Positions 1-64,000 of a stretch of 64,000 nt of DNA are shown here, in pieces. The stretch covers positions 133,548,001 to 133,612,000 of the forward strand of contig NC_091284.1 in the NCBI RefSeq assembly GCF_032444005.1, written 5' to 3'. Source of the DNA: Ranitomeya imitator (lineage: Eukaryota). The position numbers were made by a program, and so were the translations under genes. Numbering within the stretch: the first letter of the stretch is position 1; every line of letters begins with the position of its first letter. The notes under the pieces are model-generated. The model had not been told where the DNA came from, ran no database searches, and saw only the letters and a list, made by a program, of their open reading frames with translations.

Positions 1-1524
1 ACTCATGCAATCCCTGAACATCCTCCTCGGTATGTTTACTCTGCTCCTCTGTTGCAAGCAGTACTCATAAGTGCTAACAGACTCGATTAACCCCTTTCTG
101 ACATCTGACATACTATCCCGTCGAGGTGGTATGGGCCCATATGACTACCGACGGGATAGTACGTCATCACCGATCAGCCGCGCTCACGGGGGGAGCGCGG
201 CCGATCGGGGCCGGGTGTCAGCTGACTATCGCAGCTGACATCCGGCACTATGTGCCAGGAGCGGTCATGGACCGCTCCTGGTACATTAACTCCTACATTA
301 ACTCATTAACTCAAGGATGATCGCAGTGTTCCAGCGGCACAGTGAAGCATCACACAAGGAGAGGGCTCCCTGCGTGCTTCCCTGAGACCCTCGGAGCAAC
401 GCTATGTGATGGCGTTGCTCCGAGGGTCTCCTACCTCCCTGCAGGCCCGGATCCAAAATTGCTGCGGGGTGCCTTCCGGGTCCTGCAGGGAGGTGGTTTT
501 CAAGCACCTGCTCAGAGCAGGCGCCGGGAAGCCCTCCTGCAGTGCTTGTCAGATCGCTGATCTGACACAGTCCACTGCAAAGTGTCAGATCAGCGATCTG
601 TCACTTTACTGTGATGTCCCCCCTTGGAGCAATGTAAAAAAGTAATATTTACTTGTGTAAAAAAATATATAATAAATTCCTAAATAAAGAAAAAATATCT
701 ATATTGTTCCAATAAATACATTTCTTTATCTAAATAAAAAAAACAATAAAAGTACACATATTTAGTATTGCCACGTCAGTAACGACCCGACCTATAAAAC
801 TGTCCCACTAGTTAACCCTTTCAGTGAACACCGTAAAAAAAAGAAAAAAAAGGAGGCAAAAAATAACACTTTATTATCATACCGCCAATCAAAAAGTGGA
901 TCAAAAAGACGAATATAAATAACCATGGTACCGCTGAAAACATCATCTTGTCCCGCAAAAACGAGCCACCATACAGCATCATCAATGATAAAATAAAAAA
1001 GTTATAGTCCTCAGAATAAAGCGATGCAAAAATTATTATTTTTTATATAAAATAGTTTTTATCGTCAAAACAAAAAAAATGATATAAATGAGGTATCGCT
1101 GTAATCGTTCTGACCCAAAGAATAGAACTGCTTTATCAATTTTACCAAACGTGGAACGGTATAAGCACCCCCCCAAAAGAAATTCATGAATAGCTGTTTT
1201 TTGTTCATTCTACCTCAAAATAAAAAGCGATCAAAAAATGTCACGTACCCGAAGATGGTACCATTAAAAACGGCAATTCGTCCTGCAAAAAACAAAACCT
1301 CACATGACTCTGTGGACCAAAATATGGAAAAATTATAGCTCTCAAAATGTGGAGATTGAAAACCTATTTTTTGCAATAAAAAGCGTCTTTTAGTGTGTGA
1401 CGGCTGCCAATCATAAAAATCCGCTAAAAAAAGCTATAAAAGTAAATCAAACCCCCCTTCATCACCCCCTTAGTTAGGGAAAAATAATAAAATTAAAAAA
1501 AATGTATTTATTTCCATTCTCCCA

Positions 1525-1862
1525 TTAGGGTTAGGGTTAGGGTTGGGGCTAAAGTTAGGGTTAGGGTTAGGGATGGGGCTAATGTTAGGGTTAGGGTTGG
1601 GGCTAAAGTTAGGGTTGGGGCTAAAGTTAGGGTTAGGGTTGGGGCTAAAGTTAGGGTTAGGGTTAGGGTTGGGGCTAAAGTTAGGGTTAGGGTTGGGGCT
1701 AAAGTTAGGGTTGGGGTTAGGGTTGGGGCTACGGTTAGGGCTAAAGTTAGGGTTTGGATTACATTTACAGATGGGATTAGGGTTGGGATTAGGGTTAGGG
1801 ATGTGGTTAGGGTTATGGTTGGGATTGGAGTTAAGGGTGTGTTTGGGTTAGGGTTTCGGTTA
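1525..1862 (+). repeat. Interstitial telomere-like (TTAGGG)n tract with TTGGGGCTAAAG variant spacers
   Basis: Directly visible TTAGGG repeats mixed with GGGTTGGGGCTAAAGTTA units. Confidence 0.9.
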
Positions 1863-1869
1863 GAATTGG

Positions 1870-2950
1870 GGGGTTTCCACTGTTTAGGCACATCAGGGGC
1901 TCTCCAAATGCGACATGGCGTCCGATCTCCATTCCAGCCAATTCTGCGTTGAAAAAGTAAAACAGTGCTCTTTCCCTTCAGAGCTCTCCCGTGCGCCCAA
2001 ACAGTGGTTTACCCCAACATATGGGGTATCACTGTACTCAGGACAAATTGAACAACTTTTGGGCTCCAATTTCTCCTGTTACCCTTGGGAAAATACAAAA
2101 CTGGGGGCTAAAAAATAATTTGTGTGAAAAAAATGATTTTTTTATTTTCAAGGCTCTGCATTATAAACTGTAGTGAAACACTTTGGGGTTCAAAGTTCTC
2201 ACAACACATCTAGATAAGTTCCTTGGGGGTCTAGTTTCCAATATGGGCTCACTTGTGGAGAGTTTCTACTGTTTAGGTACATCAGGGGATCTGCAAACGC
2301 AATGTGACGTCTGCAGACCAATCCATCTAAGTCTGCATTCCAAACGGCACACCTTCCCTTCTGAGCTCTGCCATGCGCCCAAATGGTGGTTCCCCCCACA
2401 TATGGAGTGTCAGCGTACTCAGGACAAATTGGACAACAACTTTTGGGGTCCAATCTTTCCTGTTACCCTTGGGAAAATACAAAATTGGGGGCGAAAAAAT
2501 CATTTTGTGGTTAAAAAAGAATTTTTATTTTCACGGCTCTGCGTTATAAACTGTAGTGAAACACTTAGAGGGTCAAAGTTTTCACAACACATCTAGATAA
2601 GTTCCTTAGGGGGTCTTCTTTCCAAAATGGTGTCACTTGTGGGGGGTTTCAATGTTTAGGCACATCGGGGGCTCTCCAAACACGACATGGTGTCCTATCT
2701 CAATTCCAGTCAATTTTGCATTGAAAAGTCAAATGGAGCTCCTTCCCTTCCGAGCTCTGTCATGTGCCCAAACATTGGTTTACCCCCACATATGGGGTAT
2801 CAGCGTACTCAGGACAAATTGGACAACAACCGTTGGGGTCCAATTTCTCCTGTTACCCTTGGCAAAACAAAACAAATTGGAACTGAAGTAAATTTATTGT
2901 GAAAAAAGATAAATGTTCATTTTTTTTTTAAATATTCCAAAAATTCCTGT
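1870..2950. repeat. ~385-bp tandem units inside the piggyBac-like element
   Basis: (c/a)TGTTTAGG(c/t)ACATC..GGG recurs at ~1880, ~2269 and ~2652. Confidence 0.7.
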
Positions 2951-4717
2951 GAAACACCTGAAGGGTTAATAAACTTCTTCAATGTGGTTTTGAGTACCTT
3001 GAGATGTGCAGTTTTTAGAACGTTGTCACACTTTGGTATTTTCTATTATATAGACCCCTCAAAGTGACTTCAAATGTGATGTGGTCCCTAAAAAAAATGG
3101 TGTTGTAAAAATGAGAAATTGCTGGTAAACTTTTAACCCTTATAACTCCATAACAAAAAAAAATATTGGTTCCAAAATTTGTGCTGGTGTAAAGTAGACA
3201 TATGGGAAATGTTACTTATTAAGTATTTTGTGCAACATATCTCTGTGATTTAAGGGCATAAAAATTAAAATTTGGAAAATTGCAAAATTTTCAACATTTT
3301 TGCCAATTTTCCATTGTTTTTCACAAATAAACGCAGGTAATACCAAAGAAATTTTACCACTATCATGAAGTACAATATGTCACGAGAAAACAGTGTCAGA
3401 ATCATTAGGATCCGTTGAAGCGTTCCAGAGTTATAACCTCATAAAGGGACAGTGGTCAGATTTGTAAAAATTGCCCGGTCATTAACGTGCAAGCCACCCT
3501 TGGGGTAAAGGGGTTAAAGGGCATCTATCAACAGAATCAACCCCTCTAAGCCATATATATGGGATATAGGTCATGGAAGGTTGATTAAGATGATACACTG
3601 ACATTTGTGATCTGATATTTTATTCCAGAGAAATCCACAATCTTCTTAATATGTAAATGACCTGTTAAGATCTATGGGCCGCACATAGATCTTCCTGAGA
3701 ATTTATTGCTAAGCTTAGTTTTAGCCAAAAATGCATGCATTTAAATAAAAATTAATTGCCCCCAAAAGTGTCCATATTCTATAAAGAGAACCTTTCACAA
3801 CTTTTGTCATTATAAACTTTTTTTTGCATTTTTATTTTTTCCACTCCTTTGAAGAGCTACAGGTAGCTTAAATATTCTGATTTGATCAGCTGTCATGTAC
3901 CCCTAACAGTCGGAGGTGTAATCACTATCCACCCACAGCTGTTAACATGTTAAATGATGCTGTCAATCTCTGACAGTGATATTTAACATGATCGCGAGTC
4001 ACAAACCCAGAACCATCAGCACCCATGTTACATGATCGTGGTGCGCAGATGGGTTGGCATAACAACCAGGAGTCTGCAGAAGACCCCCACGCTTGTCATT
4101 GCTGACCTGCTGTGAATGCTAGTGCATTCATAGGAGATGATCATTTCAGGCGATCAGATGAGAAAAAAAACGGCGTAACAAGAAAAAAAATGAAATCGCC
4201 AGAATTATGTTTCTTTATCTCTGCAACATTGCAATAACGATCAAAGGCGATCAAAGCATTGTATCTACCCCATAATGGTATCAATAAAATTGTCAGCTCA
4301 GTGCACAAATAAGCCCATCACTTAGCACCAGAACCTGAAACATGGAGATGCTAGGAGTCTCAGAAAATTATGTCATTTTTTTTTTACAAACTTTTGAATT
4401 TTTTTAACCAACTAAATGAAAAAGAAGCTATACAATTTGGTATCTGCAAACTCATAATAACCTGGAGAATCATAATGGCAGGTCAGTTTTAGCATTTAGT
4501 GAACATGACAAATTGCCTTTTAGGCTACATTCAGCCCTCTTTTCATTTGTTATCTCTTTTTCATGATAGTCTAAAAGTGAAGCAGAAAAACTTCAATTCT
4601 ATAGCAATAAAATGGAACACGGAACACTCCTGTCTTGTGTGAATACAACCAAATTGAAAGCTAATCAGTCAACATAAAGTGTGTCCTTGGAGGGGCCCAA
4701 TCTCTGGTGATTAGTAA

Positions 4718-6186
4718 TCTAATATATAAAGCTGAATGTGTGTGTGTGTGTGTTTGTCCGGGATTGGCATCAGCACCGTCGCAGCTACAGCCACAAAATT
4801 TTGCACAGTCACACGTCTGGACCCTGAGCGTCATAGCGTCATAGGCTATGTTGTGAGGCAAAATTTTACCCCGCACGTTCCAATTCACCAAACAATTTTG
4901 CCCCTATATACATAATGAGGAAAAAGTGAAAGGAAAAGTGTTGGAGGCAAATTGACAGCTGCCACATGTGAACAAGGGGGACTTAAAGAGTGAGAGCGAT
5001 GGCGCCAAAGAGTATATACCGTACAGTTGCTAAGGTGGGGCCCCGACATGGGATACTCACCACACACGGGGATATGAACACACACACAAAATGCGCCACA
5101 TACTACCACGTGCTTGAACACATATCACCCTCAGCACACATTTCACCACACATACACCAACCTCACCACATAAAAGTTGAAACACAAAAGTCACCGCTCA
5201 AAACTCGCCACGTGCAAAACTCGCCACATGCAAAACTAGGCTCACGCAAAACTAGCCACACGTGCAAAACTCACCTCATGGAAAACTCGCCACACGCAAA
5301 ACTTGCATGCGCGGAAAAATTGCCACATGCACAAAAGTTGCAACACATGCAAAAGTTGCCTCACACAAAACTTGCACCACACATAAAACTCGCCACGTGC
5401 AAAACTCGCCATGCGCAAAACTTGCTGCACACAACTTGCTACACTAACCTGTCACATGCAACTCGACACACAAAAAGTTGCTACACGCATGTCGCCACAC
5501 AAAACTCATCTCACAAAAGTCGCTACATGTATGTCGCCACACACAACTCAACACACACAACTTGACACATGAAACTCGTCCTAAAACACACACAAGTCTG
5601 GTATTATCCTTCAAAAATAAAAATCTGATTAATAAGCAGACAAACTACAAGAGCAACAACTGTACCATATAGGAAATACGTCAGCTGTCAGTCACATGAC
5701 CTGTCTATTATGTGTATGTGTGAGCTAATATATACTGCCAGGGGGAGGGCTTCCTGTTGGCTGGGGATTTATCAGGCTGCCAATTTAGCTTACAAATACT
5801 GAGGTAAAAATACTGAGCAAATAACGTGTGAATGAGGTCTAATACAGGAGGAGATGACACACAGGTGTTTACTATATATAAGGGAGATGACAAACATGTA
5901 TATACTGAGGGGAAAATGAGAGGTGTGAGGTGAAAATGAGAGGTGTGAAGTGAAAATGAAAAGGTGTGAGTGCAAAATGAGAGGAGTGAGGGAAAATAGT
6001 GGAGTGATCGGAAAATGACAGATGTGAGGTCGAAATGACAAGTGTTAGGGGGGAATGAGAGGAGTGAGGGGGAATGAGAGGAGTGAGGGGGAAATAAGAG
6101 GAGTGATGGGAAAATAAGAGAAGTGAGGTACTATAACTAACCACAGATATTTACTATGCCCAGGCAATGCCGGGCTCTTCAGCTAG
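4718..6186 (+). mobile_element. Non-autonomous Helitron copy 1
   Basis: A|TCTAATATATAAAG 5' end; 3' hairpin GCCCAGGCAATGCCGGGC then CTAG; internal CA-rich and GA-rich minisatellites. Confidence 0.85.
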
Positions 6187-6217
6187 ACTAATATATAAAG
6201 CTGAATGTGTGTGTGTA

Positions 6218-7867
6218 CAGTTAGGGCCAGAAATATTTGGACAGTGACACAAGTTTTGTTATTTTAGCTGTTTACAAAAACATGTTCAGAAATACAATTA
6301 TATATAATATGGGCTGAAAGTGCAAAATCCCAGCTGCAATATGATAGTTTCCACATCCAAATCGGAGAAAGGGTTTAGGAATCATAGCTCTGTAATGCAT
6401 AGCGTCCTCTTTTTCAAGGGACCAAAAGTAATTGGACAATGGACTCTAAGGGCTGCAATTAACTCTGAAGGCGTCTCCCTCGTTAACCTGTAATCAATGA
6501 AGTAGTTAAAAGGTCAGGGGTGGATTCCAGGTGTGTGGTTTTGCATTTGGAAGCTGTTGCTGTGAGCAGACAACATGCGGTCAAAGGAACTCTCAATTGA
6601 GGTGAAGCAGAACATCCTGAGGCTGAAAAAAAAGAAAAAATCCATCAGAGAGATAGCAGACATGCTTGGAGTAGCAAAATCAACAGTTGGGTACATTCTG
6701 AGAAAAAAGGAATTGACTGGTGAGCTTGGGAACTCAAAAAGGCCTGGGCGTCCACGGATGACAACAGTGGTGGATGATCGCCGCATACTTAATTTGGTGA
6801 AGAAGAACCCGTTCACAACATCAACTGAAGTCCAGAACACTCTCAGTGAAGTAGGTGTATCTGTCTCTAAGTCAACAGTAAAGAGAAGACTCCATGACAG
6901 TAAATACAAAGGGTTCACATCTAGATGCAAACCATTCATCAATACCAAAAATAGACAGGCCAGAGTTAAATTTGCAGAAAAACACCTCAAGAAGCCAGCT
7001 CAGTTCTGGAAAAGTATTCTATGGACAGATGAGACAAAGATCAACCTGTACCAGAATGATGGGAAGAAAAAAGTTTGGAGAAGAAAGGGAACGGCACATG
7101 ATCCAAGGCACACCACATCCTCTGTAAAACATGGTGGAGGCAACGTGATGGCATGGACATGCATGGCTTTCAATGGCACTGGGTCACTTGTGTTTATTGA
7201 TGACATAAGAGCAGACAAGAGTAGCCGGATGAATTCTGAAGTGTACCGGGATATACTTTCAGCCCAGATTCAGCCAAATGCTGCAAAGTTGATTGGATGG
7301 CGCTTCATAGTACAGATGGACAATGACCCCAAGCATACATCCAAAGCTACCCAGGAGTTCATGAGTGCCAAAAAGTGGAACATTCTGCAATGGCCAAGTC
7401 AATCTCCAGATCAAAACCCAATTGAGCATGCATTTCACTTGCTCAAATCCAGACTTAAGACGGAAAGACCCACAAACAAGCAAGACCTGAAGGCTGCGGC
7501 TGTAAAGGCCTGGCAAAGCATTAAGAAGGAGGAAACCCAGCGTTTGGTGATGTCCATGGGCTCCAGACTTAAGGCAGTGATTGCCTCCAAAGGATTTGCA
7601 ACAAAATATTGAAAATAAAAATATTTTGTTTGGGTTATGTTTATTTGTCCAATTACTTTTGACCTCCTAAAATGTGGAGTGTTTGTAAAGAAATGTGTAC
7701 AATTCCTACATTTTCTATCAGATATTTTTGTACAACCCTTCAAATTAAACGTTACAATCTGCACTTGAATTCTGTTGTAGAGGTTTCATTTCAAATCCAA
7801 TGTGGTGGCATGCAAAGCCCAACTCGCGAAAATTGTGTCACTGTCCAAATATTTCTGGCCCTAACTG
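6218..7867 (+). mobile_element. Full-length Tc1/mariner transposon copy 1
   Basis: TA TSD (6216-17, 7868-69); TIR CAGTTAGGGCCAGAAATATTTGGACAGTGACACAA; intact transposase. Confidence 0.97.
6575..7612 (+). CDS. Tc1 DD34E transposase, 345 aa
   Basis: N-terminal HTH with GRPR linker; catalytic motifs WTDETK, MDNDPKH, SPDQNPIE. Confidence 0.95.
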   Translation: MRSKELSIEVKQNILRLKKKKKSIREIADMLGVAKSTVGYILRKKELTGELGNSKRPGRPRMTTVVDDRRILNLVKKNPFTTSTEVQNTLSEVGVSVSKSTVKRRLHDSKYKGFTSRCKPFINTKNRQARVKFAEKHLKKPAQFWKSILWTDETKINLYQNDGKKKVWRRKGTAHDPRHTTSSVKHGGGNVMAWTCMAFNGTGSLVFIDDIRADKSSRMNSEVYRDILSAQIQPNAAKLIGWRFIVQMDNDPKHTSKATQEFMSAKKWNILQWPSQSPDQNPIEHAFHLLKSRLKTERPTNKQDLKAAAVKAWQSIKKEETQRLVMSMGSRLKAVIASKGFATKY

Positions 7868-8207
7868 TATGTATGTGTGTGTATGTCCGGAATTGGCATC
7901 TGCACTGTCGCTGCTACAGCCACAAAATTTTGCACAGTCACACATCTGGACCCCGAGAGCGTCTTAGGCTATGTTGTGAGGCAAAATTTTAACCCCGCGC
8001 ATTCCAATTCACCAAACAATTTTGCCCCTATCTACATAATGGGAAAAAAGTGAAAGGCAAAGTGTTGGAGGCAAATTGACAGCCAGGAGGAGATGGTATA
8101 CAGGTATATACTATATACAGGGGAGATTATATACAGCTATATATTATATACAGTAGGAGATGACATACAGGTATATACTATATACAGGGAGATGACTTAC
8201 AGGTATA

Positions 8208-10060
8208 TCTAATATATAAAGCTGAATGTGTGTGTGTATGTCCGGGATTGGCATCTGCACCGTCACAGCTACAGCCACAAAATTTTGCACAGTCACACGT
8301 CTGGACCCTGAGAGCGTCATAGGCTATGCTGTGAGGCGAAATTTTAACCCAGCGCGTTCCAATTCACCAAACAATTTTGCTCCTATATACATAATGGAGG
8401 AAAAGTGAAAGGAAAAGTGTTGGAGGCAAATTGACAACTGCCAGATGTGAACAAGGGGGACTTAAAGAGTGAGAACGATGGCGCCAAAGAGTATATACCG
8501 TACAGTTGCTAAGGTGGGGCCCCGACATGGGATACTCACCACACACGGGGATATGAACACACACACAAAATGCGCCACACACTACCACGTGCTTGAACAC
8601 ATATCACCCTCAGCACACATTTCGCCACACATACACCAACCTCACCACATAAAAGTCGAAACACAAAAGTCACCGCTCAAAACTCGCCAAGCGCAAAACT
8701 CGCCACATGCAAAACTAGGCTCACGCAAAACTAGCCACACGTGCAAAACTCATCTCATGGAAAACTCGCCACACGCAAAACTTGCACACGCGGAAAAATT
8801 GTCACATGCACAAAAGTTGCAACACATGCAAAAGTTGCCTCACACAAAACTTGCACATACTCAAAACGCACCACACATAAAACTCGCCAGGCGCAAAACT
8901 CGCCATGCGCAAAACTTGCTATGCGCAAAACTTGCTGCACACAACTTGCTACACTAACCTGTCACATGCAACTCGACACACAAAAAGTTGCTACACGCAT
9001 GTCGCCACACAAAAACTCATCTCACAAAAGTCGCTACATGTATGTCGCCACACGCAACTCAACACACACAACTTGACATATGAAACTCGCCCTAAAACAC
9101 ACACAAGTCTGGTATTATCCTTCAAAAATAAAAATCTGATTAATAAGCAGACAAACTAAAAGAGCAACAACTGTACCGTATAGGAAATACGGCCGCTGTC
9201 AGTCACATGACCTGTCTATTATGTGTATGTGTGAGCTAATATATACTGCCAGGGGAGGGCTTCCTGTTGGCTGGGGATTTATCAGGCTGCCAATTTAGCT
9301 TACAAATACTGAGGTAAAAATACTGAGCAAATAACGTGTGAACGAGGTCTAATACAGGAGGAGATGACACACAGGTATATACTATATACAGGAGGAGATG
9401 ACACACAGGTATATACTATATACAGGGGAGATGCACACACATATATACTATATACAGGGGAGATGACACAGAGGTATATACTATATACAGGAGGAGATGA
9501 CATACAGGTATATACTATATACAGGAGGAGATGACACACACATATATACTATATACAGGGGAGATGACACACAGGTATATACTATATACAGGAGGAGATG
9601 ACACACTGGTATATACTATATACAGGGGAGATGACATACAGCAGGTATATGCTATTTACAGGGGAGATGACATACAAGTGTATACTATATATAAGGGAGA
9701 TGACAAACATGTATATACTGAGGGGAAAATGAGAGGTGTGAGGTGAAAATGAAGGGTGTGAGGTGAAAATGAAAAGGTGTGAGTGCAAAATGAGAGGAGT
9801 GAGGGAAAATAGTGGAGTGATCGGAAAATGACAGATGTGAGGTCGAAATGACAAGTGTTAGGGGGAATGAGAGGAGTGAGGAGGAATGAGAAGAGTGAGG
9901 GGAAAATATGAGGAGTGAGGGGGAAAATGAGAGGTGTAAGGGAGAAAATGAGAGATGTGAGGGGAAAATGAGAGGCGTGATGGGAAAATAAGAGAAGTGA
10001 GGTGCAATAACTAACCACAGATATTTACTATGCCCAGGCAACGCCGGGCTCTTCAGCTAG
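8208..10060 (+). mobile_element. Non-autonomous Helitron copy 3
   Basis: A|TCTAATATATAAAG ... GCCCAGGCAACGCCGGGC TCTTCAG CTAG|T; highly similar to copy 1 with expanded ~31-bp minisatellite (9355-9700). Confidence 0.87.
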
Positions 10061-11088
10061 TGTATCTATAAAAAACATATTATGTAAATGCAAATATCTT
10101 TTACAACGTATATCTGTAGATATGACATAATTACATTATTACCCTTGTGCAAACTTATACATCATTAATAACATTGATGTGGATTTTAGATAAGCTATGT
10201 TTAGACTACACGATCTGCAGCCATTAAATGACCATCGATCGGCCATATGTTAGGTAGTTTTATAAATATCCGCTTAGACAAGCCAACCATCTTCCAAATA
10301 GCCCCTGACATTGGAGGCAGGTGGCAAAATTTTGCACACATAGAATTTGGCACTTCAAGGCAACCACCCAAACTTCACTGCTCTTGGTAGTTTTTATTAC
10401 ATGCACCATAACTGAAATCACCACAAAATATATTACCTGTGTCACCAGTATGAAGTGATTCCTTAGTTTTTTTTTAGAATTATATTACAGCTCCAAAAGT
10501 CACCTCATTCTAAGACTAGAGTAAACAATAGTAGTTCTGGGCCTAGGCTCATAAACCTTGTGGGCCTAAGCAATGGATTCTCTCTTCTGGCAAAAGTCAT
10601 TGATATTTTTTTTAAATATATAGGTATACTGTATTTTTTCATAATTGACAGAAAATGTAATTTATTACATTATGATATTGTCATACTTTAAAATAACAAT
10701 ATATCTTTGCAGATTATAAATCCTATTCTTAGTATGTCCTCAAATTCTCAATATAATTAATTAATCCTGTCTGACATTTGAGCATTATGAGTTTTTTCTA
10801 CAGACATAGCAGGTTGAAACCAAATATTTGGCGCTGAACCATGTTGTTAGTCTTTAATCCAGAGCATTGAAACATGTAGGTTAAAGCAATGTTCACCATG
10901 ACTGTATTGTGGGTCTTACTATGCTTTTATGACAACCTTCCATAGAAACCAATTAATGTCCAGCTTTTTCAATAGCATCATAAGAAATGAAAGGTGTGCA
11001 TGCATTGATTAATTGTTTTGGACAACAAAGATATTTTTTTCTTCTAGAAAGGGTCTTTAATCTTCCCCCCTAGTGTTTATTAATTTAC

Positions 11089-11190
11089 CTTCTCCCTGGC
11101 TTTATTTTTGGTCTCTTCATCCATCCAATCATTTTCTTTTTCCAGCATGTCAATGAAAGCCCAGCGAATTCCTTCAATAACTTCTTCCAT
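11089..11190 (-). CDS. PHEX: PHEX coding exon, orthologous to human exon 12
   Basis: 102 bp, AG/GT; [34 protein letters not shown] vs human [34 protein letters not shown]. Confidence 0.96.
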
Positions 11191-11591
11191 CTAGTCAAGA
11201 AAAGTTGAATTACACATTTGATTGCTTAACATGTATAAGGTAAACTCGGTTTCACATGCCAAACATTCAAGATCAGAGAGCATTCTGTGGTGTGCAGACC
11301 AGCTATGGATTCACTGATCCAAACTCTAATGAGTTCAGGTCAAGAGACCTGCGACTGGTCCATACATTGATATCTTTCACATACTTGTACCATGATTGTT
11401 GGACGTGTGAAAGCAGCCTACCACTTTCAAAAACAAATACATAGGTAAATTACAATAATTATTTTGGTAGTATTAAATATTTAAATGTTTATTTTCACTG
11501 GTCTGAAAGATGATCCTTTAAAATGAGTTAGTTGCAAAACCAGACCTGTTAAAAAGTCAAAAGTTCCAATTATGAGGGGCACATAAGTACC

Positions 11592-12442
11592 TGTTAGGGG
11601 TCAAGTTCCCGCCTCTGCACAAGGGGAATTTCAGGCCATCTCCGCTGTGGTCTCCCATTCTTCTCCTGCCGCAGTGGAGCCTGCTCAGCGGAGACGTCGG
11701 TCCCAAAGTCTCGCTCAGTCTCTGAGTAACTCTGTACAAAGAGTTACTGCTGCTTTTCCTGCTTCTGCCATTGGAGTCAGTGCTGGGCAGCGGCGAGCTG
11801 ACACTTCTGGGACTAAGTCCTACTTTTCTCATTCTGAGCATGCCCAGAGTAAGATCTCTCAGTGGAGATCGAGGGTCACATGATCAGATACTGCAGCTAA
11901 GACCATTGGTCCTTCAGGAAGGTCCTGTAGGTGCTCACGCTCTGTGGCAGCCTCTCATTGGTCCTTCTAGGAAGGTCCTGTACGTGCTGCAACTATTTAA
12001 GGCACGGCCATGCGCTAGTATTGTTCTATGTTATGTGCTTTGCGCCAGTGTGGTCACGTAAGAGTGTGTTCAGGGACCCGGCTGAAATAAGCCCCTAGAA
12101 TGCTGGCACCTCTGGCGAGGAGATTGTGTTTGTATGTATTCAGGGACCCGGCTGAAATAAGCCCCTAGAATGCTGGCACCTCCGGCGAGGAGTTTTGTGT
12201 GCATGCGTGACCACTGACTGCTCTCTGTTTGGGCAGTTAGCCTGTGCCTCTGTGAAGTCTAACAGGGCACAGTGCTTTGCTTTCACGGCTACTCGGCGAA
12301 TTAACTGAGTTAGTCCATACCGCCATATAGTGCCGCCGTTTGCCAGCAGCAGGTTCTCCTGCACGGTGGACCCCGGGCTGCGAACGCACCAATAATAATA
12401 AAAACATCTATATTTACTCGGTGCGTTCCGCTAGCCCTAACA
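11592..12442 (+). mobile_element. Solo LTR related to Gypsy element A
   Basis: TGTTAGGGG...CCCTAACA, similar to LTRs at 19637 and 24712; flanked by 6-bp AGTACC duplication. Confidence 0.92.
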
Positions 12443-12567
12443 AGTACCTTTTGAACTATGTGGTAGATCTTGGAATATCCTATGTAACTTCACAAAACTA
12501 AAAAAAACACCATACTGTATATGGCACTCTGATGTATATGTTTAATTCATGCAATAGCAATAATTAA

Positions 12568-13196
12568 AGGGATAGTCAAAAATTATTAAATTGCTTTCAT
12601 TAGTTAGACAGCATAAAAATATGCAAGCTTGCAATTGACTTGCTTTTACTTTTTGATGTCATTCTCTTGCAATATAATGAAAGATTTCATCTTTCAAAGC
12701 GTGGAACTAGTTTCTATTGAGCTTGGCCAATACTAACTGCCCAGACCCTGGACAAGTATGCAAAGTAACAGTATTCCAGGAGAGAAGTTAACTCCTAACA
12801 TACCAGCCATGTTTCTCTAGCCCAATGATTTCTATATTGTAGTTAACTGCTCACCTTCCTTCCACCCACCGCTCCAAACGTTGCAAAATCACAATCCTGT
12901 AGCGTCTAATATTTTCAGATCAGGTTTCCTAATCATTGCTCTTCCTGTCCGGAGCTGTGTGATTGTCCAAATACCCTGCTATATTTATATGTAAATAAAG
13001 TAACAGCAATAGTCACTGCAGAACAAAGTGATAGCTGACTGTGTTTTCAGAATTTTTGCTTAGCTTTATAGTTCTGCTAATAATACAGTTCTGCCATTCA
13101 AGGAGAAGAGCCTGACCTGCCAGGAACCAGGAAGGGAGGAGACTGTAAGGAGGCTGCATTACTCTGAGTGTAATGAGACAACTTGAGAATACCCCT
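12568..13196. mobile_element. T2/Kolobok-type MITE, degenerate
   Basis: TTAA|AGGGATA ... TACCCCT|TTAA termini. Confidence 0.5.
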
Positions 13197-13364
13197 TTAA
13201 TATAACTCTGTTAATGTTTTAAAGTTGGATTGTCAAGTGACTAGCCCCTGTTAGCACCAATAACTTTTACCTTATGGTACAGTAAAATCCTACAAGGGCA
13301 GCACTATGTTAAAGTGAAGCTATCTTTAGAAAATTATCTACTGTTTAAATTAGGTGTTTGTGTT

Positions 13365-13790
13365 ACATACTGACTAAGGCATTGCCGAAACGCGCTTCGG
13401 GGTGACGTGTGTGTTGCTGGCCTCCCCTCTACTCCTTCTATATGGTGTCCAAGTGAGGTATGCGTATTTTTACATAGTCTGCCTTGCGCACATGCTTCTA
13501 CTATACATATTATATCGCTATCTCTGAATACTTAAGTATAGCGGTTGGACTACCAGATTATGGAGAGATAAATTACAGGGTAGATCTAGATTTCTTTTTT
13601 ACTGGATATAGCAATTTGCTAAGCATGACATTGCTAATGTATGTTTGATTCCTGGCCAAGCACACTTCGTCTTATGTTTTTTCTGTATCTGCACTTATGC
13701 ACTTTATGGCCCTTTTTCTTCCTTCCCCTGTTTCAACTGTTTATGTATTTATAGATGTTAATAAACAATTTGCATTTAAAAAAAAAAATT
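13365..13790 (+). mobile_element. Penelope-like terminal fragment with degenerate hammerhead-like motif
   Basis: CTGACTAA-GGCATTGCC-GAAACGCGCTTCGGGG followed by AT-rich tail, AATAAA and an A run. Confidence 0.4.
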
Positions 13791-13979
13791 ATTGGGCTAT
13801 ATGATTGTTTTTTTGGCTGCTCTTTTTGATATTCGTTTGTAAAAATAAATGTATACTTTTTATTTGTTCATTTTTTCATATCATAATCTTTATTAAAAAA
13901 GAATGTAAACTTGCAATTTTCTCATTGGAGCCAGTGTGAAAAGTGCAAAACTTCTATAGTAACAATCAAGAAGTGGTGA

Positions 13980-16509
13980 GATAGTAACATAGTAACATAG
14001 TTATTAAGGTTGAAGGAAGACTTTAAGTCCATCTAGTTCAACCCATAGCCTAACCTAACATGTCCTAACATGTTGATCCAGAGGAAGGCAAAAAAAACCA
14101 TGTGGCAAAGAGTAAGCTCCACACTGGGGAAAAAAAATCCTTCCCGACTCCACATACGACAATCAGACTGGTTCCCTGGATCAACACCCTAACAAGGAAT
14201 CTAATATATATACCCTGTAACATTATACTTTTCAAGAAAGACATCCAGTCCCCTCTTAAATTTAAGTAATGAATCACTCATTACAACATCATACGGCAGA
14301 GAGTTCCATAGTCTCACTGCTCTTACAGTAAAGATTCCGCATCTGTTATTATGCTTAAACCTTCTTTCCTGCAGACATAGAGGATGCCCCCTTGTCTCTG
14401 TCTCAGGTCTATGCAGGGACGTAACTACCACGGTCGCAGCAGTCGCCATTGCGACCGGGCCCGGGGTAGTCAGGGGCCCCGGCTGGTCAGATGCATGCCG
14501 ACACCAGCAAAAAGTTAAAAACTGTTGCCGTGCAGGTGATTCGTCCCGCACGGCAACAGACAGACCTGCCCTCCACCTGACCTGCCAGGCGCACACATCA
14601 GATCAGCAGCCGACGCCTGATCTGAAAGGAAGAGCTGAAGATCCTGTGGTGACGTCATCACTATCATAGGTCTTTCACCATTTATCAGCTCCGCCTCCTG
14701 ATCACATGACGATGACGTCACCACAAGTCCTTCAGCTCTCAGCAGCTCAGTCCTGGTGTGCAGCTCGTGTTCTCTGGTATCAACCAGCAGCAGATTTCCG
14801 GTTCCTGCTGTTCTGGTGAGATATGGAGACGGGAAGAATGTGGAGATGGATGGGGCAGAATGTGGAGAAGGATGGGGCAGAATGCGGAGACGGATGGGCA
14901 GAATGCGGAGACGGATGGGGCAGAATGCGGAGTCGGATGGGGCAGAATGCGGAGACGGATGGGGCAGAATGCGGAGACGGATGGGGCAGAATGCGGAGAC
15001 GGATGAGGCAGAATGCGGAGTCGGATGGGGCAGAATGCGGAGACGGTTGGGGCAGAATGCGGAGTCGGATGGGGCAGAATGAGGAGACGGATGGGGCAGA
15101 ATGCGGAGTCGGATGGGGCAGAATGCGGAGACGGATGGGGCAGAATGCGGAGACGGATGGGGCAGAATGCGGAGACGGATGGGGCAGAATGCGGAGTCGG
15201 ATGGGGCAGAATGCGGAGACGGATGGGGCAGAATGCGGAGTCGGATGGGGCAGAATGCGGAGACGGATGGGGCAGAATGCGGAGATGGATGGGGCAGAAT
15301 GTGGAGACGGATGGGGCAGAATGTGGAGACGGATGGGGCAGGAGCATGGGCAGGATGTGGATTTGGGTGGAAAATGTTTTGGTGGGGGGGCCCCATTTGT
15401 AAGTTCGCACCGGGGCCCATAACTTTGTAGTTACGCCACTGGGTCTATGATTAAAAGATCATCAGAAAGGTCTTTGTACTGTCCCCTCATATATTTATAC
15501 ATTAACATAAGATCAGCCCTTAGCCTTCGTTTTTCAAAACTAAATAGCCCCAAGTGTAATAACCTATCTTGGTATTGCAGACCCCCCAGTCCTCTTATAA
15601 CCTTGGTCGCTCTTCTCTGCACCCGCTCCAGTTCAGCTATGTCTTTCTTATACACCGGAGACCAGAACTGCACACAGTATTCTAAGTGTGGTCGAACTAG
15701 TGACATTGTATTGAGGTAAAATTATGTTCTTCTCATGAGCATCTATGCCTCTTTTAATGCATCCCATTATTTTATTTGCCTTTGTAGCAGCTACCTGACA
15801 CTGGCCACTATATGTGAGTTTGTCATCCACCCATACTCCCAGGTCTTTTTCATTGATGGTTTTGCCCAGAGTTTTAGAATTAAGCACATAGTTATACATC
15901 TTATTAACTCTACCCAAGTGCATGACCTTACATTTATGTCCATTAAATCTCATTTGCCATTTATCAGCCCAAGCTTGTAGTTTACATAAATCATCCAGTA
16001 ATATAAAATTGCCCTCCTCTGTTTTGATTACCCTGCAGAGTTTAGTGTCATCTGCAAATATTGAAATTCTGCTCTGAATGCCCCCTACAAGGTCATTAAT
16101 AAATATATTAAAAAGAAGAGAGCCCAATACTGACCCCTGTGGTACCCCACTGCTAATCGCGACCCAGTCCGAGTGTGCTCCATTAATAACCACCGTTTGT
16201 TTCCTATCCCTGAGCCAGCTCTTAACCCACTTACACATATTTTCCCCTATCCCCATTATTCTCATTTTATGTATCAACCTTTTGTGTGGCACCGTATCAA
16301 AAGCTTTTGAAAAGTCCATATACACTACATCTACTGGGTTCCCTTGGTCCAGTCCGGAACTAACCTCTTCATAGAAACTGATCAAATTAGTCTGACATGA
16401 ACGGTCCCTAGTAAACCCGTGCTGATACTGGGTCATGAGGTTATTCCTCTTCAGATACTCCAGTATAGCGTCCCTTAGAATGCCCTCCAGGATTTTACCC
16501 ACAGTAGAG
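13980..16509 (-). mobile_element. 5'-truncated CR1-clade LINE (RT and C-terminus), split by an hAT MITE
   Basis: RT ORF 15648-16502 (QHGF..RSCQTNL, DFSKAFD, GVPQGSVLG, FADDTKL); frameshifted C-terminus [13 protein letters not shown] and TRGH...WNSLP; 3' (TTACTATG)n microsatellite at ~13980-14000. Confidence 0.93.
14414..15441. mobile_element. hAT-type MITE with GC-rich ~22-bp minisatellite
   Basis: TIR CAG(G/T)GGCGTAACTAC-like; 8-bp TSD GGTCTATG (14406-13, 15442-49); repeat GGATGGGGCAGAATGCGGAGAC at 14827-15350. Confidence 0.9.
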
Positions 16510-16664
16510 TCACTCTCAGTCAGCTGTTTCCATCCATAAAGCGGCAGCTCATATGATTGACCACTACACTCACAGTCAACAGGTAGATGGGGAGGGATGG
16601 AGAACTGCCTCTATTCTCTTGTCTGAGAATACCACTGATTTAAAAAGTTTGCAGCCATCTTTAA

Positions 16665-17013
16665 GGCTAGGTTCAGATTGCATTAGTGCAATCCGTTTAG
16701 CGCCTAGCGCTAGCGGATTGCGCTAACGCAATGTGTTGTAAAGGGGTCACGTTAAACGTCCCCGCTCTCGCAGATCTCCGATCTTCGAGAGCAGGGAATG
16801 GACCCCAGGCACGCCTCGGACGCTGCAAGCAGCGTCTGTGACGCACCACAAAACACCGGCACATCGCTAGCGCGTGCCGAAAATGGCACACGCTAGTGAT
16901 GCGCGTCCCCATTGCTGTTAATGGGCGCGCTAACGGACGCGTTGCACGGCGTTAATTTCGCCGTGCAACGCTGTCCGTTAGCGTGGTCCCATTAACGCAA
17001 TCTGAACCTAGCC
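16665..17013. mobile_element. PIF/Harbinger-type MITE
   Basis: TIR GGCTAGGTTCAGATTGC; TAA TSD on both sides. Confidence 0.88.
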
Positions 17014-17146
17014 TAAAGGAAAATATGCACACACCTTTCACATAGTTGATGTCCTTTAAACATTCGTATTTCTGTTTTTTTTAGATCATAAACATAGTCA
17101 TTGCTTTATATTCACTTATTCCTAATATGCATGCATTGTATTGTAC

Positions 17147-17275
17147 CATTAATTTCTTGTCCTCTTGGAAAAAAGAGTCCACGAACATCTTTCCTACGGC
17201 GTAAGGGAGAGCATTTTCAATATAATTTACACATCTGTCCCAGCGTGCAGTCAGAGAATTTGTTCCTAAAAGAAC
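17147..17275 (-). CDS. PHEX: PHEX coding exon, orthologous to human exon 11
   Basis: 129 bp, AG/GT; [43 protein letters not shown] vs human [43 protein letters not shown]. Confidence 0.96.
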
Positions 17276-19636
17276 CTGTAAAATAAAAAATGTTGTAAAG
17301 CTGCGAAATGTCATCAGCTTTAAGAGGTGATGATAGGAAATGTATCAGGAGGCTATTTATGATGAAATATAAGTAAAGGATGGCAAAATCTGTGGGATAA
17401 ATGTGTAGACCTGAGATTTACCTTAATGTGTAACAAATATTTCCCTATTTTTAACACATTTTGGTAGAACAAAAGCCTCGGAAGGAGCATCTTCTGACCA
17501 TGCAAAAATGTCTGGAATTGAGAGCGGACCCCATGTCGTATTTTGAGTGCACCTGATGTGCCTAAACAGTAGAAACCCGCAGAAGTGACCCCATATTAGA
17601 AAATAGACATCTTGGGGAATGTATTTAAATGTGTGGTGAGCACTTTGAACCCCCGGGGCTTCACAGAAGTTCATAACCTAGACCCGTGAAAATAAAAAAA
17701 TAAATTTTTTTCCCACAAAAATGTACATTTAGCCCCAATTTTTTCATTGTCACAAGGGTAAAAGGAGAAAATAATCCCCAAAATTTGTTGTGTAATTTCA
17801 CCTAAGTACGCTAGGGAAAACAACTGTTTGGGCACAAGGCAGGTCTCAGAAGAGAAAGAGTGTTGTTTTGAACACAGACTTTAATGGAATCGTCTGCAGG
17901 CGTCATGTTGCGTTTGAAATGCTGCTGATATGCCTAAACAGTGGAAACCCCCCACAAGTGACCCATTTTGAAGACTACACCCTTCAAGGATTTTATCCAG
18001 GGATATAGTGAGCATTTTGAACCCATAGGTACTTTTCAGAATTTGATAATATTAGGCTGTCATATTGAACATTTTAATTTTTTTCTAACTAAAATATTGT
18101 TTTAGCCTCAAATTTGTAATTTTCACGATAATAGGTGAAAATGCACCCCATAATTTGTTACGCAGTTTCTCCTGAATGTGAAGATACCCCTCACGTGGTC
18201 AAAAACTTCTGTCTCCGCACATGGTAGGGCCAGGAAAGAGTGCTATTTGTCTGGAATAAATTGTGAAAGCCATGTCACATTTGGAATTCCCTTGACATTC
18301 AAAAACAGCATAAACCTTCCACAGGTGACTTAATTTTGGAAACTAGACCCCTCAAGGAATCCATGTACTGTAGGCATGTACTGAGCATTTTTAACATACA
18401 GGTTATTGACAAAACTTTATAACATTTAGATGTGATAACAAAAAATACATTTTTTCTACTAAAATACTGTTTTAGCACAAATTTATAATTTATATTAGGG
18501 GTAATGGGAGAAACTGAACAGCACAATTTTGTTATGCAATTTCTTCTGAATGTGGTAGAACTCCATATGTGGTTGTATACTACTGTTTGAGCACATGGCA
18601 GGGATCGGATGGGAAGGGGCACTACATGGATTTTACAATGGAGATTTCATTTGAATAGAGTGTGGTTTCCATTTACTAAACCACTGAGGTGCCAGAACAG
18701 CAGAGCCTCCCCCGGGTGACCCGAAACTTCATGGCCTAAGGAATTCATCTAGGGGTGTAGTGAGTATTTTGAACCCATAAGTGCCTCATATAATTTTATA
18801 ACATTGAGATGTGGAAATATGACATTTTAGTTGTAAAAATGTAATTTTTGTATTTGCTGCAAATTTGTCACAAGGCTTAATAGGTAAAACTGTGTCAACT
18901 TTGTCAAGGCGGCATTCTTCACAGGATTCCTTGGGGGTATGTCTTTAGGCTGTGAGCCATGCCCCTTGGTACAGACAATAAAAAGTAGCACTAAATAAAA
19001 TGGATCATATTGCTGGAGTCGTATGATGGATTTTAAAAATAAAAACTCACTCTTCGGTAATTTTTCAATTATGCACTTTTGTTTTTTCCTTCTCCTCTTC
19101 CAAGAGCCATAACTTTTGTTTTTTCCATTGACATAGTTTTTTTGGTATAGCTTTATGTTGTTCATTGTATGGTAAAAAAACTGGAAAACTGATTTTTTTA
19201 TAATAAGCAGTTGCAAAATTTTTTTGTTAGTATCACCATTTCCAAAGCCAGTAATAATTTTATTTTTCCATCAATGGATCTGTCAGAGGATTTGTATTTT
19301 GCAAGTTGAGTTGTTATTTTCTTTTATGCAATTTTGGGGTCCATAAGAAATTTTGATCACTTTTTATTGTATTTTTTTAAGGGAGGTATGGTGACAAACA
19401 AATAGCAATTCTTGCATTTTGACTGTCTTTCTCATTATAGTGTTTAACCATCAGGTTAATTAATTTTAGATTTTGATATATTGGACTTTTACAGATTTAA
19501 TAATACCAAATGTAGCGCCGGCATCCCTGCACACTGCCCCTCTCCCCCGGCAGGGACACTGACTCACTCACCGTCACGGCCCACATCCCGCTTCTCCTCC
19601 TCCTTCCACGTCTGGTTCTACCCAAAGTGTGCACAC

Positions 19637-22600
19637 TGTTAGGGGTCGAGTTCCCGCCTCTGCACAGGGGGAATCTCGGGCCATCTCCGCTGCGGTCTCC
19701 CATTCCTCTCCTGCCGCAGTTGAGCCTGCTCAGCGGAGACGTCAGTCCAAGCGTCTTGCTCAGTCCCACTCTGTACAAAGAGTTACTGCTGCCTTTCCTG
19801 CTTCTGCCATTGAAGTCAGTGCTGGGCAGCGGCGAGCAGACGCTTCTGCGACTAAGTCCTGCTTTTCTCATTCTGAGCATGACCTGAGTAAGATCTCTCA
19901 GTGGAGATCGAGGGTCACATGGTAGTAAGGTCCTATAGCTGCTAGGACTAACTCCTGCTTTTCACACACTGAGCATGCCCAGGGTAAGATCTCTCAGTGG
20001 AGATCTAGGGTCACATGCTCAGGTATGGCAGTCTCTCATTGGTCCTTCTAGGAAGGTCTTTTACTTGCTGCAGCTATATAAGGCTCGCATGGCCGCACGG
20101 CCATGCGCTAGTATCAATGCATGACATGAGTTTTGCGCCAGTGTGGTCACGCTTGTGTGTATTCAGGGACCCGGCTGAAATAAGCCACTAGAATACCGGC
20201 ACCTCCGGTGAGGAGATTGTGTGTTTGGTTACAGGGCCCCGGCTGAAATAAGCCACTAGAATACCGGCTCCTCCGGTGAGGAGATTGTATGTTTGCCTCC
20301 TGGACTGCGTGACCACAAGCTGCTATCTGCTCAGCAGTTACTGTGTATTCCTGTGGAGTTTAACAGGACACAGTCCTTTCCTTATAGCGACTCTGTGAAG
20401 CAACAGAGTTCGCTTCTACCGCCATATTGTGCCGCTGTTTGCCAGCAGCAGGTTCTTTTCCTGCACGGTGGACCCCGGGCTGCGAACGCACCAAATAACA
20501 TCTCTATATTTACTCGGTGCATTCCGCCAGCCCTAACAGTATACTAGCACCAGGGTCTGGCTGGTAAATGGCGGACGATCAGCGTTTACAGCGGTACATC
20601 CAGGAGCTGGAGGGTAGGTTGACGGCTCTCGAGCGCACAACCTCAGCTGTGGATGTTACCGCAGACGCTGTTCAGGCTGCAAGTGTAGCTGCAGCCAGTT
20701 TGTCCTCTGCCACCCCTGCTCCGACTTTATCCCGTCTCCCGCTTCCAGACAAGTTTGCTGGTGACAGTAAGCTATGTCGGGGATTCGTGAGTCAGTGCTC
20801 CATACATCTTGAGCTTCTGGCTGCACGTTTTCCTACGGAACGGGCGAAAGTGGGATTTATTTTATCCCTTTTGTCGGGCAGGGCGTTGGAGTGGGCAACG
20901 CCGCTATGGGAGCGCAATGATCGTGTGGCGCAGAGTGCTCCTCTCTTCCTGGACGCTCTGAAACAGGTCTTTTTGGGACCTCGTGTCACCCACGATACCG
21001 CGCTCCAATTGTTGGCAACAACAAAGGGTTCGTCCATGGTCAGCCAGTTCGCCGTGCAATTCCGGACTCTGGTCTCTGAGCTGGAATGGCCGGATAAAGT
21101 CCTTATTCCGGTGTTCTGGAGAGGACTGGCAGACCATGTGAAGGACGCCTTGGCCACCAGGGAGATTCCCGCCACACTGGAGGAGCTTATTTCTATATCT
21201 ACCCGCATCGACCTCCGTTTTAACGAGCGGAGGTTGGAGCGGGCCCAGTGTAGGCAGAGGTTTCGGCTGGCTCCCACCTTCGCCAGACCTCTGGAATCTT
21301 CCGTTCAGGCGTCCGACTCCCATGAGGCCATGGAGGTTTCTCGAGCGGGACCTAAGTCTCGGACCGCTCGAGTACCCATGGTTTGCAGAAATTGCCAACA
21401 AGAAGGACATTATGCCAATAAATGTCCACGGCGGTCGAGTAAACGATCGCGTCTAGTAACCCTTGGAGGAGGTTCACTAGACACAGCGGCATTTTCCTCC
21501 AAGCTGTCCTTCAAAGGGACAATCATATTAGGCTCTTACTCTCTAACAGTCGAGCTATGTGTGGATTCTGGAGCTGAGGGGAATTTCATCTCCTCAGCTT
21601 TTGCTCTGCGCCATGCAATACCTCTGGTGATGCTCGCCAAACCGGTGACTGTTAGGGTAGTGAATGGGTCGACACTTCCATCTCAGATCACACACCAGAC
21701 TGTCCCTTTCACGTTAGCTATGTCCCCATCCCACCAGGAGATAATTTCCCTTCTTGTCCTTCCCGAGGGACTGGATGAGATTCTGCTGGGAATACCCTGG
21801 CTCCCGTTTCCACTCCCCACATATTGAGTGGTCCTCTGGGAGGATATTGGGTTGGAGTGAATCCTGTAAGGGCAGATGTGTGAAAGAGTGCGTTCAGGTT
21901 TCCACCACTGAGATACCTGCAAATCTCTCTTCTCTTCCCAAATACTATTGGTCCTATGCAGACGTCTTCTCCAAAAAGGCTGCGGAGACCCTTCCGCCTC
22001 ACCGCCCCTATGACTGTCCTATAGATCTCTTGCCTGGAGCAGAACCTCCTCGGGGACGTTTCTATCCCCTCTCTCTTCCGGAAACGGAGGCCATGTCCCA
22101 ATACATCCAGGAGAATTTGGCAAGAGGGTTCATTAGGAAGTCAGTGTCACCAGCAGGGGCAGGGTTCTTCTTCGTGCAGAAGAAGAATGGAGAATTACGT
22201 CCTTGCATAGATTACAGGGGTCTTAACGCCATCACCGTTAAGAATAAGTACCCGCTGCCCCTGATTTCTGAGCTTTTTGATAGGCTAAGGGGAGCTAAGG
22301 TATTTACCAAATTAGATCTGCGGGGTGCTTATAACCTGATTCGCATCCGTAAGGGGGACGAATGGAAGACGGCGTTTAACACCAGAGATGGGCACTATGA
22401 GTATCTGGTGATGCCCTTCGGGCTCTGTAATGCCCCAGCCGTTTTCCAAGACTTTGTCAATGACATCTTCCGGGATATGCTTTCCACCTCGGTCGTATTC
22501 TATCTGGATGATATTATCATCTTTTCTCCAGATATTGACTCCCACCGGAGAGATGTTGGCAGAGTCTTCGACCTCTTACGGGCAAATTCTCTCTATGCAA

Positions 22601-25600
22601 AGTTGGAGAAGTGTATATTTGAGCAGGAGTCTTTACCTTTCCTGGGCTATATCATCTCCGCCCAGGGATTGGCTATGGATCCTGCCAAACTACAGGCTGT
22701 GATGGACTGGCAAGAACCCCATTCTCTTAAAGCGGTGCAGCGCTTTATGGGGTTCATTAATTATTACCGCCAGTTCATTCCCCACTTCTCAACTTTGGTA
22801 GCTCCCTTGGTAGCCCTCACCAAGAAGGGAGCAAATCCAAAATTGTGGTCAGAAGAGGTCTCCAGGGCCTTTTCTTCTATTAAGTCCCGTTTTGCTAGCG
22901 CTCCCATCCTACATCGTCCCGATGTTGATAAGCCATTCATAATGGAGGTGGATGCCTCATCCGTTGGTGCAGGAGCAGTCCTCTTCCAAAAGGATGCTCA
23001 AGGTCGGAAGCATCCTTGCTTCTTCTACTCCAAGACCTTCACACCAGCGGAGAGGAATTATTCCATCGGGGACAGGGAGTTGCTAGCGATGAAGTTGGCT
23101 TTCTCAGAGTGGAGACATCTCTTGGAGGGGGCTCGCTTTCCCTTTCAAGTCTTCACGGACCACAAAAATTTGTTATATTTGCAAACAGCCCAGCGGCTAA
23201 ATTCTCGCCAGGCCAGATGGTCCTTGTTCTTCTCCCGGTTCCACTTCACCCTCCATTATCTCGCTGGGGAGAAGAACATTCGTGCTGACGCCCTCTCTCG
23301 CTCTGTTGTGTCATCTGAGGAGGAGGAAGGGGAGCCTCGGCTTATTGTCCCTTCTGAGAGCCTGAGAACCGTAGCTCCGGTTTTGCTAGAGTCTGTGCCT
23401 CCGGGCAAGACTTTTGTACCCATTAATTTGCGACCGGAGGTTCTCTCTTGGGCTCATTCGTCCAGGGTGGGTGGACACTTTGGGACAAAAAGGACATCTG
23501 AGCTACTGGCGAGGTCGTACTGGTGGTCACATATGGTTCATGATGTCAGAGATTACATTCAGGCATGTGTCTCCTGTGCCAAAAATAAATCTCCTCGACA
23601 ACGGCCAGCAGGGTTACTCTATCCCTTGCCGGTGGCAGACAGGCCCTGGGAGATGGTCGGGATGGACTTTGTGGTGGGTTTGCCCAAGTCTCGTGGCTGT
23701 ACCATCATTTGGGTTGTCACCGATCATTTTTCTAAAATGGTGCATTTGGTCCCGCTTCCACGGTTACCTTCTGCACGGGCCTTGGCAGCGTTGTTCATAA
23801 AACACATCTTCCGCCTACACGGTATGCCGGACAAAATTGTCAGTGACCGGGGTCCCCAGTTTGCGTCTCGGTTCTGGAGAGAGCTTTGTTGTCTTCTCAG
23901 CATTGAGTTAAATCTCTCTTCCGCATATCATCCCGAGACGAATGGGTTGGTAGAGAGGGCCTACCAGACCTTGGTCACATATCTGCGACATTTTGTCTCA
24001 GCCAGGCAGGATGACTGGGCATCCTTGCTATCATGGGCAGAGTTTGCACTGAACAACGCCGTAGCCGACTCCACTGGACAAACCCCATTCCTCCTCAGCT
24101 ATGGTCAGCATCCACGGGTACCTGGGCCTATGCCCGTGTCTTCCGCCGACTCCAGGGTGGCAGACTGGGCTGTGGAGGCACGGGATATTTGGGACCGCAC
24201 TCAGGATGCCATTCGGGCCTCTAAGGAGAGAATGAGGTCCTCCGCCGATGCTCATCGGCGCCCCGCTCCGACCTTTGCTCCTGGCGACTTGGTGTGGCTC
24301 ACCGCCCGTAACATCAGGCTGCGAGTTGAGTCCACTAAATTTGCTCCTTGCTACTTGGGTCCGTTCAAGGTCCTTGAGCAGGTTAATCCTGTGGTCTATC
24401 GTTTGGCCCTTCCGCCACGCCTGGGTATCACCGACACCTTTCATGTGTCCCTCTTGAAACCTGTGTATATGTCCCGGTTTTCCGAGTCATCTGCTGGGAC
24501 ATCGGGTTCGTCTACGGACGATTATGAGGTGAACGCTATTTTGGGGTGCAAGGTGGTAGGTGGCAAAAAATTTTATTTGGTGGACTGGAAGGGTTATGGC
24601 CCCGAGGACAGGTCCTGGGAGCCTGCTGAGCACATTCAGGCTCCGCAGCTCATTGCTGTCTTTGAGCGTAGCGAGGTCCAAGGAGGGGGGGGCCCTAGGA
24701 GGGGGGGGTAATGTTAGGGGTCGAGTTCCCGCCTCTGCACAGGGGGAATCTCGGGCCATCTCCGCTGCGGTCTCCCATTCCTCTCCTGCCGCAGTTGAGC
24801 CTGCTCAGCGGAGACGTCAGTCCAAGCGTCTTGCTCAGTCCCACTCTGTACAAAGAGTTACTGCTGCCTTTCCTGCTTCTGCCATTGAAGTCAGTGCTGG
24901 GCAGCGGCGAGCAGACGCTTCTGCGACTAAGTCCTGCTTTTCTCATTCTGAGCATGCCCTGAGTAAGATCTTTCAGTGGAGATCGAGGGTCACATGGTAG
25001 GAAGGTCCTATAGCTGCTAGGACTAACTCCTGCTTTTCACACACTGAGCATGCCTAGGGTAAGATCTCTCAGTGGAGATCTAGGGTCACATGCTCAGGTA
25101 TGGCAGTCTCTCATTGGTCCTTCTAGGAAGGTCTTTTACTTGCTGCAGCTATATAAGGCTCGCATGGCCGCACGGCCATGCGCTAGTATCAATGCATGAC
25201 ATGAGTTTTGCGCCAGTGTGGTCACGCTTGTGTGTATTCAGGGACCCGGCTGAAATAAGCCACTAGAATACCGGCACCTGCGGTGAGGAGATTGTGTGTT
25301 TGGTTACAGGGCCCCGGCTGAAATAAGCCACTAGAATACCGGCTCCTCCGGTGAGGAGATTGTATGTTTGCCTCCTGGACTGCGTGACCACAAGCTGCTA
25401 TCTGCTCAGCAGTTACTGTGTATTCCTGTGGAGTTTAACAGGACACAGTCCTTTCCTTATAGCGACTCTGTGAAGCAACAGAGTTCGCTTCTACCGCCAT
25501 ATTGTGCCGCTGTTTGCCAGCAGCAGGTTCTTTTCCTGCACGGTGGACCCCGGGCTGCGAACGCACCAAATAACATCTCTATATTTACTCGGTGCATTCC

Positions 25601-25613
25601 GCCAGCCCTAACA
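19637..25613 (+). mobile_element. Full-length chromodomain Ty3/Gypsy retrotransposon A (Tf1/sushi-like)
   Basis: 902-bp LTRs 19637-20538 and 24712-25613 (about 5 differences seen); 6-bp TSD GCACAC; PPT before 3' LTR; gag-pro-pol. Confidence 0.97.
20568..24711 (+). CDS. Gypsy A gag-PR-RT-RH-IN-chromodomain, one frameshift near 21800
   Basis: CCHC knuckle CRNCQQEGHYANKC, PR VDSG, RT YLDD, IN HHCC/DDE, chromodomain [17 protein letters not shown]; split into track ORFs 20568-21827 and 21754-24711. Confidence 0.93.
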
Positions 25614-26981
25614 GCACACGGTGCTCAGATACCTGGGCAGTCCTTAGGGCGCTTGTGCTCCCTCTTTATTCTCCTTATTAAAGGAGCAGTTCGCGCCATC
25701 CTAAAGAGTCCTGAGCCAATGGCTGGGAGACACTTACTATTTAAGGCACCGCCACCCGCATGGAGGTGCCTGCGTAACATTTTCAGTTGGTTTACCAACA
25801 CGCCTGCTAGTTCTCATGCCCCTGTCTGCTTGTTCCTGCTAGTTCATTTAGTGTCTGTCTGTCCTTAACCTCCGTGCCAGTATTTGGCTTGTCAGTCTGT
25901 ATTCCAGCCGCATCTGCCAGCACATGTGGTGCCCGTCTGTATATCAGAAGGACCAACCTGCACCTGCTGTGCCAGTTTGCATATTAACTGGACCTGCCTG
26001 CAGCTTATGTACCAGTCATTGCATTAGCTGGATCCACCTGTATCTGCCATTCCAGTATGTATATCAGCCGGACCTGCCTGTACCTGCCGTGCCAGTCTGT
26101 ATGTTAGCTGGACCTGCCTGCACCTGCCATGCCAGTCAGTACATTAGCCGCATCTGTCAAAACCCACCAGTACCAGTCAGTATATCCGCCATATCTGCCT
26201 GCACCTGCCGTGCCAGTCTGTATATAAGCCGGACGAGTCAAAACCTACCAGTGCCTATCTGTACACCAGCCATGCTCATCTACATCTGAAGTACCCATGT
26301 TCCTGCCATTCCAGCCTATATAAGCTGTAATCTCCTACTGAACCATTCTAGCTACTTGTCTATTAGGAGTCAGCTGCCATGCGTTGGAGGTCTATCCTGG
26401 AGTAACATCTGGTGTCCATCGAAAGCCAAGTCTAACCTCACCACCAGGGGCTCTAGTGAAGAGTCAGGTGCTCACATAGTCATGCCACTCCAGGCTCTCC
26501 TCGGACCATTGCATAGTTATTCCACTATTCCCATTACACCAAATATGTTTTTTGTTTGTTTTTGTTATTTTTTATGATGGGAAAAGAGATAATTATATTT
26601 TTTATGTTTTTAAATTATTTTTACAAACTTTTTTTTACTTTATTTTTTTTAGTCTCCTATGAGGAATTAAACCTGCAATCACCTGAATAATTTGCAATCA
26701 TAGTAAAGTATTGCAGTATATAGTGAAAATTACAGCTGAGCATCAGAGGAAGACCAAGATGGCAGAGGTGAGGGTTGATGGGACCCCGCACTGGCTATGA
26801 TGTAATTTAAGTGTGGAGGGAGCTCTGCTCCTGAGCCCCTTTCATTCACAGTCACTCCATTGCAGGACATACAGTTATATACGTATGCAAAAGAGGTTAA
26901 AGTCCATCCAGGTTTTCTAATGAGAAGATGAAGACAGATTGTAAAAGAAAATGTAGATAAAAAGAAAATTCAACCTCTTAC

Positions 26982-27075
26982 CCGGATATATTCCAGTTGT
27001 CTATATTGAAAGCGTCTACTGAGATTTGAAATTCTTGAAGACACAAATTTCCATATTAGGTAATTTGAAATAGTC
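26982..27075 (-). CDS. PHEX: PHEX coding exon, orthologous to human exon 10
   Basis: 94 bp, TTTTTCAG acceptor and GTAAG donor; [31 protein letters not shown] vs human [31 protein letters not shown]. Confidence 0.95.
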
Positions 27076-27724
27076 CTGAAAAAATAAAACATATATGTTA
27101 TATGTACTGTTAAAAAACGGCGCTGAGGACTAAGTACCCTTAACTGCAGCCGTTAAAAGGTGTATTAGCAAACGTTAAGGGGTTAAAAATCTTTTTAAGG
27201 GAAATGTTGCAAAATGTCATATAAATCTAGAAATGGTATAAACATAGGGATCCATAATATAAAGTTAAAATGTTAGTTATACCTTACAATGAATGGCATA
27301 AAAAATAGAGTTCTGGATTTTTTTCCTCTGCTTGCTTCACCCTCTCACCAAAAAATAAATAAAGGTTAATCAATTTATTAAGGTTATCAAAATAGGATCC
27401 AACTGAACATATAATTAAAAAAGTCCTCATAGTGACTGTGAGGAGCTGGCCATGGGATAAACATTATTGGACCCATGGACGAAGAGCGGAGTCCACAGCT
27501 CTAAGGGAGGCAGAGTTTTTCCAGCAAGGAGCATCGGTTATGTTGATCTTATTGTTGTGTTTTATTTGAGATTTCCTTGATCATTTGTTTAAGGTGCACA
27601 AATCTCTCCTGGAAAGTGTTCAGCCTTAAGAATCAATGTTTCTATTAAGTGACAGTACACCAAGAAAGAATATGCGGGCTGGATCTTATATATAAATAAG
27701 GCCAGACACAAAAATGATAATCAG

Positions 27725-30047
27725 TGGAGATGAGCAGACCCATGGATATTCCTTCACACCTATCCATTACTAATCCTATACTAATCCTACTATATAATTG
27801 TCTAAGGGTCACTTCCATCTTTCTGTCTGTCCTTCTGTCTGTCTGTCTTTCTTTCTGTCACGGAAATCCCAAGTCGCTGATTGGTCGCGGCAAACGGCCA
27901 TGACCAATCAGCGACGGGCACAGTCCGGCGGCAAAATGGCCGCTCCCTACTCCCCTGCAGTGAGTGCCCCCTCCATACTCCCCCCCAGTCAGTGCTCACA
28001 CAGGGTTAATGACTGCATTACACCACGTTATGCCGTGGTGTAACGCACTCCGTTAATGCTGCTATTAACCCTGTATGACTAACTTTTTACTATTGATGCT
28101 GCCTATGCAACATCAATAGTAAAAAGATCTAATGTTAAAAATCCAGCCAAGGCCTTTCCCGCCCCTCGCAACACTCCAGTGGCCGGTCCATGCATTGCGG
28201 TGTTGCGAGATGATGACGTAGCAGTCTCGCGAGACCACTACGTCATCATCTCGCGAGACAGCAATGCACTCTTAGGACCGGAGCGTCACGAGGAGCATCG
28301 GTAAATGCCTCGGCTGGATCCGGGGGCCAACGGAGGGTGAGTATATCACTGTTTTTAATTTTAGTAATTTTTTTTAACAGGGATATGGTGCCCACATTGC
28401 TATATACTGCATGGGCTGTGTTAGATACTACATGGGCTGTGTTATATACTACAACTCTGTGCTATATACTATATGGGCTGTGCTATATACTATGTGGCTG
28501 TGGTATATATTACGTGGCTGGGCAATATACTACATCGCTGTGCTCTATACTACGTGGCCTGTGTTATATACTGCATGGGCAGTGTTATATACTACGTCTC
28601 TGTGCTATATACTATGTGGCTGGGCAATATACTACGTGGCTGTGCTATATACTATGTGGCTGCTAGATACTTTGTGGCTGTGCTATATACTACATGGCTG
28701 TGCTACATACTACGTGGCTGAGTTATATACTATGCGGCTGTGCTATATACTTATACTACGGGGCTGTGCTATATACTACGTGGCTGCTATATACTATGTG
28801 GCTGTGCTATATACTACGTGGCTGTAAATTACATACATATTCTAGAATACCCGATGCGTTAGAATCGGGCCACCATCCAGTATTGTAAATAAACACACAG
28901 CCAGAATAAAGTCTCTTAATTTAAAGAATGACACAGACTCCATTAATGCTTCTAAATTAATCCATATTTAAGTCAACGCCTATTCCATTGAAGCCCTCAT
29001 CATTGTTTTTATTTTAGTTTTATTACAGGAGACAAGGGATTCAATTGAATGGGCGTTAGGTATAACTGAGTTTGTTATTTTTCAATAAAAAAGTAAAAGG
29101 GTGCTTTATTTTATTTCAAATAAAATACTTTCTTTTGGCTGTGTGCTTATTTACCATGAAACTATAGGATTAGTAATGGAGAGGTGTCTTATAGACACCT
29201 CTCCACTACTAATCCATGGGCTTGATGTCCCCTGACAATACAAAGGTGATATAAACCCCACAAATATTACCCAACTTTCTACCACTACAGGGCAAGTGGT
29301 AAGAGCTGGGCAAAGTGTCAGAATTGGTGCATTTAATAGATGTGCCATTTGTGGGCAGCTTCGGGCTGAAATTTTTAGGCTGGGAGGGTCAATGTCCATG
29401 GCCCCTTACCAGCCTGAGAATACTAACCCCTAGCTGTCTAGTTTAGCTTGGGTGGTTGTCAAAAATGGGGGTTCCCCATGCCGTTTGTTTTAATTATTTA
29501 AATAAATAATAAAAAAATATTAGAGTGGAGACCCCTTTATTTTTGATAACCAGCCTTCCTGAAGCTGACAGCTGAGGGTTGCAGCCCCCAGCTGTGAGTT
29601 TTGCCTGGCTGGTTATAAAAAATACAGGGGAACACAAGCAATTTTTTTTTAATTATTTATTTGCAGCACAGGTGCCGGATGATGAATACTCCCATCAGCT
29701 GCCACCTGGTCTGACTGTTTTTAGTGGCAGTGAGTGAAGGCTGATGGGAGCAGTAGTCCAATCAGCCAATGCCAGTTTCCCTCCGATCATAGCTGCAGGC
29801 TCATGCTGTCATTTGACAGCGTGGGAGCCACAGCTCTCTGACCGGCTGTAATGATTTTAGCGCCGTTCAGAAGCAGTGTTTGCCGAACTGTTATGCACAT
29901 GACAGCATGACAAATACCAGGTGTTCAGGAGCCCAACCCAAACAGTAGCATGGATTTCCTGGTGAAGTACGTGTTCGGTGTCCGTGCCCGAGCAGTAGGT
30001 GTTCGGTACAGACATCGAACTTTACTGTTCGGGTTTGCCCATCTCTA
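27725..30047. mobile_element. hAT-type non-autonomous element interrupted by a Helitron
   Basis: TGGAGATGAGCAGACC ... GGTTTGCCCATCTCTA TIRs; 8-bp TSD ATAATCAG/GTAATCAG (7/8). Confidence 0.7.
27785..28880 (+). mobile_element. Non-autonomous Helitron, second family, with TATATACTA/GGCTG minisatellite
   Basis: A|TCCTACTATATAATTGTCTAAGGG 5' end; 3' hairpin CCCGAT-N8-ATCGGG then CCAG|T (CTAG variant). Confidence 0.72.
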
Positions 30048-30299
30048 GTAATCAGGTAAAGCAATCCTTCCATTACTCTTGTTAGTGTCTCAGAAGCCTA
30101 AATTGAGCCATTGTTCCATATGAGACTGTACGTTGACTCTTGTTTGTTAATTTGTGGAATACCTGCTGATTACATATTGTAACAGTCCACTGCAGTTTAC
30201 TAATCTACACAATTTAGGACATATATGCAGATTAATTGAACAATAAAACAATGAAGGATTACCTCCCCCACCTTATGAGGAAGAGCCATATGTTGTACA

Positions 30300-30600
30300 A
30301 GGACAAGTGTCCTGGACTAGATTGGACACCTCAGCGACCATGAATCAGCATTTGCAGCCGGTCTGGGTAGAGGGCATGGAAGCTTTAGGACTCATTGATT
30401 CTGGAGCCTCAGTCACATTGATCAAAGAACATCTAGTACCAGACCAATGTACTGTTCCAACCAGCCATATGTTATTCAACATAGCCGGAGTAGAATCTCT
30501 GAACATTCGGAGGGCCAACTACATTTAGACTGGGGTTACCACAGGAGTAGTGCGGCTCCTATTGGTAGATGTGTTCCTGGGTAACAACCTAGAAGCAGGG
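30300..30600 (+). pseudogene. Degenerate retropepsin fragment of an LTR element
   Basis: VWVEGMEALGLIDSGASVTLIKEHLV contains the aspartic-protease DSG motif. Confidence 0.65.
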
Positions 30601-30894
30601 TTGGTGTGTCTCTGGGCCAATGTCATAATCTGAAGCCAAGGACCGGTCCTCACTGCGTCAGCCAAGAGGGAACAGAGCAATCTCAACATGCTGACTAACC
30701 CCCCTACAGTGGGAAGTAATACACAAAATATAATGCCTGTTACCATGAAGTAACATGACCTGGGGAAGGTAAATTACACCAGGGAGGAGGTCCAGTAACT
30801 TCTGGTCACTGGTCTTCGATCACCCTGATCTGCCTAGTCATTGTTTCCTCAGAACACCATTTACTAGGCTGCCAAGTGGCAATCTTCGTGGCTG

Positions 30895-31395
30895 GGGTCA
30901 GCACAATAGGGATGGGAGCATTTATTTGGGCAATTTACAGGCCTATGTGGGGGAGAAGGAGCTGGAGGAGTTGCTCTATTGGTATGGGCAGATCTGTACC
31001 ATTGAACTAAAGAATCGCTCGGGGGCAGCACTGCGCTGTTCGCCTAAATCAGGATCCGCGCAATACAAAGGACGCTGTGGTTGCAATGGATACTATTTTG
31101 GTTCTTATCGGGTACGTGTGGAGTTTCCCAAGTCAAACTGGGGATAAAGTGGAGGATTTGGAGGAGTCATTGTCTCAGGGCTTTCCCCATCGGGAAGTTG
31201 GCAGGATCTAAAAGATCATATGAGAGAAGACGGACATGTTTGCTATGCTGATGTACACAATGATGGAATGGGGATTGTGGAGTTTATTCACAAGGAAGAC
31301 ATGGAATAAGCTTTGAAGAAAGAGGATGATACAAAGTTTCATTCTCATGAAGGTGAAACCTCTTACATCCGTATCTATAGGGAAAGAAATGCTGA
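30895..31395 (+). pseudogene. Processed SRSF9-like (SRSF1/9 family) retrocopy
   Basis: Intronless [78 protein letters not shown]; premature stop and frameshifts. Confidence 0.88.
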
Positions 31396-31568
31396 TCAAC
31401 TGTCCGGATAAGTGAAGAAGGTGGATAGTCAATCTCATCAACTGGAGACCAGCAGTGAAAAAGTGGGGGAGGAGTGTGAGGAGCTGGCCAGGGACTAAAG
31501 ATTATTGAAACCATGGACGTAGAGGGGAGTCCACAGCTCTGAGTGATGTGAACTTTTTCCAGCAAGTA

Positions 31569-33220
31569 CAGTTAGGGCCAGAAATATTTGGACAGTGACA
31601 CAATTTTTGCGAGTTGGGCTCTGCATGCCACCACATTGGATTTGAAATGAAACCTCTACAACAGAATTCAAGTGCAGATTGTAACGTTTAATTTGAAGGG
31701 TTGCACAAAAATATCTGATAGAAAATGTAGGAATTGTACACATTACTTTACAAACACTCCACATTTTAGGAGGTCAAAAGTAATTGGACAAATAAACATA
31801 ACCCAAACAAAATATTTTTATTTTCAATATTTTGTTGCAAATCCTTTGGAGGCAATCACTGCCTTAAGTCTGGAACCCATGGACATCACCAAACGCTGGG
31901 TTTCCTCCTCCTTAATGCTTTGCCAGGCCTTTACAGCCGCAGCCTTCAGGTCTTGCTTGTTTGTGGGTCTTTCCGTCTTAAGTCTGGATTTGAGCAAGTA
32001 AAATGCATGCTCAATTGGGTTTAGATCTGGAGATTGACTTGGCCATTGCAGAATGTTCCACTTTTTGGCACTCATGAACTCCTGGGTAGCTTTGGCTGTA
32101 TGCTTGGGGTCATTGTCCATCTGTACTATGAAGCGCCATCCAATCAACTTTGCAGCATTTGGCTGAATTTGGGCTGAAAGTATATCCCGGTACACTTCAA
32201 AATTCATCCGGCTACTCTTGTCTGCTCTTATGTCATCAATAAACACAAGTGACCCAGTGCCATTGAAAGCCATGCATGCCCATGCCATCACGTTGCCTCC
32301 ACCATGTTTTACAGAGGATGTGGTGTGCCTTGGATCATGTGCCGTTCCCTTTCTTCTCCAAACTTTTTTCTTCCCATCATTCTGGTACAGGTTGATCTTT
32401 GTCTCATCTGTCCATAGAATACTTTTCCAGAACTGAGCTGGCTTCTTGAGGTGTTTTTCTGCAAATTTAACTCTGGCCTGTCTATTTTTGGTATTGATGA
32501 ATGGTTTGCATCTAGATGTGAACCCTTTGTATTTACTGTCATGGAGTCTTCTCTTTACTGTTGACTTAGAGACAGATACACCTACTTCACTGAGAGTGTT
32601 CTGGACTTCAGTTGATGTTGTGAACGGGTTCTTCTTCACCAAATTAAGTATGCGGCGATCATCCACCACTGTTGTCATCCGTGGACGCCCAGGCCTTTTT
32701 GAGTTCCCAAGCTCACCAGTCAATTCCTTTTTTCTCAGAATGTACCCAACTGTTGATTTTGCTACTCCAAGCATGTCTGCTATCTCTCTGATGGATTTTT
32801 TCTTTTTTTTCAGCCTCAGGATGTTCTGCTTCACCTCAATTGAGAGTTCCTTTGACCGCATGTTGTCTGCTCACAGCAACAGCTTCCAAATGCAAAACCA
32901 CACACCTGGAATCCACCCCTGACCTTTTAACTACTTCATTGATTACAGGTTAACGAGGGAGACGCCTTCAGAGTTAATTGCAGCCCTTAGAGTCCATTGT
33001 CCAATTACTTTTGGTCCCTTGAAAAAGAGGACGCTATACATTACAGAGCTATGATTCCTAAACCCTTTCTCCGATTTGGATGTGGAAACTATCATATTGC
33101 AGCTGGGAGTGTGCACTTTCAGCCCATATTATATATATAATTGTATTTCTGAACATGTTTTTGTAAACAGCTAAAATAACAAAATTTGTGTCACTGTCCA
33201 AATATTTCTGGCCCTAACTG
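31569..33220 (-). mobile_element. Full-length Tc1/mariner transposon copy 2, same family as copy 1
   Basis: TA TSD (31567-68, 33221-22); same TIR; intact ORF. Confidence 0.97.
31824..32861 (-). CDS. Tc1 DD34E transposase, 345 aa
   Basis: WTDETK / MDNDPKH / SPDLNPIE; 6 aa differences from copy 1. Confidence 0.95.
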   Translation of the reverse strand: MRSKELSIEVKQNILRLKKKKKSIREIADMLGVAKSTVGYILRKKELTGELGNSKRPGRPRMTTVVDDRRILNLVKKNPFTTSTEVQNTLSEVGVSVSKSTVKRRLHDSKYKGFTSRCKPFINTKNRQARVKFAEKHLKKPAQFWKSILWTDETKINLYQNDGKKKVWRRKGTAHDPRHTTSSVKHGGGNVMAWACMAFNGTGSLVFIDDIRADKSSRMNFEVYRDILSAQIQPNAAKLIGWRFIVQMDNDPKHTAKATQEFMSAKKWNILQWPSQSPDLNPIEHAFYLLKSRLKTERPTNKQDLKAAAVKAWQSIKEEETQRLVMSMGSRLKAVIASKGFATKY

Positions 33221-33567
33221 TAGCACCAGTTGCATCAATCTTATTGTTGTGTTTTATTAAAAAATTTCTTGCTCATCAGTTTAAAGTGCAGAAATCTCTC
33301 CTGGACAGTGTTCAGCCTCAGCAATCGATATTTTCATTCAGTGAGAGTAAACAGAGAAAAATGTGTGGGCTATAACGCCTAAGAGCTTCAATTTCACAGC
33401 CCACCTGTAAAATCATGAGTGGGATACATTTAGGCTGGAGAAGGCCAAAACACATTTTAAATAGAAAGCATCATCAGAAAATTACTTATTATTTAAATTA
33501 GATTTTTGTGTTATTATTTTTTTTCTTACTTTTGGTAATTTTCTTTTCATATCACAGTCTGTATTAA

Positions 33568-33895
33568 AGGGACTCTGTCACCTGAATTTGGCGGGACTGG
33601 TTTTGGGTCATATGGGCGGCGTTTTCGGGTGTTTGATTCACCCTTTAATTACCCGCTGGCTGCATGCTGGCTGCAATATTGGATTGAAGTTCATTCTCTG
33701 TCCTCCATAGTACATGCCTGCGCAAAGCAATCTTGCCTTGTGCAGGCGTGTACTATGGAGGACAGAGAATGAACTTCAATCCAATATTGCAGCCAGCATG
33801 CAGCCAGCGGGTATGGAAAGGGTGAATCAAACACCCGAAAACTCCGCCCATATGACCCAAAACCAGTCCCGCCAAATTCAGGTGACAGAGTCCCT
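33568..33895. mobile_element. T2/Kolobok-type palindromic MITE
   Basis: TTAA|AGGGACTCTGTCACCTGAATTTGGCGGGACTGG... with near-perfect inverted arms; TTAA TSD. Confidence 0.9.
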
Positions 33896-33899
33896 TTAA

Positions 33900-35007
33900 C
33901 CCTTTCTCGACATGCGCCGTATATGTATGGCACATGTTGTGTGTCCCCCTTTGATGTGGGCTTCGGCAATGAGCCCACATCCTTTCCGGCACATGTCAGC
34001 TGATTTCATCAGCTGACATATGCCCAAAAAAAGCCGTGGGTGGAACCATGATTCAATTGCGGCTGTTAATATGTTAAATGCCACTGTCAATTTTTGACAG
34101 GGGCATTTAATATGCACGCCACGGAAGCGTGTCACAAACCCTGCCCATCAACGCCCATGTCACATGATCTTGGGTCGCCGATGGGTTGGAATGACAACCC
34201 AGGGTCTTCAGTAGTCCCCTGTGGTTGCCATTCCCGGACACCTATATGCACCGCCCAGTGGCCTGCGCACATAACAGGTGATTAGTTTAGTTAGATAAAG
34301 CAGGGCACCCCCCATTCGTTCCATTCAAAATATAACAATTCATAAAAAATTTAAAATACACGTTTGGTACCGCTACATTAAGAATCGCAAAATCTATATA
34401 TAAAAAGAATAAATCTGATCAATAAAGCGCAACGAGGAAAAAAATCAAAATGCCAGAATTACGTTTTTTTGGCCGCAGCAACATTGCATTAAAATGCAAT
34501 AATGGGAGATCAAAAGATCATATGTACATGGTATCAATAAAAACATCAGCTCGGCACCGTAAAAATAAGCCCTCACCCAACCCAGATCCTGAAAAATGGA
34601 AACGCTAATGGTCTCGGAAAATGACACAACTTTTCTTTTTTTTTTTTTTTTTACAAACTTTAGATTTTTTTTCAGCACTGAAATAAAAGAGAACCTAGAC
34701 ATGTTTGATATTTACAAACTTGTAGATACCTGGAGAATCATAATGGTAGGTCAGTTGTAGAGAACATGGTAAAGAAATAAATTAAAAAAAATTCTGGAAT
34801 TGCACTTGGAATTTTTTTTCCCATTTTCCAGTACATTATATGGTAAAATCAATGGTGTAGTTCAAGAGTACGACTCGTTCCACAATAGGCAAGCCCTCAC
34901 ATGGCCATATTGATGGAAAAATAAAAAAAGTTAAAGATATGGCTCTGAGAAGAAGGTGAGCAAAACACAGAAATGCAAAAACAGAAAATGGCCCTGGCAT
35001 GAAGGGA
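33900..35007. mobile_element. piggyBac-like non-autonomous element
   Basis: Starts TTAA|CCCTTTC; body resembles 3880-4500; right end degenerate (GAAGGGATT). Confidence 0.6.
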
Positions 35008-35947
35008 TTGAAAACTAAAAAAGAATTCTTACAATTTTCACTCTGTCCACTGGGGTAGTTTTATATTTTAACTTCCTGTTGTTTCAGGAAACAACACTTG
35101 TGCATTTGCCACAATAAGCAGACTCTGAATTTTCTTTTGTATTGATGTATCAAATAATTGTGTGCAAATGTCATTGGGAAGGAGATCAGCATGCTATGAG
35201 TCCAAGTTTGGAGAATGCCCTCATAGAAATAGTCTTCTTTAACACCGATCCCCTGATGAACCCCGTGTCATTAGAGGGGGAAGCGCATTGGGAGGGACAT
35301 CAGAATATGAACAATAAGTACCTTATAGACATCATTTATATGTCTTTTATGGGCTATCAGTTATGACTTATGACCATGTTCCTGTGTTTTAATATGCATA
35401 CCTTAGGTTATATTTATACTGATTAACTGTTTAGGGGCATTGAGCATCTGTAAATTTGGACAAGTTTAAATATGCTAGTCTGGCAAATCTTAATACATAA
35501 ATTTCAGGGCATGTTCCTTTTTGTTTAACTGTCCTAGGCCATTGGGCTTGTGCAATATACCTCTATTGTTACCTAGGGACGACACTGGATCATAATCCAG
35601 ACACTATTCTGATTGTTCTTATCTATTTACGGTGGTGCTACTTCTTTGCAGGGAATAACAAAGTCATTCAGGGCGAGCCATTGTGGAGCGGGGGCACCAT
35701 ATCATTCTTTAGGATGCCAACCTATGCTTCAAGGTAGGTAAACCATTAAGCCAAACCTAGGGCAAGAATTCCTATTGCCCACATATGCGACCTACCCTGT
35801 TTTGACAATCCAGACACCGTTTTGGTCTGGTTGTATTTAATGCCACCTACAATATTTACTGTCTATCTGATGAGATGTATGTGAACTACTTACAATTGAG
35901 TAACCAATCAGATATGATTGACATATTTATTGTCTTTGACACAACTA

Positions 35948-37593
35948 CAGTTAGGTCCATATATATTTGGACAGAGACAACATTTTTCTAATTTTGGTTA
36001 TAGACATCACCACAATGAATTTTAAACAAAACAATTCAGATGCAGTTGAAGTTCAGACTTTCAGCTTTCATTTGAGGGTATCCACATTAAAATTCAATGA
36101 AGGGTTTAGGAGTTTCAGCTCCTTAACATGTGCCACCCTGTTTTTAAAGGGACCAAAAGTAATTGGACAGATTCAATAATTTTAAATAAAATGTTCATTT
36201 TTAGTACTTGGTTGAAAACCCTTTGTTGGCAATGACTGCCTGAAGTCTTGAACTCATGGACATCACCAGACGCTGTGTTTCCTCCTTTTTGATGCTCTGC
36301 CAAGCCTTCACTGCGGTGATTTTCAGTTGCTGTTTGTTTGTGGGCCTTTCTGTCTGAAGTTTAGTCTTTACCAAGTGAAATGCATGCTCAATTGGGTTGA
36401 GATGAGGTGATTGACTTGGCCATTGAAGAATATTCCACTTCCTTGCTTTAATAAACTCCTGGGTTGCTTTGGCTTTATGTTTTGGGTCATTGTCCATCTG
36501 TAGTATGAAACGACGACCAATCAGTTTTGCTGCATTTGGCTGGATACGAGCACAAAATATGCCTCTGAATACCTCAGAATTCATTCATATGCTTCTGTCC
36601 TATGTCACATCATCAATAAACATTAGTGACCCAGTGCCACTGGCAGCCATGCATGCCCAAGCCATCACACTGCCTCCGCCGTGTTTTACAGATGATGTGG
36701 TATGCTTTGGATCATGAGCTGTACCTCGCCTTCGCCATACTTTTCTCTTTCCATCATTCTGGTAGAGGTTGATCTTGGTTTCATCTGTCCAAAGAATGTT
36801 CTTCCAGAACTGTGCTGGCTTTTTTAGATGTTTTAGCAAAGTCCAGTCTAGCCTTTTTATTCTTGATGCTTATGAGTGGCTTGCACCGTGCAGTGAACCC
36901 TCTGTATTTACTTTCATGCAGTCTTCTCTTCATGGTAGATTTGGATATTGATACGCCGATCTCCTGGAGAGTGTTGGTCACTTGGTTGGCTGTTGTGAAG
37001 GGGTTTCTCTTCACCATGGAGATTAGTCTGCGATCATCAACCACTGTTGTCTTCCGTGGGTGCCCAGGTCTTTTTGCATTGATGAGTTCACCAGTGCTTT
37101 CTTTCTTTCTCAGGATGTACCAAACTGTAGATTTTGCCACTCCTAATATTGTAGCAATTTCTTGGATGGTTTTTTTCTGTTTTTGCAGCTTAAGGATGGC
37201 TTGTTTCACCCGCATGGAGAGCTCCTTTGACCGCATTTTAACTTCACAGCAAAACCTTCCAAATGCAGGCACCACACCTCAAATCAACTCCAGGCCTTTT
37301 ATCTGCTTAATTGAGAATGACATAACGAAGGGATTGCTCACACCTGTCCATGAAATAGCCTTGGAGTCAATTGTCCAATTACTTTTGGTCCCTTTAAAAA
37401 CAGGGTGGTACATGTTAAGGAGCTGAAACTCCTAAACCCTTCATCCAATTTTAATGTGGATACCCTCAAATGAAAACTGAAAGTCTGAACCTCAACTGCA
37501 TCTGAATTGTTTTGTTTAAAATTCATTGTGGTAATGTCTATAACCAAAATTGGAAAAATGTTGTCTCTGTCCAAATATATATGGACCTAACTG
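35948..37593 (-). mobile_element. Tc1 transposon with long (~220 bp) IR/DR-type TIRs and frameshifted transposase
   Basis: TA TSD; long inverted arms; transposase split across track ORFs 36781-37275, 36600-36839 and 36201-36584. Confidence 0.95.
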
Positions 37594-37773
37594 TATCTCC
37601 CCATACGTATTGTCATAATTTTTAAGACTACCATTTGGGTCACTTTTTTGTTACATATATCTGTTTGTGGGGGGCGTGGTTTGCAGGAGACAGGAGCAGA
37701 CATGTTTTTACATAGTTCCTAATATTCCCCCTATTTCAGCTACCTAAAGCATATTAAATTATGGAAAACTAGG

Positions 37774-40700
37774 TGTTAGGAGTCGAGTTTCCTCTGCTGC
37801 ACAGGGGGAATCTCGATCCGTCTCCGCTGCGGTCTCCCATTCTCCTCCAGCCGCAGTGGAGTCTGCTCAGCAGGGACATCGCTCCCAGTGTCTTGCTCGC
37901 TCTCACTCTGTACAGAGAGTTACTGCTGCTTCTTCAGCTCCTGCCATTAAAGTCAGTGCTGGTCAGCAGCGAGAGGACTTCCCTGGGACTAAGTCCTTGT
38001 TTGCGCACACTGAGCATGCCCAGAGCAAGATCTCCCGTTGGAGATCGAGGGTCATGTGCTCTGGCTCTGCAGCGCATTCCATTGGTCCTCTTGGCAGGCC
38101 CTGGAAGGGCAAAGTTTCTGTGGCCACTTCCTGTCCTGCAATTATATAAACTGCGTATGACCGCATGGCCATGCGCTAGTGTACAATTGAATACGTGTGT
38201 TTGTTGTGAGTGCAAGTCGTTCATTAAATACCCCTACCCTATTGTATGACTGTTTGCGTATGGAGTATGGCTGCTATCTAGCGCCTGACAAATCACTCAA
38301 CGTGTCACACACGTATCAGCGTCTATTGCTGTGACCGCCAGTGCGGCGCCAAGCGCCAGTAGTGCGCTTCCTGACCCACGTCTGGGTGCTTAGTGGTGCC
38401 TGCCAGCACGGCACAGTTCGCACTTCGGTGCTCTAATTATAAGAGTTGCCTAACACACCCTGTTGCGGTGTTGTGCCAGCAAGTGGTCTAATCGGACTTC
38501 AATCCTAGTTGGGGTTAAGTTCGCTGACTGCTTGCTCGCCTTCTATGTGCGGTACCGCGATCCTGTGACGCAACAGGATCGCTTCCTTCACGTTGGGTGA
38601 AGTTTAACCCACGCGAGTATACTTATGAGTACCGCCATATAGTCCGTCATTACTCAGCAGCAGGTTCCATCTCTGCACGGCGGACCCCGGGCTACGAACG
38701 CACCGTACACTATCAGTCTTATTATTTGGTGCGTTCCGCTAGCCCTAACATTACACTAGCGCCAGGGTCTGGCTAGTGATGACAAACAGCAATCCCTGCG
38801 GTATATACAGCAGCTGGAGGGTAGGTTGGCGGCTCTCGAGAGCGCAACCCCAGCTGTGGATGTTACCGCAGTTGCTGTACAGGCTGCCAGCGTGGCTGCA
38901 GCAACTTTGTCCATTGCCACCCCTGTTCCGACATTTTCTCGCCTCCCGCTGCCAGAAAATTTTTCTGGTAATAGCAAATTTTGTAGGGGATTCGTGAGTC
39001 AGTGCTCTATTCATCTCGAGCTTCTGGCTGCACGTTTCCCCACAGAGCGGGCTAAGGTGGGATTTATTGTGTCTCTATTGTCGGACAGGGCGTTGGAATG
39101 GGCTACGCCGCTGTGGGAGCGTGGCGATCATGTGGTGCAGAGTGCTCCTCTGTTTTTGAGCACTTTAAAACAGGTCTTTTTAGGACCTCAAGTCACCCAT
39201 GACACTGCGCTCCAACTGCTGGCATTAACTCAGGGTGAGTCCTTGGTCAGTCATTTTGCCGTCCAATTCCGCACTTTAGCATCTGAGCTGGAATGGTCGG
39301 ATAAAGCTCTTATCCCCATATTTTGGAGGGGCTTGGCTGACCATGTAAAGGACGCTCTGGCCACTAGGGAGATTCCTGCCACACTGGGGGAGTTAATAAC
39401 AGTCTCCACTCGAATTGACCTCCGTTTTAACGAGCGGAGGTTAGAGCGAGCCCAGTGTAGGCAGAGGTTTCGGCTGGCTCCTACTTTCGCCAAACCTCTG
39501 GAATCTCCGGTCCTGGTTCCTGAGTCACATGAGGCCAGGGAAGTGTCACAAGCGGGACCTAAGTCCCGGACCGCTTGTGCACTCAGGGTCTGTCATGTTT
39601 GCCAGCAGTCTGGACATTTAGCCACCAGATGTCCTCAGCGGTCGAGGAAACGTCAGCGTCTAGTGGTCGTAGGTGGAGGTACACTAGACACGGCGACGTT
39701 TGCCTCTAAATTGTCCTTTAAGGGGACAATTACTTTAGGCTCATTCTCCCACTCGGTAGAGCTCTGCGTGGATTCTGGGGCGGAGGGCAATTTTATGTCT
39801 TCTGCCTTCGCCCAACGCCACTCAATACCTCTGGTTATGCTAGCTCAACCTGTAACGGTACGAGTGGTGAATGGGTCAACTCTGCCCTCACAGATAACTC
39901 ACCAGACCATCCCTTTTACTCTGTCCATGTCGCCATCTCATCAGGAGATTATTTCTCTGCTCGTCATTCCAGAGGGAATTGATGAAGTCCTGTTGGGAAT
40001 ACCTTGGCTACGGTACCACTCTCCTCATATCGAGTGGTCCTCAGGCAGAATTCTGGGATGGGGTGAATCTTGTGAGGGTAGGTGTCAGAGGGAGTGCGTT
40101 CAGGTAGCTACAACTGAGGTACCCGCAGATCTTTCCTCTCTCCCCAAGCAGTATTGGTCGTATGCAGACGTATTCTCCAAAAAGGCGGCGGAGACCCTTC
40201 CGCCCCATCGCCCCTATGACTGTCCTATTGACCTCTTGCCTGGTGCTGAGCCTCCCCGGGGTCGAGTCTATCCGCTATCTCTCCCGAAGACGGAGGCAAT
40301 GTCACAGTACATCCAGGAAAATCTGGCAAGAGGGTTCATCAGGAAGTCAGTGTCACCTGCTGGGGCAGGGTTCTTCTTCGTGCAGAAGAAGAGTGGGGAA
40401 TTGCGTCCATGCATAGACAACAGGGGTCTTAACGCCATCACCGTTAAGAATAAATACCCTTTGCCTTTGATATCTGAACTGTTTGATAGGCTTCGGGGAG
40501 CAAGGGTATTTACTAAATTAGATCTGCGGGGTGCTTACAACTTGATTCGCATCCGTGAGGGGGACGAATGGAAGACGGCTTTTAACACCAGGGATGGGCA
40601 CTATGAATATCTGGTGATGCCCTTTGGGCTCTGTAATGCCCCAGCCGTTTTCCAAGACTTTGTGAACGATATCTTCCGGGATATGCTTTCCACCTCGGTC

Positions 40701-43700
40701 GTAGTCTATCTGGATGATATTCTCATCTACTCTCCAGATATTGACTCCCACCGGAGAGATGTTTGCAAAGTCTTCGACCTCCTACGGGCAAACTCCCTCT
40801 ATGCCAAGTTGGAGAAGTGTATGTTTGAGCAGGAGTCCTTACCTTTCCTAGGCTACATCATCTCAGCCCAGGGATTGGCTATGGATCCTGCCAAACTACA
40901 GGCTGTGATGGACTGGCAGGAACCCCATTCTCTTAAAGCGGTGCAGCGCTTTATGGGGTTCATCAATTATTATCGCCAGTTCATCCCGCATTTCTCAACT
41001 TTGGTAGCTCCCTTGGTTGCCCTCACCAAGAAGGGGGCGAATCCCAAATTGTGGTCTGAGGAGGTCTCCAAGGCTTTTATATCTATAAAGTCACACTTCG
41101 CTAGCGCTCCCATTCTTCATCGCCCCGATGTTGATAAGCCATTTATCATGGAGGTGGATGCCTCTTCTGTTGGTGCTGGAGCAGTCCTCTTCCAAAAGGA
41201 TGCTCAAGGTCGGAAGCATCCTTGCTTCTTTTTCTCCAAGACCTTCGCACCAGCAGAGAGGAATTATTCCATCGGGGACAGGGAGTTGCTAGCCATGAAG
41301 TTGGCTTTCTCGGAGTGGAGACATCTCTTGGAGGGAGCACGTTTTCCCTTCCAAGTCTTCACAGATCACAAAAATTTGGTGTATCTGCAGACAGCTCAGC
41401 GGTTGAATTCTCGCCAGGCCAGATGGTCCTTGTTCTTCTCCCGGTTTCATTTCACCCTCCATTTCCTTTCTGGGGAGAAGAACATTCGGGCCGACGCTCT
41501 CTCTCGCTCCGTTGTGTCATCTGCGGAGGAGGAGGAGGAGCCTCGGCTTATTGTCCCCACCGAGAGTTTGAGAACCGTGGCCCCGGTTTCGCTGGAGTCT
41601 GTGCCCCCGGGCAAGACTTTTGTTCCATCTAGTTTGCGACCGGAGGGTCTCTCTTGGGCGCACTCGTCCAGGGTGGGTGGACATTTTGGTACTAAAAGGA
41701 CATCAGAGTTACTGGCGAGGACATACTGGTGGCCGCATATGGCTCGTGATGTCGCGGAGTACGTTCGGGCGTGTGTCTCTTGCGCCAGGAACAAGACTCC
41801 TCGGCAACGGCCAGCTGGTTTGCTATATCCTCTGCCCGTGGCTGACAGGCCCTGGGAGATGGTCGGGATGGACTTTGTGGTTGGCTTACCCAAGTCTCGT
41901 AATTGCACCATTATCTGGGTGATCACCGATCATTTTTCCAAAATGGTGCATTTGGTGCCTCTTCCACGGCTACCTTCTGCACGGGCGTTGGCTGTCTTGT
42001 TTATCAAGCATATCTTTCGCTTACACGGTATGCCAGACAAAATTGTTAGTGACCGGGGTCCCCAGTTTGCGTCTCGATTCTGGAGGGAGCTATGTCGTCT
42101 ACTCAGTATTGAGTTAAATCTCTCTTCGGCATATCATCCCGAGACGAATGGGTTGGTAGAAAGGGCCAACCAGACCTTGGTCACATATCTGCGACATTTT
42201 GTTTCTGCCAGACAGGATGACTGGGCATCCTTGCTACCGTGGGCAGAGTTTGCACTTAACAATGCCGTAGCCGACTCCACCGGTCAGACTCCATTCCTCT
42301 TAAATTACGGCCAGCATCCGCGTGTTCCTGTGCCCATGCCTGTGTCTTCCGCTGATCCCAGGGTGGCAGACTGGGCTGTGGAGGCACGGGACATTTGGGA
42401 TCGCACGCAGGATGCCATTCGGGCCTCCAAGGAGAGAATGAGGTCCTCCGCCGATGTTCATCGGCGCCCTGCTCCGACTTTTGCCCCTGGCGACTTGGTG
42501 TGGCTCTCCGCCCGTAACATCAGGCTGCGAGTTGAGTCCACTACGTTTGCTCCTCGCTACTTGGGTCCCTTCAAGGTTCTCGAACAGATTAATCCTGTGG
42601 TCTACCGCCTGGCTCTTCCTCCACGCTTGGGTATCACCGACACCTTTCATGTGTCCCTCTTGAAACCCGTATACATGTCCCGGTTTTCCGAGTCATCTGC
42701 CGGGACATCGGGTTCGTCTACGGACGATTACGAGGTGAACGTTATTTTGGGGTGCAAGGTGGTACGCGGCAAAAAGTTTTATTTGGTGGATTGGAAGGGT
42801 TATGGTCCAGAGGACAGGTCTTGGGAGCCTGCTGAAAACATTCGGGCCCCACAGCTCATTGCTGCCTTCGAGCGTAGCGAGGCCCAGGGGGGGGGGGGCC
42901 CTAGGAGGGGGGGTAATGTTAGGAGTCGAGTTTCCTCTGCTGCACAGGGGGAATCTCGATCCGTCTCCGCTGCGGTCTCCCATTCTCCTCCAGCCGCAGT
43001 GGAGTCTGCTCAGCAGGGACATCGCTCCCAGTGTCTTGCTCGCTCTCACTCTGTACAGAGAGTTACTGCTGCAACTTCAGCTCCTGCCATTAAAGTCAGT
43101 GCTGGTCAGCAGCGAGAGGACTTCCCTGGGACTAAGTCCTTGTTTGCGCACACTGAGCATGCCCAGAGCAAGATCTCCCGTTGGAGATCGAGGGTCATGT
43201 GCTCTGGCTCTGCAGCGCATTCCATTGGTCCTCTTGGCAGGCCCTGGAAGGGCAAAGTTTCTGTGGCCACTTCCTGTCCTGCAATTATATAAACTGCGCA
43301 TGACCGCACGGCCATGCGCTAGTGTACAATTGAATACGTGTGTTTGTTGTGAGTGCAAGTCGTTCATTAAATACCCCTACCCTATTGTATGACTGTTCGC
43401 GTATGGAGTATGGCTGCTATCTAGCGCCCGACAAATCACTCAACGTGTCACACACGTATCAGCGTCTATTGCTGTGACCGCCAGTGCGGCGCCACGCGCC
43501 AGTAGTGCGCTTCCTGACCCACGTCTGGGTGCTTAGTGGTGCCTGCCAGCACGGCACAGTTCGCACTTCGGTGCTCTAATTATAAGAGTTGCCTAACACA
43601 CCCTGTTGCGGTGTTGTGCCAGCAAGTGGTCTAATCGGACTTCAATCCTAGTTGGGGTTAAGTTTGCTGACTGCTTGCTCGCCTTCTATGTGCGGTACCG

Positions 43701-43893
43701 CGATCCTGTGACGCAACAGGATCGCTTCCTTCACGTTGGGTGAAGTTTAACCCACGCGAGTATACTTATGAGTACCGCCATATAGTCCGTCATTACTCAG
43801 CAGCAGGTTCCATCTCTGCACGGTGGACCCGGGGCTACGAACACACCGTACACTATCAGTCTTATTATTTGGTGCGTTCCGCTAGCCCTAACA
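37774..43893 (+). mobile_element. Full-length chromodomain Ty3/Gypsy retrotransposon B
   Basis: 977-bp LTRs 37774-38750 and 42917-43893; 5-bp TSD CTAGG/CCAGG; PPT; single gag-pol ORF. Confidence 0.97.
38826..43292 (+). CDS. Gypsy B gag-PR-RT-RH-IN-chromodomain polyprotein, reading into the 3' LTR
   Basis: [26 protein letters not shown] integrase, chromodomain; the ATG upstream of gag is out of frame. Confidence 0.93.
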
Positions 43894-45685
43894 CCAGGTT
43901 ACAAAACCTACTAAAACATGCCTGGACTGGGTTAAAAGAAGAAAAAAGAACATTCAACCAAAAAAAAATCCCTTTATTAAAACGGAGGGACAAATAGAGA
44001 AGATCTAATGAAAGCCTGCTCTCATCTGAGGTAAAGGTGACAAAGCCTTTGCCTCACAATATGGATCCCTGCAAAAAAACAGAGCCACAACTTCACAATA
44101 GTCATATGGCCTGTAAGACATCTGTTATAAAACATCCTGCACTCTTTGAGACATCAGCTGATGCTGTCCTGCAAATAAACCAGAGGAGCGCGGGAGATTC
44201 TGAGGCAATGAAGAAGCAGCGGAGAGGAGAAAATGGCGACGCGGCAACAACTCCCGCCCTTTCCGGAGCTCCAGCTGACAGATATCCAAAGACGCTCAAA
44301 GGGATCGCGATAGCTGCTGGAGCTGTGACACAGCGGAAGGAGGAAGCAGGAGAAGACATGGAGATGACGGAGATCCTCGCTCCTATCGAGACTCCAATGC
44401 AAGCTGCCAGACATAAGAAGAGGAGTGGGGGAGCCATGGAGTTCTCACAAGGTATGACGCAGCAAACAGAAAAAGATGGTGATTCACCATCTTCAGCACT
44501 GCACAGACATGGAGAGTTCTCCTCAGCTCTCCGTGTCCAAAGAAGTGATCACAGACATGATGCTGTGACGATGCAGAGGAGAAAGGAAGGAGAATCACCA
44601 GCATTAACACCACACGGTGGGGGGGATCTCTTCAGCTCTCATAGATCAAAGAAGTAATTTGAGACATGATGCACCGCTGTTTGTGCCAGGGCCAATAAGC
44701 GCTGAGGGAGGCAGATCATTTAATGTGACAAAGGAAAAGGAAGGAAGTGTTATACAACTGCGGGGCTTGTCAGAAACACCCCATGTTGGCTGGTCAGGGA
44801 AAAAACCCTCTGAAAATCACACAGTATACAGGGACACAGAGGGAAAAACCCTCTTCCATAATTCAGATATAAAAGAAGAAAGAAAAAATCAAAGAGATGG
44901 CATTATCAGACATTCATATGGAGCAGTTAGCAAAATACCGATATTAAAAACTAAAAATCATCAACCATCACTTAATGTAAAGAATGGTGCCACTTCTACT
45001 TCTTTACATAATAGCCATAAAAACACAGCATATTTAAAGGGGAACCCTACACATACAAAACAATTGTATATCCTGGTAATCACAGGAGATGGATCTTTCA
45101 AAGAATCATCAAATGTAAAGACAGATGAGGCCAAAATTTTATCTGATGATGGGGGTGTTGATCTGCATCTGATTTCTCTACCTGAAAAAAAATTCCCCTT
45201 CTAAGTCCTCATACAATACTAGATATTACAATTTAGGGAAAATTAAAAGGAAGTTTCCTAATGTAGCTCCTTATTCTGCTAAATCTGTTAAAGAAACAAC
45301 AAATATCTCCAACACAGACAAATTTGTTTCCTACCAATCAGATGAATCCATTAACTCATCAGGACAGATGGAAAATGGTCATTTTGGGAAGTTTTACAGC
45401 GATATAGATTCATCTGATTATAGAGGTGACTTTTTTTCAGATGATATGACCCTTGATGACATCTATTCTTCAGAGTCAGATTCTTCCTCAGAACACTAAT
45501 CTAGTAGTGAAAACTCTGAATTTTATGAAAAATTTAAGCAAAAAACTAAACTAAACAAAAGCAAATCAAACCAAATCAGAAAAAATTACAAGGGCACTCT
45601 AACAACAACAACTCATTGATAAACGATATCCAAGCAACAGATGATAATCCAACAGAAAAATTTATGATTAGCCCTCCAAGTTTCA

Positions 45686-46423
45686 GTGAAAACTACTACT
45701 AGTGACGATGACTCAAAAATATCTGAAACCGATTTGGAATCTGAAGACTCTATACACTTAAACAATACCAAAGCGTCCGAGAGTTTCATTAAAGAGCTCT
45801 TTAAAGATATGTTATCAAACATATCTGTTAACATACACTCAAATTCTTATGGAGTTTCTGATAACTCCTTCTATAACTCAAAAAAAAAAATCTCTTCAGT
45901 CAAAAATCAAAGGTCCTCATATCCTAATGAGGACCAAAATCTTGCTACACTCTCTGATTCATTGAAAAATATCCAAAATGATATCAACTCTTTTAGAAAA
46001 AATCTAAACAATCTTGAAGACTTTAAAAAGAAAAATAATGTAAAAATTAGAGGAATTCCAAAGTCGGTCCAGAACTCACAACTAAAAGATTACATCTCTT
46101 CATTAATTTCTTATCTACTTTCTAACGCCAAAGAGGAAAATTTAATTGAAAAGGCCTTTAGAGTATGCAGACTATCTGCTCTTCCACCTGATGTCGAAAC
46201 AGATGTCATTGTCTCCTACCCCAATTGGGTTAGAAATGCTTTACTAAATATACCAAAGGAGCCGAAATTCCTTTCTTCTCCATATAACCACTTGGTCTTT
46301 TTCAAAGACCTATCTAAAGAAACATTACAAAAGCGAAAATTATTTCAGTCCACTACCTGTGAACTCCGAAAAGCTGGAATACCTTACAATTGGTCTCAGA
46401 TCTCATTGCTAAAATTAAATTAA
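45686..46423 (+). pseudogene. L1 ORF1p-like region (coiled coil, RRM, CTD)
   Basis: LEDFKKKNNVKIRGIPK, IEKAFRV, FFKDLSKETLQKRK..LRKAGIPYNW resemble L1 ORF1 motifs RRNNIRIxGIPE, IERAHR and DLS..TL..R. Confidence 0.8.
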
Positions 46424-49272
46424 ATTAAATTTGCATCCAAATTGATCGATATTTCATCTCCGGCGGAGGGAGCTGACTTCCTGATAGGTGCAGGCATAAT
46501 ATCCTCCATGGACCCCCACGGACTCCTCTCGAAGTCCAAATCTGATCTTCGTCCCAAATAAAGAAATTCTACAAACAAACAACACCTTATTGAACATATT
46601 GACTCTATTACTTGAACTCCCAGAAAGACTTTTCTTCATTTATTCCTCAATTGTAGCCTGTTTTTCAACTGTACTTTGCCCCTACAAGGTCATAGGAACA
46701 CCTAAAAGTGATTCCAGACATCCCAGGGCGTATTTATTTTTCCTTTTGAACCATATTTGACTTTTGAGTAAGCGACAGTTGTCTTGGTTCTATTTGAGTA
46801 AGCTACAGTATGTTAAAGTATTAAAGTCCTGTATTTTCTTTCCCCTTTCTTTCCCTATTATCCCATGTATCCTATTTTCCCCGTACCCTTTACTCTTACC
46901 TTTGTTAAATTTGTAAACCAATAAAAATTTGTTGGAAAAACATATATCTGTTTGTTGTTATTGCATTATTCACGGTGGTGCTACTCTTTTGCAGGGTATA
47001 ACAGGGTATAACAGGCTCATTGAGGGCGAGTCAACATTGAGTCAACATGGAGTGGGGTCATCATATCGCTTTTTAAGGTGCCAACTTTTGTGGCAAGGTA
47101 GGGTATCCATCAGGTGAAAACTAGGGCCAGAATCCCTATTGCTCATTTCTGTGACCTGCCCCTGTCTGACAAAGCCCCCTTTTTAATACTGATCTTTTCA
47201 AGTTGTTGTAAATAGTAGGAGGGTCTTTTTTAGCGTTTTTGAAGGAGGGGGAGCAGGATCAGCTGTGATGTCACAAGTTATGACTGGTGGATATTGTGTT
47301 GTCAGCTGTGTATAGAGGTGTTACCTGTTATTGTAATCCTGCCTATGCTGATAAGGAACCTGCTGAAAAATTTCCCTGAAAGAACATGTGAACATTGCAA
47401 GCATAGTATTTTTTTTTTTTTATAAAGATTTTGATATGGAAAAAAAGCATTGCCAATTTAAAAAAATATAGATAAAAACAAAAACCAGATTTAAGCAATT
47501 AGTCATTTTTTGATGATAGCTTCCTTTTGATTTCTTAAAGTAAAGAGAACTTCACGAGACCATTGCTCAATGACGGTGAGTGTGTATAGTGGTCTGAACC
47601 GTGCAGTATAAGGGGCCCTTGTTTGGAAATTATTTTATATGGGGATTTGCATTTTAGAACCCATACACTGTAACTGATGTAACTTTGGGAATATTCGTAT
47701 CCTATTGTATTACACAATGTACCAGTACATTTTAACTCCAGCTCCACTAATCCACATATTCTGTGCACTGTCGTTCTGTACTTTCGAATATCAGCCTAAT
47801 TTCTCTTTGGCCCATAAATCAACCGGAAGATACGTCACATTTTTCTCATCTACGATTGCTAGATAAATGACATATAAAAAACAAAACAAATAGGTGCCAT
47901 TAATTTTCATTAATTTTCACAGCGCAAAGAGCGATATAGAACTGTCTACAGATTCGTCATAGCCAATATTTTCCCTGACATAGGAAAAAACTGACTATAT
48001 GAAATATCTGTTTAGATTCGCTTAAGTGTCAGCGGCCATGAGAAGGTACACGTCTAAAAATAGAAATCGTTTATTTCCAAAATTACTTGGCAAACACTGT
48101 GCTTAACTGTGAAAATATGTTTACGGCAGCAGCGTGTGCTCACAAAAAAGGATCCAGGGTAAGAGGCAGCAGTTTGTGACATTTTATGGTGTCTCAGCCC
48201 CCAGATGGCTGCAGCAATATACATTGTTAAGGGAAATAATTCAACTCTTCACAGGAATTCCTTTAATCCTAAATGAAATGTCTTCCTTCGAAACACGTCG
48301 GGTTGACATCTGATGAGATTGTGGATGTCTATTAATCTTCAGCTTCTGCTAAGTGTCCTGTATCCAGCGCCTCTTATAGCTGTCACAAGTCTCCAATCAT
48401 AAATTGTTCAAGGATAGTAGGTTTTTACTTAAAAAAAGGACTTGTATTTCACTCCACTATTTTACCGCTATTCAGTGGCTTATATTGGTCAACAAAAATC
48501 GCGCATCTGATTAGCAGTCAACTCCAGTTGCCATAGGCTTTGGTGAAAAAAAAAATGTATTTCATTGCTATGATGTTGTAAGTTATATGGGTAGAAATGA
48601 ACAATGTCAAAAAATCAATTTACATATCTAATAGTAGAAGTCATATCTACTTCTATAAAGGGTACAGGTAAAAATAACTCCAAATAAATAATACAGTATG
48701 TTAATTGTGGCAAAGCCAGGAGTGTTTGATTTCAGTCTTAAATATATATTATTTTTCAGTTTAATGTTAAATTCCTTTTTATACTGTGTTGAATCAGCGG
48801 TCATTATGTTTACATCAGTAAGTTGGCCATACACATGAGATTAGACAAACTGTCTGGGGCTGCTCACTTTCACATTGGAAGGTAAGCAGCGCTGATGATG
48901 TCACGTCTGCCCAAACCTGCGAGACCAGTACATGATCGGCAGATATCGTGCCCCTGTCCTATTAATTAGCATTGGACACACGCATGAAACTTGCTGATTG
49001 GGCACCAGTTATGAAGGCGTAAAGTCATCATGACTGCCCAACCGTTCAAGTGGTAAAGAGCAGTACCAGACAACTTTTTTAATGTTGGTAAAAAAAAAAA
49101 ATCATGTAATATGTGTATAAAGACCATCTGACTCTTGCTCAATGGCAGATATTGGGCAAAAGAAAGATACGAAAATTGGATTTGAACATAACTGGTCTTT
49201 TTATTCTCAAGGGATATAAGTCGCGCTTCCTATTCAGAATACATGTTTGTTCAGATAAACATTTATACATAA

Positions 49273-49677
49273 AGGTACCGTCACACTAAGCGATGCTGCA
49301 GCGATACCGACAACGATCCGGATCGCTGCAGCGTCGCTGTTTGGTCGCTGGAGAGCTGTCACACAGATAGCTCTCCAGCGACCAACTATGCCGGTAACCA
49401 GGGTAAACATCGGCTTACTAAGTGCGGCCCTGCGCTTAGTAACCCGATGTTTACCCTGGTTACCAGCGAAGACATCGCTGAATCGGCATCACACACGCTG
49501 ATTCAGCGATGTCAGCAGGAAGTCCAGCGACGAAATAAAGTGCTGGACTTTCTGCAGCGACCAACGACATCACAGCAGGATTCTGATTGCTGCTCTGTGT
49601 CAAACTGAACGATATCGCTAGCCAGGACGCTGCAACATCACGGATCGCTAGCGATATCGTTTAGTGTGATGGTACCT
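49273..49677. mobile_element. PIF/Harbinger-type MITE
   Basis: TIR AGGTACC(G/A)TCACACTAA; TAA TSD. Confidence 0.85.
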
Positions 49678-49779
49678 TAAGAGGTAATCAGGAGAATTAG
49701 TGTAGACAGAATAAGTGTTCTGCCGACAGGTATATAGAATCATATATAGACAAAGGCGTATTTGAAACATCAAACAACA

Positions 49780-50126
49780 ATCTTTATTAAAATAAAATCA
49801 AAAATACACAGATATAAAAATAATACTGAGCGGCAAGTCCTGCAAGACCTAGTAACCCACAGTAATCTGAGTGTTGCTGTATAGGGCAGAACTCCTAAAA
49901 TAGGGATCCCAAAAGCTCACCACACATGTACAGCTAAATTCCACGTTATGTAGCCAAATGGCAATATCAAAGTGGTTATATACTAAAAATACAGTAGGTA
50001 GCAGGAAAAACGAACATCTATACTGACAACAGCCATAATCAAAAGATGTGACAGGATCTTACCAGAGCTCAGGAGATGGTGCCACAGCCCCTACGCGCAT
50101 TTCGGCGCTGTGCCTTTGTCAGGGGG
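49780..50126 (-). mobile_element. Penelope-like terminal fragment with hammerhead-like motif
   Basis: Minus strand CCCC-CTGACAAA-GGCACAGCGCC-GAAATGCGC-GTA-GGGG at 50088-50126. Confidence 0.45.
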
Positions 50127-51728
50127 ACGAAGGTATATGAAGAGTATTTTCAGTTTTATTCAGCAGCTTAGAGAAGTTCATGACTTTTGAGTGAGAACCT
50201 AGTTTGGATGAGGCCAATATGGTGACTAAGATAACTCTCATGGTTAATTTAAGCCATGGCTTATTTTGTCAGCATCTGATGCCAATAGCAGGGAAAAAAG
50301 GTAGATTTGTCTCTCCACTGTTATATGTCCACCACCACATATAGCTCCGGATCTTCAGAAAGCTCATTGGCTAGAGCATGTAATATAATCCCATGCAAAA
50401 AGGAAAAAAAACTAATTCTGAAACTTACGGTAAACTTTAATCCACTTTATTAGAAATTCTTATATGCTTTTCTTGTATTCTTCAAATGTGGCTTGAGTGT
50501 TCACATATGTATTTTCCAATGTGGTCTAGATGTCCACACATATTTGCATATCATTAAATTAGTGATGTCATGGGTGGAGAGCCACTATAGCTTATATAAA
50601 CTATTTGTCTGGCATTGTATAAGTTATGATTAAGACCAGTAGGTCAACACAAGTAAATTAGGCTTTGTTACCCCTCCATGATGATATTTTAAATGGTTTT
50701 CTAATAAGGTAGATTAAATTTTACCAGAGATTTCAGAATGTTTTTTTCATTTTGAAAGGGATTATATCTCACACCAATGTCGTCACGACACATAGAGAAC
50801 ATATGATCGGGTGGCTGGGTATTCATGAGAGAAAGTGAGGAGAGATAGCAGTCGACCAACAGAAGTTCAAGCACTATTTAACTAAGGAATATGGGCACTT
50901 TAAAGGGTTGACTTCAAAATATTGTTATCTTCTAACTAAAGATCGATTAGCAAGGGATCAAGTTCGAGTTCACTTTCCTGAAATTTGTGGTTTCACGTGC
51001 CCCCAGTTTGGTCCTCAGGTCTCTTTTTCAGCCTTCACATGCCTCATCTGCTTGACCTATACTATAGGCTGGAACTTCCGGCCATGGCTAGGCCTTGAGG
51101 TTCACTGCATGTTGTAAGATAGCGACATTGTGATGTCAGAGACGTATTAGGTTTTTTTTTTTTTTATATCTTACAAGAGATCCCAGAGTATAATATGGAA
51201 CATTCAATTTGAGGCAAACAACTTTGCCGTGAAACACATTCCCAGGGTGAAATCTATGAGAACTGGCAAATTTATTTTCAAATAATCTGCTCATCACTAG
51301 TGCTAACCCAATTATAGGATAAAATGTATTGATCTCTGAAAGTCCAACCATTGGAACGCTTGGAGATCCTAAGATTTGGGCTCGGAAATCCCATTTTGAA
51401 TGGAATTGAAGTCCCAGCGTTTGGAGTCATAGAGCATACTGTAACTTGATATTTTGGAAACAGCACTTTAGGAAAGATGAACAAGGGCTAAGGACTTCAT
51501 GAATGTTCATCAGCATGCATTATGTTAAAACACATAGATAACAATTATTTTAATAATTTACAGGAATTTATATAAATCATGATTTCTCAGACCAGCATGA
51601 ACTACAAAATATTATTGAGAAATATTGAAAAATTTAAAAATTTTCATCAGTCCTGGCTTACTTTATTTTACTATGAATTACTCTAAATTACATAGTAAGA
51701 AATACCACAGGAAGACTGGAAGTGATAC

Positions 51729-51874
51729 CTTTTGTCTTCATTCTCTAATATTCGAAACAAATCTTTAAAATACTGCGGTACCCGGACAATGACTTCTTCT
51801 GAAGAATCAATATCTTTCAGTTCAGGATACATCTTGAAATCAATGATTTTCTTTAAGTAGGTTAACCAGTCAAA
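51729..51874 (-). CDS. PHEX: PHEX (M13 zinc metallopeptidase) coding exon, orthologous to human exon 9
   Basis: 146 bp, AG/GT flanked; translates [48 protein letters not shown](R), matching recalled human [43 protein letters not shown]; ends in phase 2 (AG), completed by first G of next exon. Confidence 0.95.
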
Positions 51875-52571
51875 CTGGGAAAAACATGAAACATAATGAA
51901 TTGGTTGTTTTTAAAAGAACTTTACTCTTACATCATGATCATATGTATTGATATGTACGATACAGTGCACCAGCAATATCTCCTATGCAATTAATGTTCA
52001 TAAGGATCATCGGTCAAACTAAAATCCTCCAATATTTAATATAAAAATGACTAAAAATATCTTATAACAAGTCATACACTTAGGGTCTGATTCATTATTG
52101 CTCACATGTAAAGCACCATGAAATAAACCACGCTATAATAATAATAATCTGACTTTGGGAAGTGTTTAGTGCTTTATGCGCTTTTTTCTTTGTTTACACC
52201 AAAATTCATCTTTCCATTTATGCTTTTTTGAAATCTGTTAACCTATTGTTGTTCTTTTACTTTATCGCTGTGCGTGTGGTTTTGGGTATACATATGTTTT
52301 TGCCTAATACATCACTTGTAACTTTTCAAAGTCACTAAATTTGGTGCAAATATACTCCAATCCCCCCTCCCCTTTAATAATTTTTGATCTAAAAGTTGCA
52401 AAAGTGAATATAGAGAGAAAAGGACAGATTTTGACAAAAACAATAAACTTTGTGTGCCATTTTGCTGAGTTTGGAAAAAAAATCCGTAGCCAATTATAGC
52501 ACAAGAAAAAAATGACTTAAAAAAGAAATAGAAATGATGAATCAGACCCCTAGTGTCCAATATATATATAT

Positions 52572-55500
52572 TGTAGCACATGGTGAGAGAGTGTTTGGAA
52601 GTCTGCCAGGGTGGACACACTTCCATGTGTCCTGGCTGGACACTGCAGAGTGGCCTATGTGTTGGACGGTTCCAAGTGGGGACAGACGTCCTGAACAACA
52701 CACAGAGACCATCTTTAGGCTGGAGAGCCTACGTGCTGGACATAGCACAGCCTGTGTGCCCACAGACGTGAGAGAGAGCGGAGCTCTATTATGGACATTG
52801 AGAAAACATCGATCTGAAGTAAGACTGTTTACCTGTTGTTGCTGTCTTGCTGGTTTATGGAGCAATAAACCTGAGAACTTTTAAAGAAACGTGTCTCCTG
52901 AGTGTCACCCGCCGCACCTAAGCGAGTGTCCCCTAGACCCGTAGCGGGTGAAACGCTACAATTGGTGTTTTAGACTGCGGGCAACGATCCAAGGAGCACG
53001 TGTTGCAGCGCTGGCTGGTCTGAGCCAGAGGAGTGGACGGTCTTGAAAACCGTGAGTAGTGCTGATCGGGATCAGTGAGAACTGTTGTTTTGGGATACCT
53101 CTGAGAAGAGGGATCCGGGAAACTGTGTGGCCGGGCACCAACAGGTAACGGACAGGTGTCCGTGTGTACTGACCGGGGTCAGACTGGAAGAAAACAGAGA
53201 CAGTGCGTCTGGGCATCTCTGAGGCTGAGGGGTGTCCAGGAGCCCGTGAAGTTGCCAACGGGTAACGGTCTGAAAACCGTGTATTGTGCTGACCGGGGTC
53301 AGTGAAAAACTGTTTTTGGGCTATGTTAAAGCCGGGTGCGTAACGGTCTGAAAACCTTGTATTGTGCTGATCGGGATCAGTGATAATTTTTTGTAACAGA
53401 CAGGAGTCTGTGCTTTGCTGACCAGAGGTCAGTAAGAGACTGAGTTTTTTTTTCCTGAGAGTCAGCTTGCTGTGGCTCAGTGAGGTCACGAAGTTTGCTG
53501 TGGCTCGGCGGGTCCACGAAGGTGACAAGCGGCTTGCTGTGGATCGGCGGGTCCACGAAGGTGACAAGCGGCTTGCTGTGGATCGGCGGGTCCACGAAGT
53601 CTGTGGTTGAGCCGTGCAGCGCGGTTGCAGCAAGAGGTTCCGTAGCAGCAGGAGCTGCAGTGGCGGCAGCAGCTGTTTGTGATCAGCACCCGGAGGTGCC
53701 AGTGATTTGGGACTGCAGCAGGGGCTGTAGCAGTGCCAGCAGGAGCTGGTGAAGTGTTGAAGAAAAAAAAAAAAAAAAAAAAAACATTTTTTTTTCTCTT
53801 TGCAGACTCTTAAAGGGCCAGTACAGGCCCAGAGACTAAGTGGTGTACTGTGCGAACTGGGGCCTGAGTGCCGTGGGGAAGTCCACAGAGTGTACCCCAG
53901 GGAAGGGAGTGTCCCTAAAAGTGGGCGGGGACCCAAACGGGGATGGTTGCCCAAAAGGGAGTGGAGTCCCAAAAAGGGGCGGTAACCCAGATAGGGGTAG
54001 TAGCCCAAAAAGGGGTGGAATCCCAAAAGGGGGCTGTAACCCGAACAGGGGTGGTGTCAAAAAACAGAGCACTTGCCCAAAAGGGGGCGGAACCAAAAAA
54101 AGGGGAGCCGATCAGTGACGAGTCACGACTGTGTCCTTTTTGGCTGGATGGAGAGCGTGTGCGGGGGTTGTTAGACCCGGGGAGGGAAGTGTCTTTGCTG
54201 AGGACCCTTCCAGGAAGTTCTGTGTCACCTGGGACAAAGGCGAAAATAAGTGGCATAAGTGGGGACGCTAAAGGTCTTCAGGTAGCCACTCTCTACATTG
54301 TCGCAGCTGATGTTTCCACATACCATGAGGTGGCTGTAGTCCCGAACTTGCCGTGTCCTATGGTAATAGGACAAGATTTGGAAGCACTGTGGGACTGGTG
54401 GGAAAAAGGTGAAGTGTTTGTGGAAATTATGTGTATGGGAGGTAGTAATGTGAATGCGCCCCCTAGTGTGGACAGACCTAAGCTGGACATGCCCAAAGAA
54501 AATGGTGAACAGGCCCAACTTGGTGAGACAACATTGGCAGAAACACCTCCCAACACTGATGGGTCAGGTATAAGGGCGACCAGAGGAAACCGTGCGTCTG
54601 CCGAACTTACTGACCTGACGTCACCTGAAGTGTGCGACAGTGTGACTGGTAATGAACTGGTAGATAAGGATGTGGTGGTTAAACAGAGTGGAGCTGACAC
54701 CCAGTTAGAGTGTGACTTGGGGGGTCGCCTTATTGTGGGGTGTGACACAGACTCCAAGGGTGACTGTGACATGACAAGGCCAGTAACAAGTGCTACAACT
54801 GAGTATGATGTACCGGTATCAGAAATACTGACACAGGGGAACGACAGGGCTCCACAGGGTGAAGACAGGATGGCAGTGACAGCCATGCCAGAAATTGTGA
54901 CCTGTTTAAGTGGGGACTGTCGGTTCCAGGAAGACCAATTGGGTGGTGGTGACTTCCATTCAGATGATGACACCAGTGGAAAAGAGTGCAGTAAGGCTGA
55001 CTCAGGTTCCGCTGGCAAGTCTTCCTCCCGTCGCCGGAGACGTAGAAAAGGCAAAGGGGCTGAACCAGTTGCACCTTGTGAAGATGTGACGGAAGAGGGT
55101 GAAGGCTCCAGAAAATCTGGTGCTGAGGACTTGAAGTGTCTGGAGTACTTTAAAGTCCCAGGGGAACGGGACGAACCTAAGGATGTCACCGCTAAGACCC
55201 CAGAGAGGGTTGACGCTGACAGTGCAAAGTCTGAGGGTGCAGAAGTGGAGGTGGCCACCAAAGAAGTGGTGCCTGAATTAGATACCTCCTCAAGTGATGC
55301 ATGCTCCACCAATCCGGAGGATGGGAGAAGCGAGATAGAGCTGCTCAAAGAGTCTCTCAAACAAGAAAAGGCCCTGAGACAAATGGCGGAGCACAGGTTG
55401 GATGAGATGGAGAAGGAGGTCTCTGAGCTCAGAGGTCACCTGACAGTGTGGCACAGTGAGAATAAGGCCTTAGGCGAAAATGTGGTAGTGCTCCGAGAAG

Positions 55501-57394
55501 CAGTAAGAAGTCTTCTGTCAGAGGAGAAGTTACGGGTCCGAGACGTACAGCAGTCATCCCCGAGTGATAACAAGGCGGAGCTGCCGATACCCATCTTGGC
55601 AAAGATTGTTGAGAAGGGTAAAACTGAGGAAGAGCTCGCGGTAAAGGCAGAACAAGACAGTCACCCGGTCATGGCAGATGTCTTAATGGAAAGGTCCAAA
55701 GAAGAACCGGAGCCGTCCGTCCATGAAGAGAGTGAGACCCCGCTCTTCAAGAGTGTGATAGATGTACCCGAGGATGTGCAAGAAGCCTGTACCGGTGAAG
55801 GTGTGCATGAGGCCTTTAGAAAAGCGGTGGAAGCATGTAGTGTGCACTGGGCACCAGAGACTAAACAGTTGGTGATACTGTCGACTATGGAAGTCACAGT
55901 GAAGCGGGTGGCTGTCCTGAGGGATATGCACCTACACTGCCTCCGTACAAAGCAGAAGATCATTTTGAAGAATGATGAAGCCATTCGACGTTTGGAGCGT
56001 GAAAGGAAAGCTCTTAGTCGGCTGGGCTTAGTGGAAGACACAGTCCAAGTACCTAAAGGTCTGGTGGCGAAAATCATTGGGAAACTTGGGAGAGTGATGC
56101 AGGAGATGGTGGATAAATCCGGTCTGAAGAGACTGAGGATACCCGCTGATGAAGAGGTCCAGGTCTTGGGTGAAGATGGGATGGTTCCGTTCCTGGTTGT
56201 CGGATCCAGAGAGAGTCTCAGGAATATCCGCATGCTCCTGGAATATCGCATGGCATACCTAAGGGAGGTAGAGCAGCTGAGACTTGAGAGATGGCAAGTT
56301 AATAGACAGCTGCCAGAGATGCGAAGAAGTTTGCGTAAGACCAGAAGTCCTCAAGCGGAAGCTAGCAGGGGACATAGAGAAAAGTGGATGGATTGCTCTC
56401 CAGGCAATAAAAACCATGGGAGAAGGTGGCCTGATGAAACGGGTGGAAGCAGTGATGCCTCAGTTAGCTCAGGGTTAAGTGACCTAAGCAGGAGATCCTG
56501 TAGCAGACGAGATGTCAAGGGGTCATCGTTATTAAGGGATCTGACCGAAAGGGATGACGAATGCCGACGAAAGGGTTCAATGACAGGCCCTGACTTAAAC
56601 GGACGGTTTGACTGTCAGGGACGACTGAGAGGGGTCTCTAGTCGGTTTAGGACAAGTGCCAAGCCCCACGGCTTTAGGCAGAGGGGGGAGGTATGTAGCA
56701 TGGCTAAAGCTTGTATAGTCGATGGGAGGTATGTATCACAGAGAAGACTTGCCGCTGTGATGTAACCCGGAGTGTTTTGTTTAATACACATAAGGCAATA
56801 AGGAATTGTTTAGGATGTTTGGGTCCGGGTTACGGGTAGCTATGAGAGATGGGAGGGTCTGGCTACCCATATACCTCACCCCTGGGTAAGGGGCATAACC
56901 ATGCCTATTTGTTTTTCAGGACCTGTGGTGATGTCATAGCCACATGTCTAATCATGTGACGTTACTTCACCAATGGGTGTGGTTTCAGGCTACTTAATGG
57001 AGATGTGTAGCACATGGTGAGAGAGTGTTTGGAAGTCTGCCAGGGTGGACACACTTCCATGTGTCCTGGCTGGACACTGCAGAGTGGCCTATGTGTTGGA
57101 CGGTTCCAAGTGGGGACAGACGTCCTGAACAACACACAGAGACCATCTTTAGGCTGGAGAGCCTACGTGCTGGACATAGCTCAGCCTGTGTGCCCACAGA
57201 CGTGAGAGAGAGCGGAGCTCTATTATGGACATTGAGGAAACATCGATCTGAAGTAAGACTGTTTACCTGTTGTTCCTGTCTTGCTGGTTTATGGAGCAAT
57301 AAACATGAGAACTTTTAAAGAAACGTGTCTCCTGAGTGTCACCCGCCGCACCTAAGCGAGTGTCCCCTAGACCCATAGCGGGTGAAACGCTACA
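52572..57394 (+). mobile_element. Non-autonomous LTR retroelement (Gypsy/Gmr1-like) carrying a captured FXR1-like segment
   Basis: 389-bp direct repeats 52572-52960 and 57006-57394 (TGTAGC...GCTACA, 5 differences seen); ATAT TSD in AT microsatellite context; TGGTG PBS-like site; no RT/RH/IN. Confidence 0.93.
53943..56765 (+). CDS. 940-aa chimeric ORF: retropepsin-like domain, acidic linker, coiled coil, FXR1-like KH0-KH2-NES
   Basis: GLLDPGREVSLL...CPMVIGQD retropepsin-like; residues ~602-790 align with recalled FXR1 (DVPED..EAC, PETKQLVILS, VKRV..L.DMHL, VED..QVP..LV.K.IGK.G, VDKSG, EDGMVPF, LLEY..AYL.EVEQLR.ER). Confidence 0.92.
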   Translation: MVAQKGVESQKGAVTQIGVVAQKGVESQKGAVTRTGVVSKNRALAQKGAEPKKGEPISDESRLCPFWLDGERVRGLLDPGREVSLLRTLPGSSVSPGTKAKISGISGDAKGLQVATLYIVAADVSTYHEVAVVPNLPCPMVIGQDLEALWDWWEKGEVFVEIMCMGGSNVNAPPSVDRPKLDMPKENGEQAQLGETTLAETPPNTDGSGIRATRGNRASAELTDLTSPEVCDSVTGNELVDKDVVVKQSGADTQLECDLGGRLIVGCDTDSKGDCDMTRPVTSATTEYDVPVSEILTQGNDRAPQGEDRMAVTAMPEIVTCLSGDCRFQEDQLGGGDFHSDDDTSGKECSKADSGSAGKSSSRRRRRRKGKGAEPVAPCEDVTEEGEGSRKSGAEDLKCLEYFKVPGERDEPKDVTAKTPERVDADSAKSEGAEVEVATKEVVPELDTSSSDACSTNPEDGRSEIELLKESLKQEKALRQMAEHRLDEMEKEVSELRGHLTVWHSENKALGENVVVLREAVRSLLSEEKLRVRDVQQSSPSDNKAELPIPILAKIVEKGKTEEELAVKAEQDSHPVMADVLMERSKEEPEPSVHEESETPLFKSVIDVPEDVQEACTGEGVHEAFRKAVEACSVHWAPETKQLVILSTMEVTVKRVAVLRDMHLHCLRTKQKIILKNDEAIRRLERERKALSRLGLVEDTVQVPKGLVAKIIGKLGRVMQEMVDKSGLKRLRIPADEEVQVLGEDGMVPFLVVGSRESLRNIRMLLEYRMAYLREVEQLRLERWQVNRQLPEMRRSLRKTRSPQAEASRGHREKWMDCSPGNKNHGRRWPDETGGSSDASVSSGLSDLSRRSCSRRDVKGSSLLRDLTERDDECRRKGSMTGPDLNGRFDCQGRLRGVSSRFRTSAKPHGFRQRGEVCSMAKACIVDGRYVSQRRLAAVM

Positions 57395-57512
57395 ATATAT
57401 ACATATATATATATATATATATACAGCTCTGTAAAAAATTAAGAGACCACCACATAAAAAAACCCTGTCATGGGCAACCCAATCTCCAGACCTGAACCCC
57501 ATTGAAAACCTC

Positions 57513-58499
57513 TGTTAGGACTGGCGGAACGCACCCAGAAAGATGATATAGATGCGTTCGCAGTCCGAGGTCCACCGTGTAGGTGAAAACCCGCTGCTAG
57601 TAAATTGCAGACTATATGGCGGTACACTAAAATAAACACACGTGGGTTCAACCTCACCCAGCGTGAAGGAAGCAATCCTGTTGCGTCACAGGACCACAGT
57701 ACCGCACCTAAAGCGCGAGCAAGCAGTCAGCGTACTTAACCCCAACTGGGATTGAAGTCCGATTAGACCCTTGCTGGCACTACACCGCAACTGGGTGTGT
57801 AAGGAAACTAATTAGAAATATATAAATGCACAGGAGTGCGAGCAATGCCGCACTGACGGACGCCACCAACCACACAGGCTTGTGTATGGAAAGCGCTAGG
57901 CAAGCGCACGGCGCCGTACAGGCGAACACAGCAAGAGGACGCTGTAATGTGTGTATCGTGCAGATGGTTAGTCGGGCGCTAGATAGCTACCAACATCCGC
58001 GAGCAGACAACAACTCTAGGGAGGGATATTTAGGAGCTTTCATCCATCGACATACATCCATCTACACACACACATATATAATTATGAGACAATACTAGCG
58101 CATGGCCGTGCGGTCATGCGCAGTTATATAGTTGCAGCACAGGAAGTGGCTACAGAACTTTTGCCCTTCCAAGACCTGCCAAGAGGACCAATGGGATGTG
58201 CTGCAGACCCTGAGCACCTGACCCTCGATCTCCAACGGGAGATCTTGCCCTGGGCATGCTCAGTATGTGCAGACAAGGACTTAGTCCCAGAGAAGTCCGC
58301 TTGCTGCTGACCAGTACTGGCTTTAATGGCAGAAGCTGGAGAAGCAGCAGTAACTCTTAGAACAGAGTGAGATTGAGCAAGACACTGGGACCGACGTCTT
58401 TGCTGAGCAGACTCCACTGCGGCTGGAACAGAATGGGAGACCGCAGTGGAGATGGCTCGAGATACCCCCTGTGCAGAAGCGGGAACTCGACCTCTAACA
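57513..58499 (-). mobile_element. Solo LTR related to Gypsy A/B families
   Basis: Reverse complement TGTTAGAGGTCGAG...CCTAACA; 5-bp TSD ACCTC. Confidence 0.9.
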
Positions 58500-58526
58500 A
58501 CCTCTGGAATGTAATCAAGAGGAATT

Positions 58527-60499
58527 CAGGGCCGGCTCCAGGTTTTTGAGGGACCTGGGCGAAAGAGTCCCAGTGGGCCCCCCCTTTAACACATACCACG
58601 ATTCATGATCGCATATAACACAGCCATGTAGTATATAACACGGCCCATGTAGTGTATAGAACAGCCACATAGTATATAGCACAGCCCACATAGCATATAA
58701 CAGCCCATATAGTATATAGCACAGCCACATATTATATAACACAGCCCATGTAGTATATAACACGGCCCACGTAGTATATAGAACAGCCATGTAGAAAATA
58801 GCACAGCCCACGTAGCATATAATAGCCCACGTAGTATATAACACGGCCCACGTAGTATAAAGAACAGCCGTGTAGTATATAGCACAGCCCACATAGCATA
58901 TAACAGCCCATATAGTGTATATAGCAAAGCCCACGTAGTATATAACATGGCCCATGTAGTATATAGCACAGCCTCATAGTATATAGCAAAGCCCACGTAG
59001 CATATAACAGCCCATATAGTATATAGCACAGCCACATATTATATTACACAGCCCATATAGTATATAACACGGCCAACGTAGTATATAGAACAGCCATGTA
59101 GTATATAGCACAGCCCACGTAGCATATAACAGCCCACGTAGTATATAACATGGCCCACGTAGTATATAACACGGCCCATGTAGTATATCGCACAGACATA
59201 TAGTATATAGCACAGCCCATGTAGCATATAACAGCACTTATAGTTAGGGTTGAGCGACTTTTACTTTTATAGGATCGGGTCGGGTTTCACGAAACCCAAC
59301 TATTTCAAAAGTCGGGTCGAGTGAAATCGGCCGATCCTATAAAAAAGTCGGGGTTGGGGTCGGCCGAAACACGAAACCCAATGCAGTGCATTGGGTTTCC
59401 AATGGCTCCCAGGGTCTGAAGGAGAGGAAACTCTCCTTCAGGCCCTGGGATCCATATTTAAGTGTAAAATAAAGAATTAAAATAAAAAATATTGCTATAC
59501 TCACCCTCTGACGCGCCCTGGTACTAACCGGCAGCCTTCCTTCCTTAGAATCAGCGCGTGAAGGGCCTTAGATGACGTCGCGGCTTGTGATTGGTCGCGC
59601 GACCGCCCATGTGACCGCTCGCGCGACCAATCACAAGCCGCGACATCACCGAAGGTCCTTCACGCGCTGATTCTAAGGAAGGAAGGCTGACGGTTAGTAC
59701 CAGGGCGCGTCAGAGGGTGAGTATAGCAATATTTTTTATTTTAATTCTTTATTTTACACTTAAATATGGATTCCGATACCAATTTCCGATATTGCAAACA
59801 TATTGGAACTCGGTATTGGAATTCCAATACCAGATTCAGAAGATCGCCGACCTCATGGCCGACCCCACACAGGGTTCGGGTCGGGTTTCATGAAACCTGA
59901 CTTTGCCAAAAGTCGGCGACTTCTGAAAATGGCCGACCCGTTTCGCTCAACCCTACTTATAGTACATAGCACAGCCCACATAGTATCTAACACAGCCATG
60001 TACTATATAGCACAGCCATGTAGTATACAGCACAGTCCCCCTCCCCACAAGAATAGCCCCATAGTCCAGTACTCACTGTTATAGTCACACAAAAAAACAC
60101 TCCTCACCTCAACGTGCCCGCGCTGCGCGCTTCTCCCTGCTCCGTTCTTGGCGGGTGCCGCTGCACTGCCTGACACACAGTGAGTGTGCGATGACGTCAT
60201 CGCGCACCCGCAGCAGCGGCAGTGTCAGAGGCAGAGCTGGGAATCATTTGCTTTGAACTTTACCGGCAGACGCGGTATAGTTCAATGCGGTGGTGGGGGA
60301 GTTGGCGCTGGCGACATGCGGGCCCCCCTGCCTCACAGAGGCCCCATAGCAGCTGCTGATGTGCCACTAGCTGAGGGCCCCTGGGGGAGCGGGGGCCCTA
60401 AGCTGCTGCCTGCCCCTAACGCCGGCCGTGAATGGGCCCCCCTGTCTCGCCAGGTCCCCGACACTTGCCCGGGTACACCAGGTGCTGACGCCGGCCCTG
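58527..60499. mobile_element. hAT-like non-autonomous element with TATAGCACAGCC minisatellite
   Basis: CAGGGCCGGC...GCCGGCCCTG TIRs; no matching TSD found. Confidence 0.6.
59245..59955. mobile_element. hAT-type MITE with long internal palindrome
   Basis: TIR TAGGGTTGAGCGA; perfect 8-bp TSD CTTATAGT. Confidence 0.92.
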
Positions 60500-61243
60500 G
60501 TTACAACTTTAGTATTGTTGTTTCTAAATGATTATGCTCTTGTATTCCTTGCATTATTTGAGGTCCAAAAGCACTGTTTTTTTTTGTTTTTTTTAAGTTA
60601 GACCATTTTTCTTTGTCAGAAAAAAATACAAAAATTATGCTTGGAAATTCGGAGACAAGTCAGAAGTTTATAGACTAAAAGAACAATTTACATTTTACTC
60701 AGAAATATTTCTATAAAGAGAAAAATCAGACAAACTAAACATTTTGCAGTGGTCTCTTAATTTTTTCCAGAGCTGTATATTACATTTGGCCCATAAATTG
60801 CCTTAAAAAAATCAATGCTTCTGTCAGTATACAAAAATAGCCAATTAGTAAAATACATAAGTTGAATGCATGTTTTGCTCTTGTTGCCCAATATCAGAGA
60901 AAAATGTGCTAGCCTGATATTTCAACAAAAAAATAAATGAAATTTATTAAAAACATAATTGTAATGTGCAAAAGGTGAAACAAACTATGGTAAACGTATG
61001 TGTAATGTAAAGCCAAATATCTAATGTAAAAATAATGCACAATACATAAACATACAAGCCAGAAGTCATAAACTATGGCACTACCCTGGATATTTTTTGC
61101 TCAAATACTCAGAAAGATCAGGAGTGATACAATGTTGGGGCTACATGATGCCATATAATAAATCGCTCATTCCTTCGTTTTGAAATAAAACACAGCACTA
61201 TCAGCAATCTTCTGTGAATATTATTCTGCCTGCATCACTATAA

Positions 61244-61426
61244 GGCCATGTTCACACATTCAGTATTGGGTCAGTATTTTACCTCAGTATTTCTATGCCA
61301 AAATGAGGAGTCGGTGAAAAATACAGAAGTGGTGACGTGTTTCTAATATTCTTTATCTAGGATTGTTCTTCTCCTGGTTTTGGCTCACAAATACTAAGGT
61401 AAAATACTGAATGTGTGAACGTGGCC
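61244..61426. mobile_element. PIF/Harbinger-type MITE, 183 bp
   Basis: GGCCA(T/C)GTTCACACATTCAGTATT TIRs; TAA TSD. Confidence 0.88.
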
Positions 61427-62853
61427 TAACAAGAAAGCAACATAAGCCACGAGATGTGCAACAAGGTAATGGCCATTTCACTTTGCTTAGCGCTTTGTCT
61501 GGCATTTGACAGCGATCATGCACCCTCTAGTGGATTTCAGAAACTGCACACATAATACAGATAATGTGCACTTGCGCATATGTGAGGTGATGGGGAATAT
61601 ACCGCTGATCATCACCTACCATTAACATTTGCATGTAATTTGCAGCTGTCGTTCTATTTGTTAGTAATGTAGAATTGGAAATATTATTGCCTGCAGTACT
61701 AATCACCACAGGAAGCCACCATTTCCCCTGCAACTGCTTGATTACTCTGGCTTAAACTGGTTTGAGCAGGATATTTATTCTGAGGCGGTGATCCTAGTTC
61801 TGTGAGGAGAAATAAAAAAACAGCGATTCTGTTGGCACAGACTGGTGTTGTGTTAAATGGACTCTGTTCTGCTGGTTTGAACTGCAGTTTGGACAGAACC
61901 AGAACCAGAGCCCCGGGCCAGGGGGCAGTACAAGCAATTGGGAAGAAGTGCCTGACAGGAAGGGGTTGGATCGGTGGCATCTTGAGAAAGCTTGGTGTGA
62001 TCTGGAAGAAGGAGGACTAGCACCATCCGCAGAGCCAAAATTCACAGGATCCGACATTCATGACACACCTGGAGGGCCCTCCAGCAAGTCAGCTGTGGTA
62101 CAACACACTGGTTGGAAACACATCATTCCTTATTCAAACAGCCGTCATCCAGGCAGGCTCATCTCACATGGATGGAGTGGAAGCAAAGTAGGAGAAGAAG
62201 GGGAATTAGCACAAACCAAAAACCTAGCAAGAGTCACAGATAAATCCACCAAACGCCTTCTCCAACAACAACCAATAACAACTGCAGCAAAAGCTATCTG
62301 ACAATGAAGGCTTGCCCGTGCTCAGATTATAAAGGAGATGGGAGTGGCTAACAGTAAACAGCTGAGAGCCATAATGCAGGAAAACTTCCAGGAGCGCTCA
62401 ACTGGGAAGATTAACCCCTGCACTGCTAAAAGACACCTGCACCATTAAATAGGAAGGTGAAGTGCTTTTAATCAGTGCAGGAGCAGGAGAAATCAGATGA
62501 TCCTCTCTTGTTCACGGCTTTGCTGTATCTTGGAGTGTCCACCCCAGTCTATAGCTTACACATAAATGCAACAAGTTGAAATCAAATGCAGATAGGTATT
62601 AACAAAACAAAGCATATGCGTGACGACCGTTAACTGCAAGCGGATTATATAAACAATCTTAGGACCTTGAAATGATTTAATCCTATATTGCAGAGAGCCC
62701 TAGTTGGCAAAATCCATTTGGCCTCTATTTGTAGTAATATTTTTGTTACACACCTGTTCCAAGTATCCCAGGCTTCACTTCATTCACTTAGGTCCGCTGC
62801 TCTCTTTTGTGCTCTATGTCAGGTTTTGAAAGTTGCCCGACATAAGAGAATTA

Positions 62854-64000
62854 TGTGGCACCCCTAGGGGTATTTGCCACAAAAATAGTTACTGACAGTA
62901 AGTACAAATACTAAAATAGCAAGACTGCACTACCACCTCCGGCCAGAAGGGGGAGCTCCAGAGACTCCCCTTGATCCATTCTGGTCTGAGAGAAGAAATG
63001 GCAGTTGGGCCAAGGAGCTGATAGTGAGAGGTCATACAGTTGAATCTCTAACAGCCCTGTGACTGTTACCAGGCCTAAATCACCGGCCTGAGGAGAAGAG
63101 GGATAGAGAAAAAGGACATTGTGAGAACCGGGTAGCATTAATCACTACCCAGAACAGGCGCAAAGACGGATACCGGATCCGTGGCTGTATTCATTACATA
63201 TAATACAGCAACCGGAAAAACGTGAGGTGATATCAGCTTCACTAGGGTCGGACGCAGCAACAGACACAGAGTTCAGCGGTACTCCTGGAGGGGGTAAGCC
63301 GATAAAAGGACTCGGGTTGCCCGTCGAACCAGGACCCGGAGGGGACAGATTGGGCCGGCAGCCAGTTCACATACAGCAGCAGGGCCACACAGATATTGCG
63401 TACAATAAGAGGCGAAGACCCCGGCAGGGTCAAAGTAACTCAGAGTTCTCATACAGACTCCGGTGACAGGACTGGTTGTAAATCCTTTTTTGTTAAAGTA
63501 AACTGGTTAAACGTTTCAGTGCCTCAGTCTTTCATTTGGACAATAGCCATCTATCCAGGATTGGGATCATCACCGCTGGGAGAACCTGCTGCTGATCAAG
63601 TAAGTGCCTGTTCCCTCACGATACCCTTTACACTGTGCATTGCCTGAGGCCACAGCACCGGGTCAAGCCACCCGTGACACCCCCCTCAAGAGACAGACCC
63701 CATTGGTCCGGTGCTGGGTACCCCGGTCTCTTGGGCGTCACAATTGGCGTCACGAACAGGATCTAGCCAGCCCGTATACCGGGTATTGTGTGCCGTGATT
63801 GGAGCCCAAAACTGTGAAAACTTGGATGAAAAATCTTGAAAATTGACTTTATTAAAGAAAAATCCATTCTCCATTGAAAACTATTGAAAGTGACTTTTCC
63901 CCATTGGTTATAATGGAGTAAAGATGGCCGCCATCCCCTGAGGTAATCACTTCATAACCGTTAGGCACGAGACTGTTAATTGAGCTACGCCATCACCTGA
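62854..64000 (+). mobile_element. 5' LTR (62854-63742) and start of the internal region of an LTR retrotransposon continuing past the window
   Basis: TGTGGCACCC...GGGCGTCACA termini followed by PBS TGGCGTCACGAACAGGAT at 63745. Confidence 0.85.

Follow-up and report, generated by a model that had tools for sequence, protein, structure and literature searches.

A probable half-L1-like retroelement copy with a broken giant ORF1 in the poison frog Ranitomeya imitator

A retroposed unit split by a nested Gypsy element

In the window, by which we mean the whole 64-kb stretch of Ranitomeya imitator DNA that was analyzed, positions 37669-46939 are a retroposed unit bracketed by a perfect 16-bp target site duplication (TSD) and split by a nested long terminal repeat (LTR) retrotransposon (Table 1). 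The TSD 16-mer, ACATATATCTGTTTGT, is present at exactly two places in the window, one on either side of the unit, with a chance expectation of ~0.06 matches even when two mismatches are permitted, and the flanks beyond the two copies are unrelated to each other. The unit opens at its first position with a G run, GGGGGGCGTGG, and its 3′ end consists of AATAAA, 10 nt, and AAAA. Two of its marks were counted against a half-L1 reading: the A tail is just 4-5 nt long, and the target site TT/ACAT fits only partly the TT/AAAA that the mammalian L1 endonuclease prefers.

The nested element has TG..CA LTR ends, the gag-PR-RT-RNaseH-IN order of Ty3/Gypsy elements, and a short target duplication with one mismatch (CTAGG at 37769-37773 and CCAGG at 43894-43898, 5 bp, 4/5 identical); Pfam identified gag, PR, RVT_1, RNase H, integrase, and chromo domains in its single intact open reading frame (ORF). 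The Gypsy element inserted later, into the 5′ region of the half-L1-like copy, and its two LTRs are ~1.1% diverged from each other. Without it, the unit measures 105 + 3041 = 3146 bp. A sequence-only reading of this DNA had proposed a Gypsy insertion within a unit of ~3.15 kb bracketed by a 16-bp TSD and ending in AATAAA and an A tail, and these proposals agree with what we found, except that the tail is very short.

Table 1. Features of the retroposed unit and the nested Gypsy element, in window coordinates
Feature	Position	Strand	Evidence or remark
16-bp TSD, 5′ copy	37653-37668	+	Exact 16/16 repeat
5′ end of unit: G run, 5′ UTR, doubtful candidate ATG 37761	37669-37773	+	
Ty3/Gypsy chromovirus-type LTR retrotransposon, nested	37774-43893	+	LTRs, Pfam domains, TG..CA ends
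Gypsy LTRs	37774-38750 and 42917-43893	+	977 bp each, 11 mismatches (98.9%)
Gypsy ORF, 1488 aa, intact	38826-43292	+	gag-PR-RT-RNaseH-IN-chromo
Gypsy target duplication, second copy CCAGG	43894-43898	+	4/5 identical to CTAGG
5′ region of unit, continued: probably 5′ UTR, or, with a start at 37761, N-terminal codons	43899-44060	+	
Broken giant ORF1, ~830 codons	44061-46561	+	Frame changes and stops mapped
PAM2-like motif LRHDAPLFVP (L-x3-A-x2-F-x-P)	44659-44688	+	Pattern common to the clade
Conserved island ..P-T-E-K.., frame 1, upstream of helical region	45613-45666	+	Collinear with P0020 residues 211-228, P0001, and P0151
Coiled-coil helix (residues 80-114 of the 245-aa piece)	45923-46027	+	AF2 helix, pLDDT ~95
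RRM domain, L1 ORF1p type	46037-46306	+	Profile match to 2ykp, 1.6e-28; Foldseek
C-terminal domain (CTD) of ORF1p, broken by stop 46421-46423	46307-46558	+	tblastn against P0001
3′ UTR, 378 bp, with AATAAA 46920-46925 and A tail 46936-46939	46562-46939	+	
16-bp TSD, 3′ copy	46940-46955	+	Exact 16/16 repeat

A giant ORF1 with an L1 ORF1p-type C-terminal part

The unit's ORF1, the RNA-binding gene of L1 elements, spans ~820-890 codons, more than twice the usual length. Its frame shifts at a G7 run (44619-44625), at an A8 run (45185-45192), around 45580, and around 45668-45696, and it is further broken by in-frame stops at 45497-45499 and 46421-46423. Residues 358-623 of the R. imitator protein P0001 align by tblastn to 45737-46522, so homology crosses the single in-frame stop at 46421-46423, and the terminal stop is the TAA at 46559-46561. 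The sequence-only reading had ended the ORF1 homology at 46423 and followed it with a 3′ UTR of ~500 bp; both statements have to be corrected, since ORF1 reads through to the TAA and the 3′ UTR is therefore 378 bp. That reading had also placed the start of a broken ORF of ~840 codons at ATG 37761. The long broken frame is present, but the start is doubtful, first because it requires an extra frameshift within 43998-44005 (frame 2 is open only as far as 44005, and the main frame is open after 43997), and second because CCAGG must then be the original target sequence, the CTAGG copy putting a TAG at codon 4. ATG 44061 or 44106 in the main frame, giving ~820-830 codons, fits better because neither the additional frameshift nor CCAGG ancestry is needed; weak alignments to the N termini of the two nearest relatives lie just downstream of 44106.

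A search by exhaustive phmmer with the 245-aa piece of ORF1 returned 346 relatives, of which the best was P0001 (4e-39) and the others were ordinary frog L1 ORF1p proteins of about 310-420 aa. Searches of the ORF pieces against Pfam, PDB sequences, and a word index gave nothing useful, and the relatives came from exhaustive phmmer alone. A family profile built from 49 members matches human LINE-1 ORF1p (2ykp) at 1.6e-28 over the coiled coil, RRM, and CTD, and it also touches the L1TD1 CTD structure 2lr6 (E = 1.5e-4). Comparison with the Pfam Transposase_22 model (PF02994) gave a divided answer: the 245-aa piece alone falls below threshold, which was counted against the half-L1 reading, whereas 13 of the 49 family members pass at E ≤ 0.01, and P0005 is among the relatives that do so.

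The AF2 model of the 245-aa piece (pLDDT 82.6) consists of a long helix, then the RRM, then the CTD, and all ten top-ranked Foldseek matches are trimers of L1 ORF1p (E = 2.9e-6 to 6.6e-5). A homotrimer was predicted with a score of 0.56 against 0.16 for the best control, a result that may reflect memory of 2ykp, and the predicted interface (residues 85-116) is heptad-spaced and runs through the coiled coil. Of 30 solved homo-pairs, 21 reached the mark set for this score, and none of 23 single chains did. In the homotrimer prediction, partner pLDDT is at least 60, and at least 35% of contacts agree between runs. ESM Atlas returned only LINE ORF1-type clusters (Baculo_FP_2nd and Transposase_22; 0.90-0.91), which is consistent and adds nothing. 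Because of the phmmer homology, the profile match, and the predicted fold, we assign the C-terminal part of the giant ORF1 as a true L1 ORF1p with coiled coil, RRM, and CTD, as its L1 ORF1p-like appearance had suggested. It is scarcely credible that the unit combines a chance repeat with chance open frames in AT-rich DNA: apart from the low GC content (38%) nothing speaks for this, and it is refuted by the TSD statistics, the phmmer homology, the family profile, and the fold that matches L1 ORF1p.

Ahead of the L1 ORF1p part lie ~600 residues of extension, and the median number of residues ahead of the RRM is ~118 among 118 relatives. We detected no relatives of the extension in Pfam, PDB-sequence, or word-index searches, and BLASTP of three N-terminal pieces against P0020 gave no significant similarity. 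The extension had been described as long and of low complexity; it is long but not purely low-complexity, as it contains a PAM2-like motif and the conserved island. The pattern L-x3-A-x2-F-x-P is also present in P0001 (residue 237) and P0151 (residue 281), in 0 of 160 other related proteins, and at one further place in the window's 128,000 six-frame codons. Against the PAM2 consensus of PABP partners, LNxxAxEFxP (PMC7356810), the window motif matches at four of six positions, that of P0001 at five, and that of P0151 at four. All three clade members have L, A, F, and P at consensus spacing and P0001 also has the N, whereas the window copy has other residues in place of the consensus N and E. 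The Pfam PAM2 model matched only P0001, and weakly (E = 0.7; 10.2 bits against a cut-off of 20), with nothing in the window piece, and phmmer against PDB returned nothing for the 33-aa PAM2-like stretch. The PAM2 reading, with 4-5 of six consensus positions and one weak Pfam match, was itself counted against the half-L1 reading.

Absence of ORF2 and the origin of the copy

We detected no RT-, EN-, or ORF2-like sequence across the 3,146 bp of the unit. In the 3′ UTR, none of the small ORFs matches Pfam or reads like ORF2, and on the Pfam result we rejected a truncated ORF2 start there. An Rfam scan of 43890-47100 was blank; the unit therefore has no SINE-type RNA head or tail. No L1 ORF2 is present in the 64-kb window, and a non-LTR RT at 15648-16499 on the minus strand was rejected as a partner, as it resembles R2-type RTs more closely than L1 ORF2p. 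The unit is thus one complete, TSD-flanked copy that contains an L1 ORF1 but no ORF2-like sequence, in keeping with the ORF1-only content first proposed for it. The unit's two halves were kept apart at the Gypsy element in all searches, and in self-BLAST they showed no further copy in the window and only one weak internal 93-bp duplication.

The copy, P0001, and P0151 form a clade (SH-aLRT 99, stem length 0.91) apart from ordinary frog L1 ORF1p. P0001 (annotated "mucin-3A-like," with two transcript accessions) and P0151 are long R. imitator ORF1-like proteins of 625 and 678 aa; both are RefSeq gene models whose long ORFs are intact, and they lie on two chromosomes. There are at least four diverged loci or lineages, namely the window, P0001, P0151/P0002, and P0020, at 39-54% identity, and Gypsy-type sequence disrupts or is fused to both the window unit and the P0151/P0002 locus. 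A collection of 15 billion proteins contained no same-family protein (above ~50% identity), and this was counted against the half-L1 reading, as was the possibility that P0001 and P0151 are host genes.

The lack of ORF2 might reflect a one-off loss from an autonomous L1 with a giant ORF1, either because the template was spliced or prematurely polyadenylated, as happens to mammalian L1 RNAs, or by a later deletion. That only a single copy was seen was counted in favor of such a loss, but we judge it unlikely: the 378 bp after the ORF1 stop have no endonuclease-like reading or Pfam match, hence no ORF2 start; a deletion would have to excise ~3.5-4 kb cleanly, leaving the ORF1 stop joined to the 3′ UTR; and ORF1 lies on a long branch, separate from ordinary frog L1 ORF1p. 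Alternatively, the unit could be a processed pseudogene, an L1-made retrocopy of the mRNA of a domesticated, L1TD1-like ORF1 gene of poison frogs, with P0001 and P0151 as living paralogues. The intact ORFs of these two RefSeq models on two chromosomes and the lack of a same-family protein in databases suit this explanation, and a TSD and poly(A) signal are expected of any retrocopied mRNA. However, there are at least four diverged loci or lineages, Gypsy disruption or fusion at several of them suits junk copies and not genes, and a 5′ G run is typical of full-length L1-type insertions; we therefore regard a processed pseudogene as distinctly unlikely.

The explanation that we favor, with some reserve, is that the unit without the Gypsy element is likely to be a dead copy, made by retroposition, of a nonautonomous, L1-derived retrotransposon of half-L1 type that encodes ORF1 only. 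Its template RNA had, in this order, a G-rich 5′ end, a single giant ORF1, and the 378-bp 3′ UTR with a poly(A) signal. Such an RNA would have been made by Pol II and polyadenylated, coated in cis by its own ORF1p, and integrated via target-primed reverse transcription by the ORF2p of an autonomous frog L1. We infer such mobilization in trans by L1 ORF2p from the TT/A target site, the 16-bp TSD, and a 3′ end with poly(A) signal and tail. The copy later decayed and now has 4-5 frameshifts and two stops.

The PAM2-like motif may dock poly(A)-binding protein and in this way help the ribonucleoprotein (RNP) to meet ORF2p at the poly(A) tail, so that this motif, conserved in an otherwise unalignable extension, gives a concrete idea of how a nonautonomous element could compete for ORF2p there. 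A more far-reaching proposal, which we put forward tentatively and consider rather improbable, is that L1 parasites with ORF1 only form a clade in poison frogs that is old and sustains itself, and that their giant ORF1p acquired a PAM2 docking site. The RNP, bound to PABP at the poly(A) tail of the element, would then capture the ORF2p of autonomous L1 there. If true, PABP docking would be a hijack of reverse transcriptase at the protein level, a strategy not yet described among LINE derivatives. This analysis flags R. imitator RefSeq models such as "mucin-3A-like" as probable retroelement ORF1 proteins.

Comparison with known ORF1-only elements and ORF1-derived genes

In the C-terminal part, coiled coil, RRM, and CTD follow one another as they do in L1 ORF1p of humans (2ykp, 2yko, and 2ldy) and ordinary L1 ORF1p of frogs (310-420 aa), and this part shares with the human protein the profile match, the fold (TM 0.55-0.66), and a predicted parallel coiled-coil trimer. 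Identity to human L1 ORF1p in the fold alignments is only 16-19%, with no direct Pfam match for the window piece. The window protein further differs from L1 ORF1p in ~600 extra N-terminal residues, in extra helices upstream of the coiled coil, and in changes at several near-invariant residues (E126K, P171E, and R172T). HeT-A of Drosophila telomeres (see also bioRxiv 10.1101/2025.06.09.658640) is likewise a non-LTR element that keeps ORF1/gag only and relies on the reverse transcriptase of others, but it belongs to the Jockey clade, has a zinc-knuckle gag, is telomere-specific, and shows no homology to the window ORF1.

L1TD1, a domesticated L1 ORF1 gene of placental mammals (PMC4161310), shares with the unit a long ORF1-derived protein without ORF2. 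It is a single host gene, whereas the unit is a TSD-flanked, decayed retroposed copy with several diverged R. imitator loci. The window copy is probably a half-L1-like element, and its nearest parallel lies in the half-L1 (HAL1) elements of mammals (Smit 1999; Bao and Jurka 2010, as cited in PMC5753468), which show that ORF1p alone can suffice for a parasite of L1. Shared with HAL1 are derivation from L1, coding capacity for ORF1p only, a poly(A) signal and tail, an L1-type TSD, and presumed borrowing of ORF2p; we found no half-L1 described outside mammals in the literature searched. The window unit differs in having an amphibian instead of a mammalian host, in the length of ORF1 (~820-890 codons vs. 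roughly 340 aa for mammalian L1 ORF1p), in its long N-terminal extension with a PAM2-like motif, and in an ORF1 that belongs to its own deep clade and is not a recent offshoot of a co-resident L1. If the amphibian lineage with its deep ORF1 clade is real, the half-L1 life-style would have arisen outside mammals as well and could last long enough there to diversify.

Boundaries of the unit and its nested Gypsy element

The half-L1-like unit is bracketed by two copies of the 16-mer ACATATATCTGTTTGT, the only ones found in the whole window with up to two mismatches allowed, against a chance expectation of 0.06 matches in shuffled sequence. The flanks beyond the two copies have no mutual similarity, so the pair does not mark where a larger duplication ends, and the 16-bp target-site duplication (TSD) proposed in an earlier, sequence-only reading stands. 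The unit opens with GGGGGGCGTGG immediately after the first copy and closes with AATAAA, 10 nt, and AAAA directly before the second. Both the AATAAA and the A tail described in that reading are thus present; the tail is genuine though very short, 4 A, or 5 when the first TSD base is counted. No further copy of the unit was detected within the window.

Removal of the nested Ty3/Gypsy chromovirus-type element leaves 105 + 3041 = 3146 bp, in agreement with the ~3.15 kb estimated previously; the two halves flanking it were searched separately throughout and never joined. Its 977-bp LTRs differ at 11 positions (98.9% identity), and its single intact ORF of 1488 aa encodes gag, protease, reverse transcriptase (RT), RNase H, integrase, and chromodomain. 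The other transposons of the window include a second Ty3/Gypsy with two separate ORFs, gag-protease (419 aa) and pol-chromodomain (985 aa), in contrast to the one fused ORF of the nested element, and two intact 345-aa Tc1/mariner transposase ORFs in opposite orientation, both with HTH_Tnp_Tc3_2 and DDE_3 and with near-identical Pfam profiles.

Features of the unit and other transposons in the window
Feature	Position (strand)	Detail
Tc1/mariner transposase ORF	6575-7612 (+)	
Non-LTR RT fragment	15648-16502 (-)	RVT_1, 1.4e-28
Second Ty3/Gypsy	20568-24711 (+)	
Tc1/mariner transposase ORF	31824-32861 (-)	
TSD, first copy	37653-37668	
Half-L1 unit	37669-46939	split by nested Ty3/Gypsy
Gypsy target duplication	37769-37773 / 43894-43898	CTAGG / CCAGG, 4/5 identical
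Nested Ty3/Gypsy	37774-43893	TG..CA ends
Imperfect 93-bp tandem duplication	44471-44563 / 44582-44672	70% identity
Frame change	44619-44625	G7
PAM2-like motif	44659-44688	LRHDAPLFVP
Frame change	45185-45192	A8
In-frame stop	45497-45499	
Frame change	near 45580	
Conserved island	45613-45666	frame 1
Frame change	within 45668-45696	
In-frame stop	46421-46423	
ORF1 terminus	46559-46561	TAA
3′ UTR direct repeat	46764-46815	TTGAGTAAGCGACAGT / TTGAGTAAGCTACAGT, about 32 bp apart
AATAAA	46920-46925	
A tail	46936-46939	AAAA
TSD, second copy	46940-46955	

Identity and reading frame of ORF1

Direct Pfam, PDB-sequence, and word-index searches with the ORF pieces were blank. An exhaustive search with the C-terminal open stretch of ORF1 (245 aa) retrieved 346 relatives, the majority about 310-420 aa long and from frogs (Leptobrachium, Eleutherodactylus, Aquarana, and Hyla). 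Comparison with Transposase_22, the Pfam family of the L1 ORF1p RRM, which the sequence-only reading had proposed, was blank for the pieces themselves but positive for 13 of 49 aligned family members (E ≤ 0.01). A profile of the 49 sequences matched the human LINE-1 ORF1p trimer 2ykp (1.6e-28) across coiled coil, RRM, and CTD, and also matched 2ldy, 2w7a, 2jrb, and the L1TD1 CTD. The AlphaFold model of the 245-aa piece (mean pLDDT 82.6) comprises one long helix, an RRM of four strands, and the first part of the CTD, and L1 ORF1p takes all ten top Foldseek ranks. Modeled as a trimer, three chains of residues 30-245 gave a heptad-spaced interface at residues 85-116 and a score of 0.56 versus 0.16 for the best control, with partner pLDDT of at least 60 and at least 35% of contacts agreeing between runs; 21 of 30 solved homo-pairs reach the mark applied, as opposed to 0 of 23 single chains. 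With 2ykp a solved structure, the predictor may have reproduced it from training data, and the predicted trimer shows likeness to L1 ORF1p, not function. The C-terminal third of ORF1, earlier described as L1 ORF1p-like, is beyond reasonable doubt an L1 ORF1p.

Three-frame translation and ORF listing gave successive open stretches of 206, 195, about 97, and 245 codons in shifting frames, unusually long for DNA with 38% GC. The frame is broken by stops and frameshifts, as recognized earlier. Two of the frame changes fall within homopolymers (G7 and A8) and may be real indels or long-read assembly errors, and ORF1 may thus be less broken than it appears. Between the two more downstream changes, a short frame-1 stretch was accepted because it holds an island conserved and collinear with three Ranitomeya imitator relatives (P0020, P0001, and P0151). 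For comparison purposes the broken frame was read through with X at the breaks, no residue being supplied there. The tblastn alignment of P0001 crosses the second in-frame stop and reaches within two residues of the P0001 C-terminus, which places the end of ORF1 at the TAA and leaves a 3′ UTR of 378 bp, carrying a direct repeat, rather than an end at 46423 followed by ~500 bp.

The previously proposed start, ATG 37761, requires an additional frameshift within the 8 bases 43998-44005 and also requires CCAGG to be the original copy of the Gypsy target, since with CTAGG the fourth codon is a stop. ATGs at 44061 and 44106 lie in the main frame and need neither, and just past 44106 there is weak alignment to the N-termini of P0001 and P0151. 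These observations argue against 37761 and would place the Gypsy in the 5′ UTR, with the putative ORF1 read as about 820-830 codons (about 890 were 37761 the start).

The ORF1 clade and its N-terminal extension

The three best matches of the 245-aa piece are P0001 (XP_069614618, "mucin-3A-like," 625 aa; E 4e-39), P0151 (XP_069609349, 678 aa), which shares its locus with the ENA model P0002 (CAJ0966905), and the chimeric gene model P0020; no protein above about 50% identity to the unit's ORF1 was found in the protein collections searched. ORF1 homology in P0151/P0002 breaks off abruptly after ..SWSPSSTL, and beyond it P0002 carries Retrotrans_gag and aspartyl protease. Shortly past the RRM, then, the gene model runs into a Gypsy-type element, a fusion resembling the Gypsy insertion in the window. 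Maximum-likelihood analysis of 76 ORF1p domains grouped the window copy with P0001 and P0151 (SH-aLRT 99, stem length 0.91), a clade within the frog L1 ORF1p radiation and separate from all its ordinary members; the tree left out P0020, missed by the domain pattern, and two further relatives, P0106 and P0107, which fell outside its range (P0003-P0099).

In 118 M-start relatives the median RRM start is residue 118, versus 462 in P0001 and about 650 in the window, so a very long N-terminal extension marks the clade. No relatives of the extension were detected by Pfam, P0020 comparison, or sequence-collection searches. It had been described as long and low complexity; long it is, but it is not featureless, for all three clade members share L-x3-A-x2-F-x-P (LNYNAPVFIP in P0001, LRYDAAPFTP in P0151). 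The pattern is absent from the other 160 fetched proteins (about 56,000 residues) and occurs once more in the window's 128,000 six-frame codons. Within the tandem duplication of the extension it is confined to the second duplicate, the first reading ..DHRHDAVTMQ.. without F and P. The clade motifs agree with the PAM2 consensus LNxxAxEFxP (PMC7356810) at 4-5 of 6 positions; the Pfam PAM2 model matched weakly and in P0001 only (E 0.7), and searching the PDB with the stretch returned no match. The motif is conserved, and its putative PAM2 function is plausible; among the papers searched, none was found that connects ORF1p to a PAM2 motif in this way. Long Pro/Ser-rich N-terminal extensions are also seen in P0106 (a 2826-bp Logan contig; 742 aa) and P0107 (Eleutherodactylus coqui, XP_066439048; 547 aa), and both lack the PAM2-like pattern; long ORF1p extensions in frogs may have more than one origin.

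Absence of ORF2 and history of the insertion

No match to RT, endonuclease, or other ORF2 features was detected within the unit, and the 378 bp after the ORF1 stop neither resemble an ORF2 start nor match an RNA family, so that ORF1 without ORF2 holds for the copy in the window. Chance origin of the feature is excluded. It is possible that an autonomous L1 with a giant ORF1 lost its ORF2 in a single event, but this requires clean removal of 3.5-4 kb and leaves the separate deep ORF1 clade unexplained. The unit could also be a processed pseudogene of a domesticated, L1TD1-like ORF1 gene, P0001 and P0151 being RefSeq gene models; however, several diverged loci exist, and Gypsy-type sequence interrupts, or is fused to, both the window copy and the P0151/P0002 locus.

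An ORF1-only RNA, probably polyadenylated, was reverse-transcribed into the site, duplicating 16 bp; the Gypsy entered the 5′ region afterward, and both then decayed slightly. The copy is now dead but was probably coding at insertion, since its damage, two stops plus 4-5 frameshifts over 2.5 kb, is consistent with neutral divergence of a few percent, the Gypsy LTRs alone having diverged by 1.1%. An autonomous L1 would have supplied the RT: CR1 and L2 also occur in the R. imitator genome, and L1 machinery is indicated instead by the length of the TSD, the TT/A target, and the presence of a poly(A) signal and tail. ORF1p would act in cis by binding the RNA that encodes it, and tail-bound PABP may be the anchor to which the PAM2-like motif tethers the RNP. 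Counting against this L1-mediated history are the shortness of the tail, a target that resembles the mammalian endonuclease site only in part, and the absence of L1 ORF2 from the window, where the non-LTR RT fragment has R2-type RTs as its nearest solved structures (6e-11) and matches L1 ORF2p weakly (about 6e-4); this fragment is an unlikely partner of the half-L1.

No mention of half-L1 elements was found in the frog genome papers searched, and in the searchable literature HAL1 is a mammalian phenomenon with several independent origins (PMC5753468). Probably a half-L1 itself, the unit shares with HAL1 its L1-derived, ORF1-only type and differs from it in its frog host and giant ORF1.
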